From Podospora anserina (Eukaryota): a DNA stretch of 64,000 nt. Both the position numbers and the translations under genes were made by a program. This document shows positions 1 to 64,000 of the stretch, in pieces. Numbering within the stretch: position 1 is the first letter of the stretch; the number at the start of each line of letters is the position of its first letter. Location: contig CM030335.1 in NCBI GenBank assembly GCA_017654855.1, positions 3,844,001 through 3,908,000 of the forward strand. Reading direction: 5' to 3'. The notes beneath the pieces were generated by a model. That model had not been told where the DNA came from and made no database searches. It worked only from the letters and a program-made list of their open reading frames with translations.

Positions 1-2245
1 GAATATCAAGAATCCGGCTGTAAAACGTCGGTTTGATGTTGTTGAATTTGTTCACGAAAGCGTGCTTGACCCAGTCCACAACCATTTCACTGCCAATCAC
101 GACAAAAAAGGGAGACAAAACCTCGCCAGACCAGAGCCACGACGGCATGATGGTGAAGCTAGCCGGGAGTATCGATGAGGTGTGAAGCGGAAAACTGCTC
201 GGGCCGCCATCGTCGCCGCCCGCGCCCGGAACCCAGAATCCTCCCACTTCCACAATGTTGCGCATGGCGATAATGACGAGCATGATCCAGAGCTGAAAAC
301 GCTCCACAATGTCGGCGCAGGCTAGCTGAAACGTGTTCTCCTTTTCGAAGCGTTTAAAGACGGAGCTCTTGATCTCCACGAACTGATTCGACAAGAGCAG
401 CGTCATCAGCGCATTCGAGTACGAGTTGACAGCAACATTGAGCGCAATGACCTGGTAGAACAGGATGACAGAGTGTAAAATGTTGTACACAAGAGCACCT
501 AGAAACATGCCCAGCGGAAGCATAACCTTGGAGCGGCCAGAGCTATTCCTAGACAGCGTCTCGGCACTAAACAAGCACTCCAAAACGTCCTGACCAAGAG
601 CCGACATGAGCCGGTCTCCTACTTCGAGCAGGTTGTAGATGGCGTATAGTTTGATGGCGGACTGTGCACGGATGAAATGGTACATCCGGCTGGCGTCTAG
701 GTTCATCAGGGCAACGGAGCTGCAAATAATGATGGCACCTTGCAAAAGATCGGCCTTGTTGTACGACGTCAGATTCGATGGGCTTGACTTGGTTCGTCGA
801 TGTCGAAAGGTCCTCGGCGGCCGGTTGCTTGGTCGCTTAGACAACGGAACCGAACCGCCGCTGTGTGTACGAGAGGTCTCACGGCGACGAGAGGTTGGCT
901 CGCCGGCAGCAGCAGAGACCCCAGAGGACTGGCCCCCGACGCCATCCCCTACATCGCGTGCCCTGCTACGGCTCCTAGACTCATCCATTTGGCCCAAATC
1001 ATGGTGGTTGATCTTGGACGTAGACCTGCCACGCCGTCCTCTCTCCCACATGCGTCCAAGCCCGTACCAGACAAAACCGACCAGCCACCTTGCTTCTTTT
1101 TGTAGGACATGGCACCACCACTGAACCAAGATAGAAAGCGAAAGACAAAATCGCATTGGCAGAATTGTAAATGTCCAAAGCCAAGCATCCAAGCAAGCCA
1201 GCGCCCCAAAGATGATGGTTCTTTCCAGAAACCACGGGAGCATCATGACGTTTTTGAGACGCTCAAACTTGACCGCACTAGATTCGTAGGGTATATCGGT
1301 GGTATAGGAGTGGTGAATGTACAACGGACTGGGCCGCTGACCTGCCAATTCCAGCTGAAGAAGCGTAGGGACCGACATTGGCGGCAGCGGTACCGATGGC
1401 GGTACAGGTGAAGGAGGGATGTCTTCCGCGGCGTCACCCCTCCTAGGTGCCGGCTGTTTAGACGTTTCCGAAGCGTGATTTCCCTTGCCTTCTAGATCAA
1501 GAGGGGCGGGCCGAGGAGGCGGTTGAAAAGAATTGCGCCGATTCGAGGAGGGCGACTGCGCAGGAGGTTGACTCGTCGACTTTCGTCTGCTCATTGGCGG
1601 CGTAGACAACGTCCTTCCACCCAGATTCGGGCGTGCCTGAAAGGTTGGTCGTGCGTTTCCCGCATCCTGTCGAGTATCCAAGCCGTCCACCCGTGGAAAC
1701 TCGTGACGATCGGCCACAGCGGTCCGGCTGATGGTCTCGGCGATTCCCGCGCTCAACGGTTGATCTGCTAGCCTGCGCTCTGGCACGGCAGCCACTGGGA
1801 GGGATTCGGGGGCTGCAGTCAGCTCTTGCATTTTGGAGGCTGACAGTCTCCTCACGCCGCCGCCCGGGTTGCTTGTTTTTGTGTTTGACCGACTTCGTGT
1901 CTTGGGGACGGCGACGGTCGTCTGGTTCAGAATTTCGGGCTTTGCATCGTGGCTGTTCCCTTCAGAGGAGGATAGCTCCGCTGAGGGCTCGACATCGCTT
2001 TGGCTTTCTTCCGAGGGTTCTGGTGTCGGGACACCTCTCGTTGGGCTTGTAGTCGCGCGCTCGTAAACAAGTTGTTCTTCGGTTGTCGGGTCTGGACGTG
2101 GATCGCTCGGTGTCAGTATTGGTGATGGGAGATGGCTGATAGATTGAGACAGCTTGCGGTGGGCAAGCTTGACAGCGCTGGGGCCGTTGGTCGTAGAAGG
2201 GGTGAAGGAGTCCTCGTCAGGCCCCTCGCCGACTATGGTCGCCAT
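1..2245 (-). CDS. ER membrane protein Emp65/TAPT1 (DUF747) family; 3' end lies beyond window start
   Basis: Manual minus-strand translation from ATG at 2245 gives a low-complexity N-terminus, then FGALACLDAWLWTFTILPMR, DASRMYHFIRAQSAIKLYAIYNLLEVGDRL and NVAVNSYSNALMTLLLSNQFVEIKSSVFKRFEKEN, typical DUF747 motifs. It is absent from the ORF track, presumably because it runs off the edge. Confidence 0.9.
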   Translation of the reverse strand, partial: MATIVGEGPDEDSFTPSTTNGPSAVKLAHRKLSQSISHLPSPILTPSDPRPDPTTEEQLVYERATTSPTRGVPTPEPSEESQSDVEPSAELSSSEGNSHDAKPEILNQTTVAVPKTRSRSNTKTSNPGGGVRRLSASKMQELTAAPESLPVAAVPERRLADQPLSAGIAETISRTAVADRHEFPRVDGLDTRQDAGNARPTFQARPNLGGRTLSTPPMSRRKSTSQPPAQSPSSNRRNSFQPPPRPAPLDLEGKGNHASETSKQPAPRRGDAAEDIPPSPVPPSVPLPPMSVPTLLQLELAGQRPSPLYIHHSYTTDIPYESSAVKFERLKNVMMLPWFLERTIIFGALACLDAWLWTFTILPMRFCLSLSILVQWWCHVLQKEARWLVGFVWYGLGRMWERGRRGRSTSKINHHDLGQMDESRSRSRARDVGDGVGGQSSGVSAAAGEPTSRRRETSRTHSGGSVPLSKRPSNRPPRTFRHRRTKSSPSNLTSYNKADLLQGAIIICSSVALMNLDASRMYHFIRAQSAIKLYAIYNLLEVGDRLMSALGQDVLECLFSAETLSRNSSGRSKVMLPLGMFLGALVYNILHSVILFYQVIALNVAVNSYSNALMTLLLSNQFVEIKSSVFKRFEKENTFQLACADIVERFQLWIMLVIIAMRNIVEVGGFWVPGAGGDDGGPSSFPLHTSSILPASFTIMPSWLWSGEVLSPFFVVIGSEMVVDWVKHAFVNKFNNIKPTFYSRILDI

Positions 2246-3424
2246 GATTAGTCGGTGGTTCACACCATCTCAGCGCGTTCTCTTGACATATGAAGGAATA
2301 CTAGGTACTCCGTATGGCGGTTTGCGCTCTGCACCAAAGAATGGGTGAAGTGTTGTCTTTGCTGGCCAGGTGGTTGCACAGCGACAATGCACAATCCCGG
2401 CTTGGCAGCCACAAACCCCAGATGACGTTTGATCCATCTATCTAGGCTTGGCATACTGAAGTGGCAGGAGACCCTAACCCTAGCCAGCACCGCAATCTCC
2501 GCCGTGGGCAACCTGGCTTGCTTGGTCAGCACCGAGCGGCTCTTCCCGTATCACGGACTTTCGTCACAACTCGCAACAATTTGGCCTCAAGCTGACATGC
2601 TAAGCCCATTGAACTCGATTCGATTTCGGAGCGATATGCGGACTGATTGGAAGCCGCGCGCAACTGGCTTTGTCGGACTCGTGCACAACCCTACTATCAG
2701 CTCCTGGAAGGATTTTTGACCGCCGGGATTCGGTCTTGATGTTGTTAATTATATTCCACAGCTTTCGAGACTGTAGTATCGCTGCTGACTTGCATTGACT
2801 GCCTTGCGCCAAGACAAGATTGCTATCCGTATTAGGTGGTAACCCACGCGGCTGGGTGTCCAACAACCAACAACATGCGGAAATACTGTAAGCCGAGTGG
2901 TTGGTGGTTGCGGCCGCGACGTTGTGTATTTGCGAAGGCACCGAAAGTGGCTCCTTTAAGACACAACAGGCCCATCGGTTGGAGGTAACACCATTGGCCT
3001 CCTCTGTTAACAGGGAACCGACCGTATGGGATACAATGTCGTTAGCCCAGTACCCTGCTCTGGTAAAGCAGTGGTACGATAAGCCGTGCTAGTCACTTTC
3101 TAGCTCAGGTAGCCACCATGTAGATACCTGCCTGGTACCTACTTGATGGATCCCATGGACAAAGTGAACGATGGCAGGGGGTTCCGCTAAGACCGAGCTG
3201 CCCATGCGGACATGATGTAGTTCCGGGCAGCACACCGCAAGATCTTTTGTATCGTTGATTTATAATACCAAAGCCATTTGGCACTGGAAAAGCCTATAAG
3301 AAGGAGGGCATCTGCGACCCTTCACCGATCTAGTGAAGCCAGATCTATCATCACAACTACCTCAGACACACAGGCTCATCCCTCAACAAACCAAAGACAC
3401 AACCTCAGCCTTCACACATTCACC

Positions 3425-4504
3425 ATGCCTGAAACCAACGGCACACAGCTTACCGAGGAGGAGATCAAGAGCTTTGGCCCGCTGGCCAAGTCGCTCGAAG
3501 AGCGCCGAGCTGCTGGTCCCAAGGTGACAACTGCTTACCCGTCCGGCCCTCCTCAAGGCATGCAAGCCTACCTCGGACCTTCCATGTTCCAGCCACATCG
3601 GGCCCGTCAAGCCATACGAGATGCCCACGAGAAGAAGATCCCACCTCTTATCGGCTTCTACGCAGGCCTATCTTCGATTCCGCTCATGCGTTACATGGCT
3701 CCCTTCGGGTTTGATGTGGTGTGGATTGACTGGGAGCACACTTCCTGCAACGTCGAGACCATGACGTCTCTTGTCCACGACGCCATCTTCATGAGCCAGG
3801 GCAAAACCATCCCATTCGTTCGGGTTCCCGGCCACGACCACGCTGCCATTGGCTTTGCCCTCGATGCCGGCGCCAGCATTGTCATCCCTCAGTTGGAGAC
3901 GGTCGAAGAGGCAAAGCATGTCATGAGCAGCTCCAAGTTCGGAACCAAGAACAGGGGCACAAGATCAGCGCCACCCTTTCGATTGATTCCTACCCTCACC
4001 GATCAGGGTTACGACGGTGCGAGAGATGTTTGGCAGAATTGGTAAGCCTTCTTTTCCCTCTCTGCTTCTTTTCGAAACCCACGAGGTATGGAAGGCAGAC
4101 GAGAGACTGACTTGAACGGCTGTAGGAACGACCAAGCGGCGGTCATGGTTCAAATTGAATCCCTTGCCGGCATCAACAACCTTGACGCCATCCTCACCGA
4201 GTGCCCCGATATTGATGTCGTGTGGCTCGGAGCGCTCGACTGCCGCATCAGTATGAATCTGCCTGCAAACTTTGGAATGGGCAGTGAGCCCGAATGGTTG
4301 GAGGCAAAGGAGAAATTCTACACAACATTGAAGAAGCACAACAAGCCCCTCGCGGGCTTCTGCTTTGCACCTGGCGATGCGCTGACCGAAGCAGCTCAGG
4401 AGCATAGCATGATTCTTCACGGCGCAGATGTCACGAAGCTTCTTGAACTTCAGCAGGAGTTGGCGAACGCCAGGGAGGCTGTAAAGGGGGTTGTAAAGCA
4501 GTAG
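3425..4504 (+). CDS. HpcH/HpaI aldolase/citrate lyase family protein
   Basis: Motifs GFDVVWIDWEH, PFVRVP, ALDAGASIVIPQLET, VQIES and DVVWLGALD. One GT-AG intron at 4042-4125 joins the two ORFs in frame. Confidence 0.9.
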
Positions 4505-4825
4505 GGTGTTTGTAACTCGTCTTACTCTACACAGACCAACATGTCTCATTTTATATGTATGAACTACCTACCCTACTATAGATTCCAATTGTCAACCATG
4601 TGGCCAAGACTTACACCTGCACCAGCCACATCCTCTTGGTTTAATTTCATGCAAGTAGCCGCAAGTGTCCCGGACGTCCGACAATCTACTCGCGCTCCTT
4701 GTCCGCACTCGGATTCCATTCCATCTTCTTTCCTTTCTCGCTGCATTATATTACCGAGACTTTTGGGTTAAGATAGTTTTGCCCGAAATCATACCGGTAG
4801 ACTTGTTTATTTACTAACAATAGTC

Positions 4826-5536
4826 ATGTGGTCCATTCTTCATCTGGCCGTTATATCAGCTGCTTTCCGGTGCATCAGTGCATCTACTGACACGGCCACC
4901 AAACCAGCCCATCCTCCTCTGAACATCACGGCATTGTCATCCCATGACGGGTATTCGGTCCTGGAATGCTGGCAACTGGCCTCACTTCCAGTCGACGCAA
5001 TGCAGGCGGCCAATTACGTTGTTGGGGGGCAAACGACAAAGGCAGTTTGGTCACGCATTGAACCTCGTACTCACATTGGTGAGGCATGGGCACCACACGC
5101 ACAGTTTGTTGTCCCCATGAGTCTTCTCTGGCGTCTCATTTTGAGCAATCTGCTGAAGAATCATTATTCATGCAGACTCTCCATAATACTGAACGGACTT
5201 ATCAGAATCACCTCGCCGGCTCCGAGACCGACTGATGGAAATGGAAAAGGTCCGCTGAACGATTCCGTCATGATGTCAATTGGCCACGGTGAAGTCGACA
5301 TGGGAGTAGTGAGAGAAGATCAGGAATACAAAAAACCAGAAACCAAAACCGCCTACATCCTCCCAGGAACTCTCAGGTCGTCTATGCTCATCGCAGCAGA
5401 TTTGAAGAGCATCAGTACCCTAGCGGGCCATTATACAGAATTCCCGAGCGATGAGCCTACTCTGCTAGTGCAGATCCCCTTTGATGGGGATGTAGTACCC
5501 GAGCACATCGTCTTGTATGAGGGCGGTTGTCACTAG
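4826..5536 (+). CDS. Secreted protein of unknown function (possibly cupin-like)
   Basis: Hydrophobic N-terminal signal, NITALS...ECWQL and APHAQ segments. Probable in-frame 72-nt intron at 5104-5175. Confidence 0.7.
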   Translation: MWSILHLAVISAAFRCISASTDTATKPAHPPLNITALSSHDGYSVLECWQLASLPVDAMQAANYVVGGQTTKAVWSRIEPRTHIGEAWAPHAQFVVPMSLLWRLILSNLLKNHYSCRLSIILNGLIRITSPAPRPTDGNGKGPLNDSVMMSIGHGEVDMGVVREDQEYKKPETKTAYILPGTLRSSMLIAADLKSISTLAGHYTEFPSDEPTLLVQIPFDGDVVPEHIVLYEGGCH

Positions 5537-5643
5537 ATGGAATAGAGTTTGTAGAATAGGTTCCAGTTGTGCCACAAGCGCTAATCATACAGTTTGTTTG
5601 CTGCCCGTAATGCCCAGAACGTTCCGCGGGTCGTCACTCTCGT

Positions 5644-5941
5644 TTACTGTCAAAGTTAGACTCTTTGACATACTGTGGACTGGGGCATGGGAGCTTACCT
5701 TTGTCTCTTTCTCTTTAGCGCCCGTCTCACTCAAATCAGCCTGTTCCTTCCGCGCTGGGTCTGCTTTCTCCAAGGCAGGCTGGGATGCTTCAGGAGCCGC
5801 AAGAGACCCCGGATTGTTGTCGGTTGTGGGCTTGTGGTCAGGATATGGCCCGCGGGTGTGAGGATCATATGACTCGGTGGTTGCCTGTTCACGCCGAGAA
5901 GGATCGACGACGTCTTTAAGGGACTCGATGATGTCGGACAT
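5644..5941 (-). CDS. Small hydrophilic protein (~81 aa)
   Basis: AAAATG start context and a charged sequence (MSDIIESLKDVVDPSRRE...). Canonical intron 5698-5647 (GTAAGC..CTAAC..ACAG) is followed directly by TAA. Confidence 0.6.
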
Positions 5942-6217
5942 TTTGGCTTCTGTGGTGTGTTGATGTTGAGTTCTGGGTATCGAGAAATGGTGATGGCCAT
6001 AAGGTGATTAGGCAAATTGAACTGTTTTGAAGGCGACCTGATTGCTGGCTTGTTACACAAAGGCTGGGGACGATGGGTGCAATGATGTCATTGCTGGTCC
6101 CAGAGCATCGGAGTGGGGCAAACAACTGGGAGATTTATTGGTGCCTGCCAAGACTCTCTCTTCTAAGATACAATGATGTCACCAAGCTACAGATATCTGT
6201 AACTATCAGGTATTGCT

Positions 6218-6600
6218 CTAAGCTGTGGTGCTCGAGTGATACCTCTGAGTCTGACCTCCAGGTTCGTAGACCACTAGGCCGGATCCCGTTCTCTCAGACT
6301 CCTGGCACGCCACCTTGGAATGGCAGTCAGCACAGAAGAAGTCAACATAGTCCCAGCAGTACACAAGACTGTAGAAGCAGAAAGGAGCTGACAATATGCA
6401 GCATAGGTTCCTCCATAGCCTGTGAACCGCCATTCCAAGCTCAGTTAGCTCTGCCATAGACACGCTGTCAATGGGGTGGTGATTGAAACTCACTCGGTGC
6501 CTTTACGGACTTCCTCCCGTTCAACCGTGGTGACCCGGCGGCAGAATGGACATTTAACCTTTGGGGGGCTTGAGGGATCAAATTGCACATTTCCCAACAT
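6218..6600 (-). CDS. LITAF-like zinc-ribbon protein 1 (start uncertain)
   Basis: KCPFC...intron 6493-6420...hydrophobic Cys-rich stretch...FFCADCHSKVA. The frame is open upstream to ~6735 without a clear ATG; the nearest in-frame ATG is at 6600. Confidence 0.7.
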
Positions 6601-7215
6601 CTGGAGGGGGGTGGTCAACGGCTCAGCATTTAGTGCTGTTTGACCCACGATGGTAGTGTTGCTCGAGTTTGATGTAGATCGATGAATGTCTGCTCCAACA
6701 AATTGACGGGAGTACAGAGTGATTGAGCATAGGACTTAGGCATATATACCAACACTCCTGGTTTTGCCTTATCTGAAACAGGAACAAGCCATTCACAGCG
6801 GCATTACGGCGGCGCCACGAAAGCCACTGTCCGCAACGTGGGCTAGTTCTGTGTACAGTATGCTTGGACCATTGTCACTCAACCTGCCCACGGTTACTAA
6901 TTGAAACTAAAAGTCAAGGTAGGTATGAATCCGTTGAAGCGACAAACGCGCCGGTCCGCCGTGACAACTCTGTCTTGCATTCGGCATTATAAACCCAGAG
7001 GCCGGAAGTTAGGAAGGTTTACCTATCAGCTCTCACTTATATTTGCTTAATCGTATACACCATCTGACGCCACCGCCCAAGTCACATGGCGTTTTCCTTT
7101 TTGTGGCTTGCTGCTGCCACAAAACCCGACAATTACCCCGCTCTGGCTGGCTTTTGATCTCGCTTTCTCCCGGCGATAATCAGCGTTTTGTCAAGGAGAC
7201 TGTCTCTCTTGCACC

Positions 7216-7763
7216 ATGGAGCCTAGTAATCTCGAACCTCCATCATATACCTCTGCAGTCACCAATAATTCTTGCCAGCTTCAGGTCGGTGCTGGCGGAT
7301 TACCGCCACCTCCTTATGCTGCAACGTTGCCAACCCTTTTCTCTCCGACAGCAGAACGAGAGGATATCATCCAAACAATACCTCTTCACCTTTTACACGA
7401 ATATGACCACGGCCCATATATCCGGTGGATCGACTGCCCATTCTGCTTAAAAGGCACTCCTGTAAGAAGGGCCGTAACCAGGGGTTTTCAGTAAGTCAAA
7501 AACAGTCAACTCTATGGCGTCTGGACCAATTCAACGTGCTAAACTGGTCCCCGCGCGCTCCACGCAGCAACGGTGTATTGAAGATGTGGCTCGGCTGGTC
7601 CATCATCACAGGAGGCATCGGGATGTTTTACCGACCAACTCATAACGACACGGTCGATTACTTTTGCGGTGACTGCCAAAACAAGGTGGCAACGAGCCAT
7701 CCAGACAAGGGCCCGATGGAGACGTTTGGACCAGGGGGTCATAGTCGAACGTTTGATAGGTAG
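7216..7763 (+). CDS. LITAF-like zinc-ribbon protein 2
   Basis: PPSY and PPPY motifs, WIDCPFC, intron 7491-7567, hydrophobic segment, then YFCGDCQNKVA. Confidence 0.85.
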
Positions 7764-8543
7764 ATAAGGTAGACTCTAATTCAGCGAGTGTTTTTTATCC
7801 AAAATTCACTGAATTACCTGCAATTTAGCATGATACATTTGGGTAGGCTTTGACAGCTGCACAAGAAAAGGAGGCATGGGAATGTTGGAGTGTCATCCTC
7901 CATGGGGAACAACTGGACCAGATCCGGAGCCCGAGCCGAACTGGCTCCACATCCGGCCTGTTGGGTTGGATGATTTGGCAAGTCTTGGAAGTGTCTATCT
8001 ACCTATTTACCTAGGAGGAGGCTTGTAAATGCAGTAGCGTAAATTCTCATGGCAAGATTCACCAAACCTGATGCCACCCTGGAGGATTTTGCCTCGCCGA
8101 TTTTCGCTTCGGCAGAGCCAAGTTCGACTAAATCCAACCATCAATTCTATACGGTGCCCTACTTCTGGGCATTCAGACTTGGCTTTTACCAGCTTTATGG
8201 GTTGCTCTCGGCAAACAGGCAGTGTGCCAGTAGCTAACCATCCAAATCCGAACTAGCCAAAGAATAGCAGCTCGTACACCAACTGCGCCTCTTTATTGAT
8301 ATTTCACCTGGCAGGCAAGGCAGAAAACCCGTGCTTGGTGTGGAGCATATGCGAGGTTCTTATGTCCTTTTAGTTTATGCTCGGAAAACAAATGTCGAGT
8401 CACTGCCAAGCTTGTGTTCATGTGTGCGAGAGCGCGTGGTATAAAGGAACCGCGTTCGCCTGCTGCCACATTCCTGAAGAAAGGCCTCCCTACAAACACC
8501 TCTCGTCGCACCCCAGCTAGAGAATCAACACTATCCCTTCACC

Positions 8544-9103
8544 ATGTCGCAAAAAGTTGAGCAATCACCTACAGAGCTCCCTCTGGCCAATCTCCCTAGT
8601 CCAGCCGTCGATGGTGTATCGCCACCTGAGTACAGTGCTGGTCCTGGTAGTCCAGGGGCCCTACAAACGCCGACCCCTGCCGTCACCGCCCAACCAAAGG
8701 CGACAGCACCACCTACAGCCACGCCTGGTCAGATCATTATAACACCTCTCAATCAGATTGGTGAGCGGACGCAATGGATCCAGTGTCCATTTTGTTTGCA
8801 GACGTCCAAGATACAAGTCCGAAAGGAAGGGTCGACCATGCAGGTGTATGTTTCCTCTCCTCATCGCGGTATCTCGGACAACTATCCACCATGTTTTGCT
8901 GACACTATATATCTGCTAATAGGGTTGCGGGAGTTCTCTGCTGTTTGCTCTGCGTCTGCCTTGCCTGTGTCCCATGCCTCGCCCATTGGTTTGAAGACAC
9001 CGAGTACCGTTGCGCTACTTGTCATAAGATCGTGGCAACTGAAAACTATGATGGGATATACAAGACACATGGACCTGGCGGGTCTGTGCAAAGGCTGAAT
9101 TGA
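8544..9103 (+). CDS. LITAF-like zinc-ribbon protein 3
   Basis: PPEY motif, WIQCPFC, intron 8846-8922, then VAGVLCCLLCVCLACVPCLAHWFEDTEYRCATCHKIVA; stop at 9101-9103. Confidence 0.9.
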
Positions 9104-9219
9104 GACAGACAAAGCAGCAGCAGGTGAAGCAAGGCGGCTGGAACGGTGGTCAGAATTGCAGTAATGATAATACCCATTTGTTTGACGATAGGAGTTAATG
9201 GAGAGCAACGATGTTCCAA

Positions 9220-9720
9220 TCACTGCAGTGCGTGCGGTCTCAGATCTTCTCTCACAAAAACAATCACAAATCTTTCACAGAGAACCTCGCTTTCGTCCCC
9301 AAACTCCTCAGGCGGCTTCCCATCCCGTAGACGCTGTTCAGTATAGAACTCGCGGTGCCCTTGTTTATATTCATCGACTGAACCCTCGGCCTCGGCCAGC
9401 GCAAAGTCATCGGCGACATCTCGGAATTTGCAGACTTTTAGTTCGACGGTCTGCATCAGCGCTCCAGGTTTGCCGTTCCCATCCAGAATGACGGAGTAAT
9501 CGCCCACACCCCAGCGCAGAGGGTTAGGAACCGGCCAGGAGGTGGTGGCTGTTTTCTTGCCTTGAATGGCCAGGGACAGACGGCTATCGGCAAGCTGAGA
9601 AGATGTGCCCCCAAAGTGAAAGATGTCCCTGGGCTGAGAGGAATCAAGAATGATGTGACGACTGGCGAGATTGGCAGACGCCGAAGCCATGAATTCAACA
9701 ATATCAGGTGAGAGGGCCAT
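9220..9720 (-). CDS. ASCH (PUA-like) domain protein, YhfF-like
   Basis: Intronless 166-aa ORF from ATG at 9720 with LAIQGKKTATTS, VGDYSVILDGNGKP, FALAEAEG and VLCERF, hallmark ASCH motifs. Confidence 0.85.
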   Translation of the reverse strand: MALSPDIVEFMASASANLASRHIILDSSQPRDIFHFGGTSSQLADSRLSLAIQGKKTATTSWPVPNPLRWGVGDYSVILDGNGKPGALMQTVELKVCKFRDVADDFALAEAEGSVDEYKQGHREFYTEQRLRDGKPPEEFGDESEVLCERFVIVFVREDLRPHALQ

Positions 9721-11141
9721 TTTTGAAGCGTGTATAAAGTGATGGTGGTGGTGTTCCCTCTCCCGGGGCTCTGGCTGACAACCCCCACAACACCGTAGCC
9801 CGTGCACACCCTGTCCTCCTTAAGGTAGCTTCGGCAGGCACAATTCCTGCAGGTGGCAGCTTTCCCATACAAAACCGAGCTGCTTTCCATGTTTGAACAA
9901 CACCCAGTCTGGCCATGTCAAAGTGTAGCGTCGAATGAAGACAGCCACAGCCTCCCACGCCGGCAACGGGATCGAAAGCAGAAACCAAGCCGAGGCTTCT
10001 TGAACTCTACCGCATCCAAAATCGCAGCGGATGGCAGGTGAATCTGACAGCAGGTAGAGAGGAGATCTACAGGTGGACAAATTGGGATGGTAAAGTTGCA
10101 TGCACCCGGCTTTCGGCTCGGCATATCTAGATTAGGAAGCTGCTGAACCCTCCTGATGCTCATGCTCGCAAAGAGTGCGGAGCTACGTTTCCCGTCGAGC
10201 GTGTGTTTGTGAGGTTGATGAGATAAGGTAGGTAGCCCACGATACGTATGGACCGTGCGTCTGGCGTCGGTTGCGGGGGGAAATGCATGGCCAAGTGGTC
10301 AACAGCCTGGCTTGCTCCCCCCCCGGCTCTGTCCTGCCACCCGGGCACTCCTTCCGGGTGGTCGTCTTCGCTTGCTCCGTGAATCACCTGCTGCATCTGG
10401 CAGGCTGGGATGACTGCACGGTCCGTCTGGCTCTGTGGCTCTCCACTCTGTGCCACCCGGATGGCATGATGTCAAAACTGGTTTGACACATTGCAAATAT
10501 CCAGACCGCCCTGGAAACATGAAAGCTTTTTCTGGCGGAAGGGCAAAATAGCGATGTCGGCATGTCTACCTAGGCCCCCCCCCCCGGGTCCCAAGCATCC
10601 CCGCAGAAAGAGGGCTGCAGAATGGCTCGAGCAACCCCTGAAATCCCGTTGCACCTCTCTGGCCCAACCCAACGAGCTTCTGCTTGCGGATGAACACCCG
10701 CTCTGTTGAGCAGTTTTGGCCAGCTTCCTGAACCGTCGTCCCTTTTTTCCCACGCGACAGAACAGTTGCACTATGCTGCTTGGAAACCTATAGCGACAGA
10801 AATCCCAACCCTCGTCACCACGACACCGAGCGCCGAGATCGGAACATGCCGACGGCCTCAGCGTGTTAAAGGGCCAAAGATCGTCCCGATTGGCCATAAG
10901 CATGCGCCCTTTCGCGCCCTTTGGATCTCGCAAGCAGGACCTGGAGTTTGCGCAGCGCCCGATGGGTGCGGCTCCCCCCAACGGCGCAGGGTTGTTTTTT
11001 CCGTCTGCCGCCGCAGACAGCCCACCCAGTTCTTCGTCACTTATATCACACCTGCATAGGTGACCCCGGCGTACCAAGGTGGTGTTCTTCCCTTCTTTTT
11101 GGGGCAACTCGGCGTGTTGGGAGCTGAGCTCTGCCGCTGAG

Positions 11142-13287
11142 ATGGCGTTGCCGGCTGTGTCCGTCCTGTCTGGAACCATGGCGTCGTTATCGTTGTCATC
11201 AGAATCAGAACCGCCAAGTCGGACCAGATTGGGGCTGGAGCATCTTCCCAACGAGCTCTTGATCCCCATCGCACAGATCCTCGTCCCAGCCCCTCCCCAG
11301 ACGACCCGATTCGCCCTCCGTCCCACTGGCACTTGGGAATTCCGCGATGCCGAACATCAGTGGGCACACTGGCTGGCTAGCCACCGCAACCTGCTGGCTC
11401 TCGCCCAGACATCTCGACGCATGGTTGCCATCGCCAAGCCCTTGCTGTACCACACCATCATCATCCCTAACCCCAAATCCCTGGTCGTCCTATATCACCG
11501 TCTATACACTCGACCTGAAATTCGACCTTGGGTTCGAGAGCTTAGCTGCCTTGTCAGCCTGGCTGAGGAGAACACCATTCTAGGAACATATAGAGAGTGG
11601 GCCAACATTCGCGGTGGTATGTCGGTCTCTCATCACCACGGCACAATGCACAGTTCTGCTCACAAGTATTGCATGCACAGACACCTGGGCTATACCACCA
11701 GTCAGCCATGACACTTCTATCGCTTCTGAACTGCTCAAGCGCGTTCTTCTTCACTCGGTCAACTTGCGCGACTTTCTTGTCGCATTCCCCGATCATGCCT
11801 TGACCGCAACCAGCTTGACTGAGCCGCAACAAGACGAACCTGACCCACCACAGTCACATCATGATCAGTATCAACAAACCCAAGACCAGCAGCAGCAGCC
11901 GCAGCAACCACGGCTGGGTGCTTTTGTTCTACCTGTTTCCATCCCTGCACGGAGGGTTCTCCATCGGTATATTCATCCAGTCGGAGGTCAGGTCGCGTGG
12001 AGATGGTTTGACATTTCCTTCTTCTTTCCACTGGATCGGCTGAGGAACTTGACTTCGCTGCGCATCTACTGTAACCGCGAAGACGGAGCCAGAGACCGAT
12101 CCTTGTCCCGCATACTTGCTGACTATGCCGTTACGATCTTACCCCAGCTGAGACAACTCAAGACATTAGAACTCTGCTGCGATCAAGCGACAGTAACGTC
12201 ATCCGTGGACAGCAAGACTCTTTCTTTGCCAGCCCTGCCTCAGCTCGAGACTATTCGGTTTTACGGCAGCTCCATACGGGAGCCAAACCTGGTGGCCTTT
12301 TGCCTTGCCTGCACCAACCTCCAGACGCTGGTTGTGCATTTTGAGGCTAGCTCGACAGATGAGGACCGGGAGGACTTGCCAGAAGGGAAAACGCTCAGCG
12401 AAGCCCTCAGAGAGAGGGCAGCCACTCTCAGGGCACTGGAACTGGTCGCATTCTCCGAGGGCCACTATCTTACTCGGGGCAGGGAGAGGCCGAGGAAACC
12501 CGAGAACCACCGGCTGATTTGCATCCCCGACCTGATCCACCTCGAGAGCCTCACGTTGGACTACCGCGGGGTATTTGGAACTCTGGGCATTTTGGAGGAG
12601 GACGATGGGGAGCGGCTGTGTCAGCTCCTGCCCGAGTCGTTACAGGATTTCACACTGGTGTGTGAGTGGGGCACGGAAAATGACTGGAAACAAAGTTATA
12701 TGGCCAACCTGGACATGGTGCTGCACGGTGTGCAGTGCCTCTGCCAATCAAGAACCCGATCGCCCAACTTGGCCACCATCAGTTTGGCCATTCACTCTTG
12801 GCCAGCCGAGGGCAAGTTTCACCGCAGGTTCCGCAGGGAGGTGGAGGCTGTTAGACGGCGGTGTGCCTGGGCTGGCATTCAGTTTCGAACATTTGATTTG
12901 CTGCCTTCCTATCGAGACGAGGACGAGCCCGAATTTCAGGATGGTGATGAGGAAGCCGGGCCGGCAGGGCAAGATGAAGGTCACAGTGACGAGTGGGAAT
13001 CAGGAGAGGAAACAGGCCCAGGGCCATCGAGGGCAGCTGCACCAGCAACCGGAGGAGGGAGCTTACTCATCCCTCCAGATGACTACGATTATCCAGAACT
13101 CGAAGAAGAGGATGAGGCGTCCGAATACTACAATTCGGGTGATGAGGAGCCAGATCCGGAGAGGGCGGCAAGGCGACCACCCACGTTTGAGGCATTCGTG
13201 GAGGAGTTGGGCGAAGACCATGGGCACAGCTTGGACGAGCTATTCTTTGCTTACCATGAGGACCGATGGGACCAGTATTTGTTCTGA
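11142..13287 (+). CDS. F-box-like/LRR-like protein with acidic C-terminal tail
   Basis: LEHLPNELLIPIAQIL...LLALAQTSRRM..IAKPLLY F-box-like start, intron 11617-11680, repeated LxxLxLx segments and a D/E-rich tail. Confidence 0.75.
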
Positions 13288-13680
13288 GGTTTCGTTCCGA
13301 GTCGCATTGATACCCCGGCTTTATGTAGGCCAAATATGCACAGAATACCTAGCATGTTTACCTATTTTGCCTCGGTTCCAGCCATGTTTGGCAATGAACA
13401 CGAGGTCTACAGAACTTCCATATGCAGTTGGTCATGATATTGACGTGAATGAAATTGGCTTGTTGGTGATGTTGGGAAGTCTGTTGGTTCAATTTGGGTG
13501 AGAAAGCGGGGTGTAGAATGGTAGGTAGGGAGCCAACTGATGGATCTGGGAGCTGCTCCCACACTTGGCTCAACCAACTTACCAGGTACCTTATCTTTGG
13601 CCTCGACACACCCTTTACATACGCACGGAGAACCTCTTCTCTACAACTATACACAGTCTCAAGTATACCAAGCTGTCACA

Positions 13681-15626
13681 ATGCCCTTGCCATCCACCTC
13701 GCCGCCACATCTACCGCCCAAAGAACATGATTACATCATCATTGGCGGAGGAACGGCCGGCTGTGTGCTTGCCTCTACACTCGCTTCGGATCGCAACGTC
13801 AGCATTCTCCTCCTCGAAAAAGGCCACGAGCGCGACAATCTCCTCTCGCGCAACCCGCTCTTCTCTCAGAACTTCGAGTTGCCTGGACTCCAATCAGTAT
13901 GCCGACTTTCAGAGCCTGTGCTTGGTACTCAACAGCAGCGGGCCAAGATATGGGCTGCTGAGGCAATGGGGGGCACGAGCAGGATCAATGGATCGTTGTG
14001 GACGAGGGGCATACCTGCCGGCTACGATTTCTGGGCAAAGGAATTTGGTTTGACAGAATGGAGCTGGGGGAAGGTTGAGCCATTCTTTGAAATGATTGAA
14101 GAGAAGGTACCGCGAAGGGAGCCGAATGAGGTTCTAGAGATGGTTGCCTTCGTGGACAAGACCGCCGGGGCTGTTGGACTGCCTCTGGAGGACAATGTCA
14201 ACTCGCCGAGGGCAAAGGCACAGGCGTGTTTCAGGATGCACCAGACAGTTGATGAGAGGGGGACGAAGGCCTCACAGAACAGGATTTGGTTGGATTCGGA
14301 AACAGTGAAAAAGACACCAAATCTGATCATCGCCACGGGGTATACAGCGACAGGTTTGCAGCTCAACTCAACAGGCGCCAGGGTCGAAGGTGTATGGGTG
14401 AAAGATGCTACAGGGAAATACCCCGGCATGAATCTGTTCAAGGTCAAAAAGGAGATCATTGTCTGCAGCGGGGTTGTTGGTACACCAGAGCTCCTGATGA
14501 AGAGGTATGAGTTCTCGCTCTGACTCTCCCGCACATGGTTATTAACTTTCCCTTTTCCAGCGGCATTGGCCCTCGAGATCAACTCACTCCTCTTGGTATT
14601 CCTGTTGTCCGAGAACTGAACCACGTTGGCCGCAACTTGACAGACCACACTTCGTTTCCTATCATGTCTGAAATACCGCAAAATCACACCATACATTCTC
14701 TCCAGAACCCTTTTGTACTCGTCTGGCAGCTTCTGAAGTGGCTTATATGGGGCAAAGGTCTTCTGGCGGCCTCCAGCACCCCAAGAACGCTCTTCGTCCA
14801 GAGCAGCGCTATTGATGACACGTCCATGTCGATTCTCACCCGCAACCCAGACACGGGGCAATGCACAATGGACCCCAATGACACAGCCAACATTCCCAAC
14901 ATTGAGATCATGGTCACTCCCGTCAACACCTTCATGGAAGCTGTCATTCCAAACAAGTCTCTTACGTCTTGGTACGCAACCCTCGTCCAGCCATTCTCGC
15001 GCGGCCAAGTCCAGCTTTCGCCTTCTCCATCCGGGCGAAGTGAGGACGACCCGGCCATCAAAATCATTTACCCCATGATGACGGACGAGAGAGATTGGGC
15101 GGTCATGAGAAAAGCAATGCGATTTGGCATGAGATTTGCGGAGGAGTTTGCCAACCAGTATCCCCACTCCGCTGTCTTGAGCTTCGCGCCAGGGATGGAC
15201 CTCATGTATCTAGATTCTGTCATTGAGGCCAAAAGGGCCAAGGGGAAGACCAACAAGGCAGAATCTTCAGCGGGGGTTCCATATATCACTGATCCTCACA
15301 CCCAAATGTCTTCTTCATCGTCGCAGCAGGTACCTCAGGGGTACAGAGGAAAGACTTGGCAAACTGTGACGGATTTAGAGATTGACGAGTATGCAAAACG
15401 GGTGTGGGCTTCTGCTCTGCATGCCACTTCGACGTGTCGCATGTCCCTTTCACCAGAGGGCGGCGTGGTGGATCAGCGGTTGAGGGTGCACGGGATTGAG
15501 AATCTGAGAATTGCGGATGCAAGCGTCTTTCCTGCCATTCCCAGTGCGCATACCATGGCGCCTACTGTTATGGTGGGGAGAAGGCTCGGGGAGATGATTT
15601 TGGAGGAGGCCGGCCGAAGTGGGTAA
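13681..15626 (+). CDS. GMC (glucose-methanol-choline) oxidoreductase
   Basis: DYIIIGGGTAGCVLA, MGGTSRING, TPELLMK-SGIGP across intron 14505-14560, VGRNLTDH, HATSTCRM and LRIADASVFP. Confidence 0.92.
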
Positions 15627-16018
15627 GGTTGACCTTACCACCAAGTCATTTCTGTCACGCTACTTTGCGGTACAGTTATTCTGTTTGGGGGGTTCTATGA
15701 GTATCTATTCCGTATTCAGATATTTATTTATTCATTTATTTCTATACGAAGTCGTGAGAGGCTTGGCTGGATAAACAAGCTAGTACATGTTGTGGAAAAC
15801 AAACCGACTTTCCCCTAAACCCAGCTCTTCACATCTTTAGCTTGAACATTGCGAGTGATCCAAGACAGCCGAGCCTTGGCCGTTCCCAGCTCCGTCTCCC
15901 TTTGCTGCTCAGGTCTCGTATTCAGTGCGTTGACAGACAACACGCGAGCTTAGCATCTTCATAATCACTTGCTGGAAAAGCGCAGTGCGAATAGGTAGTC
16001 TGAGGGAAAAGACTCGAT

Positions 16019-16907
16019 CTACCTGAGTGTGCTTAGCAAGAAGTAGCAGGCTAGGTACTTGGATGAAGAATCTAGTCTTTTATGAACCACCGGCCCTGGA
16101 CATCCTCCCCAAATCAATTGGGCTCTTTCGGTAACCCGGAGCCCATGATGATCCGGCCTTAACTTGGAATGCCTATGGACATTCCATACATGGACATTTG
16201 AGCCCCAATAAGCCAGCGCCTGTCTTCCTGAGCTCTGCTGCCCAGCAGTATTGGCATGACACCCATCCGCCACCTCGCCTGGCTTCAGCACAAACTGCCC
16301 TGGATACTTGACATTCAACTCGGGATCCTCTGCCGCTCGCTTGGCCAAACTCTCGGTCAGCTCAGGACCCTTGCTACCGGCCAAGAAGCACGTGTTGCCA
16401 CCTTCGTAGACGGGTTGACCCGTGATGTAGACCTCTGCTCCAGGGGCGGCGTGCTGTCTTGCATTGGCAATGAGACGCTTAACCTCGTCGTAGGTTACCC
16501 CCTGCTGAGCAAAGATGCAAATCTGTACCCATACAGCAGTGGGCTTGCCGTAACGGGCGGCCTGTTGGTCAAAGAGACGCCACGAGTTGGAGTTGCTGTT
16601 TGTCCACGATTGGACAACCTGAGAGGCAGGTAGATGGAAGGTCAGTCTCCAAGATCAAAAAAGGGCCAAAACAACGACATACCATGCCAGAGGTTCCGTA
16701 GGGCTCCCATAGGCGCTTCCCCCCGACAGACACATAGCCTTGAGCTACGTTCTCGGCCATGGAACACCCTATAAAGCCCAGAGTTCGAGTGGATTGACGG
16801 GCTTGCATGGCCATGGCGTGGTCACTGAAGACGGGCGAGGCGGTGGCGGTACCACTGAGCAAAAAGTGCTCAATGTACCAATCAATGACTGCGAGCGGAA
16901 ACTGCAT
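16019..16907 (-). CDS. Putative secreted SGNH-hydrolase-like protein (ends possibly degenerate)
   Basis: FIGCSMAENVAQGY, intron 16682-16619, WVQICIF, YITGQP and DGCHAN give a Ser...DxxH layout. Confidence 0.7.
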
Positions 16908-18220
16908 GTTGACACAGATGGCGGAGGAGAGCTTGTATGACTCGAATAGCGAAAGAAGGCCTGTGTGGGACGAATGGCTTGTGTGGGTTGATGGTGGGAG
17001 GAGAGCGAGCTGAAGGAGTAGGTATTGGCCTCGTATTTATAGAAGGGTGTTTGGCTGTTGGTGATCTAGGCTCCTGAGTCAACAACACCTTGAGGCGTCG
17101 CTTCACCCACTTCATCTTCCATCTTGCCAGCAAGATGGCACATGCTCGGCTGTACATCACCGACGCTGTCTCTCAAAATTAAAGGTATTCAAAGTCGATG
17201 GGTGAGAATGGTTGCCGAACTCGAAGCCGACTCGCTCTACGGGTTTGTTTTGGGCCGAATGATACAGGTGGGAGTGTAGCTGGGTAGCACACGAGGGTAT
17301 CCCCAGTTGCCTGGCCCGCACAGCAAAGCCTTGAATCCGCGTATAGAACCATGCTTGTAACTTGGAAGCCTGTGAATTCGTGCTAGAATCTGACGGTTAA
17401 GGCTCCGATGCCATGGGACCCATGTGGCTTTTTGCTGCGGCTATTATATATACAACTGTCACTGCTTGGCGTCGTTTGGTTGCCACGTTTTCTAGATGAA
17501 GACACAAAACGACAGCCGACGTCGAGAGCCGGGATGGGGGATGATACCGTAACCGGACAAAACACATCGCGATGCATTTTCCGGGTTGATGGAGAAGTGA
17601 CAGCCCCTTTGCCCGAGACGATGGGTTAAATTAGACAGCCTGCTCTGGCACCTTGCCTCTGCAAGCACACACATGAGGGGCAGAGAGGTCCAGTGCTGCC
17701 TCACCTCGTCGTGATGCAAGCCGAGCCAGGTGAACCGCCATCACCACGCAAAAGCCGACCATGTCTGCCGAAAATGATGCTGATGGTTCGCGAGATTTAT
17801 GTGAACATCTTGCACCTGAGATTCATTGTGTCTTTTGGATATCCTCATATTAAGTATTTTATTCCACGCGTTCAAGCGAGGCTTCTCCAGCAAAGCCACC
17901 TAAGTTGTTGTACAGGTGTTGTAAATGGCTACAAATTCCGTCCAAACTGCGCTGCTGTTGCTGTAAATGTGACAACAAAACCCAATGACACCAAACACCT
18001 TGGACAAATAAGAAGAATCGCCAGCCATCCATGACGCAGAAAAGTTCACTCGCCAAAAACGCCCAGCATCCGCCTTGGCCCCCACGCGACCTCAATTCCT
18101 CCTCACGTCTACCTTTTACCGCCATGCCCGTGTTCTTTTATTTCACGCTTTGGTATCGTACCCTGAAACATGCCAACAGTTGCAGGGAAAAAACAAAACA
18201 AATCACGCCCCAACCCCGCG

Positions 18221-19492
18221 TCACCTCGCTGGGGGCTTATCCAACACCTCGGCGCCCTTGAGCACTTTGCTCCGGAGATCCTCCACATGGCCGGGTTCTT
18301 TGTAGGCGGCCTGCACGAGCAGAGGTGTGAGGGCAGCCATCACGTTGTGGCCAAACTCCCGGTTCGTCAGGCCTTTCCTCCCCCAATAGTGGCGCACGAG
18401 GTGTCCGACACAACCGGACCCGGATACTTCGGGAATTCCGTTGGCCTCCTGGCACGGCAGCATGCGGATGTATTGCGGGTGGGTTTCAATGCTGTAGCCA
18501 TCCAAAAAGTCGTAGCGGACGTGGGTGCTGAAGGCAGCTTGCTCGTGGAACAAGGTCTGGGCCCATTTGGCGCATCCCTTGTAGCGCACCTCGGAGGGGC
18601 ATTCGGCCCAGTCTTTGAACAGGCGCTGTGATTTCTCCCCGGCCTGCGCAATGATGAAGCCAGAGTTGATGTTGACCTTGTGCTTCTCCGAGTCGTCGAA
18701 GTTGGGCTCACCGGCGGGATCTTCTGCCATGGCCACAATGACGTCCCTGTCGATCTTCCAGTAGTTGAGCATCCACTCGAGCGGCACCTCGGGGGAGGGG
18801 AACATGGCATCGTAGTCCATCATGACGACAATGTCGTACTCCTTGAGGAGCTCTTTGGTGAAGATGACTTTGGACCAGTGGGGGGCGCGGTCGGCATACT
18901 GTGGCGCCCGGATGAACTTGTACGAGTAGCCGTGAATTTGGGCGTAGAGATAGTGGCTGAGGAAGCCTGCCGACGGACTGCCCAGCTTGTCCCAGGGTGG
19001 AACGCCTTCGCTGTAGAAAATGCTTCCCTCGCCCGCCAGGTCGCGCGTATCCACGTCGAGGATGCAGATCCTCTTCCCCATGGGCTTCGTGTGAACGAGC
19101 TCATTCTGGGGAGGCAGCAGCTTTTCGGTTCCGTCGAGGGTCACGAATCGGGGCGCCGTGATGGGCAGAATGAGCGGTTGCCAGAGCGCGCGAATGATGT
19201 CCGGGAGGCTGTCGAGGTTCGGGGGAGTATGGTTCGCCTGGCAGTCGGAATGGAATGGGCCATGGCTGTCGTCAAACACCACCTTGGGCCTGCGATTGTA
19301 GCACCCGTGATGGTTAGCAAAATGCCAGGTGTGGTGACGGGAGTTGGCGTGTGGGTGGTGGACAGCTTACATGCGCGGCTTGGGCAGCGACCCAGTGTAC
19401 AAGCCCGACGCGAGGATGAGGGTGATGATGAGAACGGGGATCAGAAAGATGAGGCGACGCCATGCCTGGGGCATATTTTGGAAGGCGGCCAT
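18221..19492 (-). CDS. GT34-like (GMA12/MNN10) glycosyltransferase, type II membrane protein
   Basis: Exon 1 (19492-19371) encodes a TM anchor; intron 19370-19290. Motifs YAQIHGYSY, HWSKV, MMDYDA (DxD), NSGFII, HEQAAF and VRHYW. Confidence 0.85.
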
Positions 19493-21081
19493 GGGTGCGC
19501 AGCGAAAGAGCGACAACAAAGTCGCAGACACGGTCGAATTGGTGAGCTGGCTGGCTGCGCTGCGCTCAGAGCGTGGCGCCCTGTGAGATTCGGGGCAGGC
19601 CTGCTTGGTGTGTGGACGTAGGTAGGGGATGGAGAATCACGCCGATCGGGTTGCTGTTGATCGCATTGGAGGGGCGGTTTGCGGTCAGGGCGGTGAGAGG
19701 GAGCACCAGCGGGGATTGGACTGATCTGATGGGAATATGGCGACGTTGATGCTGAAAGAAAACAAGGACGAAAAAGGAAAGCAAAAGAAAAAAAAGGCAA
19801 AAAAGAGGAATGATTTGACAGCAGCGAGCGATCGATTGAACGACTCGATGGGGCCTGGGGAACGTGTGTGTTGGTTGGTTGGCTACCTTCCTTCCTTAAG
19901 GTACACGAAGGAACCCAACTCCCCTTCCCTCAGGGCAGTGTTCACGATGCGATGCGCGACTCGGATACGACCCCGCCGTAATCATTATTTTTGCTGTGGC
20001 CAAGCCAGGGGTCCAAACTGCCAAACGCAGTAAAAAGGGATGGCAAAACCCCCCATGTCTCCTGCCAAATCCACTCAAATCCAGACCAGCCCAGGCCACC
20101 TGCACCTCTCCCGTCATCTCGCACTTCTTCTTCACTAGGTGCCTCGGGGCAGTTGCTGGGGCCATTGCTGCTGAGGCATAATTTTAATTGCCATCAACGA
20201 TACGGCCGAACAGGCGGGCGGAAGTCTCGGCTTGGCTCTGGCGACAAGATCCCTGTCGTCTGATGTTTGTGCCTCACAACCGACCTCACGACACAGGCCG
20301 CCTGCATCACTGGGAAAACATGAAACAATGCCTTTGTTGTGCCCGTCAAAGAACATGGCAAGGCACCGTTGACTCGGTCGGTCGCAGAGCTGCCTGAGTG
20401 GCCGCCCAGGGTCCAGGCTCAACGCCCTCAACGGGGTGCCCATTGATAAGCACGATAAGGTAGCCGATGGATAAGGCTGCTGAGGCGGGCGCCACGCCCA
20501 TGGCAGATCGCATCAAAGTGGAACCTGGAACTCTGACGCGACCAGCACGGGCCCTATCACTTCTTATCAGTGATGGGATGAACGAGAAGGCCATCCTGAT
20601 CAGTGTGACACCGCATACTGACTGCATTCACATGATGTGTGCGACAGTGAGAGTCAGCTGTCTGTCTCTTGTCCCCGAGCGCAGACGACAGTCCAAGGTC
20701 GACACCTGCTGGGGAAAGCGAGCTTGGAAGGCTGGTGCTGGGGCATTCGGCTCGGGATATGGAAACCATCCCGAACTTCGGTTGGGTGTTTGACAACCAA
20801 CAAAGAAGACCGAAGCACGTCAGTCATTCTGCCGCGGGAGTTGGGTGTGTAGTTGGTCAACCTCTTAAAAGAAGTAGGGGTAATGGCCCTGGCTTTGCCA
20901 CTCCCGAGGTCATCCTTCCAGGTTGATGATTCTTGCTTTTACCATCGGTTGGATTCTTCGCGTCTTGCTTCTGGCTTTCTCTGCTCGTGGTCGTTGCTGC
21001 AACACAGGCAGTTTGATTGTATCACTTGTGGAGCTGCATGCAGGCTGTACCTTTGGTTGATAACGTACCTCTGCAGGAAGA

Positions 21082-22977
21082 ATGAGCGTCGGCCACCAGG
21101 ATGGATCACCGCCGCCATCCTCATCTCCATGCTCTTCCAGAGCCCCGATTTCGAACTATTACCCGATAGGACATGACCTGAAGCACCCTGATGACAGATA
21201 CCGCCTTGAACATGATCGGAACTCTTTCGAAAGTCAAGGGGTGCTTTCGCCGTTGCTTCCTGGCTCTCCACACGCCACCGCGCTTCGCAGCAACAGCATT
21301 GAGATGCAAGATTCGGGGATATCAAGTCTTGAAAACGAAAGAGAGGCGCAACGTATCAACCGAAAGATGGATTTGTACCTGCTCCCCCTCCTATCGCTGC
21401 TGTATCTGTTCAACGGCCTCGACAGGGGGAATATTGGCAATGCGCAAACCCAAGGCTTCACGCATGACATCGGTGCCCTGCCGGATGATCTCAACCTTGC
21501 AGTGTCGCTCCTTTTCGTCACCTTTGTCCTGTTCCAGGTGCCCTCGGCCGCAGTGGGACAATGGCTGGGGCCGAGCACGTGGCTGCCCATCATGATGGTA
21601 CCCAGTCCTCTCCAAGTTCCGTTGTTATATGTATACCGCCAAGGACTAACCACTCGATCAGCTCTGCTGGGGCCTCATAACCACGATTCAGGCATTTATC
21701 TGGGGAAAAGGTACGGGGTAAAAAGAAATACGAGAACCATGGCGCTGACATTGGCATTGATCACGTACTCAAGCGGCTTTGATAACGACTCGTCTCCTCA
21801 TCGGTGTCTTTGAAGCTGGCTTTTACCCCACATGCATCGTTTATCTTGGCTCTTTCTATTCCCGGTTCGACCTGGCCACGCGGATTGGACTGTTTTATGG
21901 ACAGTATGCCATTGCATCTGCCTTCTCGGGGGCCCTGTGTACGTTCGCCCTCAACCCACTCCCTCGACACCGAAGCAGGACGGGGCTGACATGGACTGAC
22001 TGCCACCAGCATATGCCATCTTTCAGGTCTCCCATGCCTGGCTCAAGCCATGGCAGCTTCTCTTCCTCATCGAGGGGGTTCTCACCTGTGTGCTGGGAGC
22101 GGTAGCATGGTTGTGGCTACCGACGGGACCTAGAGGCGCGTGGTTCCTGAGCCACAGCGAAAGGCAGTTTGTGGTGGACCGAGTCGGTGGCGTGGAACCC
22201 AATGCTGCCAAATACTCCAGCCTTACCCGGCGAGATCTGGTCGAGACGCTGAGGGACTGGAAGCTGTGGTTTGTGCTGGTGTTCAACATCTGCGCCAGCG
22301 TGCCCGTCACGGCTTTCTCCGTCTTCCTCCCGCTGGTTGTGCAGGGTATGGGGTACGAATCGGTCGAGGCAAACTTGGTATGTGACAAGAGCAAAGGCAA
22401 GAAGCAAGAAACAAGAAGCCTAACTCCTTCTACATAGATGTCGGTGCCGCCAGCGGTGTGCGGGGCGGTCGGGCTCTACCTGTTCGCATCCAGCTCGGAT
22501 CGGCACAGGGAGCGGGGATGGCACATTGTCGGAGCACTGGTGGTGGCGCTTGGGGGACTCGTCGGGGTGGTCGGATCGGTCAGCAACGCAGCCAAGTATG
22601 CGTCGCTGTGTGTGTTTCTTTTTGGCAGCTACGTGCCGCCCCCGCTCACCGTGGCCTGGCTCAGCGGCAACACACCGACGGCTGGGAAGAGGGCGCTGGT
22701 GGTGGGCGCGAATGGGCTGGGAAACCTGGCGGGCGCCATCGGGTCGCAGCTCTACCGAGCCGAGTATGCACCCGGGTACAAACTGCCGCTGGTGGTGACG
22801 TTGGGATTCGTCGGTGTTGCCCTCACCGGTTATGTAGCGTATCGTTACACACTGTGGGCGGTGAACGCGCGCAGGGCGGCCATTAGGAAATCGAAAAGCG
22901 CCGAGCAGATAGAGGCCGAGCGTGTCGACTCTGTCAGACATGCAGACCGCAAATGGGTGTTTGTATACGACCTGTAA
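21082..22977 (+). CDS. MFS transporter, anion:cation symporter (allantoate/nicotinate permease-like)
   Basis: RKMDLYLLP..YLFNGLDRGNIGNA, RLLIGVFEAGFYP and SDRHRERG. Introns 21598-21661, 21711-21773, 21939-22009 and 22378-22437 keep frame. Confidence 0.92.
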
Positions 22978-23502
22978 GGTAACTGGAAGACCTGTACAGT
23001 CAGTACATACAACACAGGTGGTGGTAGGTAGCAGAATTGAACACGCCCCCCCGCCCCTCTACCCCCACCCCCCAACATCAGGCCGGGGACATGTTGGTCA
23101 GTTCCGCGGGGTGCTGCAGTGAGGTGTCACTGCGTTATCATTTATCACACTGGCAGCTCTCACCTGTTTGTGCCACTGGCCGTAAGCAGGGTCTGATTGG
23201 TCCAGGACTGGCATCGTCGCAGACTACCCCACCCCCCTCAACCGCAAGTACCGCCCGGGTTGGGGCGTAACCCACGCATCCCGCACGTCCTGATGGTCCC
23301 CAAGCCAAGAAGAGTGTCGTCTCCGCAGCCCGCCTGGGAAAAGCTCCACCCTGGGCGCCCAAGCCCCCAGGAAACACTCAAGTCCACCTCTCCTCCTCCA
23401 CACTGCGGGTACGTTAACCTGGAAACTCTCTCTCCTCCATCGCAGCTCCCATCTCATCTATCGGTGATCCAGTCAGTGATCCATGGTCATTTTATAACCA
23501 CC

Positions 23503-26500
23503 ATGCCGCGGCAATCGAAACCGCCTTCCACTTCGACTGGAAAGAAGAAGCCCGAGCTGGTCGACGGCCGCCTGCCCGTCAATCCCCGCAGAAAAAAGGT
23601 TTTGCCTGAGGAGAGGAAGCGGGTCTCCTCGGCGTGAGTTTGTTCGCTTCTTTCTCTCTCCTCTCCTCTCCTCTTCTCTCCTCGCGCATTTGTCTAACAT
23701 TGGCCCCGTGCCACCGCTCCAAAGTTGTAACAACTGCAATGTGCGACGGGTTAAGTGCACTGGGGAGACACCGTGCCATCAGTGCCGGAACACAAACCGC
23801 CCGTGCAAATATCCCGAGGTCGTCCCCAAGGTCACCGTTCCAAAGCTGCAATGGACAGCCTTGACAGCCCTCCAAGCATGGGCCCCGCATGCAATCGAGC
23901 TGAAGCGTCAGCTCGAGGCCGGCGAGCTTGTCCGGAAGATCACTCATGAGGATGGTCGGGTAGAGTACCAGCCCGCGAGTGAGCTGCCGCCGCTGCCCGA
24001 GCTTTCACATTTCCAAGACGAGGTGCCGCCTGAAGACGTTGTCAATGCTGAGTCGTCACGGCCGGCGTTACCACCAGCCCCGGCACCGCAAACAGCGGCA
24101 CCACTGCCGCAACCACCAACACCCCGTCAGCAGCAGCAGCAGGAGCAGCAGCAGCACCACCACCTCCTCCAACAACAACAACAACAACAACAACAACGAC
24201 AGCAGCAGCAGCAGCAGCAGCAGCACCAGCACCAGCACCAGCAGCACCAGCAGCAGCACCAGCAGGAGCACCAGCAACATCATATAGCGGAGCACCAACA
24301 CCGGGAGAGGCCGCCGCTGGGTGAATCACCGCAAACTGGGGACAAGCTGGACAAGATTCGCTCGGCATCACCCTCAACTTCATCCATCTTGAGTAAACGG
24401 TCGGATTTTTATCTCAGCACCAGCACTGGCTTTGATCCTCGAAGTGATGAAGGACGCATGCTGGCCGACTCAACTGGCACAAGTCGATATTTGGGGGCGT
24501 CATCCGGAGCAACATTCCTTGACAACATCAAGAACATGATCACCCTGACCACCCCCTTAGCAGCCCTGATCTCCAAGGGACCCGAGCACATGTTTTCACA
24601 AACTACTGGAAGGTACCAAACCGACGATTCCCGTGCCTTGCTTGGGCCCCCGTTGATGGACCCAGTCCGACACCTACCTCCAGCCCCCGACATGGCCAAG
24701 CTGCTGGACGAGGTCCGCTACTTCATCCAAGACGGGACCACTGACGACTTGTTCCCAAGTGGCGGCATCATGTTCTGGTCGTTCCCGACCTTCACTGATC
24801 TCTCGGCCCTGGGCACCGCTCGTCGAGACCGAATCGTGACCGCTCATGGAGAGCAATATCTCCAAGTGCCCCGGGATGACGAACAGCGAACCCCGCTCGC
24901 ACTGACCTTTGCCGCGTTTGCTTTCAACAGCCTTCTCGGCCTTGCAGGCAAAGACTCTCGCGTCAATGGCCGTCTGGGTGAAGACTTCTATGCCACCTCG
25001 CGCCATCTGCTGGGAGACCCCTGGGACTTTGGCACCTCCACCATCAAGGAAGCCGCCGTCATGGGCCTATTGGCGCTCTACCTTGTTGAGATCAACAGAC
25101 GTGACAATGCGCATCTCTGGGTGAAACACGCCATGCACGTTTGCGAAGTTCGTGGAATCCATCGCGGCTACACCGACGATGAGGCCGAAGTCAGAACGTT
25201 TTGGACACTCTACATTATTGACTCGTATGCTCCACGGCTCCTTTTTCTCGCATGACGCTGGAGCACTTCCACTGACACTCTTCCAGGTGGCTGAGCTGCT
25301 TACTGGGACGCACGCCATCGATCCCGGATGATGGCATCTCACTTCGGCCCCCCCGAGAATGCCCGTAAGCGCTCCCATGTTCTCTTGCATTGTGATGTCC
25401 TCTCACATCTGTCTTGTAGCCATTTTCCATCTCCCGTCGGCCTGAAGGCCCATCTGGAACTGTCCCGCATCACTCACAAGATCATTTATAATGGCTTGCG
25501 CAGACAGTCAGATGGCAAGAAGCCCGAAGATCGAAGGGCCAGGGCGGAATCACACGTCAAACGATCCCTCGAAAGTCTGAAAAAATGGCTGAAGGCCCTC
25601 CCTCCTGCTCTTCAACTCCCCCCGGATGCCCACACAAAACTGCATCTTCCCAATAGCTTGACGACCGAGGAAGTTCCCTCCGGATTCGGTCGCGATCGTG
25701 CATGTTGGTCACTGCACATGTCATACAATCAGGTAAGTTCTCATTGACGACAAGACTTCGCAGTTACTGACACTCTGCCATCAGCTCATCATCCTCACCG
25801 TTCGTCCTGTGATTCTAACAGCAGTGCGGAAAGCCATTGCTAGCCTCGTCAGTACAGGACAGATGTTTAATATCTACGACAACGCCCTGGTGGAAGAGAT
25901 TCGCTGGTGTACCGATGCGGCGCAATCCAATCTGCGCCTCGGATGGCTGATGCGCCAAAACAGCCCGCATGGCAGGTTGCTGGTGCAGGATTTGCACCAC
26001 ATTTTCAATGCTGCCGTCTTCCTCACCATGTACCAGCTCGTCTTTGTTAATGTTCGGACGCAGCTGGTGGCTGATGTGGACTGGGCCATTGATGTCTTCA
26101 AACAGGAGCAGGAGACAGGCTGTGCATATGCCAAGGATTGCTTCGAGGTCCTGCGCGACCTCAGGTTCCTTGTCAGCGAGCTACGGGACTGGATTCATAA
26201 CCAGACCGAGAAGGAGAAGCTCTGGGACGACGACGGGGCGTTGAAGAATTATCTGGGCGCCATGACGGCGCCTCGCAACAACAACACTTCCAAGACAGAC
26301 CTTGGTGCAGATGTGCCGATGCATGACGTCCAATTCGAGGGCCGCCCCATCAAGCAAGCCCACGGCTTCAAGAAGGGGTACGCAAGGAGGATCTGGGACA
26401 CGCTAACGTCCTGGCTCCTGTTGGAGGACAACTCCAACGAGGGTGACGGTGGTGGAGAATGTTTTGTGTTTCTTTCCAGTTCCAGTTCAGATACCAACTC

Positions 26501-26531
26501 AAACTGTTCGTTCCCCCCCGGAGGATACTAG
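23503..26531 (+). CDS. Zn(II)2Cys6 transcription factor with polyQ/H tract and fungal TF middle-homology domain
   Basis: RKRVSSA|CNNCNVRRVKCTGETPCHQCRNTNRPCKY, RYLGASSG and RTFWTLYIID. Introns 23634-23724, 25225-25286, 25365-25419 and 25733-25784. Confidence 0.9.
24128..24283 (+). repeat. CAG/CAA/CAC trinucleotide tract encoding polyQ/H
   Basis: Directly visible (CAG)n, (CAA)n and CAGCAC arrays inside the TF exon. Confidence 0.95.
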
Positions 26532-26904
26532 TACAGAGGTCAAGCGATTCAAGCCTTCTTTTTCTGTCTTTTCAGCGTTTTCTTTTTGGACTTTTTATAT
26601 ACACCTCTATATATACGGTGGTTTGAGTCACCGTGGTTCGTTCCTCTACCGGACGCCATGCAGAGAAAAAGGGGGCCGTGACGGGCACATTGTTTTGTTT
26701 CTTTACCTTACGAGTAATGAACGATTGACGAATATTTCCGCAGCCTTTTAGGGCGAGCCATGAATATGTACCCGAGTATGTCGCACAGATATTATTCTTT
26801 CTTTTGCGTAACAGGGCGAGAGTGCGTCAGCAACTGAGTCGCAACTTGGGTAGATAGCAGAGTTCTTTTTTTAATTCTACCGCATCAAGGTTATGTCAAC
26901 TATG

Positions 26905-28346
26905 TTACAAGTCCCCAAAAATGTTGCTCTCTTCCTTCACCAGATCTTGCACCTGCTTTGCAATGTTTGTCACGGTCCACTCGCCTTTTTCGGCAATGTA
27001 TGCGTCGACCAAGTCACCAGAAACCCATTTGAAAAGAATGTTCTTGGTGGTCACCACAACCTGTCCTTTGTTGAAACTGTTACCCCCGGAGTGGCTTGAA
27101 GCAAGTCTTCTGCCCCGTTGCTCACTCTCTCGGTGTTGAAGGCGGCCCGCCAAGCTCATGTAACCTGGAACGGGTCGCTACCTTCCTCGTATGAGTCTTG
27201 CGATTGACGCTATCCTCCAACAGTAGTTTTCGAAGCAACTTATTGTGGGAGATCTTGGCCGTGTCCGTTAACACCACAATCTTGGTGGTTGATGACAGGC
27301 ACTTTGCCGTTAGAACAGCAGATAAGGGCCTGGTCTTGTTTACCACGGCGCCAGAGGGCGAGAGACGATCTGAGCCGATAAGGACCATATCTACCGCTGT
27401 CTTTGGCCCAGACCTGGACAGAGAGGCAATTGAGGCCGAGGTATCGGGTACAGTGTATTTTTGTGGGGTCTTCCAGAGGATTGAAAAGGCGCTAAGAGAG
27501 AAGAGGAGAGCGAGACGCCTTCGAAGAGCGGTCGGGTTTCCAAGACGTTGGGGTCAATGGTGTACTGGGTAGAGATGGAGGATAAAACGGCCAGGATGGT
27601 GGAAGAAGACGAGAGGGTGAGGATCGAGAGGCCGTCTCTGCCGAAAAAGGACGAGCGAATGTATGACACAAACGAGGTTGTGATATCACCCAAGAGCTGA
27701 GTCGTAGAAAGAGAAGGGTGTTGTATGGTAGACAAGACCGCCATTATCAGATCATGCGCAGAAGTGTTGGAGTCCGCATCAAATTAGGCTTTGCTCTCTG
27801 ATAATCTGGCCAGGAGAACGCTTGTTATGGTTGCTCCCATGCTTGGCCGCCCATTTTTGGAGAGATGCCAGCCTGCGGATGAGGTTCCAGTCCAAAATCT
27901 CGAGCGAGGCTGCAACATCATGCAGGGTTTTGACTGCCATGGTGGCAAGCTCTCTAGCTCCGCTCTCGTGATCAGTGGCCAACTTGGTCAACCCACCGGC
28001 CAAAACTCCAGCTGCCTGCGGCCCAAAGTCGGCTTCAAAGTACACCCGTCGGAGACTTTCTGCAAGCTTTGAAACGCCGTTGAGAGACGGGTTGGTAATG
28101 ACTTCGTCAGCATCATACCAACCCCACCCCTCGTGTTCCCAGGTCAGTCTTAATGGATTGTTCGTCACAAGATTGCGTAGGCAGAACATGAACGGAAAGA
28201 TAGTCCACTCCCGCTTGACTGTGGAGTCACGGAAGGTGTAGCTCTTACCACGACGAAGGAGTATCAGGTTGGAGGGTGTAAAGATTGTCCCTTCCGAGAT
28301 CTAGCGCCATGCTGCATGAGCGGCGATGGGTCATTGGGTTCGATAA
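26905..28346 (-). pseudogene. Nudix + eIF2B-alpha/beta/delta-like fusion pseudogene, 5'-truncated by the repeat island
   Basis: Broken Nudix box AAWR*ISEGT, then REWTIFPF, WEHEGWGW, DHESGARELA, LETRPLFEGV, VLIGSDRL..GAVVNKT and NILFKWV, spread over several frames with stops. Confidence 0.85.
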
Positions 28347-29377
28347 TGTGACAAGGGCTGGATATCAGGGTTTAGAACAGTAGTTAAATTTAGTTAATAA
28401 TCTTTAATGGCCTCGAAGTCCTGAACGAAAAAAAAAGTTCTAAAAATATAAATATATGTAGAAGATATATATTTATTTATTATCGAATGGTTTGTACTTT
28501 ATAGCTTATTAAAATACAGCTTTTGTTTGTAGATTTTACAGTGTATCTAAGCCCTGTATATTACAGAGCTTTAGAGGCAATACAATAGCTTGAATCAGCA
28601 GTGCTTAAGGACTACGGTTGCCGGAACAGAACTCGGCCCCCTAAAGCAATCCGAAGTCCCGGAAAGCCGAACGCTAAAGCCAGTGCCGTGCAGCGGTTAA
28701 ACAGTAGCGCAATGTGGCCTGTAATGTAGCCTGTAACTTTATTTTAGTTAGCGCACTTAGCGGGCATTTGGGCCTGGGAACGGAGTTACTATCGGGGAGC
28801 GAGTGGAAGGCCGACGGCCTATAAGACCTCTGCCTTATATCTTATTCACTGTAATATTTTTTAGTCTATAAGGTTTAATTAATATATTAGTTCACCACAC
28901 TTATTAGTGCCTCACAAATCTATATTACAGTAATTCTCTTTTATATATTACAGGGCGCCGCTCCTGTAATCCACCTTCCTTCAGTGCCCCGGCAACTGTC
29001 GAATGCTGCAGTCAAAGTCTTTTTCGCTCTCAATATACTACGCCGATAGCTATTTAAGCCTATATTTTACAGGCCTTAATAGCACTTATTTTAATAATAA
29101 AGTTAAATATAATAATTTTAAACTCTCAAACGAAATATAAAATAGATTTTATATAATTATTAAGTTCACCAATATTATATTCGGATATATTAAAAGAGGA
29201 GATAAATATTTTATTAAGTTTTTATAAAAGTTTTAAATGGTTATATATATAAAATATAGTAATTAAGTTATTAAAAGTAAAATATAAGTAAAATAGCTAA
29301 AAGTAAAGAAAGAAAAATAAATAAAAGGTTTAAAAATATTTTTTTATAAAAAATTTAAAAGTTTATAATTATTAATA
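28347..29377. repeat. Unclassified RIP-degraded repeat; possible LTR 28347-28916
   Basis: Abrupt switch to AT-rich, TpA-rich DNA. TGTGACA sits at the gene breakpoint, with TATAAG near 28820 and CCTCACA ending at 28916. No recognisable protein. Confidence 0.45.
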
Positions 29378-29462
29378 TTAGTTTAGGGTGCGGCTATAAG
29401 CCTGAGGGTATAAGTAAGGAAGTGGGGCTCTCGGAGGATTCGGGGGTTTAAGAGTTATATAT
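29378..29462 (-). mobile_element. Terminal fragment of the 355-bp family-B element
   Basis: Reverse complement matches 36000-36087 (GAGAGCCCC..CCTTACT..GCCGCACCC); flanked by TA; cut by the family-A LTR at 29463. Confidence 0.8.
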
Positions 29463-29860
29463 TGTGATAAACCTTTGTACAGAACCTCTGAAAGGGATAC
29501 GGGTTAAAGGTAACTTCTAATAATTAGTTCGGTGTAGCTAAATAGTGCACAATAAGATATCTCGATATAAATATAAAATGCCGTAAATATAAGCTTGAAT
29601 TGCATACTGCGGAACTATCTATTTATATTAGCTAGTTCCTCCGTATATATAAACTTTAGGACCGTGGACCGTTAACTTATAGACGGTCCTCGGTCCACCC
29701 CTAATTAGCCGATACTGGACCGTAGACCGTAAGCTCCGCCGCGGTCCCCGGTCCCTATCTAATTGGTCCGTTTGCCCACCTAGACCGTAAGCCCCGCTCG
29801 ATTGCGCGGTCCAGTCCTAATTAGTCCGTCGTGGCCCTACTGTTTTTTAGAACCGTAATA
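29463..29860 (-). mobile_element. Ty3/Gypsy family-A LTR (crapaud-like), variant 1
   Basis: TG start; shares the ~190-bp conserved half with 40024-40215; reverse complement of LTR 33529-33925 along its whole length. Confidence 0.9.
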
Positions 29861-31523
29861 TAAAGTAATTAAAATATATAATATTACTTATACTTAGGTC
29901 CCTTTATACTTTTTAACTTCGTAGTATAGTATATAGTACGTTAGCTATTACGTCGAAAATATAAGTTCGATTCCCGTTAAAGTTCTTTAGTATCGAGGTT
30001 TATATTTATAAACCTCGATACTAATTTTTTTATTTATTTAAGTTTAGGTCGGTCCGGGTATTACCGGTAAAATTCTTTTTATTTATTTAAGTAATTAAAA
30101 TTTATTTTTAATTTCTATAAATTATTTATAGTTAAATACCTTAATTAATTAATTAAATACTTTAATTAATCTTTATTAAATCGTAAATTTAATAATTTTT
30201 TTATATTATACTTTTCTTCTTCGTCCTCCGTTACTACCTATATATATAACGAACCCCTATATAGAACCTCTGAAAGGGATACTGGTTAAAGGTAACTTCT
30301 AACAATTAGTTCGGTATAGCTAAACAGTACACAACAAAATATCTTAATGTAAACACTAGCTACCGTAAATACAAGCTTAAATTGCATACTGCGGAACTAT
30401 TTATCTACACTAGCCAGTTCCTCCGTATATATAGACCTTAGGGCCGTAAGGTGCTCGCCTTGCTATAGGCCCGATCACTCCTAGTACATTGCATCCTGCA
30501 TTATGCTCGTCGTGCTATACCTTTAATCACTTCTAGCACATTGCATCTGCATTGTGCTCGTCGTGCTATGCTTCTGATTATCCCTAGTATCTTGCATCCT
30601 GCAGACTGCTCGTGAGCTTTAGCGCTATAGTACTTTTGCTTAGCCCTGATCGGCTTGTTCCCTAACTTCCTAAATGATTAGCTAGGGGCGACCTGCGCCC
30701 CACATGTGGCGCGACCTGCCATTGGGTTAACTGTAACAATATATTAACTTTATTTACTAGTAATATAGGTTTTAGAAGTAAGATATAAAAAGTATATAAT
30801 TTTAAATGTATTATATTAAGTAATTCTAATTCGAATACCGTTTTCGATATTTTTTTTTTTAACTTTAAATAGGCTTACTTTCCTATAGTCTAGCTTTTTA
30901 CTAGGTCTTTTAATACGTAAATTATATATAAAAAGAAATACTATATCTTTCTTTTTAAAGCGAGGTCCCTCGAGCCTTTTAATATTATAGTATTTCCGTA
31001 TTCTTTCCTTTATAAACTTTAGTTTTTACTTAAGCTTACCGCAAAATATATATATTTTATTTACTTTAATTTTAACTTTAGGTACCTCGACCGTAGGTCC
31101 CTGCCGTAGGTCTGCCTCGTAGCCGAAATTCGCGAAGAAAGGTATAACTTTCGTAGTCTCCGTTAGCGATATATTATATACTAATTATACTATAAATAAT
31201 AGTTTAACCTAATCGTTTTACTTAAAATTAATATAATTCCGTAAATATTATTTTATAATTTAATTCAGCCGCTTCGTTTAACCGTCCGTTTAAAGGTAGT
31301 AAACCGAAAATACTTTACTTATTATCTTTAGCTTCGTTATTAATACTTTTTAAAATTTTAATATAAATTTAGTATCGCGATCCGTAATAAATTCCTTTAA
31401 CTATATATATATTACTATAATATACCGTAATATTACGTCCGCTAATTATTTTACTAATTAAGTTTCTTTATATAGTAAAAAATATACTTACTTAATAAGC
31501 TTATCGACTACCGTTAATATACT
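29861..31523 (-). mobile_element. RIP-degraded integrase core and chromodomain of a Ty3/Gypsy element, interrupted by a solo LTR
   Basis: Minus strand reads SILTVVDKL..., ITDRD, a degenerate YHPQTDG.T.R.N, PFFANFGY and EDEEE.Y chromodomain start, with many TAA stops. Confidence 0.85.
30245..30738 (-). mobile_element. Solo family-A LTR, variant 2
   Basis: Same conserved half; distinct variable half with three ~48-bp tandem units; ends TGTAACA; ATATA on both flanks (5-bp TSD, low complexity). Confidence 0.9.
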
Positions 31524-32659
31524 TGTTAATATGTAGGTACTACTAAGTGCCTTACTTACTGCCCTACAGATTGATATTACAGTGGGCAGTACTGCTATAA
31601 GCAGTAATAGAACTTCCCGGCTTAGATCCCTTTAGAATATTCTTTACAAGGGACCCTTAAAGGCTTACAGGGCTACTGTAGCCTGAGGCTTAGTTAATAG
31701 ATACTAGAACCTTCCAAAGTGGCTATAGGCTTACGTAGTAAGTTGCTACAATAGTGTGATTTACAGGGCACTTCTGCTACCGAAAGTTCTATAGATTTCC
31801 GTAAGTCTACACTAGACCCACCTAAGCCCACCAAATACCCCAAAGTAGTATAGTAAAATAGTAAGAAAAACACACAAAACAACCACAACACCACAAATAT
31901 ACCCTTAACAGGTCTCAGAATAAATATATTTACGTAACAGTAATTCGCTCGTAGGCCGCACTTTACGTAGGATAAAGAAAAGACACTATAGGCTCGCAGG
32001 CCATATAATAAGCACCGGATTGGCCTAATTAGAGGGCTAGAATTGCCTACACGCGTGTAAGGCACAAAATACGAAAAAAATAAAATAAAAGTCGATAATC
32101 TATTTAAAATAGAATGTCCGAAGCAAACCGCTTATATATATAACCCCTAAACCCCTAAGTCCTTTAAGAGCCCTACTTCCTTATTTATACTCTTAGGCCT
32201 GTAGCCGCACCCTAAACTAATAGGGGCTTCTAAGGCCTACAGGACCCACAGTAAGCTTACGAAGGCCTATATATAGACCTCTCCTCTCTCCTATAAAATA
32301 ATTCTCTTTCTTTCTTTAAGGGCAAAAAGCTTAAAGCTAAGGCCAAAGGCCAAAGCCAAGGGTAATAAAGGCAATTCTTATTCCTTATACCTCACTATAT
32401 TACAGTGCTTTACCTTCCTTCGGCACTGCCGTCGTATCCTCCCGCTTCCGCTTACACACTACTGTATTTTACAGCAACCCTATATAGGTTCTATATTATA
32501 GGCCTATCAGGGCTTACCAGCTAACAACTATATTACAGTGCTTTACCTTTCTTCGGCACTGCCGTCGTATCCTCCCGCTTCCGCTTACGCACTACTGTAT
32601 CTTACAGCAACCCTGTATAGGTTCTATATTATAGGCCTATCAGGGCTTACTAGCTAACA
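31524..32659 (-). mobile_element. Family-C LTR carrying a family-B insertion and a 133-bp terminal duplication
   Basis: Reverse complement of 38163-38794, with TGTTA...TAACA termini. Confidence 0.9.
31853..32220 (+). mobile_element. Family-B element (~360 bp) with TA target duplication
   Basis: Near-identical to 35733-36087 apart from RIP-type changes. The empty site GTAGTATAGGGGC is visible (reverse complement) in the other family-C LTR at ~38461-38473. Confidence 0.9.
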
Positions 32660-33528
32660 CATACTCTAAAGAAATAAAAATAATATATACGAAAAATACT
32701 TAACGTATTATATAGAACCGGACTTTTAATTAATAAGGAAAAGAGCGAGTTTTACGTATAAAAAACAATATATTTAGGAGATTTAATATTATTAAAAGAG
32801 GTTCGTATAAAACTTAAGAAAATTACGGTAGTTAAAAACTAACTTACGCCGTAGTTATAAATATACGTTAGGGAATTTTTAGGGTTTATAAATACGATAT
32901 AAAAAAAGTTATAAGTAGCGTAAGTAGAATAAAGAGTAAGTATTTTAAAAGAATAATGTAAGATTTTAGTTTTAAGGTCGAAACGGATTAACGTCGGCGA
33001 GTATTTAGATTTATTTACGCGGTTAAATATCGTAGCGGTAAAGAAAAAATAAAAAGAGGAAGACTTACGGTAAATAAGGTTAGTTATTAATAAAGGTTTT
33101 AAATAGAGTCGTCGGGACGTTAACCTAAGAGGGGAGGTATTATATTACAAATATAATATAAATACCTATAAAGAATAATTAATAGGAAAAAGGAGGTACG
33201 GTAGTTAATTAAAAGAAAAGAGGATAGATTAGTAAAAAGTAAATTATCCGGGATATAAAAAAATTATAAACGATTCCCAGAAATTACTTATAATCTTTAA
33301 AAGTCGGTTATAATCCGGGGAGAAATAAAATAATTTAGGCTTAGCATTAAATTTATATATACGGAGGAACTAAATAGCTTATAAATAGTTCCGTAATATA
33401 TAATTTACAATTCTATTTATAGTATTTTATATTTATATTAAAATATCTTATTATATACTATTTAGCTACACCGAACTAATTATTAAAAGTTACCTTTAAC
33501 CTATATTCCTTTTAGAGGTTTTGTATAG
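32660..33528 (+). mobile_element. Internally deleted Ty3/Gypsy 3' part with PPT and family-A LTR variant 3 (33143-33528)
   Basis: 32660-32890 parallels RT sequence at ~36830-37060. Purine tract AAGAGGGGAGG at ~33127; conserved LTR half at 33350-33528, cut ~12 nt before its end by the next LTR. Confidence 0.8.
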
Positions 33529-36500
33529 TGTTACGGTTCTGGAAGATAGTGGGGCCACGACGGACCAATCAGGACTGGACCGCGCAATCGAGCGGGGCTT
33601 ACGGTCTAGGTAGGCAAACGGACTAATTAGATAGGGACTAGTGACCGCGGCGGAGCTCACGGTCCACGGTCCAGTATCGGCTAATTAGGAGAGGACCGAG
33701 GACCGTTTATAAGTTAACGGTTTACGGTCCTAAAGTCTATATATATAGAGGAACTAGCTAGTATAGATAGATAGTTCCGTAGTATGTAATTTAGTTTATA
33801 TTTACGGTATTTAATATTTATATTAAAATATTTTATTATATATTATTTAACTATACTGAATTAATTATTAAAACTTACTTTTAACTAGTATTCCTTTTAA
33901 AGGTTCTATATAGAGGTTCGTTATACGTTATATATTTACTTTAATTTTATTACGGATAAGTTAAAGATATTAAAATAACGCTATAGCTAAAAACGTTAGT
34001 ACTTAAGGGAGCTCGACCTAACCCACTATCGACTAACTTCTTACTCATATTTAAGAGCTTAAAAATAAGTTATATTTTTCCTATAATACTTTTACGTAAA
34101 AAAATACTATACTTTACTAGGAGATTAGTACTTTACGTAGGGAGGGAAAGCGTATTAAGCTCGAGGTACTTAATCGCTATAAAGGTATAAAAGGAGAGCT
34201 AAAAGGATTTTTAATTTAATTTAAAGTTTATTTTCGGTATTACTTTTTTTATTTTTTAGACGAGGAAATTAAAGTAATATACGTTACGTTTAGGTTTAAA
34301 GATAAAATACTTATTTAGTTCGAATCGATTTTAGGAAACTACTTTAATAATAAATACGACGAGAGGGAGGATATTATAAAGAAATATTTTAAGTCGTATA
34401 AAGGTTTTAAAAAGAAAATTAAAGAGGTATTTAAAAAGTATAACGAAAGTAAATGTACTTAGGAGCGATTAATTAATTTTAAATAAACTCGATTTACTAC
34501 CGACTACGCTATAGTATTTAGGATAAATATATTCCGTAATATAATTAACGATAAAGGGTTAATATAATTATTTTCTAATGGGCTTAGGGAAGAAGTTAAG
34601 GATAAGCTATATCGAATAGAGCGACCGGAGATTATTAATAAGTATATTATAATAATAATTTGTATTAACGATTAATAATATTAGTACCGTAAAAAACGTA
34701 AAGGTATACATATATAAAGACTTTATTACTTTAACGATAAAAAAAAAGACGGTTATACGAGACTTACGTTTCGGGGACTATATATATAAGGCTTATAGAA
34801 ATTAATATTATTTAATAATAAAAGTTATAAAACTAAAGTAAAAATAATTTTAAATATTTTAATTATAGTAAAGTAAAATACTTTAAAAGGGACTATAAAA
34901 TATTTAAGCGATTCGGATAGAAGAAAGAGATTATAGTAATTACTATATTAAAAAAACCGAGAGTTATAAAGGTCGTAACTATTAAATATTAATAAAGTAA
35001 AGTAAACAACCGCTATTAGATATATATATAAAAGAATATTAAATATATTAAAGACGGGAAATAAGAGGAAGCTAGGCGGATATAATTAAAAAACTTTATA
35101 TTATTAAATAATTTAAAATAAAAAAACGTTTTTAAACAATATAGCTGTTTAAAAAACGATTTACGGCCCTTTACGGAAGCTAATAATCTTTAACGGACTA
35201 TAAATAGTATTTTCGTAAATATTAATATAAAGTAAAGGTATAGAATAACGATCCGGTATTTATTAATAAGGTCGTTACCGTATAAAGAAGAAGTAAAAAA
35301 GATAAATATTTTTAAATTATAATATATTAAAAAGATATTTAGGTAATAGTATTAATAAACGGAAATATAAAAATAAATTTAATTTCGTTATAGTTTATAT
35401 ATTAGGCTAGGATATTATAGAAAAAAAAAAGGAATGGATCGTTATATAAAAATTATTTCCGATATAAAAAGTTTATAGAAAAATATTATTTTTAAATATT
35501 ATAATCGAAAGAAAAATAATTTTAATTATATTTAATATTATAGATATAGGACCTTCGAAGAATATAATTTTAAAGTAACTATAGTATAAAAATTATAATT
35601 TAGATATCGATTAGAGGGATAGTAGCTATTTATAACTAAAAGAGCTTTAAAAGTATTTAATTAACGATAGGAGATTAGGCGTACGTATAGAGTAGAGTAT
35701 GGGACAAATATCCTCCACGGTACTGAAATGGTGAGAAAACACACAAAACAACCACAACACCACAAATATACCCTCAACAGGTCTCAGAATGAACACACCT
35801 GCGTGACAGTGACTCGCTCGCAGGCCGCACTTCACGTAGGACAAAGAAAAGACACTATGGGCTCGCAGGCCACATAATAAGCACCGGATTGGCCTGATCA
35901 GAGGGCCAGAATTGCCTGCACGCGTGCAAGGCACAAAATACGAAGAAAAGAATAAAAGTCGATGTCCTGTCTAAAATAGAATGTCCGAAGCAGACCGCTT
36001 ATATACATGACCCCTGAACCCCTGAGTCCTCTGAGAGCCCCGCTTCCTTACTCATACTCTCAGGCCTGTGGCCGCACCCCAAACCAGTACTACCGCAAGG
36101 AGCCTAAAAAGTAATAATATACTTTATTAATATAAATAGTAAGATCGAAGAAATAAGGTTAATAACGTTAGTAGAGATATCGGAAATTAATAAATATATT
36201 TACTATAATAATATAGAGAAAGGCGAGAAAAAAGTAATATTAATAGAATATTAAGGATACTTAACTTTTATAGTTAAATATTTAAAGGGACTTCTAGAGC
36301 GAGGATTATAGGACTATAAAATTAAATTAAAGGAAGGAACTAAATTATAGCTATTTAAGGTTTATTATATTAATAATAAGTAAAATAAAAAATTATAAAA
36401 GTATTTAAATAAAAATTTAAAAAAAAGATATATTAAAGAGTCTATATCGCTAATAAAATACTCTATATTTTTCGTACTAAAAAAGGACGGAGGTTTATAA

Positions 36501-38162
36501 TTATATATAGATTATTATTAATTAAATAACGAAACGGTAAAACATAATTATTTATTATTATTAATATTTAAGTTACGGAATTAATTAACTAAAGTATAAT
36601 ATTTTATACGCTTAAATATACCTATCGGGTATACCTATATACGGATTAAGGAAAAAAATAAATAAAAAATAGCGTTTCGTATACTTTATAATTATTTTAA
36701 GTATCTCATAATATTATTTAAATTAATTAATACGCCCGTAACATTCTAATCTCTAGTTAATTATATAATTTAAAAGTATTTTAATAAAATAATAATATAC
36801 TATTTTAATAACGTTCTTATTTACTTACGTACTTTAGAGAAATATAAACGATATATATAAGAAATACTCGACGCGCTATACGGAACCGGATTCTTAATTA
36901 ATAAAAAGAAAAGCGAGTTTTATATATAAAAAATAGTATATTTAAAATATTTAATATTATTAAGTAAGGTTCGTATAAAACTTAAAAAAATTATAATAAT
37001 TAAAGACTAGCCTACGCTATAATTATAAATATATATTAGGGAATTTTTAAGCTTTACGAATTTCTATCGGATATTTATTTATAAGTACGTTAAAATCGCG
37101 TAATTATTTAACTATTTAATTAAAAAAAACGTGGAGTTCCGGTAAGAGTAGGAGGAGGAGTAAACCTTTTAAGAGTTAAAAGAAGTTATTTTAAAGGATC
37201 CGGTATTTAAATTACTAAACCCTAATTAACTATTTAAGGTCGAGGCTAATATATTAGACTATGCGATTAGTAAGTAATTAGGATAGCGAGACGATAACGG
37301 GAAACTATATTTAGTAATTTTCTTTTCGAAAAAATTAAAGGGGATACGTTAAAACTACTTAATCTATAATAAAAAGCTACTTATTATTATCGAAGTATTC
37401 GAGGAGTAAAGGCTATACTTTAATAATACTAAATATAAAATATAGGTCTATACGGATTATAAGAATCTATAGTACTTTATTATTACGAAGGTCCTTAACG
37501 TATAGTAAATACGATAATTAAAGTTTTTTTTAGAATTTAATTTTTAAATTAATTATAAAGAAGGTTCGGAGAACGTTAAAGTAAACGTATTTAATAGGCG
37601 TACCGATTACTATAAAAATATACTTAAGGAGTTACTATTACTACTCGAGGAGGCGCTAAATAATACCTTTAAGTATTTACTATAGCCGTAAATAAAGTAC
37701 TATATAGTATATTGCGAGAGGGCTATTTCTAATAAATATTAAAAGAAGTTAGGTAGTAATATTATAAAGTAATATTAATAGGAAGAGCTAGAACTATAAG
37801 GTATTTAAAAAAAATAATTAAAGAAAATTATAGTATAGAAATCGAGCGTACGTAATACTAAATAATAGAACGGTATTAATAATAGAGATTTACGGGTTAA
37901 AACTCGGAGGGTATATAAGTATCGTTAAAACTATAGAAAACATCAAGTAGCACTTTAATTAACCGAAGATTAAGGACGATATTAAGGAAGCTATTTAGTT
38001 ATACTATATATACGAGAAAACAAGGGTTACGAAGTATAAGCCTTATAGATTTTTAGAACTATTATTAATAGTAAAACGATTATAGAGTTTAATTATAATA
38101 AACTTTATTATTAAATTATTAAAGTTTAAAAATACGGTAACCGGCGTTAAATATAATAGTAT
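33529..38162 (+). mobile_element. Ty3/Gypsy retrotransposon 5' part: LTR (33529-33925), gag, protease, RT, RNase H, integrase N-terminus; heavily RIP-mutated
   Basis: Degenerate RT (FFVLKKDGGL.LYIDY, YFNN for YLDD at ~36800), RNase H (FKVEAN..DYA, FFSKKL, VYTDYKNL) and integrase start, in Gypsy domain order. Confidence 0.92.
35733..36087 (+). mobile_element. Family-B element, 355 bp, least mutated copy
   Basis: TA-CTGAAATGG...CCCCAAACCAG-TA inserted in pol; visibly more GC-rich than its host. Confidence 0.9.
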
Positions 38163-38794
38163 TGTTAGCTGGTAAGCCCTGATAGGCCTATAATATAGAA
38201 CCTATACAGGGTTGCTGTAAAATACAGCAGTGCGCAAGCGGAAGCGGGAGGATACGACGGCAGTGCCGAAGGAAGGTAAAGCACTGTAATACAGTGAGGT
38301 ATAAGGAATAAGAATTGCTTTTATTACCCTTGGCCTTGGCCTTTAGCCTTAGCCTTAAGCTTTTGCCCTTAAGGAAAGAAAGAAAACTATTCTACAGGAG
38401 AGAGGAGAGGTCTATATATAAGCCTTCGTAGGCCTACTGTGGGTCCTGTAGGCCCTAGAAGCCCCTATACTACTTTGGGGTATTTGGTGGGCTTAAGTGG
38501 GTCTAGTGTAGACTCACGGAAATCCATAGAACCTTCGGTAGCAAAAGTGCCCTGTAAATTACACTATTGTAGCAACTTACTACGTAAGCCTGTAGCTACT
38601 TTAGAAGGTTCTAGTATCCATTAACTAAGCCTCAGGCCACAGTAGCCCTGTAAGCCTTCAAGGGTCCCTTGTAAAGAATATTCTAAAGGGATCCAAGCCG
38701 GGAAGTTCCATTACTGCTTATAGCAGTACTGCCCACTGTAATATCAATCTATAGGGCAGTAAGTAGGGCACTTAGTAGTACCCACACATTAACA
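38163..38794 (+). mobile_element. Family-C LTR, 632 bp
   Basis: TGTTAG...TTAACA termini; inverted copy at 31524-32659. Confidence 0.9.
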
Positions 38795-40442
38795 AATACT
38801 TTTAAAGCTCTTTTAGTTATAGGTAGTTACTATCTTTTTAATCGATATTTAGGTTATAATTTTTATATTATGGTTACTTTAGGATTATATCCTTCGAAGG
38901 TCCTATATTTATAATATCGAATATAATTAAAATTATTTTTCCTTCGACTATAATATTTAAAAGTAATATTTCTTTATAAACCTTTTACGTTGGAAATAGT
39001 CCTTATATAATAATCTATTCTTTCTATTTCTTCTATAGTATTTTAATTTAATATACAACCTATAGTAAAATTAAGTTTGTTTCCGTATTTCCGTTTATTA
39101 ATATTACTACTTAAATATCCTTTTAATATACTATAACCTAGAGGCGTTTATTTTTTTTACCTCCTCCCTATGCGGCAGCGATCTCGCTAACAAGCACCGG
39201 ATCGTTATCCTACACCTTTACCTTACGCCGATACTTCCGAAAATACCGTTCGTAGTCCGTTAGAGGTTACCGGCCCCCGCGAAGGGCCGCGAGTCGTTTC
39301 TTAAACGGTTATATCGTTTAAGAGCGTCCTCTTGCTCCGGATTATTTAGCAATACGAAGTCCTTTAACTATACCCGCCTAACTTCCTCCTATCTTCCGTT
39401 TTTCTTAGTATTTTGTCGAGCATACTTTTGATAGTACTTCCGTTGCTTAGTTGATGCCCTAGGCTCGGCCATCTGGTGGTATCGCCTAACTTTCTGTCGC
39501 AAATGCAGCGCGTAATCTGGGCTTGGGCACCACCATAGTACCACCCTTCCTCCCGAGATCTCGCTATCCAACGTGTACCTCTCGTCTGTGTACCCGAGGC
39601 AGCACCCTGCCTCTCGTGGCGTAAACTGGATTACCTGGAATCCATTCCCCAGTTGAGCTGCTTTCCCTGCCTTCCACAGCAGGTAGGCGTCCAATTCTTC
39701 ATTAGCTTTTTCCCATCTTGCCATTGTCTTCCTGACTGGCTGTGGTTTGCCTTCCTTGCACACCTTGCGTACCGGTCGGGTGCCTCGAGCTTAGCGCGCT
39801 CTCCTTCCCTGCGTAAGGTACCAATCTCCTGGTGGAGCATAGCGTTCTCCTGCGTGAGGGTATCGTGGGAAAGGCGTGACTTATCCTCAAGCTCTTGGAT
39901 ACGAGCGAGAAGCTGGTCGATGGTGGGTTGGGTAGAGATCCCCTGAGTACTGACGTTTCAGGCCATGGCGTTAACTTGACACCTTCAACTTATCCGTGAC
40001 AGAGTTGAAGTGAGTATGCAACGTGTGACGAACCCCTGTACAGAACCTCTGAAAGGGATACGGGTTGAAGGTAACTTCTGACAATTGGTTCGGTGCAGCT
40101 AAACAGTGCACAACAAGATGTCTCAATGTAAACACAAGATACCGTGAATACAATTGTGAATTGCATACTGCGGAACTGTCTATCTACACCAGCCAGTTCC
40201 TCCGTATATATAAACCTCAATCCTCCAGGTACCTCCGTACCTGGCTCACCTCGATCACCAAGCGCTCCTGGTGATCCATCCTGGCTCACCTCGCTCACCC
40301 AGCGCTCCTGGCGAGCCGGCTCACCTCTGCCAAGAGGTGAGCGCCCCACTGTCCTGCAGCCCCGCTGTTATCTGTTACTTGATTGGTCACCACAGCCTGC
40401 TGCAGTCCCCACTCTGCCTTGCTATATGGTTGGTCTGTGACA
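38795..40442 (-). mobile_element. Ty3/Gypsy 5' part: family-A LTR variant 4 (40442-40024), internally deleted gag and protease region
   Basis: LTR reads TGTCACA...CGTCACA on the minus strand. The leader and gag start match 33926-34185, then jump to the equivalent of ~34990; 39400-38795 matches ~35090-35657. Confidence 0.92.
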
Positions 40443-41864
40443 ACATTGCGTCTCCGGCCCCATCTTGATTGGACAGAGAGCGGCGCAACGCCACATGAGG
40501 TAATGTGAATGCGCCAGTTATTACCGCAATTTCACCAGCTTGTAGATAAGGAGCTTAAATCGCTCCTTTCGCCGGCTTCAAAACTTTCGTGAAATGTCCA
40601 CCAGCCTTGCACACTGGCGTAGCGTCATTACCAATCACAGGCCAGCGGCTCAGAGCAAACCTGCTTTTACCAAGACATGCAGCCCAATATTGTCTGAGCC
40701 AGCCAAACCATCACTGACCAGTGGCCTCAAGACATGCAGATTCCAAATGTGTCGGGCCGCTAGTCTATCGTTTTTCGACCTTTTTAGTGGACAGATCGTC
40801 GTGATTCGTGGATTTGGTTTGGATCAGGTCATGGAAGACATATTAAATTAAATCCTTTTGTTGGCTTGACCTGCGGACATGATAAGCGGCCAGGCCCTAT
40901 ACTAGGGGGTTCCGGGCCGGTGTAGAGGTTCCGAGGGTGGGTTCCGGCCGGCGCCTTGGTTGCCAAGTTTGACTCAGGTTGCCAGTCAAGTCCGCGATGC
41001 CCCAAACTTGGCTGACCTGCACTGACTTATTGCCCACCCTGGAACTTTCGATTTGAGATACGCTAGTTCGCTAGGTAGCTAGCTAGCCGAATCCATCCGA
41101 CGAAAAACACCAGCCCAGGAGATCTTGAAGCTTTGGTTAGCGACCACAGCACCACAACGAAATCTTAGAGTAAGCAAAGGTACCGAAGGCTATTTGGAGA
41201 AATCAGGGTAGAAGTACACACGCAGTGTAGTTTGTATCAGGAAGACCTTGTACATTCGTGGTACTTCCGGACACTGCCCAGACCATTCCATATTTGACAA
41301 AAGCCAATGCCGCTGACTGGACCTGGTAGACATCCGGGAAGGCGTTGAGCCGCACCAGTCAGCCCCTGACAGTGGACCACCAACAAGGTTGCATGTGACC
41401 CGCAGATGCGCCATCGACAAGGCGATCAGTCCCTGTTCCCACGGGGAGACTCGCAACAGAGTTTGATAACGGACAGTTGACCAATAGATCTAGTATCCTC
41501 GCCATCCCCCCTTGCCGGCTGAGATTTTGGATTTCGTTGGGTTCCATTCGATCCGCCAAACGCCCTGGGCTGGGCCTGCCCTGCATGAATCGTTAGCTAG
41601 GTGTGGGTCATGACTTGTCCGATGGGGCTTTGATCTTCTATCGACAAGCAAGATGGTTAGGCCTTTCAAAATGGCATGATATCTTGACATTGTCGATGAG
41701 TTGGACGGCTATGGCATGAGCTACTTCATCTTTTTGATAGCCAGCTTAAGATCCAGGCGTTTGCTCTTGGAAGAAGTATAAGACCCCTTCGTCTGCCTTG
41801 CCCTGTCTTGACACTTGCTCTTCATTGAAAACATCACACCAACACGAGAGCTGCAACGTTTATC

Positions 41865-44026
41865 GTGACCAAGTCCTTCACCCGCCCCCCATGGGGCGTT
41901 CTGGCAGTTGGGGCCATGATCATGGTCCCGTCTGCTCTTGCTGCTATTCGCCTCGATATAGGCCCTCGAAAACGTCCAGGTTGCCGAGATCACACCCTGA
42001 TGCCCACGTCAGACGCGACAAGCAAGAAGTTCTGTTCAACAAACCAGACTCAGACTTTGATCTCCCGCTTCGCTGCAAGCCGGCTCAGGGCAAGCTTCTC
42101 ACACTCACCGACGACGAAAAGTGGGCTGCCTGCTGCCCGCCCGGTTCTCGACTGCTCGGCACGATTAACACAGCGTTTGACTGCTGTGGCGAGGGTCATG
42201 ACTTGGCAGGAAGCAAAGATACGGGATGGACATGTTGTCCTTCGGGCTACGAGGATGATGGAACCAAGTGCAAAGACCCAAAGCCTCTCTGTCCCAACGG
42301 AATGGAGCTCGTGGACGGGAAGTGTGTCTGTCCACCCGGGACTACCCAGGCTGCGGATAGAACCTGTAAGCCAAACACGGCCAATGGAGGTGATGGCAAT
42401 GGGGGAAACCAGGCCGGAAAGCATCCTTTAGGTCCTTGTTCATCAGAAATCTCCTCTGGTACGACCACCACATCACCGTTTCTGTATGGCCATACCTAGT
42501 TTCCCAGGCCAGCTACCTCTTTAAGATGGACAACGGCGAGTATCTCGGTTTCAACAAGAAGTGGTACGCTGCGTCTAAGCCTTCCCGCGACCACCAGATG
42601 GGCAAGTTCAAGCTCTGCAAGACCAACGCCTGCCTCGATTCCGAGTCTAGCAGATCAACCCCGGTGATCCCATTCGCATTCTAGACCTTCACGGTGAACC
42701 GAATAGCGGGAAGGACCCCAACCAGTGGCTCAATAACGCACAAAACGGAGGCCACATTGCCTGTACACCCAAGTTTGAGGATGCCGGCGTATTCACAATC
42801 AGCAAATGGACGGAGGGCAAATACTGCATCTCAGGCCTGGAGACCGGCGTCGGTCCTACCTGTCCCAGTGATAGCCCTGCCCTGGTGGCCAAAGTCCTGG
42901 TAGTCAGTTCCCAGGTGGACAGTTCCCAGGTGGACAGTTTCCCGGTGGGTACTTTCCTAATGGACAAAACCCAGGTGATCGGTTTCCTGGTGGCCAGAAC
43001 CCAGGTGGTCAGTTTCCCGGTGGTCAGAACCCAAGTGGTCAAAACCCAGGGGGACAGAATCCCGGTGGTCAGTTTCCAAGTGGCCAGATTCCCGGTGGTC
43101 AGTTTCCTGGTGGCCAGTTTCCTGGTGGCCAGTTTCCCGACGGACAGAACCCTGGTGGACAAAATCCTGGATGCCGCTCTCCTCCGACTGGGACACTTAC
43201 GCCGGGAGGTGGCGCAACTCCGACCTGCCCGCCTGGGCAGCCATGGAAGGATGGAACCTGTGTTATCCCCATCACCGATTGTGCTGACCGGGCTCATCCC
43301 GAGTTTGGCGATACGTCGTATAATCCGGCGAACTTCCCCTGTTCCATTGGTCGGGAGCGTCCGTGCCGTGGTGAGCAAGTTCAAGACTGGAAGCCAGCCA
43401 ACCTTCCTTGGACTGGCACTCACCGCCAGCCTGGACCCCCTCAGCCTTATGAAACGACGATCAACTTTGACTTTGATGTCATAATGAGCATTGTCGATGT
43501 CGAAGCCCAGAGCGAGCACTTTTTGGTCAACCTTGACGGCACGTTTTGGGGCGAGACAGGGGGTGAGCGAGGGTACAAGAATCAGTATATCGGCAACTAT
43601 AATGACCCAGAGTGGTGTCTTTTGAATGGATATACAAGAGGATATTTCTTGATTCCGAAGGGTATGTTGTCTTCTTTCCCCTACCTATGCGTCCCACTCT
43701 GATAATTATCTCGACTTATCATTGTTGACACCGTCTGCATCACAGGGCAACACACTTTGACCATTGAATGGCCTCAGGGAACGGGCAAGTACCAAAATGA
43801 TGGGGGCGATAACTGGTGGTACGGCATTGCACGCTACCGGTTCGACAAGCTGTGCGATCCCAGCAGGTGTCTACCTGATTGCGCTGTTGAGAAGGAGAAG
43901 GAGGCTCAACAGTTGAGATTGCAGCTGCAGAGAGAAGGGAAGTGGTCATCTGTTGCAAGCTCGCAGGGAAAGCAGTGGGGTTACTACGATCAGAAGGTCG
44001 TGGCCGGAGGGTCTAAGGTACCTTGA
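41865..44026 (+). pseudogene. Frameshifted secreted Cys-rich protein gene joined to a PGGQ-repeat-containing C-terminal part
   Basis: The signal-like segment starts at GTG. The Cys-rich block (AACCPPG, FDCC..GHDLAG, CCPSG, CPNG....DGKCVCPPG) and later segments lie in different frames; intact intron 43662-43745; stop at 44026. Confidence 0.75.
42881..43165 (+). repeat. 15-bp coding minisatellite, 19 units of PGGQ(F/N)
   Basis: CCNGGTGGNCAG(TTY/AAY) units counted by hand. Confidence 0.9.
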
Positions 44027-45752
44027 AATGAGTTGACGGAAAGGGCTGAGGATAGGATTCACTGCTCGGTTTTGACAGATCTAAGGACGACAATACACAA
44101 AAACACTGTCACCCGCATGAACCCCAAGGCAACGCTTCTCCTGATGCTGAGAACCACTCAACGTTCGGCAGAGGCTTTTTCATGACGGTCCTTAGGCAGG
44201 CAGGTCTAATCATGGTCACTTTCCATTGTATAATCAGGTATTTGGACCACGGGCTTGTGATTGGCTAGGTTTGAAACCGCATATATGCTCGAGGACGGCC
44301 CAGCAGGTCGAGGGGGATGCAAGCGACCAGGACAATAACTCTGCTCGAATTATCCATTACCCGTACCTGGACATCAATTGAAAAGCGACCAGAAGTAGGC
44401 TGCGCGAGACTGCAGCCATTGATAATGAACCTGGGGATGCTGTCGAGGAGACAAAAAAGGAACTTGGGATTGAAGGTGAAGGTGTCATCAGATAAACCTC
44501 TTTTGGAACGAAGTCATCCAATTTCTTTCTTGGTTCCATGTGCTGGGGCCAGACCCACTGTGGGATTTCATGCAAGCAAATTCCTGGGAAAGCCATTGGC
44601 CAGCACTTTGTTGACCGGCCCAACGATCCGGATTGCCAGGCCCACCAGCTGCCCCAGGCCCACCTCCCCGCATTCTAACCCTGTTCATTCCGCGGCCCGC
44701 CCGATGGTTTCTCCCAGCTCCATTCCCCTTTCATCCGGACTTTCTCCTGCCCCTGCAACATGCGCCGCTCTTTTCTTGTTTCGTTGACGTGATGAGATGT
44801 CATTGATGGATCGTCGCTTTTCTGTCCATCACCCTCATTGCGTTGGGGACAGGCAATATCCCCTATAGTACTCAGTCACTCCGTACAGTACATGCACACA
44901 CTGACAGGTCGCGTGAGGTGGATTGCGTGCATCGAGTGCTCTTTCTTGCTGCTAACCCCATTGGCGAGCTTTCAGCGTTGCATTCCAGGTTCTGCTGTTC
45001 CGGGCCTTCTTCTCCCGTCGGCATCCTCTCGCCCAACATCCCGGGCCCAGCTCTGCCAGCCAAAGTCCAGCGGCAGGTGCTCTCGCATTCGTCAAATTGC
45101 ACAAGGTGAGATGACTTGACCACAGAAGAGGTCTGTGTGGAAGCGTCATGCAAGCAGTCAACACCCACGGCCGTCACGCCGGTCAACCGGGTATCGGTCA
45201 CCTCGCGGCCTCCATTGCAAGTCCCAATGGCATGGGATTATTGTCTGGAACCGAGCACTTTATACGAAATTGCTCCCCAAAATTGCTTCACCAACACCAC
45301 ACCAGCACCATCAGTCACCAGGTGTTCCCCATCATGCAGGGGGGCAGCCTTCGGTACACCCTGTCCGCTTCGCCGTTTGGGTCGCCCCTCAGGAAGGCTG
45401 ATACCCATGGAAGTTCCCCAGTTGAGTCCATACCCCGCTCATGGTGCAACGACGGACTGTCGACTAGCCCCTGTTGGCATTTTGAAGGATTGCCCCCCTG
45501 GGCCTTGATGGACTCCCCTCTTGATCCGTGCTTGTTAACCGTCCTCAAGGGTCCGCCGAGGAGCGATGGCCCGTCATTGGAAGGGCTACTTGAACACCGG
45601 GTATGCACGCACGGGAGTCTGTGGCCTTTTGCTTTCTTCTTTTGTTCTTTTGGGACTTCTGCCGCACCATCTGACGACAACTTCTTTGGACGGCATCCAG
45701 CACACAGCAACACTGAGCAAGGTGGCAACATCCCACCGAGGGTCAGGTCGCC

Positions 45753-47501
45753 ATGGCCCAACGACACCGGATTAGAAATGACTCGGCCTCGTCCTTTGAG
45801 GTCCCAGTTCATGAGACCCCTCGCTTCCAGAGGGTATACTGGACTCGGGAGCCTCATCTACGCAAACTCTATGGCATGGCCGCGATATTGATGGTGGCCT
45901 CAGCAACGACAGGCTACGATGGCATGTTGGTCAATACCTCACAGCAAATAGACCTGTGGAGGTACTTTTTCTTTCCCGAACTGAGGGACAAGCCGAATGG
46001 GGATCCTATCCTGGATAGCAAACTGGCCATCTTGGTCAATATGTTCAACATTGGGTCCATTCTGTCCTTCTTCATAACGCCTCACGTGGCCGATACCTAT
46101 GGGAGGAGATCGGCCATTGTGGCCGGCTGTCTGTTCATGATAGGCGGCGGTCTCTTGACTGCATTTGCCAACGGCTATGGGAGTGTGTTTGGCCCCAACC
46201 ACAGACATTCTTGGAGTGAGAAAGTGCTAACCTTGGTGCCGTGCAGTGTACATGGGCGGCCGTTTCATGCTTGGCTTTGGCAATTCTCTTTCCCAAATGG
46301 CATCGCCGCTCTTGCTCACCGAAATCTGTCACCCGCAACATCGAGGTCCCGTCACGGCCGTGTATAACTGTCTCTGGAATGCTGGTGCGCTGCTTGTATC
46401 ATGCATCGCGTGGGGCACCGCCAACATCAAAAACGACTGGTCATGGAGGTCCATCACCTTCCTGCAAATCGTGCCGTCATTGATTCAACTCACGGGCATC
46501 TGGTGGATTCCCGAATCGCCGCGCTATCTCATCAACAAGGATAGACCCCAGGAGGCGCTACACATCCTGTCCAAGTGGCATGCTGGGGGGGACATAAACA
46601 ACGCCACCGTTCAGTTTGAGTACCGCGAGATTCGTGAAACTATCCGGATTCAAAAGGAGAACGAACAGTCCACCAGCTACAAGGACTTTTTCCGAACCAA
46701 GGGAAACAGATGGCGACTGGCCATCATCGTATCACTGGGTGTTATCTCCCAGTACAGTGGGAACGCTTTATTCAGCAACTACATCGACATGATCTACAGG
46801 GGAGCGGGCATCAACGACCAGAACCAGAAGCTGGCCATGTCCACCGGCAAGACCATCCTCGATCTCATCATCACCATCACCGCGGCGCTCAACGTCGACC
46901 GATGGGGCAGACGGCCATTATTCTTGGTAGCCATGGTCGGCATGGTCATCTCGTTTCTCTGCTGGACCATTACCGGAATTGTTTACGAGCATAGCAATCC
47001 AACCAACCTCACTGCCGGCTATGTGCAGCTCGTCTTCATTTGGGTGTTTGGCATCTTTTACGACATTGGGTTTTCGGGCCTGCTGGTGGCCTATGCTCTC
47101 GAGGTGTTGCCTTTCCACCTCCGAGCCAAGGGGATGATGATCATGAACATTACCGTGCAAGCCATCTTGGCGCTGGGGAAGTAAGTTTGATGCCTTGACA
47201 CCAAACCCGCGAAAACGACTCATGGCTAACGACTCTGACCTCTAGTCAAACAAACAAAATTGCATGGGAAAGGCTACCAAATCACTGGAATCTCATGCTG
47301 TTTTACACCATCTGGAACTTTTTTGAGCTCCTGTTTGTGTGGTTCTTCTATGTCGAGACTAAAGGGCCGACCCTGGAAGAAATTGCCAAGATTTTCGACG
47401 GAGATGGTGCTATTGCTCACATCGACATGCACCAAGTGCAAAAAGACATCTATCAGAATACTCCAGACGATCACGATGAACTGCCAGGGAGGGCGTTATA
47501 A
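45753..47501 (+). CDS. Sugar porter, lactose/cellodextrin permease-like clade
   Basis: ASATTGYDG, ADTYGRR, EICHPQHRG, PESPRYL, QYSGN, DRWGRRPL and VETKGPTLEE. Introns 46183-46246 and 47181-47245. Confidence 0.93.
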
Positions 47502-47829
47502 TTTTTTCGAGACAGTTTTCTTAGTTCACTCCTTGGATTGGTGCTGCATAGCCGGGCGTTTCAACGGGATCATATTGGCAGGGTTTGGGAAAGGAAAACG
47601 GAAAGCATTGGGGCAATGACACAGGGCATTTGGCACACAACTATGATACCACAGATATTGACGAACTCAGTAAAGAAGGTAGTTAAATTGATTTCATTCA
47701 ACATTTGCCGTCGGGCGTTACGCCCAAGCATCATTTGGATATTTATTAGGCCCCTCACACTCCACCTCGACCGCTTTACTGAAATCTCTAAGAAACATCC
47801 AAGTGGCTTCTCTTTTCCAGCCTTGTTCA

Positions 47830-48700
47830 ACAAATTGGCAGGCGTTTCTGTCGGAAAGAAGTCGACAATGTCACCAAGACTCTCATCGTGGCTGGCACGG
47901 ACAAGGGCTCGATCGTTGCAATCCAACTCTTGCAGCTTTTTGACTGTTGCTTGCAACATGTCAACGTTGTGATGCCAGCGTGAACCATGGCTGGCGCACG
48001 ACGTGTAGAAGCTCGCTCTTTCTCCGTTTGGAAGAAGACGGCTGAGCCGAGGCGATTCCGTGCAAAATGTTTCATCCGAAGTTGAACCTGATGCACAAAA
48101 TGGGAGGATGATATTACGTCGGGTAAAGGGAGGTAAGGGGATGGTCTTAGTTCTCCAGGGTGATGGATCGTATCTCCAGCCAACAAAACAAACGAGGTTG
48201 GAGTGACTCGCGCAAACGCGCAGATATATCCCACCGTATGGCCGGGGGCATCCAAGAGAAATGATTTGTCACCAAGGAAGTCGAAGGCGAGGAAGTTTCC
48301 AAGCTTGCAGCTTTCTTTTCCAAACTCCGGCTCCGTGATCCGGCGCCCAGCATAGTCGCTATCACGGACGACACTGGCTGGATCGGCCGGGTAGCCCGGT
48401 AACAATGTCGTTGTGAATCCAGGGCCAAAAATGAGTGGAACAGTTGTCAGAAAGGTGGATGGGTCACTGTTATGGTCAAATGATGATGGGACAGAATAAT
48501 CCCGTAAATGGAGCTCGTGTCGACACCATTTGCCACCAAGATGTCAGGCACATCCATTTCAACATGCAGCTACCACACTAACGCAAGCAGGCGACTGACC
48601 AAATCAGGGGCAAGATTACGCCAATCTTTTCGTATTCCTAGATCAAATAGGCATGTCTTTTTGAGAGTTGGGTGGAGAAGGGAAAGTAAGGTAGATTCAT
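47830..48700 (-). pseudogene. Metallo-beta-lactamase-fold (AHL-lactonase-like) pseudogene
   Basis: LFDLGIRKDW, in-frame TAG at ~48570, frameshift inside the SHxHxDH metal motif (~48480), DAPGHTVG and LAGDTIHH; no intact N-terminus. Confidence 0.85.
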
Positions 48701-48846
48701 AGTAATTTTTCACAATGTACCTATACAACGTGAACCTCTGGACTCTAAGTACATAATTTTCCGTCATTGTATCATGAAGTGGTCTTCATTATCTCATAGT
48801 TACAGCAACAAAAAAAAATTCAAAAAGATTGGATGTCAAAAAGTAA

Positions 48847-48929
48847 CGATCCGCCCAGGGGTCGAACCTGGAACCTCCTGATTGATACTTGTATCGTAGT
48901 CAGACGCGCTGCCATTACGCCAGCGGACC
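48847..48929 (-). tRNA. tRNA-Arg(ACG) with 11-nt intron
   Basis: GGTCCGC/GCGGATC acceptor stem, TGGCGTAATGG A-box, TCTGA-CTACGA[TACAAGTATCA]A-TCAGG anticodon arm, GGTTCGACCCC T-arm, and a downstream T5 terminator. Confidence 0.95.
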
Positions 48930-49118
48930 AATGAGAATTGATATTTTGTCGACTGTAATTTATGATTACATTGGATGTTAACAACTTTGTGCAGCATACC
49001 TTAGCCAGTGACGAAATTCTTCAATCTCTCGTCATTCATAAACCACCCAAAAGAAAACCAGCCATCGCAAATGCTCCCTTCAAACTTTATTCCAGCCTTC
49101 TTTTCACATACCTATATC

Positions 49119-50375
49119 TCAATAGCATCGACGGGTGCTACCATCCGACGCCATGCCGTATACATCCACCTTTCCGTTATCCCATGCTAAGCCGTTAGGT
49201 TTCGTAGTAACACTGCCGCCCATATTCTCCCACGAAGCTGTCCACTGGCCATTGGTGGCCTTTTTGCGGTACATGGCACCGTCCCGGCCAGTGTAGTACA
49301 CTTCCATCTGATTGCCCCAAGCAACAACATCTGGAGCCGTGCCTGGTCGCACATCACCACCCATGTTCATCCAGTTACCCCAATTCCCGGTGCTGTTGGT
49401 GTAAGTTCTCATCCACACCGCCCCGTCGGTTCCCCCAACGGCCACAGTCATATTGCCGCTCCAAGCAACGGCGCTGGGTTCACTATCCAACGAGCCCCCG
49501 AGGTTTGTCCAGCTTCCCCAAGTATTTTCATTCATCATTTGTGTCGCCCATGCCTGTCCATCTGTCCCTCTCACCACCACTCCCGTGTGGCCTTCACCCC
49601 AGCTTACAGACTTTGGCGCACCGGCGAGGGAGCCGCCCATGTTTTGCCAGCTGCCCCATCCGCTATTCTCATCGTACCTAATCCCCCACAGCTGATTGTC
49701 ACTGGAGCTGGTGTAGACAGACGCATGCCTGCCGCCCCAGGAGCACGAGGAAGGATAGTGCTTGCAGTTGCCCCCCATCGGTTGCCATGATCCCCACCCA
49801 CCGCCACTGTAGGGGCGATGCCAGATCTGATAGTCTGTTCCTTTGCAAAACATGTGCATGTATCCACTTCTCCTGCTGCAACAACTTGGAGCAGAGTCGA
49901 GACTTCCACCCAGATCGTCCCACTCTGGAATCCACGGGTTGCTACCGCCGCGATAGTACTTGTGACGGCATTTTCGGTCGCGATGCGTATAATATACGTC
50001 CTGCCGACCGGGGCCCCAGGATGTAACCGCGGGGTGGTACAAGCCAGAGCCAGACATGTTTTCCCACTGGCCAGATGTTGCTCGCTTGGTTTGTTGCTCG
50101 GGGCTGATCAAGGGTGGGGCAGGAGAGGATACCTGGCGAGGAGAACGGGCTTTGAAAGACGGAGAGGGATTAGTGAAGTACTCGATCGAGTGAACATTGG
50201 ACCGCTTGGAGAGGAAGTTATCGGGGCGGGGCGTATTCCAATAGTCAATATCTCTTGCTTCCGCGCGGCTGCGGATGAGGAAAGGTGAAGGACGGGTGCG
50301 GGGCCCTATAAGATCAGGTGATGGGAGGGAAAAGACGAAAAGGGGAAGGGTGAGCAATATGATGTAATGGATCAT
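49119..50375 (-). CDS. Secreted seven-bladed beta-propeller lectin-like protein (PLL/fucose-lectin type)
   Basis: Signal peptide, KR-containing pro-region and seven ~46-aa repeats W-x-x-[LM]GG...P...W...G.D...W; intronless. Confidence 0.85.
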   Translation of the reverse strand: MIHYIILLTLPLFVFSLPSPDLIGPRTRPSPFLIRSRAEARDIDYWNTPRPDNFLSKRSNVHSIEYFTNPSPSFKARSPRQVSSPAPPLISPEQQTKRATSGQWENMSGSGLYHPAVTSWGPGRQDVYYTHRDRKCRHKYYRGGSNPWIPEWDDLGGSLDSAPSCCSRRSGYMHMFCKGTDYQIWHRPYSGGGWGSWQPMGGNCKHYPSSCSWGGRHASVYTSSSDNQLWGIRYDENSGWGSWQNMGGSLAGAPKSVSWGEGHTGVVVRGTDGQAWATQMMNENTWGSWTNLGGSLDSEPSAVAWSGNMTVAVGGTDGAVWMRTYTNSTGNWGNWMNMGGDVRPGTAPDVVAWGNQMEVYYTGRDGAMYRKKATNGQWTASWENMGGSVTTKPNGLAWDNGKVDVYGMASDGSTRRCY

Positions 50376-51761
50376 GTTTTGCAAGAGGTTGGATTCGATG
50401 GTTTTGGAGTCTGCAGTGATTGAAGTGGGTGTTGGAGATGACAGTAACAAGCAAGCTTCCAGAGACAAAAAGGAGACTTTTATAGACAGCAAACTTGCGT
50501 GCTTCTGCATCCAGACGGACTTGCATTGGGCCTTACGATGGAACAGTCCTCGTCCTGAGTCAGTTCATAGCCATACAGATTGCCGCTGGACGGCTACCAA
50601 TCTTCATATTGCGACACTTCTCACCTTATCTTGTGTGAATACTGGGTCAGCCTGACCCTGGGAGAGTTCCTACTGGCTATTTTCTCACAGCGTGTTATTC
50701 ACTTTCGTTCTGAGTTCCCACTGCGAGACATCCAAGTGGTCACAAAGCCATGGATGCATTTCTCACAATACAAAATACCGACAGAACACCAGGGTTGCAC
50801 TGCAGCACACTGTACGCTCATAATGAAGTGGTGGCCCATTCATGTGGGCACTTGCTTGTTGCCAAGTCCGAATAAAGGGATCGAGTTGACCGGGTATGAA
50901 TCTTGCCGATACCCGTTACCATCAGAGAGAGGGGGCAGGCCGGGAAGGTAAGGTAAGGTAGCACCTAACAAGATGAAAGAGGAAACCACCCCGACTTGAC
51001 ATATCAAAGGAAGATAGCTCCAGAACGAGTCTCAACCCAGTCGAGATGCAACTGTTTGAAGCGTCCGAGGTCTATGGTTGCATACCTATCTACGACCGCA
51101 TGATCAGTTCCAGAGTCTCATGGGGTACATAGAGTTTGCTGTTGTTTAGTTCACGGCTATTTGAATCTTGGTGACTGTCACGCGTTCGAAGATGAAACTC
51201 GGCTTACCTCCCTTATCTATATGGGGTTCATCGATACTATCCGCCACTTTCTCCGCTGCGTATCAACTTTCAACCCAGGTATGGTAACCACTGTAACATA
51301 CCAGACTCAACTCACCGCCTCTCCAGTTCCCGAATATGGTATTATTGCTCGTTTTGGTGTCACACCACCGTTCATGTTATCTTTCCGAGGCATAGGTGAT
51401 GTCCTCTTCCGCGAGGCTCATGGTGGTGTGTATCAGAGTACCAAGGTATCTGTGTGCCGCTACAATGTCAACGATGGACGGGAAACCTTGAGTTGCTTTT
51501 CCCCGAAATTGGCCCAGATTGCTCATGGCTGAGCTGTAGGTTGGTATCAAACTGATTAGAGATTGCTAGGGAAATGGAAATAAAACTCCATGCTACATAC
51601 AGAAAAGCGTAAAATGAAAACGGAAAACCAAAGAAAAACAGAATAACCCCCCCCTTCCCACGTCTAAGACTCTAAGGTATTATGCTCCCACACCTGATGC
51701 AACTGCCCACTTTCGTTTTTGGAATCTCGACTCTACCCTCATCAACTTGAACATATTGGAC

Positions 51762-53474
51762 CTAGGAAAAGCAGCTCTTGGCCCAAAGGATAGCTTTAAC
51801 CTTGAGGGGAATCTTGTTGCTCTTGCCAGAGTTAAGTTCACGGACCTGGATGCCGTGCTTCTCCTTCAAGGGGCCCTCGTTGGAGGATAAAGATTGCCTT
51901 CCTGGAGCGTCAACATCATCAGTTCTGTCGCCAGTGTAGATCTGACGGGGACGCCAAATCTTAATGGGTTTGTCTGTCAATTACAATGTTAGGATCTGAT
52001 TCTGAAAGGTAGACCTAGATTCGGATGTGGAAACATACCCAAGGTCTCTCTCCAGTGTGCGAGACCACCGGGAATTCGCGATAGAGTGATGATGGCCGTG
52101 ATCATGTCGGTCTCGAAGCCCCTGCGACAAGATGGTTTGTTAGCATTTGTCTCACCACATGGAATGCACGAACGATGGCACGTACAGAGCAGAGTACAAG
52201 AAGCATCCCAACAGATCGGCATTCGCCTTGAGCTTCCTGCTCACAAAGTACTCGTCCTCATTGGCCAGCTTGTCGATGGCAAAGGCAACCCTGAGCAGAG
52301 GGTTGGCGTCACACTTCTCCCTGTTCTTCTCAATAAGTTCCTCAATGAGGGAAAGGCGGGGGTCGCGGGTGCGGTAGATGCGGTGACCGTAGCCGAACAG
52401 ACGAGCCTTCTTGGACTTGACCATTTCAATGTAAGCAGGGACAAAACTGGGGTGCTTGATCTTGCCCAGTGCTTCATAAGCAAGATCGATGGCGCCTCCA
52501 TGAAGGGGACCAAATCCGCATACCAGAGCGGAAATGGCGCAAGAGCCTGGATCGGCAAGAGTGGAGCCAGCATGGAGAAGGCCGGCGGTAGAGTTGGTCA
52601 TCTCATGGTCTGCGTAGCAGATCCAGAGCTTCTCAAGGCACGCCTGAATCTCGGGATCGGGACCAACACCAGTCTCCTTGTTTGTCTTGCCCATCATCAA
52701 CAGCAGATTTCCAATGAGGCTGCCATTGGGATCCGGGTTTGTGAAGGTCAGCTTTCGCTTGTGACAGTGAATGAGAGCGAGGGTAGTAGCATAGTAGGCG
52801 ATGGTGCGGATGATGGCCGCATCGGCCTGTTCGAAGTTGTTGTGGAAGCTGGGTTTGTGTGTGTGTCGATTGTTGGCAATCACCTTGTCCCCTGACATGA
52901 AGGCACAGAGACCGGCGAGGCACATCGGGTATGTATCGCTGTTGCGTCTGGAGAGCAAGCACGGTGGTCAGTATGGAGCTCACCCGGTCGACCGAGAGTG
53001 TTGATGCCACTTACGGGAACGCAGCTATGGTGTCAACGACTGTCTTGGTTGGTACCATGGCAGCAGCGAACTTTCGTCGCACATCCAGCTTTTCGGCTTG
53101 TGTAGGAAGCTTTCCCCACATCAAGAGGTAAAGCACATCCTCATAGTCATTGTTTTGGAAGAGCTCTTGGATGGGATGGCCACGATATTGGATTTGGCCC
53201 CGGTTGCCGTCACTGTCTTGCATTAACACGTGGAGCCAAGTAAAAGGTGAACTGGCACTTACATCAGGGTGATCTCGGATTCCATGCACGCGACATTCTC
53301 AAAGCCATTGTCGAGGACGGTGAGCTTCTGCTCAATATCGCTGCCCTTTGGATCTGGGGTGGTGATAGCCATGAGGTCCTTGGCCCGGATGAAGTTATCA
53401 TGGATGGGGATGAGGTAGGCATTCTCGGTGCGAGAATCCACAATGCGCAGTTGGCCGGTCTCTTTGGAAGGCAT
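51762..53474 (-). CDS. Citrate synthase-like protein (no obvious mitochondrial presequence)
   Basis: IDGNRGQIQYRG, YADHEM, GPLHGGA, LFGYGHRIY..RDPR, ANAD and IWRPRQIYTG. Introns 53262-53213, 53014-52948, 52185-52122 and 52038-51974 all keep frame. Confidence 0.93.
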
Positions 53475-54364
53475 ATTGGCGGTTGGTCAACGTTGACTGA
53501 GCGTGAACGAGTATTCAAGTCGATGCGGACTGGAGTGTTGGTTGGATGTCGTGGATCAGTATCACGGTACAAGTGCTGGCATTTAAGCACTTTTGGAAGT
53601 TAGGACGGGGACTGTTGAGGATGTCGAGTCCTTTTCCCAACTTGGATTGCACTGATTCACATTTCCGTCATGTAATTGTCGCTGGGGGTGATGTCGTGTC
53701 TCAACAAGTCGTGGGGTCGGCCATCCGGGAAGTTCGGAAGATCCCTTCCACATATAGCAAGTGTTCGAGGAGCGGCAACAATGGAACCGTTGCAGCCGCA
53801 CAGCGAGCTATCCGTGAGACTTTTGGGATATCGGGGAGTCAAGTGCTGCGCAGGACTTTTTCTTCCATTCCATAGGAGCCGGCGGCAGTACCTTGCGATT
53901 GGGAAATGGTTCGCTGACCCGGACCTGCAGGTGTGTAACACGTACCTGGGGCGTGGTGTCCCCACAAAATCCTCAGATTCCTTTCCATCGCTTCCGTGCG
54001 CGCAGCTCACGGCTGTTTCGGTCAAGTCCGCCTCATAGAAGCTCTACCGGTCTGGAATCCTTTGAGAAAGATATTATCTGATAATGTCAAAATTGTGGCA
54101 TGTTTGATCTTTGTTGATGTCTTGGCGGTCGGACCAGGAGATGTTGAGATCTTCCGGGCTTATGCCGTCCTTGTTTACTGCATTCCGCATTCCGACAACT
54201 CCAAGTTCATAAGTCCCAGGAGTCAGCGCGCACTCTGAATGTTTTGTTTCTCATCACCATCACCACCATCCACTAGAAGCCTCCGCCGCCTGCTCTCAAC
54301 GCTCTCAACTACAAACACTTTTGCACAACATCTTACCTTTCATACAACTTCGAAATCGATCAGA

Positions 54365-55273
54365 ATGGCCGCTGCTGCTGTTGCCCCCACCTCCACCACA
54401 GGCTTTGTCTGCATGTGGAATGGCACCAAGGACGGTGCCGACGCTTTTGTCGACTATGGCAATGGCAACACCAACATCAACGAGCCCCAGAAGGTCAATA
54501 TTGTGGCTCACGACATCCGCCACTTGGAGCCCAAGCCATCTCTCGCCGGAGACGGCTACGAGCTCGCCGACCACGTCAGCAATCTTTCCACCGAGGACAT
54601 GCTTGCTGGAAACACTCCCGAGGGCCGCAAGTTGATTGAGACCGAGTACTATGCCGAGTGCAAGAAGATCATTGCCGACATCACCAAGGCCCCCATCGTG
54701 GAGCCTTACATCTTCCGCATCCGACAAAACGGTGCTCATCCTCGCGATTTTGGCACCAAGAACGTGGCCAACAAGGGCATGACCTCGGCCTCCCTTCCAA
54801 TTGCCCATGTTGACCGTGACCGCCGCACGCTCCGCGACGGCATCATTGAGTACTTTGGCGCAGATGAGGCCGAGAGACTGTTCAAGAAGCACAAGCGGTA
54901 TGCCCAGATCAACGTTTGGCGTGGTGTGGACGAGGTCATCAAGAAGTGGCCCCTCATCTTTATCAACCACGCCCAGGTCCCCAACTGGGATTATGACAGC
55001 CACATGGCCACAGTTACGCCCATCAATGACCCCCGCGTCGCCATCCGCGGCCAAAAGGCGCAGGACAGTGTTCTCAAGTATGCCGCCGAGTACAGCTACT
55101 ACTATGTCAGCGACATGAAGAAGGAGGAGGTGCTTGTCTTCTCGTCAGGCGACAGCGATGCCGCTCGCGTTGTGCCCCACGGCGCTTTCTGGGACGACAA
55201 CACGGCTGATGATGCGCCCACCAGGCGCTCGCTCGAGGTCCGTGCCTGGGTTTTCTTTGACGACGAGGAGTAA
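54365..55273 (+). CDS. AsaB/CmcJ/GA4-desaturase-like oxygenase
   Basis: AHVD, INVWR....WPL, YY.SDM..EEVLVF, VPHGAF and RRSLEVR; intronless with strong codon bias. Confidence 0.85.
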   Translation: MAAAAVAPTSTTGFVCMWNGTKDGADAFVDYGNGNTNINEPQKVNIVAHDIRHLEPKPSLAGDGYELADHVSNLSTEDMLAGNTPEGRKLIETEYYAECKKIIADITKAPIVEPYIFRIRQNGAHPRDFGTKNVANKGMTSASLPIAHVDRDRRTLRDGIIEYFGADEAERLFKKHKRYAQINVWRGVDEVIKKWPLIFINHAQVPNWDYDSHMATVTPINDPRVAIRGQKAQDSVLKYAAEYSYYYVSDMKKEEVLVFSSGDSDAARVVPHGAFWDDNTADDAPTRRSLEVRAWVFFDDEE

Positions 55274-57018
55274 TTGAGATGAACGTGTTGGTGCTTCGAT
55301 GATCTGTTTCAATTTTTCCACTCACTAGACTAGCTTAGATAAATCAAACCGTGCAAGTTGTCATGATGCCTCCATTCACAATGTCGTTTTGTCTTGCAAT
55401 GTCTTGAAAGGAGATCTCGACATGTCTGCTGTCAGCTGTTCAAGTGAAGGTCCCTGCTTGTGTGTCTGTGCCTGAGAGTTGTGATTGGTTGTGATTGAAA
55501 TAGAAATGCGGGAGCTAGCCCTAGCGCATGTTTTTGGCCTCCCAGAGCCCCACTCTCAACGTCCAATGACGTGTTTGAGCCTGGGCCACTTTGATAACAT
55601 CAAAAAAGGACTACCCAAAGAGGAAACAAGCTCAGCGCCAATGGCAGATGTACCGAGATCCCCGCAGGGTCAGCGTTACACCACGGCAAGCCTCACACGG
55701 ACACGGACTGGTTTTCTCGTCACTTTTGTCCTGTCCATAACAACCACTGACTTCAAGGCGGTGTTTTCCCATCAGGTCTGCGTTTTTCACTCCGTTCTGG
55801 TCCAGGCCCCGGTAATGCCGATCATTCCCATTCCGCTCTTCTATTGTTCAAACCGTGTCATCGGGTTTCGCTCTGATGGCATCAAATCTGAGTCAACTAT
55901 GAAATGTAAGACAGGACAGTCAAAGCTGGAATTGAGGCCTGCCATCTCAGACGTGTCTTGATCCAGCCCTTTTCACTGCATGTGCACAGTACCGGGAAAT
56001 GGGGATCTGGGGACATCGTACCTCCAGGAACCGTCCCCTTCTCGTGCTCTGTTGCCGTTTGGGGGGACTAGAAATGGACAGCATGTGAAATTGGGCCACC
56101 AGTTCTTACCAAAGCTCAAAGCCCCGGGGCGGAGGCAAACTCGGCACGGAGAACGGAACATATTTGGCTCCATCACATATCGGCTTCTTCGGTGTTCCTA
56201 TTGCTAGAATTCGGTAGTGACTGGCGAGGTAGGTTAGCTTAAACCACGAGATAGCATCAAAACCTCCAAAGAGAACCGTCCCGGCTTTGGGATCTGACTG
56301 CACGTGGGCTTATCCGCCAAGCCTCCCCTACTTCTGGTCACAGTCCACAGATCCTGGCCATCAGCGATAGAGCTACTACAAAGGTAGGCAACCCCGACTC
56401 TTCCAGTCATGAGCCGCAAAGTCGCATCATACCTCGGTATCTTGACAATGGCAACCGGGGGAACGGAGTCGTCGGAGACCCAGGCAAGAAGACAGACCCT
56501 CAAGAAGTCTTCCCTTCTCAGTACCACCACATGGCATCCATTTCCTTCATGGCTCCGCCGGGGCGCTGGGTCTTTTCAATGGGATATTCATAATCTGGCA
56601 ATCGATTCTCCCTCTGTTGACTCGATGCCAAGACAAGCATAACCATCAGATGTCAAACAGTTTTGGGATTAGTCTCACAGTCCCACCCACACCCCGGATG
56701 TGCGGCAGGGGGGCGCGGCCACTAATAGTGGACCTTCTGGAATGCAACCCAACAATGGGGTGGCCACAAGGAAAGACGGGCTCGACCGAGACACCGGGAG
56801 AAAGGGCACTTTGGCTCCCTATCCTCCGTTCCATGACACCTTCTCCTCGCCTGAAAATGCACGACATAAGTGTAAAAGAACATCGACGACGCGCTGAACA
56901 TTGGCATCCACCACCGCTTTGAACCTGGCCAAGCCTTGAGGGTTTTCTCTTCGTTTTATCGTCTTTATTTTTGTTTTCTTGCCCTGGGCTTGCCCTGGGT
57001 ACCATCAAAACACACCGT

Positions 57019-58711
57019 CATGGCAGTCATGGCAACCGTGGCGACAGGAAGCACATCTGCTCTCGCTGCTGTCGACACCGAGCCCATCTCTGAGCAGCCC
57101 GTCTCGGACGGTGTTGACGACGTCGACGTGCCACCTCCGTATTCCGTATGGTCACCGTGGCAAAAGAAGCTCATCGTCGCCGGCGCCGCCTTTGGTGGTT
57201 TCTTCAACCCAATCACGGCCCAAGTCTACCTACCTGCTCTAACAGTCTTGGAAGACGAGTTCGGCGTCACTGAGGCCGAAATCAACCTGACCGTTACCAC
57301 CTACATGATCTTCCAGGGCTTGACTCCTATCCTATTCAGTGGCTTTACCGACACACTGGGAAGACGACCTGGATACATCTTCTGTTTCATCGTATACATC
57401 TCAGCCAACATTGCCCTGGCTCTCGCAAATGACTATGAGGACTTGCTGGTAATACGGTGTTTCCAGTCAGCCGGATCAGCGACCATCATGGTGATCTGTC
57501 AGGCAGTGGTGGCCGACATCATCACCAGCGCCGAAAGAGGAGCTTATATTGCATTGACGGCCATCCCGTCCATTCTGGGCCCATCCCTCGGTCCCGTCAT
57601 TGGCGGTGCCATGACGCAATACATGGGTTGGAGGAGCATCTTTTGGATGTTGACCATTGCAGCGGGCATCAACTTCTTGCTCATGCTGTTGTTCATACCA
57701 GAAACGTGCCGCAAGGTGGTAGGTGACGGATCCGTCCGCCCTCCCTGGTGGTGTCAGAGCGTGTATCAGTGGTTTTACTACCGTCGGCACCCCAGTGTCC
57801 CTCAAAACCTTAACTCGCTTGAAAAGTCTGCGTACACCACGGATGAGGGCAAACTCAAGTACGCCACTTCTCACTTGTTTTCATCCTTTGCGTTGCTCCG
57901 AGAGAAGGAGCTTGCACTTTTACTCATCATCGGCGGTACCGTTTTCACTGGGGTCTATGCCGTGGGAACGGCCATGCCAGCCCTCCTCCAAAACTTGTAT
58001 GGCTTTACCCCCATGCAAATTGGACTCATGTATTTACCATTGGCTGGTGGCTCAATCCTTGCGGTGGTGTTTGTTGGGCCCGGCATGAACTGGAACCTGA
58101 GACGGCATGCCAGAAAGCTGGGAATGCCGGTGGACAAGAAAACCAAGATGGACCTCAGTCGGTTTCCCATTGAGAAGGTTAGACTGGAGATTGCATTCCC
58201 ATTTTTGCTCTTGGGCGTCGGGATTATAACTTCTTGGGGCTGGATCACCGTCAACAAGGTCGAGATTGAAAAGGTGATCATTGTGGTGCTTTTCCTTGGG
58301 GTTGGTTTGGTTGGAGTCAACAATGTGGTCAACGCGCTGATTGTCGACATTTATCCCGACACAGCCGGCGCGGCGCTGGCAGCCTACAACCTAGCAAAAT
58401 GCATCATGGGCGCAGCATCGTCTGGATTCGTCGCGCCCATGATCCTAGGGATGGGCATGGGTCCGGCGTTTACTCTCTTGGGTTGTCTCTACCTTCTACT
58501 CGTGCCCATCATACTCTTGGTAATGTGGAAGGGGGTTGCCTGGAGGACATCCAGACATGCAAGAGAGCTGAGAAAGAAGGGCAGCATCTTAGTCAGGGAG
58601 CAAGAGCCTCAGGAATCGGTTTCTGATACTGACATGGCAAGCACACCGCAAAAGGAAACAACGAGTACCGAGATTCTGCCGGCAGAAAAGGACGCGAGGT
58701 CGACATCATAG
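57019..58711 (+). CDS. MFS drug:H+ antiporter (DHA1; Qdr/CexA-like exporter)
   Basis: PPYSVWSPWQKKLIV, YLPAL, DTLGRRP, VVADIITSAERG, GPSLGPVIGG, GWRSIFW, PETCR.VVGDGS and FPIEKVRL. Confidence 0.92.
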
Positions 58712-59012
58712 TCCACTTCGTTTAATGGATGGAATAACTACGAGCATGCGTGTATTGATAGACGATAGACTACTGTGTATTTTTGATTGCCGTTTGCCAT
58801 TGGGAACCATATGTACAATTGTAATTTCCGAATCCATCATTTCATGATACAACCCGTCCAGCCTCATTAAGTATGGCTTCACACCATGAAGCCTATTACC
58901 ACTTCGTGTACAAAAATCCAAACACATATTACAACAACTTCTCCCTCGCCATACATCTTGTAACGCCCAAGAGCGTCAACGTACCGCGTTGCCAGTCCAA
59001 TTCGTCATCCCT

Positions 59013-59632
59013 CTACACCGTGGTTGTGGTTCCATGACCGTTGCTCACAGGGACTGCGTTGCCACTCGTAAGCGGTCTGTCTTTCTCGATGTCACCACCG
59101 TGGAGAAGTCTGTTCGTCCGCGAACCAGCCCACATCAGAGCTTCTAAGATCGCATTGAGGAACAGGTATGAACTACAATAGTAACGCGTTAGTGAGCACT
59201 GGGGTGGCATACTGTGTAGAGATCGACTACTTACAACCCAATGATCCAAAATGCCTGAATGGTATGCTTGAGCCGGCACCTGTTGACAAAAGGAGGAGAA
59301 TTGTACAAGCACCTATTACCGGCATAATCCTGGCTGCTGAAAATCAAGCTTGTGAGCCAGAAGTATGAGAGCAGGAGGTTAAGCGGAAGCATGTAGCCTC
59401 TGTAAAATTTGAATGCCGGTAAAAAGGTTGCAAAAAGATATAGAAAAAGGGTCACTACCGCAATCACTTCTTGGTACACAAGATGTGTGTTTCGGTAGCG
59501 GTAGTGGTGTAAAAAGTAGGACAAGATCCCAGTCAAGATGGTTGACGACGCAAGCACCAAAAAGTTGTGGAGCCCAAGAATGGTGCGGATGATGGGATTG
59601 TCAAAAAAGCGCTTGGTGTTGGTGGTGTCCAT
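59013..59632 (-). CDS. Four-TM MARVEL-like membrane protein
   Basis: Four hydrophobic segments; intron 59234-59173 keeps frame. Confidence 0.75.
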
Positions 59633-60077
59633 CTTGGTGGTTATTCTTGATCTAACAGAGGGCAATGCTGATGTTGGTGAGAGGCGGAGATTGGGGCAGT
59701 TGTCCGTCTCTGGGATTTCTGGAACAAGACAATCTTTAAACCAGACAACCTCACAACGAATGACGTGTAGCTTCACGTATTCATGACGCATGTTACATGC
59801 CCCGTGTCACCTACATTTTTCGCTGGGCGGTGATGCTGGAAGAAGTGCAGGTGACGTCAAGGAGGGCCCAAAGCGCAGTGTTGAAACAAATACCAATGCT
59901 GAATGACGATGGCTTGTCTGAACCTTGCATCTTCAAAGTGTCATCAGATGTGCTGTGCATTGATATTGGGGAAGACTGTTCCGGAAAACGCAGCGCAAGT
60001 CTAGGATGGATATGGATGTGGCCCTGAGGGACGGGGAGCTAAGGCCTCAGACAATGAGTTGTAATTCTGATTCAGTT

Positions 60078-61292
60078 TCAAACATCCCTGTCGCGACCTT
60101 TTCCGCCTAACACATCTAGAGGTATGGTTTTGGGTTGATCGCTGCCACTGGCGCCGTTGCCTATCGCTTTCCCATCACTTACCAGCGAGATGCTGTTTTC
60201 GTTGTTGGTTATGCTCCTCCATGTCTTCGAAAACACGTTCCCGGCAACAAGCGGAAAGCTCCGTGACTTTCTGATCTGTCGCAATATGGGGTTCATGATT
60301 GTTAGAGTGGCACATATTATGGCGGTGGTAAGATGAAGTGTAGCCCAGAGCACAATCTTGAACTGATTGGGATTTCGGGCGGTAGGGACGTAGCCGAGCA
60401 CAACCTTGACGATTCCGGTCACCACAACACTGTGAGAAGAAGAGACAAGTTAGCTAGATAACATACATCCAATCGACAAACAGCGTCTATGTAAATCTTA
60501 CAATACTCCGAGGAAGAAAATGCCCCCGGCTGACAGTTTGTTCGCGGGCGGTATGTTGAGCTTTCGGAGACTTGCCATCGGAAGTCCTAGAATCATGATG
60601 TTCAAAATGACTTCAAAGATTCCCATTGCCAGCCAAAAGATGTTGTAGTTATAGCAATACCGCTCGTCGTTTATAGGCAATTCCCAAGCCTTCTCCACAG
60701 GGACGCAGTTGAAAACGGAGGCGATTGTTCCGGTTAGCGCCCACCCGAAGACGAGTGCGCTGACGACAATGAGCTGAATATTGAATGCCTTGTCTGATTG
60801 AAAGATGCGACGGTACATGAGCAAGATACTCAGCATTGCGGTACCGCTGACGACAAAATAAAGCATTGCAACGACATAAACCATTTTGTGGTAGAGTGTG
60901 ATTCGCTCGAGGTCGTGGCCTGACAGCCCCAGCTGGCCTTCGACAAGGACATCGGCCAGCCATAATCCGTAAGCAGCAACGACATAAACTACATGAGAAT
61001 GTTGAAGGTTAACTTTGAGACCATGAAGATCTAGGGAGAATAACGCACACCACTGTAAAAGCCCACCGCAGACAGATAGTCCGATCGTGGACCCAACAAC
61101 CATGTAACCATCTAGCCCAACTCCCTGTCTAGAGTATAATCGGGTGTAAATACGAGCGATGGCCGAAAGGATAGCGAGTGTTAGTGCTACAACAGCAGTG
61201 ACGAGAACTGCGGTGGTGTTGCCCGCACTGTTAGATTCCTCAAAGGGGATCAGTGGGGGCGGATCTGGGGTAGAAGACGAGGGAGATGACAT
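60078..61292 (-). CDS. PTH11-like (fungal rhodopsin domain) integral membrane protein, no CFEM
   Basis: ARIYTR....GLDGY, SILLMYRRIF, FNCVPVEKAW, ILGLPM..LRKL, FFLG and IICATL. Intron ~60501-60431 and a probable second one near 61000-61050. Confidence 0.85.
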
Positions 61293-62498
61293 GTTGACTC
61301 GTGGCGTGGGTGATTGGTGCTGTGTTTGGCACTGCATTTGCTCTTTAAAAGAGGAAAAGATATCATCTTGCCCATCGAGATTGAAATTTCTCGACAGGAT
61401 TCAACCAGCAAGCGTAGATAGAATGTTGCCATGCGGCGTTGCCGTTATTCTTTTGGTGATCCTTTCACATGTGTGGCACGTGTGCTTTGGTTGACGCTTG
61501 ACCGAAGACAAAGACTTGGTTGGCCGTGCGTCACGAACTCGAGTGCACTCTTTGACCGAAGCAGGTACTACAAGATAACAAACCTTAGATTCATTGTTCG
61601 AAATGCTTGGCCTCGGGTTGAATCGCCTTCAACGAGATCCGGGGTGGCCGAGTAGCCGATAGCACGTTGGTTCTGAGATTCAACTTCTACTACCTTGGGT
61701 TCGGTCATTTTTGTTGGGCATTTTCCTCATTTGATAGTACGCTCGCGATTCAAGTTCAACCAGATGAGTGGTCAAACTAGACGAGATTTGCTTGGTTTAG
61801 ATCTACAGGAGAGGTGGTGTGGGGATTCCTGACTGCTAGCCCTGTCGGATGAAGATGGCTGGTGTCTACCGACGGGATTGGAGCGGCTCGACAAGTGTCA
61901 AACACCATTCATCATTGGACCGGTTAAAGGTGGTGACATCGTCTAAAAGAGATGCTCTGGAGCCAGAAACATGGTTTTCAGACCTAGGAGAACGTGAAAT
62001 GGTCATAATGGGAGTCAACGAAACCCCTCTGGTTATGCACGACGCGCGGCGTCTATGCAATTTTCAATGGTTCCGTACCCAACAGATTGGGTAATGACGG
62101 ACCGACGGTGATCTCATGGCACTTGATATACGACTCTTCAAACGCTTGATTGTCCGTCTAGCCATAACTGTGGATACCTATATTGCTGCAAGGGGTTGCA
62201 ATTATCCCCGACCCGCGTTTGCGAGACAGGCTAGAAAGCAGCCGGCTATTACCACCAGTCTCAACGATCACGAGTCTGTATGTTTTCTGGGGTAAAGGCA
62301 ATTACCAGGATCCACCGAGAATCTGGGGAACTCCGCACATTTGGCATTGATGGTATTCCGGCTAAAAGGGGAGAGCTTACAATCCAGCCGCCACCACCTA
62401 GACGATCGCATCATGGTTGTTTGGGCATCTTTAAAAAGGGACTCTTGTTCTCGTTGTGTGAGCCAAGTTCTTGGTCATACCGCAACCTCATTCTTACC

Positions 62499-63717
62499 AT
62501 GCTTCGCCTCGCATTGTTGGCCGGTATTGGCCTAGCCAAAGGGGCATTGGGTGTCAATCTCATTGCCTCTCACTTCAGCGGCGGCATCTATACCCTTTCT
62601 CTGACCACCACAGGTACCAGCGGTACCATCTCGGTGACATCTCAAACCAACGGATGCGGGACTACTCCCGGATGGATTGAGTTGTACTCCGACACTCGAA
62701 AACTTTATTGCTTTGACGAATCGTGGACGGGTCGCGGCCAACATGCCGAGTTCAACGTTCAGAACGATGGACGGCTTTCCCTAGCCTCGTCTTTGCAGGT
62801 TTCAGGCAATTCTGTGCATGGGATTCTTTACGGCGGTCCCGATGGCAGGAGTTACATTGCCACGGCCGAATAGTACGTTTCCCGCTCAACTCCTCAAAAC
62901 CACAATGACCTTTCCTTGACACACCCGCAGTTCTCCCTCAACCATTACCACCTACAAGCTTCCCCTCCAGGGCAGTCGGGTACAACAGACGGAAAAATTC
63001 ACCCTTGCTCGTCGTGGGCCCCATCAAAGACAGGATGTCCCTCATCCCCACGAGGTGCATCTTGATCCTACCGGAAAGTTCATCCTTGTTCCTGACCTGG
63101 GTGCCGATTTGATCCGCGTGTTCCGCATTGACACCAACTCTGGCCGTCTCACTTCATGTGCTTCCCACGCAACCGGTGCCGGTGACGGACCTCGTCACGT
63201 AAAGTTCTGGAAGTCGGAGAGCGGCAAGGAAAAGGTTTTCTCCCTCAACGAGCTTGGCAATTCCGTTTCTGCCTGGGATGTCAACTACACCAACGACTGC
63301 ATCTCGCTCACCAGGACTCACAGCATCTCCACCTACGCCCCCGGCAAGAAAGGTGGCGCCAACACCAAAGCGGCCGAGATTCGTACTTTTGGAAACTTTT
63401 TGTACGCTTCCAACAGAGCTGATCAGACGTTTGGCAACTCTCAGGATTCCATCGCCATTTACACCATCGACCCCACCACTGGTGCCATTGCCTGGCTTGA
63501 GGCGGCCAACAGTTACTCGTACTATCCCCGTACATTTGCCTTCAACAAGAACGGCACCCTCGTCGCCATTGGTGGTCAAACCTCGAGCAACGTGGCTATT
63601 GTGGCAAGAGACACTGCAACTGGTAAGCTTGGAAACTTGGTGGCCAACGTCCAAGTAGGCCAAAAAGGCCGGGCTGGTGAAGAAGATGGTTTGAGTGCTG
63701 TTGTCTGGGCCGAGTAA
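62499..63717 (+). CDS. Secreted lactonase, seven-bladed propeller (6-phosphogluconolactonase/muconate cycloisomerase family)
   Basis: Signal peptide, intron 62873-62930, RQDVPHPHEVHLDPTGKF, DLGAD, GPRH, YASNR and PRTF. Confidence 0.92.
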
Positions 63718-64000
63718 TATTGAAAAGGGCTATAAAAATAAGCAGAGGCTAAGAAAATAAGCATTCCGGTATTCCCTCTCTGTCGCTCCGCTTCACATTT
63801 AAGATTGAGCATGCAGATCCTCGTAATGAAACGCCAGCTGCAATGAGCATAACCAGGTCGTGTCCTCTTATTTCGCAAAAGCTGGGCTTGCAGAATCCGT
63901 GACCAGATGCAGGATCAAGAGCTTCGTTTTCTTTTCTCTCAAATTACCAACCTGTTCCTTGAGACGAGCTGCCAGAAGCAAAACCGAAGCATTTGCATTG

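Follow-up and report, generated by a model that had tools for sequence, protein, structure and literature searches.

A citrate synthase-like gene, a dioxygenase gene and an exporter gene in Podospora anserina as a putative alkyl citrate unit with no FAS or PKS gene in view

Gene content of the locus

What could a citrate synthase-like enzyme, an oxygenase and a transporter encoded side by side make and secrete, when no FAS or PKS gene lies next to them? The question is raised by positions 51762-58711 of a 64,000-nucleotide stretch of the P. anserina genome (contig CM030335.1 of assembly GCA_017654855.1; hereafter the window), where a first-pass annotation had noted three genes of these kinds. 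The observation is real: Pfam or NCBIfam matches bore out the identities of all three products, and the trio is intact, with its reading frames and, for the synthase and the oxygenase, the catalytic residues in place. The synthase gene (51762-53474, minus strand) is transcribed divergently from the oxygenase gene (54365-55273, plus strand), with start codons 890 bp apart as originally given, and the transporter gene lies at 57020-58711 on the plus strand. The 890-bp region between the two start codons (53475-54364) is, judged from its geometry, presumably a shared bidirectional promoter; no ORF within it matched Pfam, and the k-mers that it has in common with the region upstream of the transporter did not exceed the shuffled expectation.

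A Pfam scan covered every stop-to-stop ORF in the window that is 110 aa or longer (135 in total: 79 + 5 + 51) and, between 43.7 and 64 kb, also 110 shorter ones of 55-109 aa. Ketosynthase, acyltransferase and FAS families matched 0/135 of the longer ORFs and none of the shorter ones, and no scanned window ORF matched either the MmgE/PrpD (alkylcitrate/2-methylcitrate) dehydratase family or the Zn2Cys6 and other fungal transcription factor families, leaving the locus without a transcription factor. The window is thus free of FAS, PKS and dehydratase genes, as had been claimed, and the term 'backbone-less' is justified within it; the term is demonstrated for the window alone, which extends 51.7 kb beyond the trio on the left but no more than 5.3 kb beyond the transporter on the right. 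Those 5.3 kb hold genes for a MARVEL protein, a Fung_rhodopsin-domain protein and a lactonase, as recognised by Pfam.

The three gene products

The splice model of the synthase gene comprises five exons (53474-53263, 53212-53015, 52947-52186, 52121-52039 and 51973-51762) separated by four introns of 50, 67, 64 and 65 nt, all GT..AG, and yields a coding sequence of 1467 nt for 488 aa with a single terminal stop (TAG, 51764-51762). The product is 97.1% identical, gap-free over 488 aa, to a 'putative citrate synthase' of Cercophora samala (P0041, 488 aa). Pfam Citrate_synt (PF00285) matched exon 3 (2.1e-51) and exon 2 (6.2e-14), and among NCBIfam models exon 3 scored far better with the bacterial-type cit_synth_I (2e-38) than with the eukaryotic (mitochondrial) type TIGR01793 (1.4e-3), while the closest solved structures to the full-length P0041 were peroxisomal CS3 (9x0i, 1.1e-70) and then bacterial type I enzymes. 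The domain and the catalytic His, His and Asp therefore place the enzyme in the citrate synthase superfamily, in its bacterial/plant-peroxisomal type; the motifs reported at first pass were found as GPLHGGA (residues 283-289), GYGHRIY (322-328) and KANADLL (377-383). Read by eye, the N-terminus carries acidic residues early, and neither a PTS1 nor a PTS2 was found.

Around the active site the window enzyme reads HGGAI and NADLLGC in our alignment, whereas five true citrate synthases (from an alga, a plant, an amoeba and a bacterium) read HGGAN or HGGAT together with NVDFYSG. The first motif ends in I or V in 17/17 other fungal rows, two of which also alter its HGG part, and the NAD form of the second motif was present in 14 of these 17. 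The synthase tree placed the window enzyme inside a 46-row fungal clade (SH-aLRT 100), with which it has the HGGAI/NADL-GC signature in common, apart from the citrate synthases of algal, amoebal and bacterial origin. Because the rows of this tree, like those of the oxygenase tree, include no experimentally verified alkyl citrate synthase (ACS), CtrR1 or MfR1, it is from the sequences that we infer a position within the 'ACS' radiation, monophyletic with known ACSs (PMC8851701), and we regard the gene as encoding a putative alkyl citrate synthase.

The oxygenase (302 aa) is encoded by a single ORF of one exon, from an ATG at 54365 to a stop codon that ends at 55273. It had no match in the local Pfam copy; NCBIfam NF041278 ('CmcJ/NvfI family oxidoreductase') scored 127.1 bits, the cutoff being 80, making it a member of that family, and PF27522 (precomputed) was present on 39 of the 40 homologues listed and in 94-100% of the members of its neighbouring Atlas clusters, one near cluster being auto-named 'Hydroxylase/desaturase asaB'. 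A metal-binding triad H148-x-D150...H272 was recognised, with H148 and D150 invariant in 24 aligned sequences and H272, R287 and R293 at least 90% conserved; the two arginines are candidates for binding 2-oxoglutarate. The protein thus has the HxD/E...H facial triad and a candidate for the 2-oxoglutarate-binding arginine that PMC8851701 requires of such enzymes, and a profile of the 24-sequence alignment retrieved 7eus (7.8e-39) and NvfI (7de2, 1.9e-38) from the PDB, in line with a CmcJ/NvfI/AsaB-type Fe(II)/2-oxoglutarate dioxygenase. Its matches in Hypoxylaceae (Hypoxylon, Daldinia), at 53-54% identity, form the neighbouring Xylariales clade of the oxygenase tree and are putative orthologues of CtrR1.

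The transporter, too, is encoded by a single exon, from the ATG at 57020 to the end of the stop codon at 58711; its 563 aa are 99% identical to a 563-aa protein of Podospora pseudocomata. Pfam MFS_1 matched at 2.8e-47, and the top NCBIfam match was the Bcr/CflA efflux subfamily (1.5e-36), this and the related efflux models all scoring under their own cutoffs. A crude hydropathy scan gave ten clear hydrophobic segments and, by eye, two weaker N-terminal ones, compatible with about 12 spans; with MFS_1 and efflux-type relatives, the protein has the features of the DHA1 (12-spanner) drug:H+ antiporters. Some relatives are labelled 'MFS transporter M6', 'Itaconate transport protein' or 'Quinidine resistance protein 2'.

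Co-location in other fungi

The best matches to all three proteins were apparently co-located in 5/9 named species of the oxygenase's clade, namely Podospora australis (191,676 bp), Bombardia bombarda, Cladorrhinum sp. PSN259, Stachybotrys elegans and Paramyrothecium foliicola, 'same contig' meaning here that the best matches lie on contigs equal in bp and nothing more. By this measure the oxygenase and the transporter also went together in Cladorrhinum samala (142,306 bp) and PSN332, and in three further assemblies on contigs of 8,779, 26,836 and 34,638 bp. Contigs of 1.0-10 Mb, as in PSN332 and in four of the first five species (all but P. australis), say little about adjacency. In Stachybotrys chartarum IBT 7711 the locus tags of the synthase (S7711_01365) and the transporter (S7711_01367) are close in number. 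No partner was found among the matches listed for Podospora fimiseda in the oxygenase clade and Clonostachys solani in the synthase clade, and an oxygenase on a 743,588-bp contig of another assembly had no transporter match on a contig of equal size.

The two trees were congruent: the synthase belongs to a clade of 9 rows (SH-aLRT 97), the oxygenase to one of 14 rows (SH-aLRT 99), and both clades consist of Sordariales, Stachybotrys and Paramyrothecium. Fused gene models gave a further view of the neighbourhood. In Xylaria curta a mis-fused model joins a sister-clade synthase to an MFS protein (46% identical to that of the window) and then to FAD_binding_3 (FMO) and ADC domains, and in Paramyrothecium the synthase runs on into a DUF4246 protein. 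The Paramyrothecium orthologues are labelled 'Citrate synthase-like protein', 'Oxidoreductase R1' and 'MFS transporter M6', which are names from the squalestatin cluster.

Comparison with characterised alkyl citrate systems

The closest characterised systems to the trio are the squalestatin cluster and the ctr cluster. The cinatrin/CJ-13,982 (ctr) cluster of Hypoxylaceae was first noted in PMC8403587, and the available excerpts of its description (Heinemann et al., Chem Sci 2026; PMC13178491) state that CtrACS and CtrR1 give CJ-13,982 and then its 4-hydroxy and 2,4-dihydroxy forms, that CtrR1 hydroxylates C-4 and C-2, the latter an oxaloacetate-derived carbon, and shares 45% identity with MfR1 and 38% with MfR2, and that the FAS genes directly adjoin the oxygenase and the transcription factor. 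As far as these excerpts go, ctr resembles the trio in its alkyl citrate synthase (a putative one in the trio), its MfR1-like Fe(II)/2-oxoglutarate dioxygenase and its transporter, and both lack an alkylcitrate dehydratase; ctr differs in its further genes for FAS alpha and beta (supplying myristoyl-CoA), a transcription factor and an FAD monooxygenase, all missing from the window, in its gene order, and in being described from Hypoxylaceae, whereas the trio occurs in Sordariales and Stachybotryaceae. In the squalestatin S1 cluster of Phoma MF5453, according to the accessible text of PMC6349020, MfR1 and MfR2 oxidise the hexaketide citrate made by MfR3. The same pairing, of oxygenases acting on the alkyl citrate of a synthase, is found here by enzyme type and by annotators' labels, the Paramyrothecium orthologues of all three window proteins being pipeline-named after squalestatin proteins (M6 is known from its label alone); squalestatin, as described there, requires in addition two PKSs, a hydrolase, a benzoyl-CoA supply, a copper oxygenase and acyltransferases, all absent from the window. 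The lack of a dehydratase, remarked on at first pass, is therefore no anomaly, since these two nearest relatives also list no such gene in the portions of their descriptions at hand.

More distant comparisons can be drawn with the maleidride, oryzine, sporothriolide and piliformic acid clusters, all of which have a citrate-synthase-like alkyl citrate synthase, as the trio putatively does; of the maleidride clusters, 44% include an AsaB-like 2-oxoglutarate dioxygenase (PMC8851701). Unlike the window, these clusters carry a 2-methylcitrate-dehydratase-type ACDH and a PKS or FAS, and single clusters also encode a decarboxylase, a cyclase (MDC), a PEBP-like protein or a lactonase (PMC8851701, PMC8162735). 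Each characterised alkyl citrate cluster in the available parts of PMC13178491, PMC8403587, PMC8162735 and PMC8851701 encodes its own FAS or PKS, so that a trio with neither is unprecedented in these sources and may simply be incomplete in the current view.

Proposed pathway and alternatives

The trio resembles a stripped-down core of the known alkyl citrate clusters, without an adjoining FAS or PKS gene. We are inclined, with some reserve, to read it as a compact unit of alkyl citrate synthase, hydroxylase and exporter that would draw its acyl-CoA from outside the visible locus. By homology, the synthase, presumably cytosolic, would join the alpha-carbon of an acyl-CoA to oxaloacetate; the CtrR1/MfR1-related dioxygenase would, by analogy, hydroxylate the alkyl citrate at C-4 and/or C-2, after which a gamma-lactone might form spontaneously as in the cinatrins; and the DHA1 transporter, again by homology, would secrete the tricarboxylate. 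Since the visible locus contributes no FAS or PKS dedicated to the trio, the most likely source of the acyl-CoA would be the general cellular pool. The acyl-CoA released by fungal FAS is C16/C18, and the product would therefore be a long-chain hydroxylated alkyl citrate. Use of a fatty acyl-CoA by an alkylcitrate synthase of a fungus has long had a precedent in the 2-decylcitrate synthase activity of Penicillium spiculisporum (Mahlen 1971, cited in PMC10991155), for which the substrates are reportedly lauroyl-CoA and oxaloacetate; in the literature found, as far as it was accessible, it differs from the trio in being known as an enzyme activity only, with no linked gene or cluster. The linked sequence of condensation, oxidation and export suggested at first pass is thus upheld in part, by the apparent co-location of the three genes, their congruent trees and the pairings in squalestatin and ctr as given in the excerpts at hand.

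The trio might instead provide only the tailoring and export steps within an alkyl citrate cluster of the ordinary kind, whose FAS pair, or hrPKS with its hydrolase, lies just past the right edge or elsewhere in the genome, 'backbone-less' then being an artefact of the view. This is possible, if rather unlikely: all characterised relatives have their own FAS or PKS in the available text (PMC13178491, PMC8403587, PMC6349020, PMC8162735), the window stops 5.3 kb past the transporter, and the MARVEL, Fung_rhodopsin-domain and lactonase genes there mark no obvious cluster border; yet the ctr FAS genes, in the excerpts of PMC13178491, sit directly beside the oxygenase, whereas here none is found in the 51.7 kb left of the trio or the 5.3 kb right of it, and neither fused model, into DUF4246 in Paramyrothecium or into MFS, FMO and ADC in X. 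curta, runs into a FAS. Much shorter substrates would also do without a chain-supplying enzyme, which the locus lacks: the synthase could use acetyl- or propionyl-CoA, the oxygenase could hydroxylate citrate or methylcitrate (for example to hydroxycitrate), and the transporter would secrete the product as organic-acid overflow, not a lipid-like natural product. The full set of citrate synthase catalytic residues, the itaconate exporter name on some transporter relatives and the action of CtrR1 on the oxaloacetate-derived C-2 (PMC13178491, as excerpted) fit this scheme, which we nevertheless judge highly improbable: the synthase has the derived HGGAI and NADL-GC motifs of fungal secondary-metabolism-like clades, not HGGAN/HGGAT and NVDFYSG, and nests among those clades in the tree, and the nearest characterised oxygenases, so far as PMC13178491 and PMC6349020 are available, work on long alkyl citrates.

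It is improbable, too, that the genes are neighbours with no common pathway, or the silent relic of a cluster that has lost its synthase, with unrelated or absent substrates. Such a history would agree with the lack of a cluster-specific regulator in the locus, of a promoter motif in common beyond chance, and of a product from these fungi in the literature found. Against it, all three genes have uninterrupted reading frames, of almost the same length as in their orthologues, and the three families apparently occur together time and again in Sordariales and Stachybotryaceae, with trees that agree.

Results

The citrate-synthase-like gene lies on the minus strand at 51762-53474, in fungal DNA with introns, and the five-exon model that we built from the sequence (53474-53263, 53212-53015, 52947-52186, 52121-52039, and 51973-51762) contains four introns of 50-67 nt, all four bounded by GT..AG, and a 1467-nt coding sequence for 488 aa. 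The product aligned with zero gaps, at 97.1% identity, to the full length of a Cercophora samala protein of 488 aa that is annotated as a putative citrate synthase. Pfam Citrate_synt matched exon 3 (2.1e-51) and exon 2 (6.2e-14), and exon 3 matched the bacterial-type NCBIfam model at 2e-38 versus 1.4e-3 for the eukaryotic mitochondrial type; the solved structures closest to the C. samala protein were a peroxisomal CS3 from a plant and type I enzymes from bacteria. The catalytic motifs HGGA, GHR, and NAD were all present, the first and last appearing in the alignment as HGGAI and NADLLGC, compared with HGGAN or HGGAT plus NVDFYSG in the five true citrate synthases. The first motif ended in I or V in all 17 other fungal rows (with the HGG part also altered in two), and 14 of the 17 carried the NAD form of the second. 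Judged by this alignment, the active-site neighborhood is derived. At residues about 377-390, the string past the catalytic Asp was D-L-L-G-C in Sordariales, Stachybotrys, Paramyrothecium, and Clonostachys, D-L-Y in 10 of 11 rows of fungi outside the 14-row clade (Aspergillus luchuensis had D-L-F), and D-F-Y-S-G in true citrate synthases, a pattern that could reflect a difference in the substrate pocket.

The oxygenase gene (54365-55273, plus strand) is a single exon of 302 aa that starts 890 bp from the synthase on the opposite strand. It had no model in our local Pfam copy, and it matched NCBIfam NF041278, the CmcJ/NvfI family oxidoreductase, at 127 bits (cutoff 80); its homologues carried PF27522, and one Atlas cluster among its relatives was automatically named after AsaB. 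In an alignment of 24 sequences, H148 and D150 were invariant, and H272, R287, and R293 were at least 90% conserved, which corresponds to the HxD...H triad plus an arginine. A PDB search with the alignment profile returned NvfI at 1.9e-38. The 100% match to the oxygenase was listed solely from an assembled-read source, and the best named match had only 75% identity among the matches listed; the near-identical matches to the synthase (99% for exon 3 and 97.1% for the entire protein) and to the transporter (99%) were named NCBI proteins of C. samala and Podospora pseudocomata. Public records of the closest species may therefore lack an annotation for this gene.

The transporter gene (57020-58711, plus strand; 563 aa; MFS_1, 2.8e-47) begins 1,746 bp downstream of the oxygenase, is of the Bcr/CflA, DHA1 kind by its best NCBIfam matches, and showed about 12 hydrophobic segments in a crude hydropathy scan. 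These gene models, family matches, and motif checks bear out the gene identities, catalytic motifs, and divergent 890-bp layout proposed in the first-pass annotation, whose observation held up in each detail that could be checked. Between the divergent region (890 bp) and the stretch preceding the transporter (1,746 bp), no word of at least 10 nt was shared (shuffled mean 3.4), and at k = 9 there were 8 shared words (12.1 expected); CGG-N-CCG words occurred a few times in each, none common to both. This comparison of promoter words supports neither side.

Our Pfam scan covered every stop-to-stop ORF of at least 110 aa in the 64-kb window (135 in total; 79 + 5 + 51) and, in the segment from 43.7 to 64 kb, another 110 ORFs of 55-109 aa. 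None of the scanned ORFs matched ketosynthase, acyltransferase, fungal FAS, MmgE/PrpD dehydratase, Zn2Cys6, or fungal transcription-factor families, and at E up to 0.01 no hidden or decayed fragment of a FAS, PKS, dehydratase, or transcription factor turned up among 115 ORFs of the 43.7-64 kb segment (110 of 55-109 aa and 5 of at least 110 aa); the earlier statement that the window holds neither a FAS/PKS nor a dehydratase stands.

The right flank of the trio encodes proteins with MARVEL and Fung_rhodopsin domains and, 3.5 kb beyond the transporter, a two-exon 7-bladed beta-propeller lactonase (62235-63717, plus strand; PF10282, 7.2e-09 and 1.2e-65). This last gene could by analogy be a fourth cluster member, given that cinatrins are lactones and that the sporothriolide alkyl citrate cluster uses lactonases to shape its products (PMC8162735). 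On the left are a sugar transporter (45.1-47.6 kb) and a pair of minus-strand ORFs (47570-48785) with metallo-beta-lactamase-like strings such as APGHTVGY and AGDTIHH in translation; here, a 238-aa ORF (47827-48543) had no Pfam or NCBIfam match, and a 232-aa ORF (47570-48268) was covered by the Pfam scan at E up to 1e-5 only. A tRNA-Arg(ACG) (48846-48930, minus strand) separates this 47.5-48.8 kb pair from a 481-aa minus-strand ORF (49119-50564), which is hydrophobic close to its probable N-terminus, contains many W-G-S-W...M/L-G-G repeats, had no Pfam or NCBIfam match, and resembles a propeller or lectin-like secreted protein. Farther left, a block of about 12 kb (28001-40000) had a GC content of 0.245-0.415, versus about 0.5-0.6 elsewhere in the window, and hardly any ORFs of at least 110 aa; it looks like RIP (repeat-induced-point-mutation)-degraded repeats between two gene-rich segments. 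Split ORFs at 3266-4501 (plus strand) matched HpcH/HpaI aldolase/citrate lyase beta-like proteins (1.9e-07 and 5.7e-10), and this gene was rejected as a fourth member, lying about 47 kb away and past the AT-rich block.

Adjacency of the three genes in other fungi was read from equal-sized contigs, two Stachybotrys chartarum locus tags, and two mis-fused gene models. In three homologue searches, the closest named relatives of all three proteins came from the same species and from equal-sized contigs, although for contigs of 1.0-10 Mb a shared contig tells little about adjacency. All three were on equal-sized contigs in five of the nine named species of the oxygenase's clade, namely Podospora australis (191,676 bp), Bombardia bombarda, Cladorrhinum sp. 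PSN259, Stachybotrys elegans, and Paramyrothecium foliicola, and oxygenase and transporter also shared equal-sized contigs in Cladorrhinum samala (142,306 bp), PSN332, and three more assemblies (8,779, 26,836, and 34,638 bp). In S. chartarum IBT 7711, the tags of the synthase (S7711_01365) and transporter (S7711_01367) are spaced such that a single gene would fit in between, the arrangement found in the window; we infer that it is the oxygenase, the listed S. chartarum oxygenase belonging to another strain. In Xylaria curta, one mis-fused model links a synthase of the sister clade with an MFS protein 46% identical to the window's, followed by FAD_binding_3 and ADC domains. In a 1016-aa P. foliicola model, the orthologous synthase is fused with a DUF4246 protein (PF14033, 7.5e-158), which places that protein next to the synthase in this species; the family is absent from the window. 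In quick-search trees with SH-aLRT as the only support measure, a 9-row synthase clade (97) and a 14-row oxygenase clade (99) both comprised Sordariales, Stachybotrys, and Paramyrothecium, with Xylariales relatives adjoining each, and the two trees agree. The evidence that the trio is a unit is indirect, yet consistent.

Discussion

The three families, and the combination of synthase, oxygenase, and transporter, are already known. In squalestatin biosynthesis, a citrate-synthase-like enzyme, MfR3, makes a hexaketide citrate, which the non-haem-iron enzymes MfR1 and MfR2 oxidize repeatedly (PMC6349020). The ctr (cinatrin/CJ-13,982) cluster, first noted in PMC8403587, is reported from 47 Hypoxylaceae in PMC13178491, according to which FAS alpha and beta supply the acyl chain (myristoyl-CoA being deemed likely), CtrACS makes CJ-13,982, and the dioxygenase CtrR1 (45% identical to MfR1 and 38% to MfR2) hydroxylates C-4 and then C-2 to give the precursor of cinatrins C1 and C3; a transporter, an FAD monooxygenase of unknown role, and a transcription factor complete the cluster. 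Both systems have the same enzyme pairing as the window, and neither pathway, as far as these sources describe it, uses an alkylcitrate dehydratase. With no dehydratase in the window, the locus fits this branch rather than the maleidride/oryzine/sporothriolide branch (PMC8851701, PMC8162735). The window oxygenase was 53-54% identical to matches from Hypoxylaceae (Hypoxylon and Daldinia), which we infer to be CtrR1 orthologues, and the Paramyrothecium orthologues were labeled by their annotator "Oxidoreductase R1", "MFS transporter M6", and "Citrate synthase-like protein", the names used for the squalestatin cluster.

On balance, we lean toward the trio being an alkyl-citrate unit that uses an acyl-CoA not encoded at the locus. 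The synthase would condense acyl-CoA with oxaloacetate, the dioxygenase would hydroxylate the resulting alkyl citrate (C-4 and/or C-2 being the positions suggested by analogy), with lactone formation favored, and the MFS pump would export the acid. Fungal FAS releases acyl-CoA. The alkyl citrate synthase of byssochlamic acid takes CoA thioesters only (PMC8851701). A cluster without its own chain-building synthase is therefore chemically feasible, and its products would be expected to be long-chain and C16/C18-derived. The 2-decylcitrate synthase of Penicillium spiculisporum reportedly uses a fatty acyl-CoA (lauroyl-CoA). Among fungal alkylcitrate synthases, this enzyme offers a long-standing precedent (listed in the references of PMC10991155). 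Every alkyl citrate cluster in the literature examined has its own FAS or PKS, and the window reaches 51.7 kb to the left of the trio and 5.3 kb to the right. That such an enzyme, dedicated to this pathway, sits just outside the window or elsewhere in the genome is an appreciable but minority prospect, the scanned ORFs within the window having yielded none.

It is improbable that the three genes are functionally unlinked or a silent relic: co-location and tree agreement speak for a unit, while Podospora fimiseda, Clonostachys solani, and a fourth such assembly (743,588-bp contig) showed no partner among the matches listed. A short acyl-CoA substrate, with citrate itself hydroxylated, seems very improbable. 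To our knowledge, no biosynthetic genes have been assigned to hydroxycitrate or hydroxymethylcitrate. CtrR1 hydroxylates the oxaloacetate-derived C-2 on alkyl citrates (PMC13178491), and by analogy a synthase of short-chain specificity with a dioxygenase acting at this carbon of the citrate skeleton would give a three-gene route to secreted hydroxycitrate or hydroxymethylcitrate, which we regard as a long shot. The less radical version, within the preferred reading of an externally supplied acyl-CoA, would be the first case of alkyl citrate biosynthesis fed directly by housekeeping C16/C18 acyl-CoA, and, if true, would make the trio a plausible ancestor-like core from which the squalestatin and cinatrin clusters arose.

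What would be new, if real, is a conserved trio without a cluster-encoded chain-building enzyme in Sordariales and Stachybotryaceae; in literature outside subscription journals, we found no report of such a trio or of this Podospora locus. We regard it less as a surprise than as a lead that is well founded and cheap to test. Some alkyl citrates, such as the squalestatins, CJ-13,982, and the cinatrins, inhibit squalene synthase or phospholipase A2, and a conserved core lacking FAS and PKS would mean that such pathways can tap primary acyl-CoA directly. It would also suggest how gene gain built up the larger clusters, as PMC13178491 has proposed, and would hint at cryptic metabolites in Stachybotrys and in Podospora-type fungi, which are genetically tractable. 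Loci of this kind are easily overlooked by genome-mining tools, and antiSMASH missed even FAS-based alkyl citrate clusters (PMC8162735).
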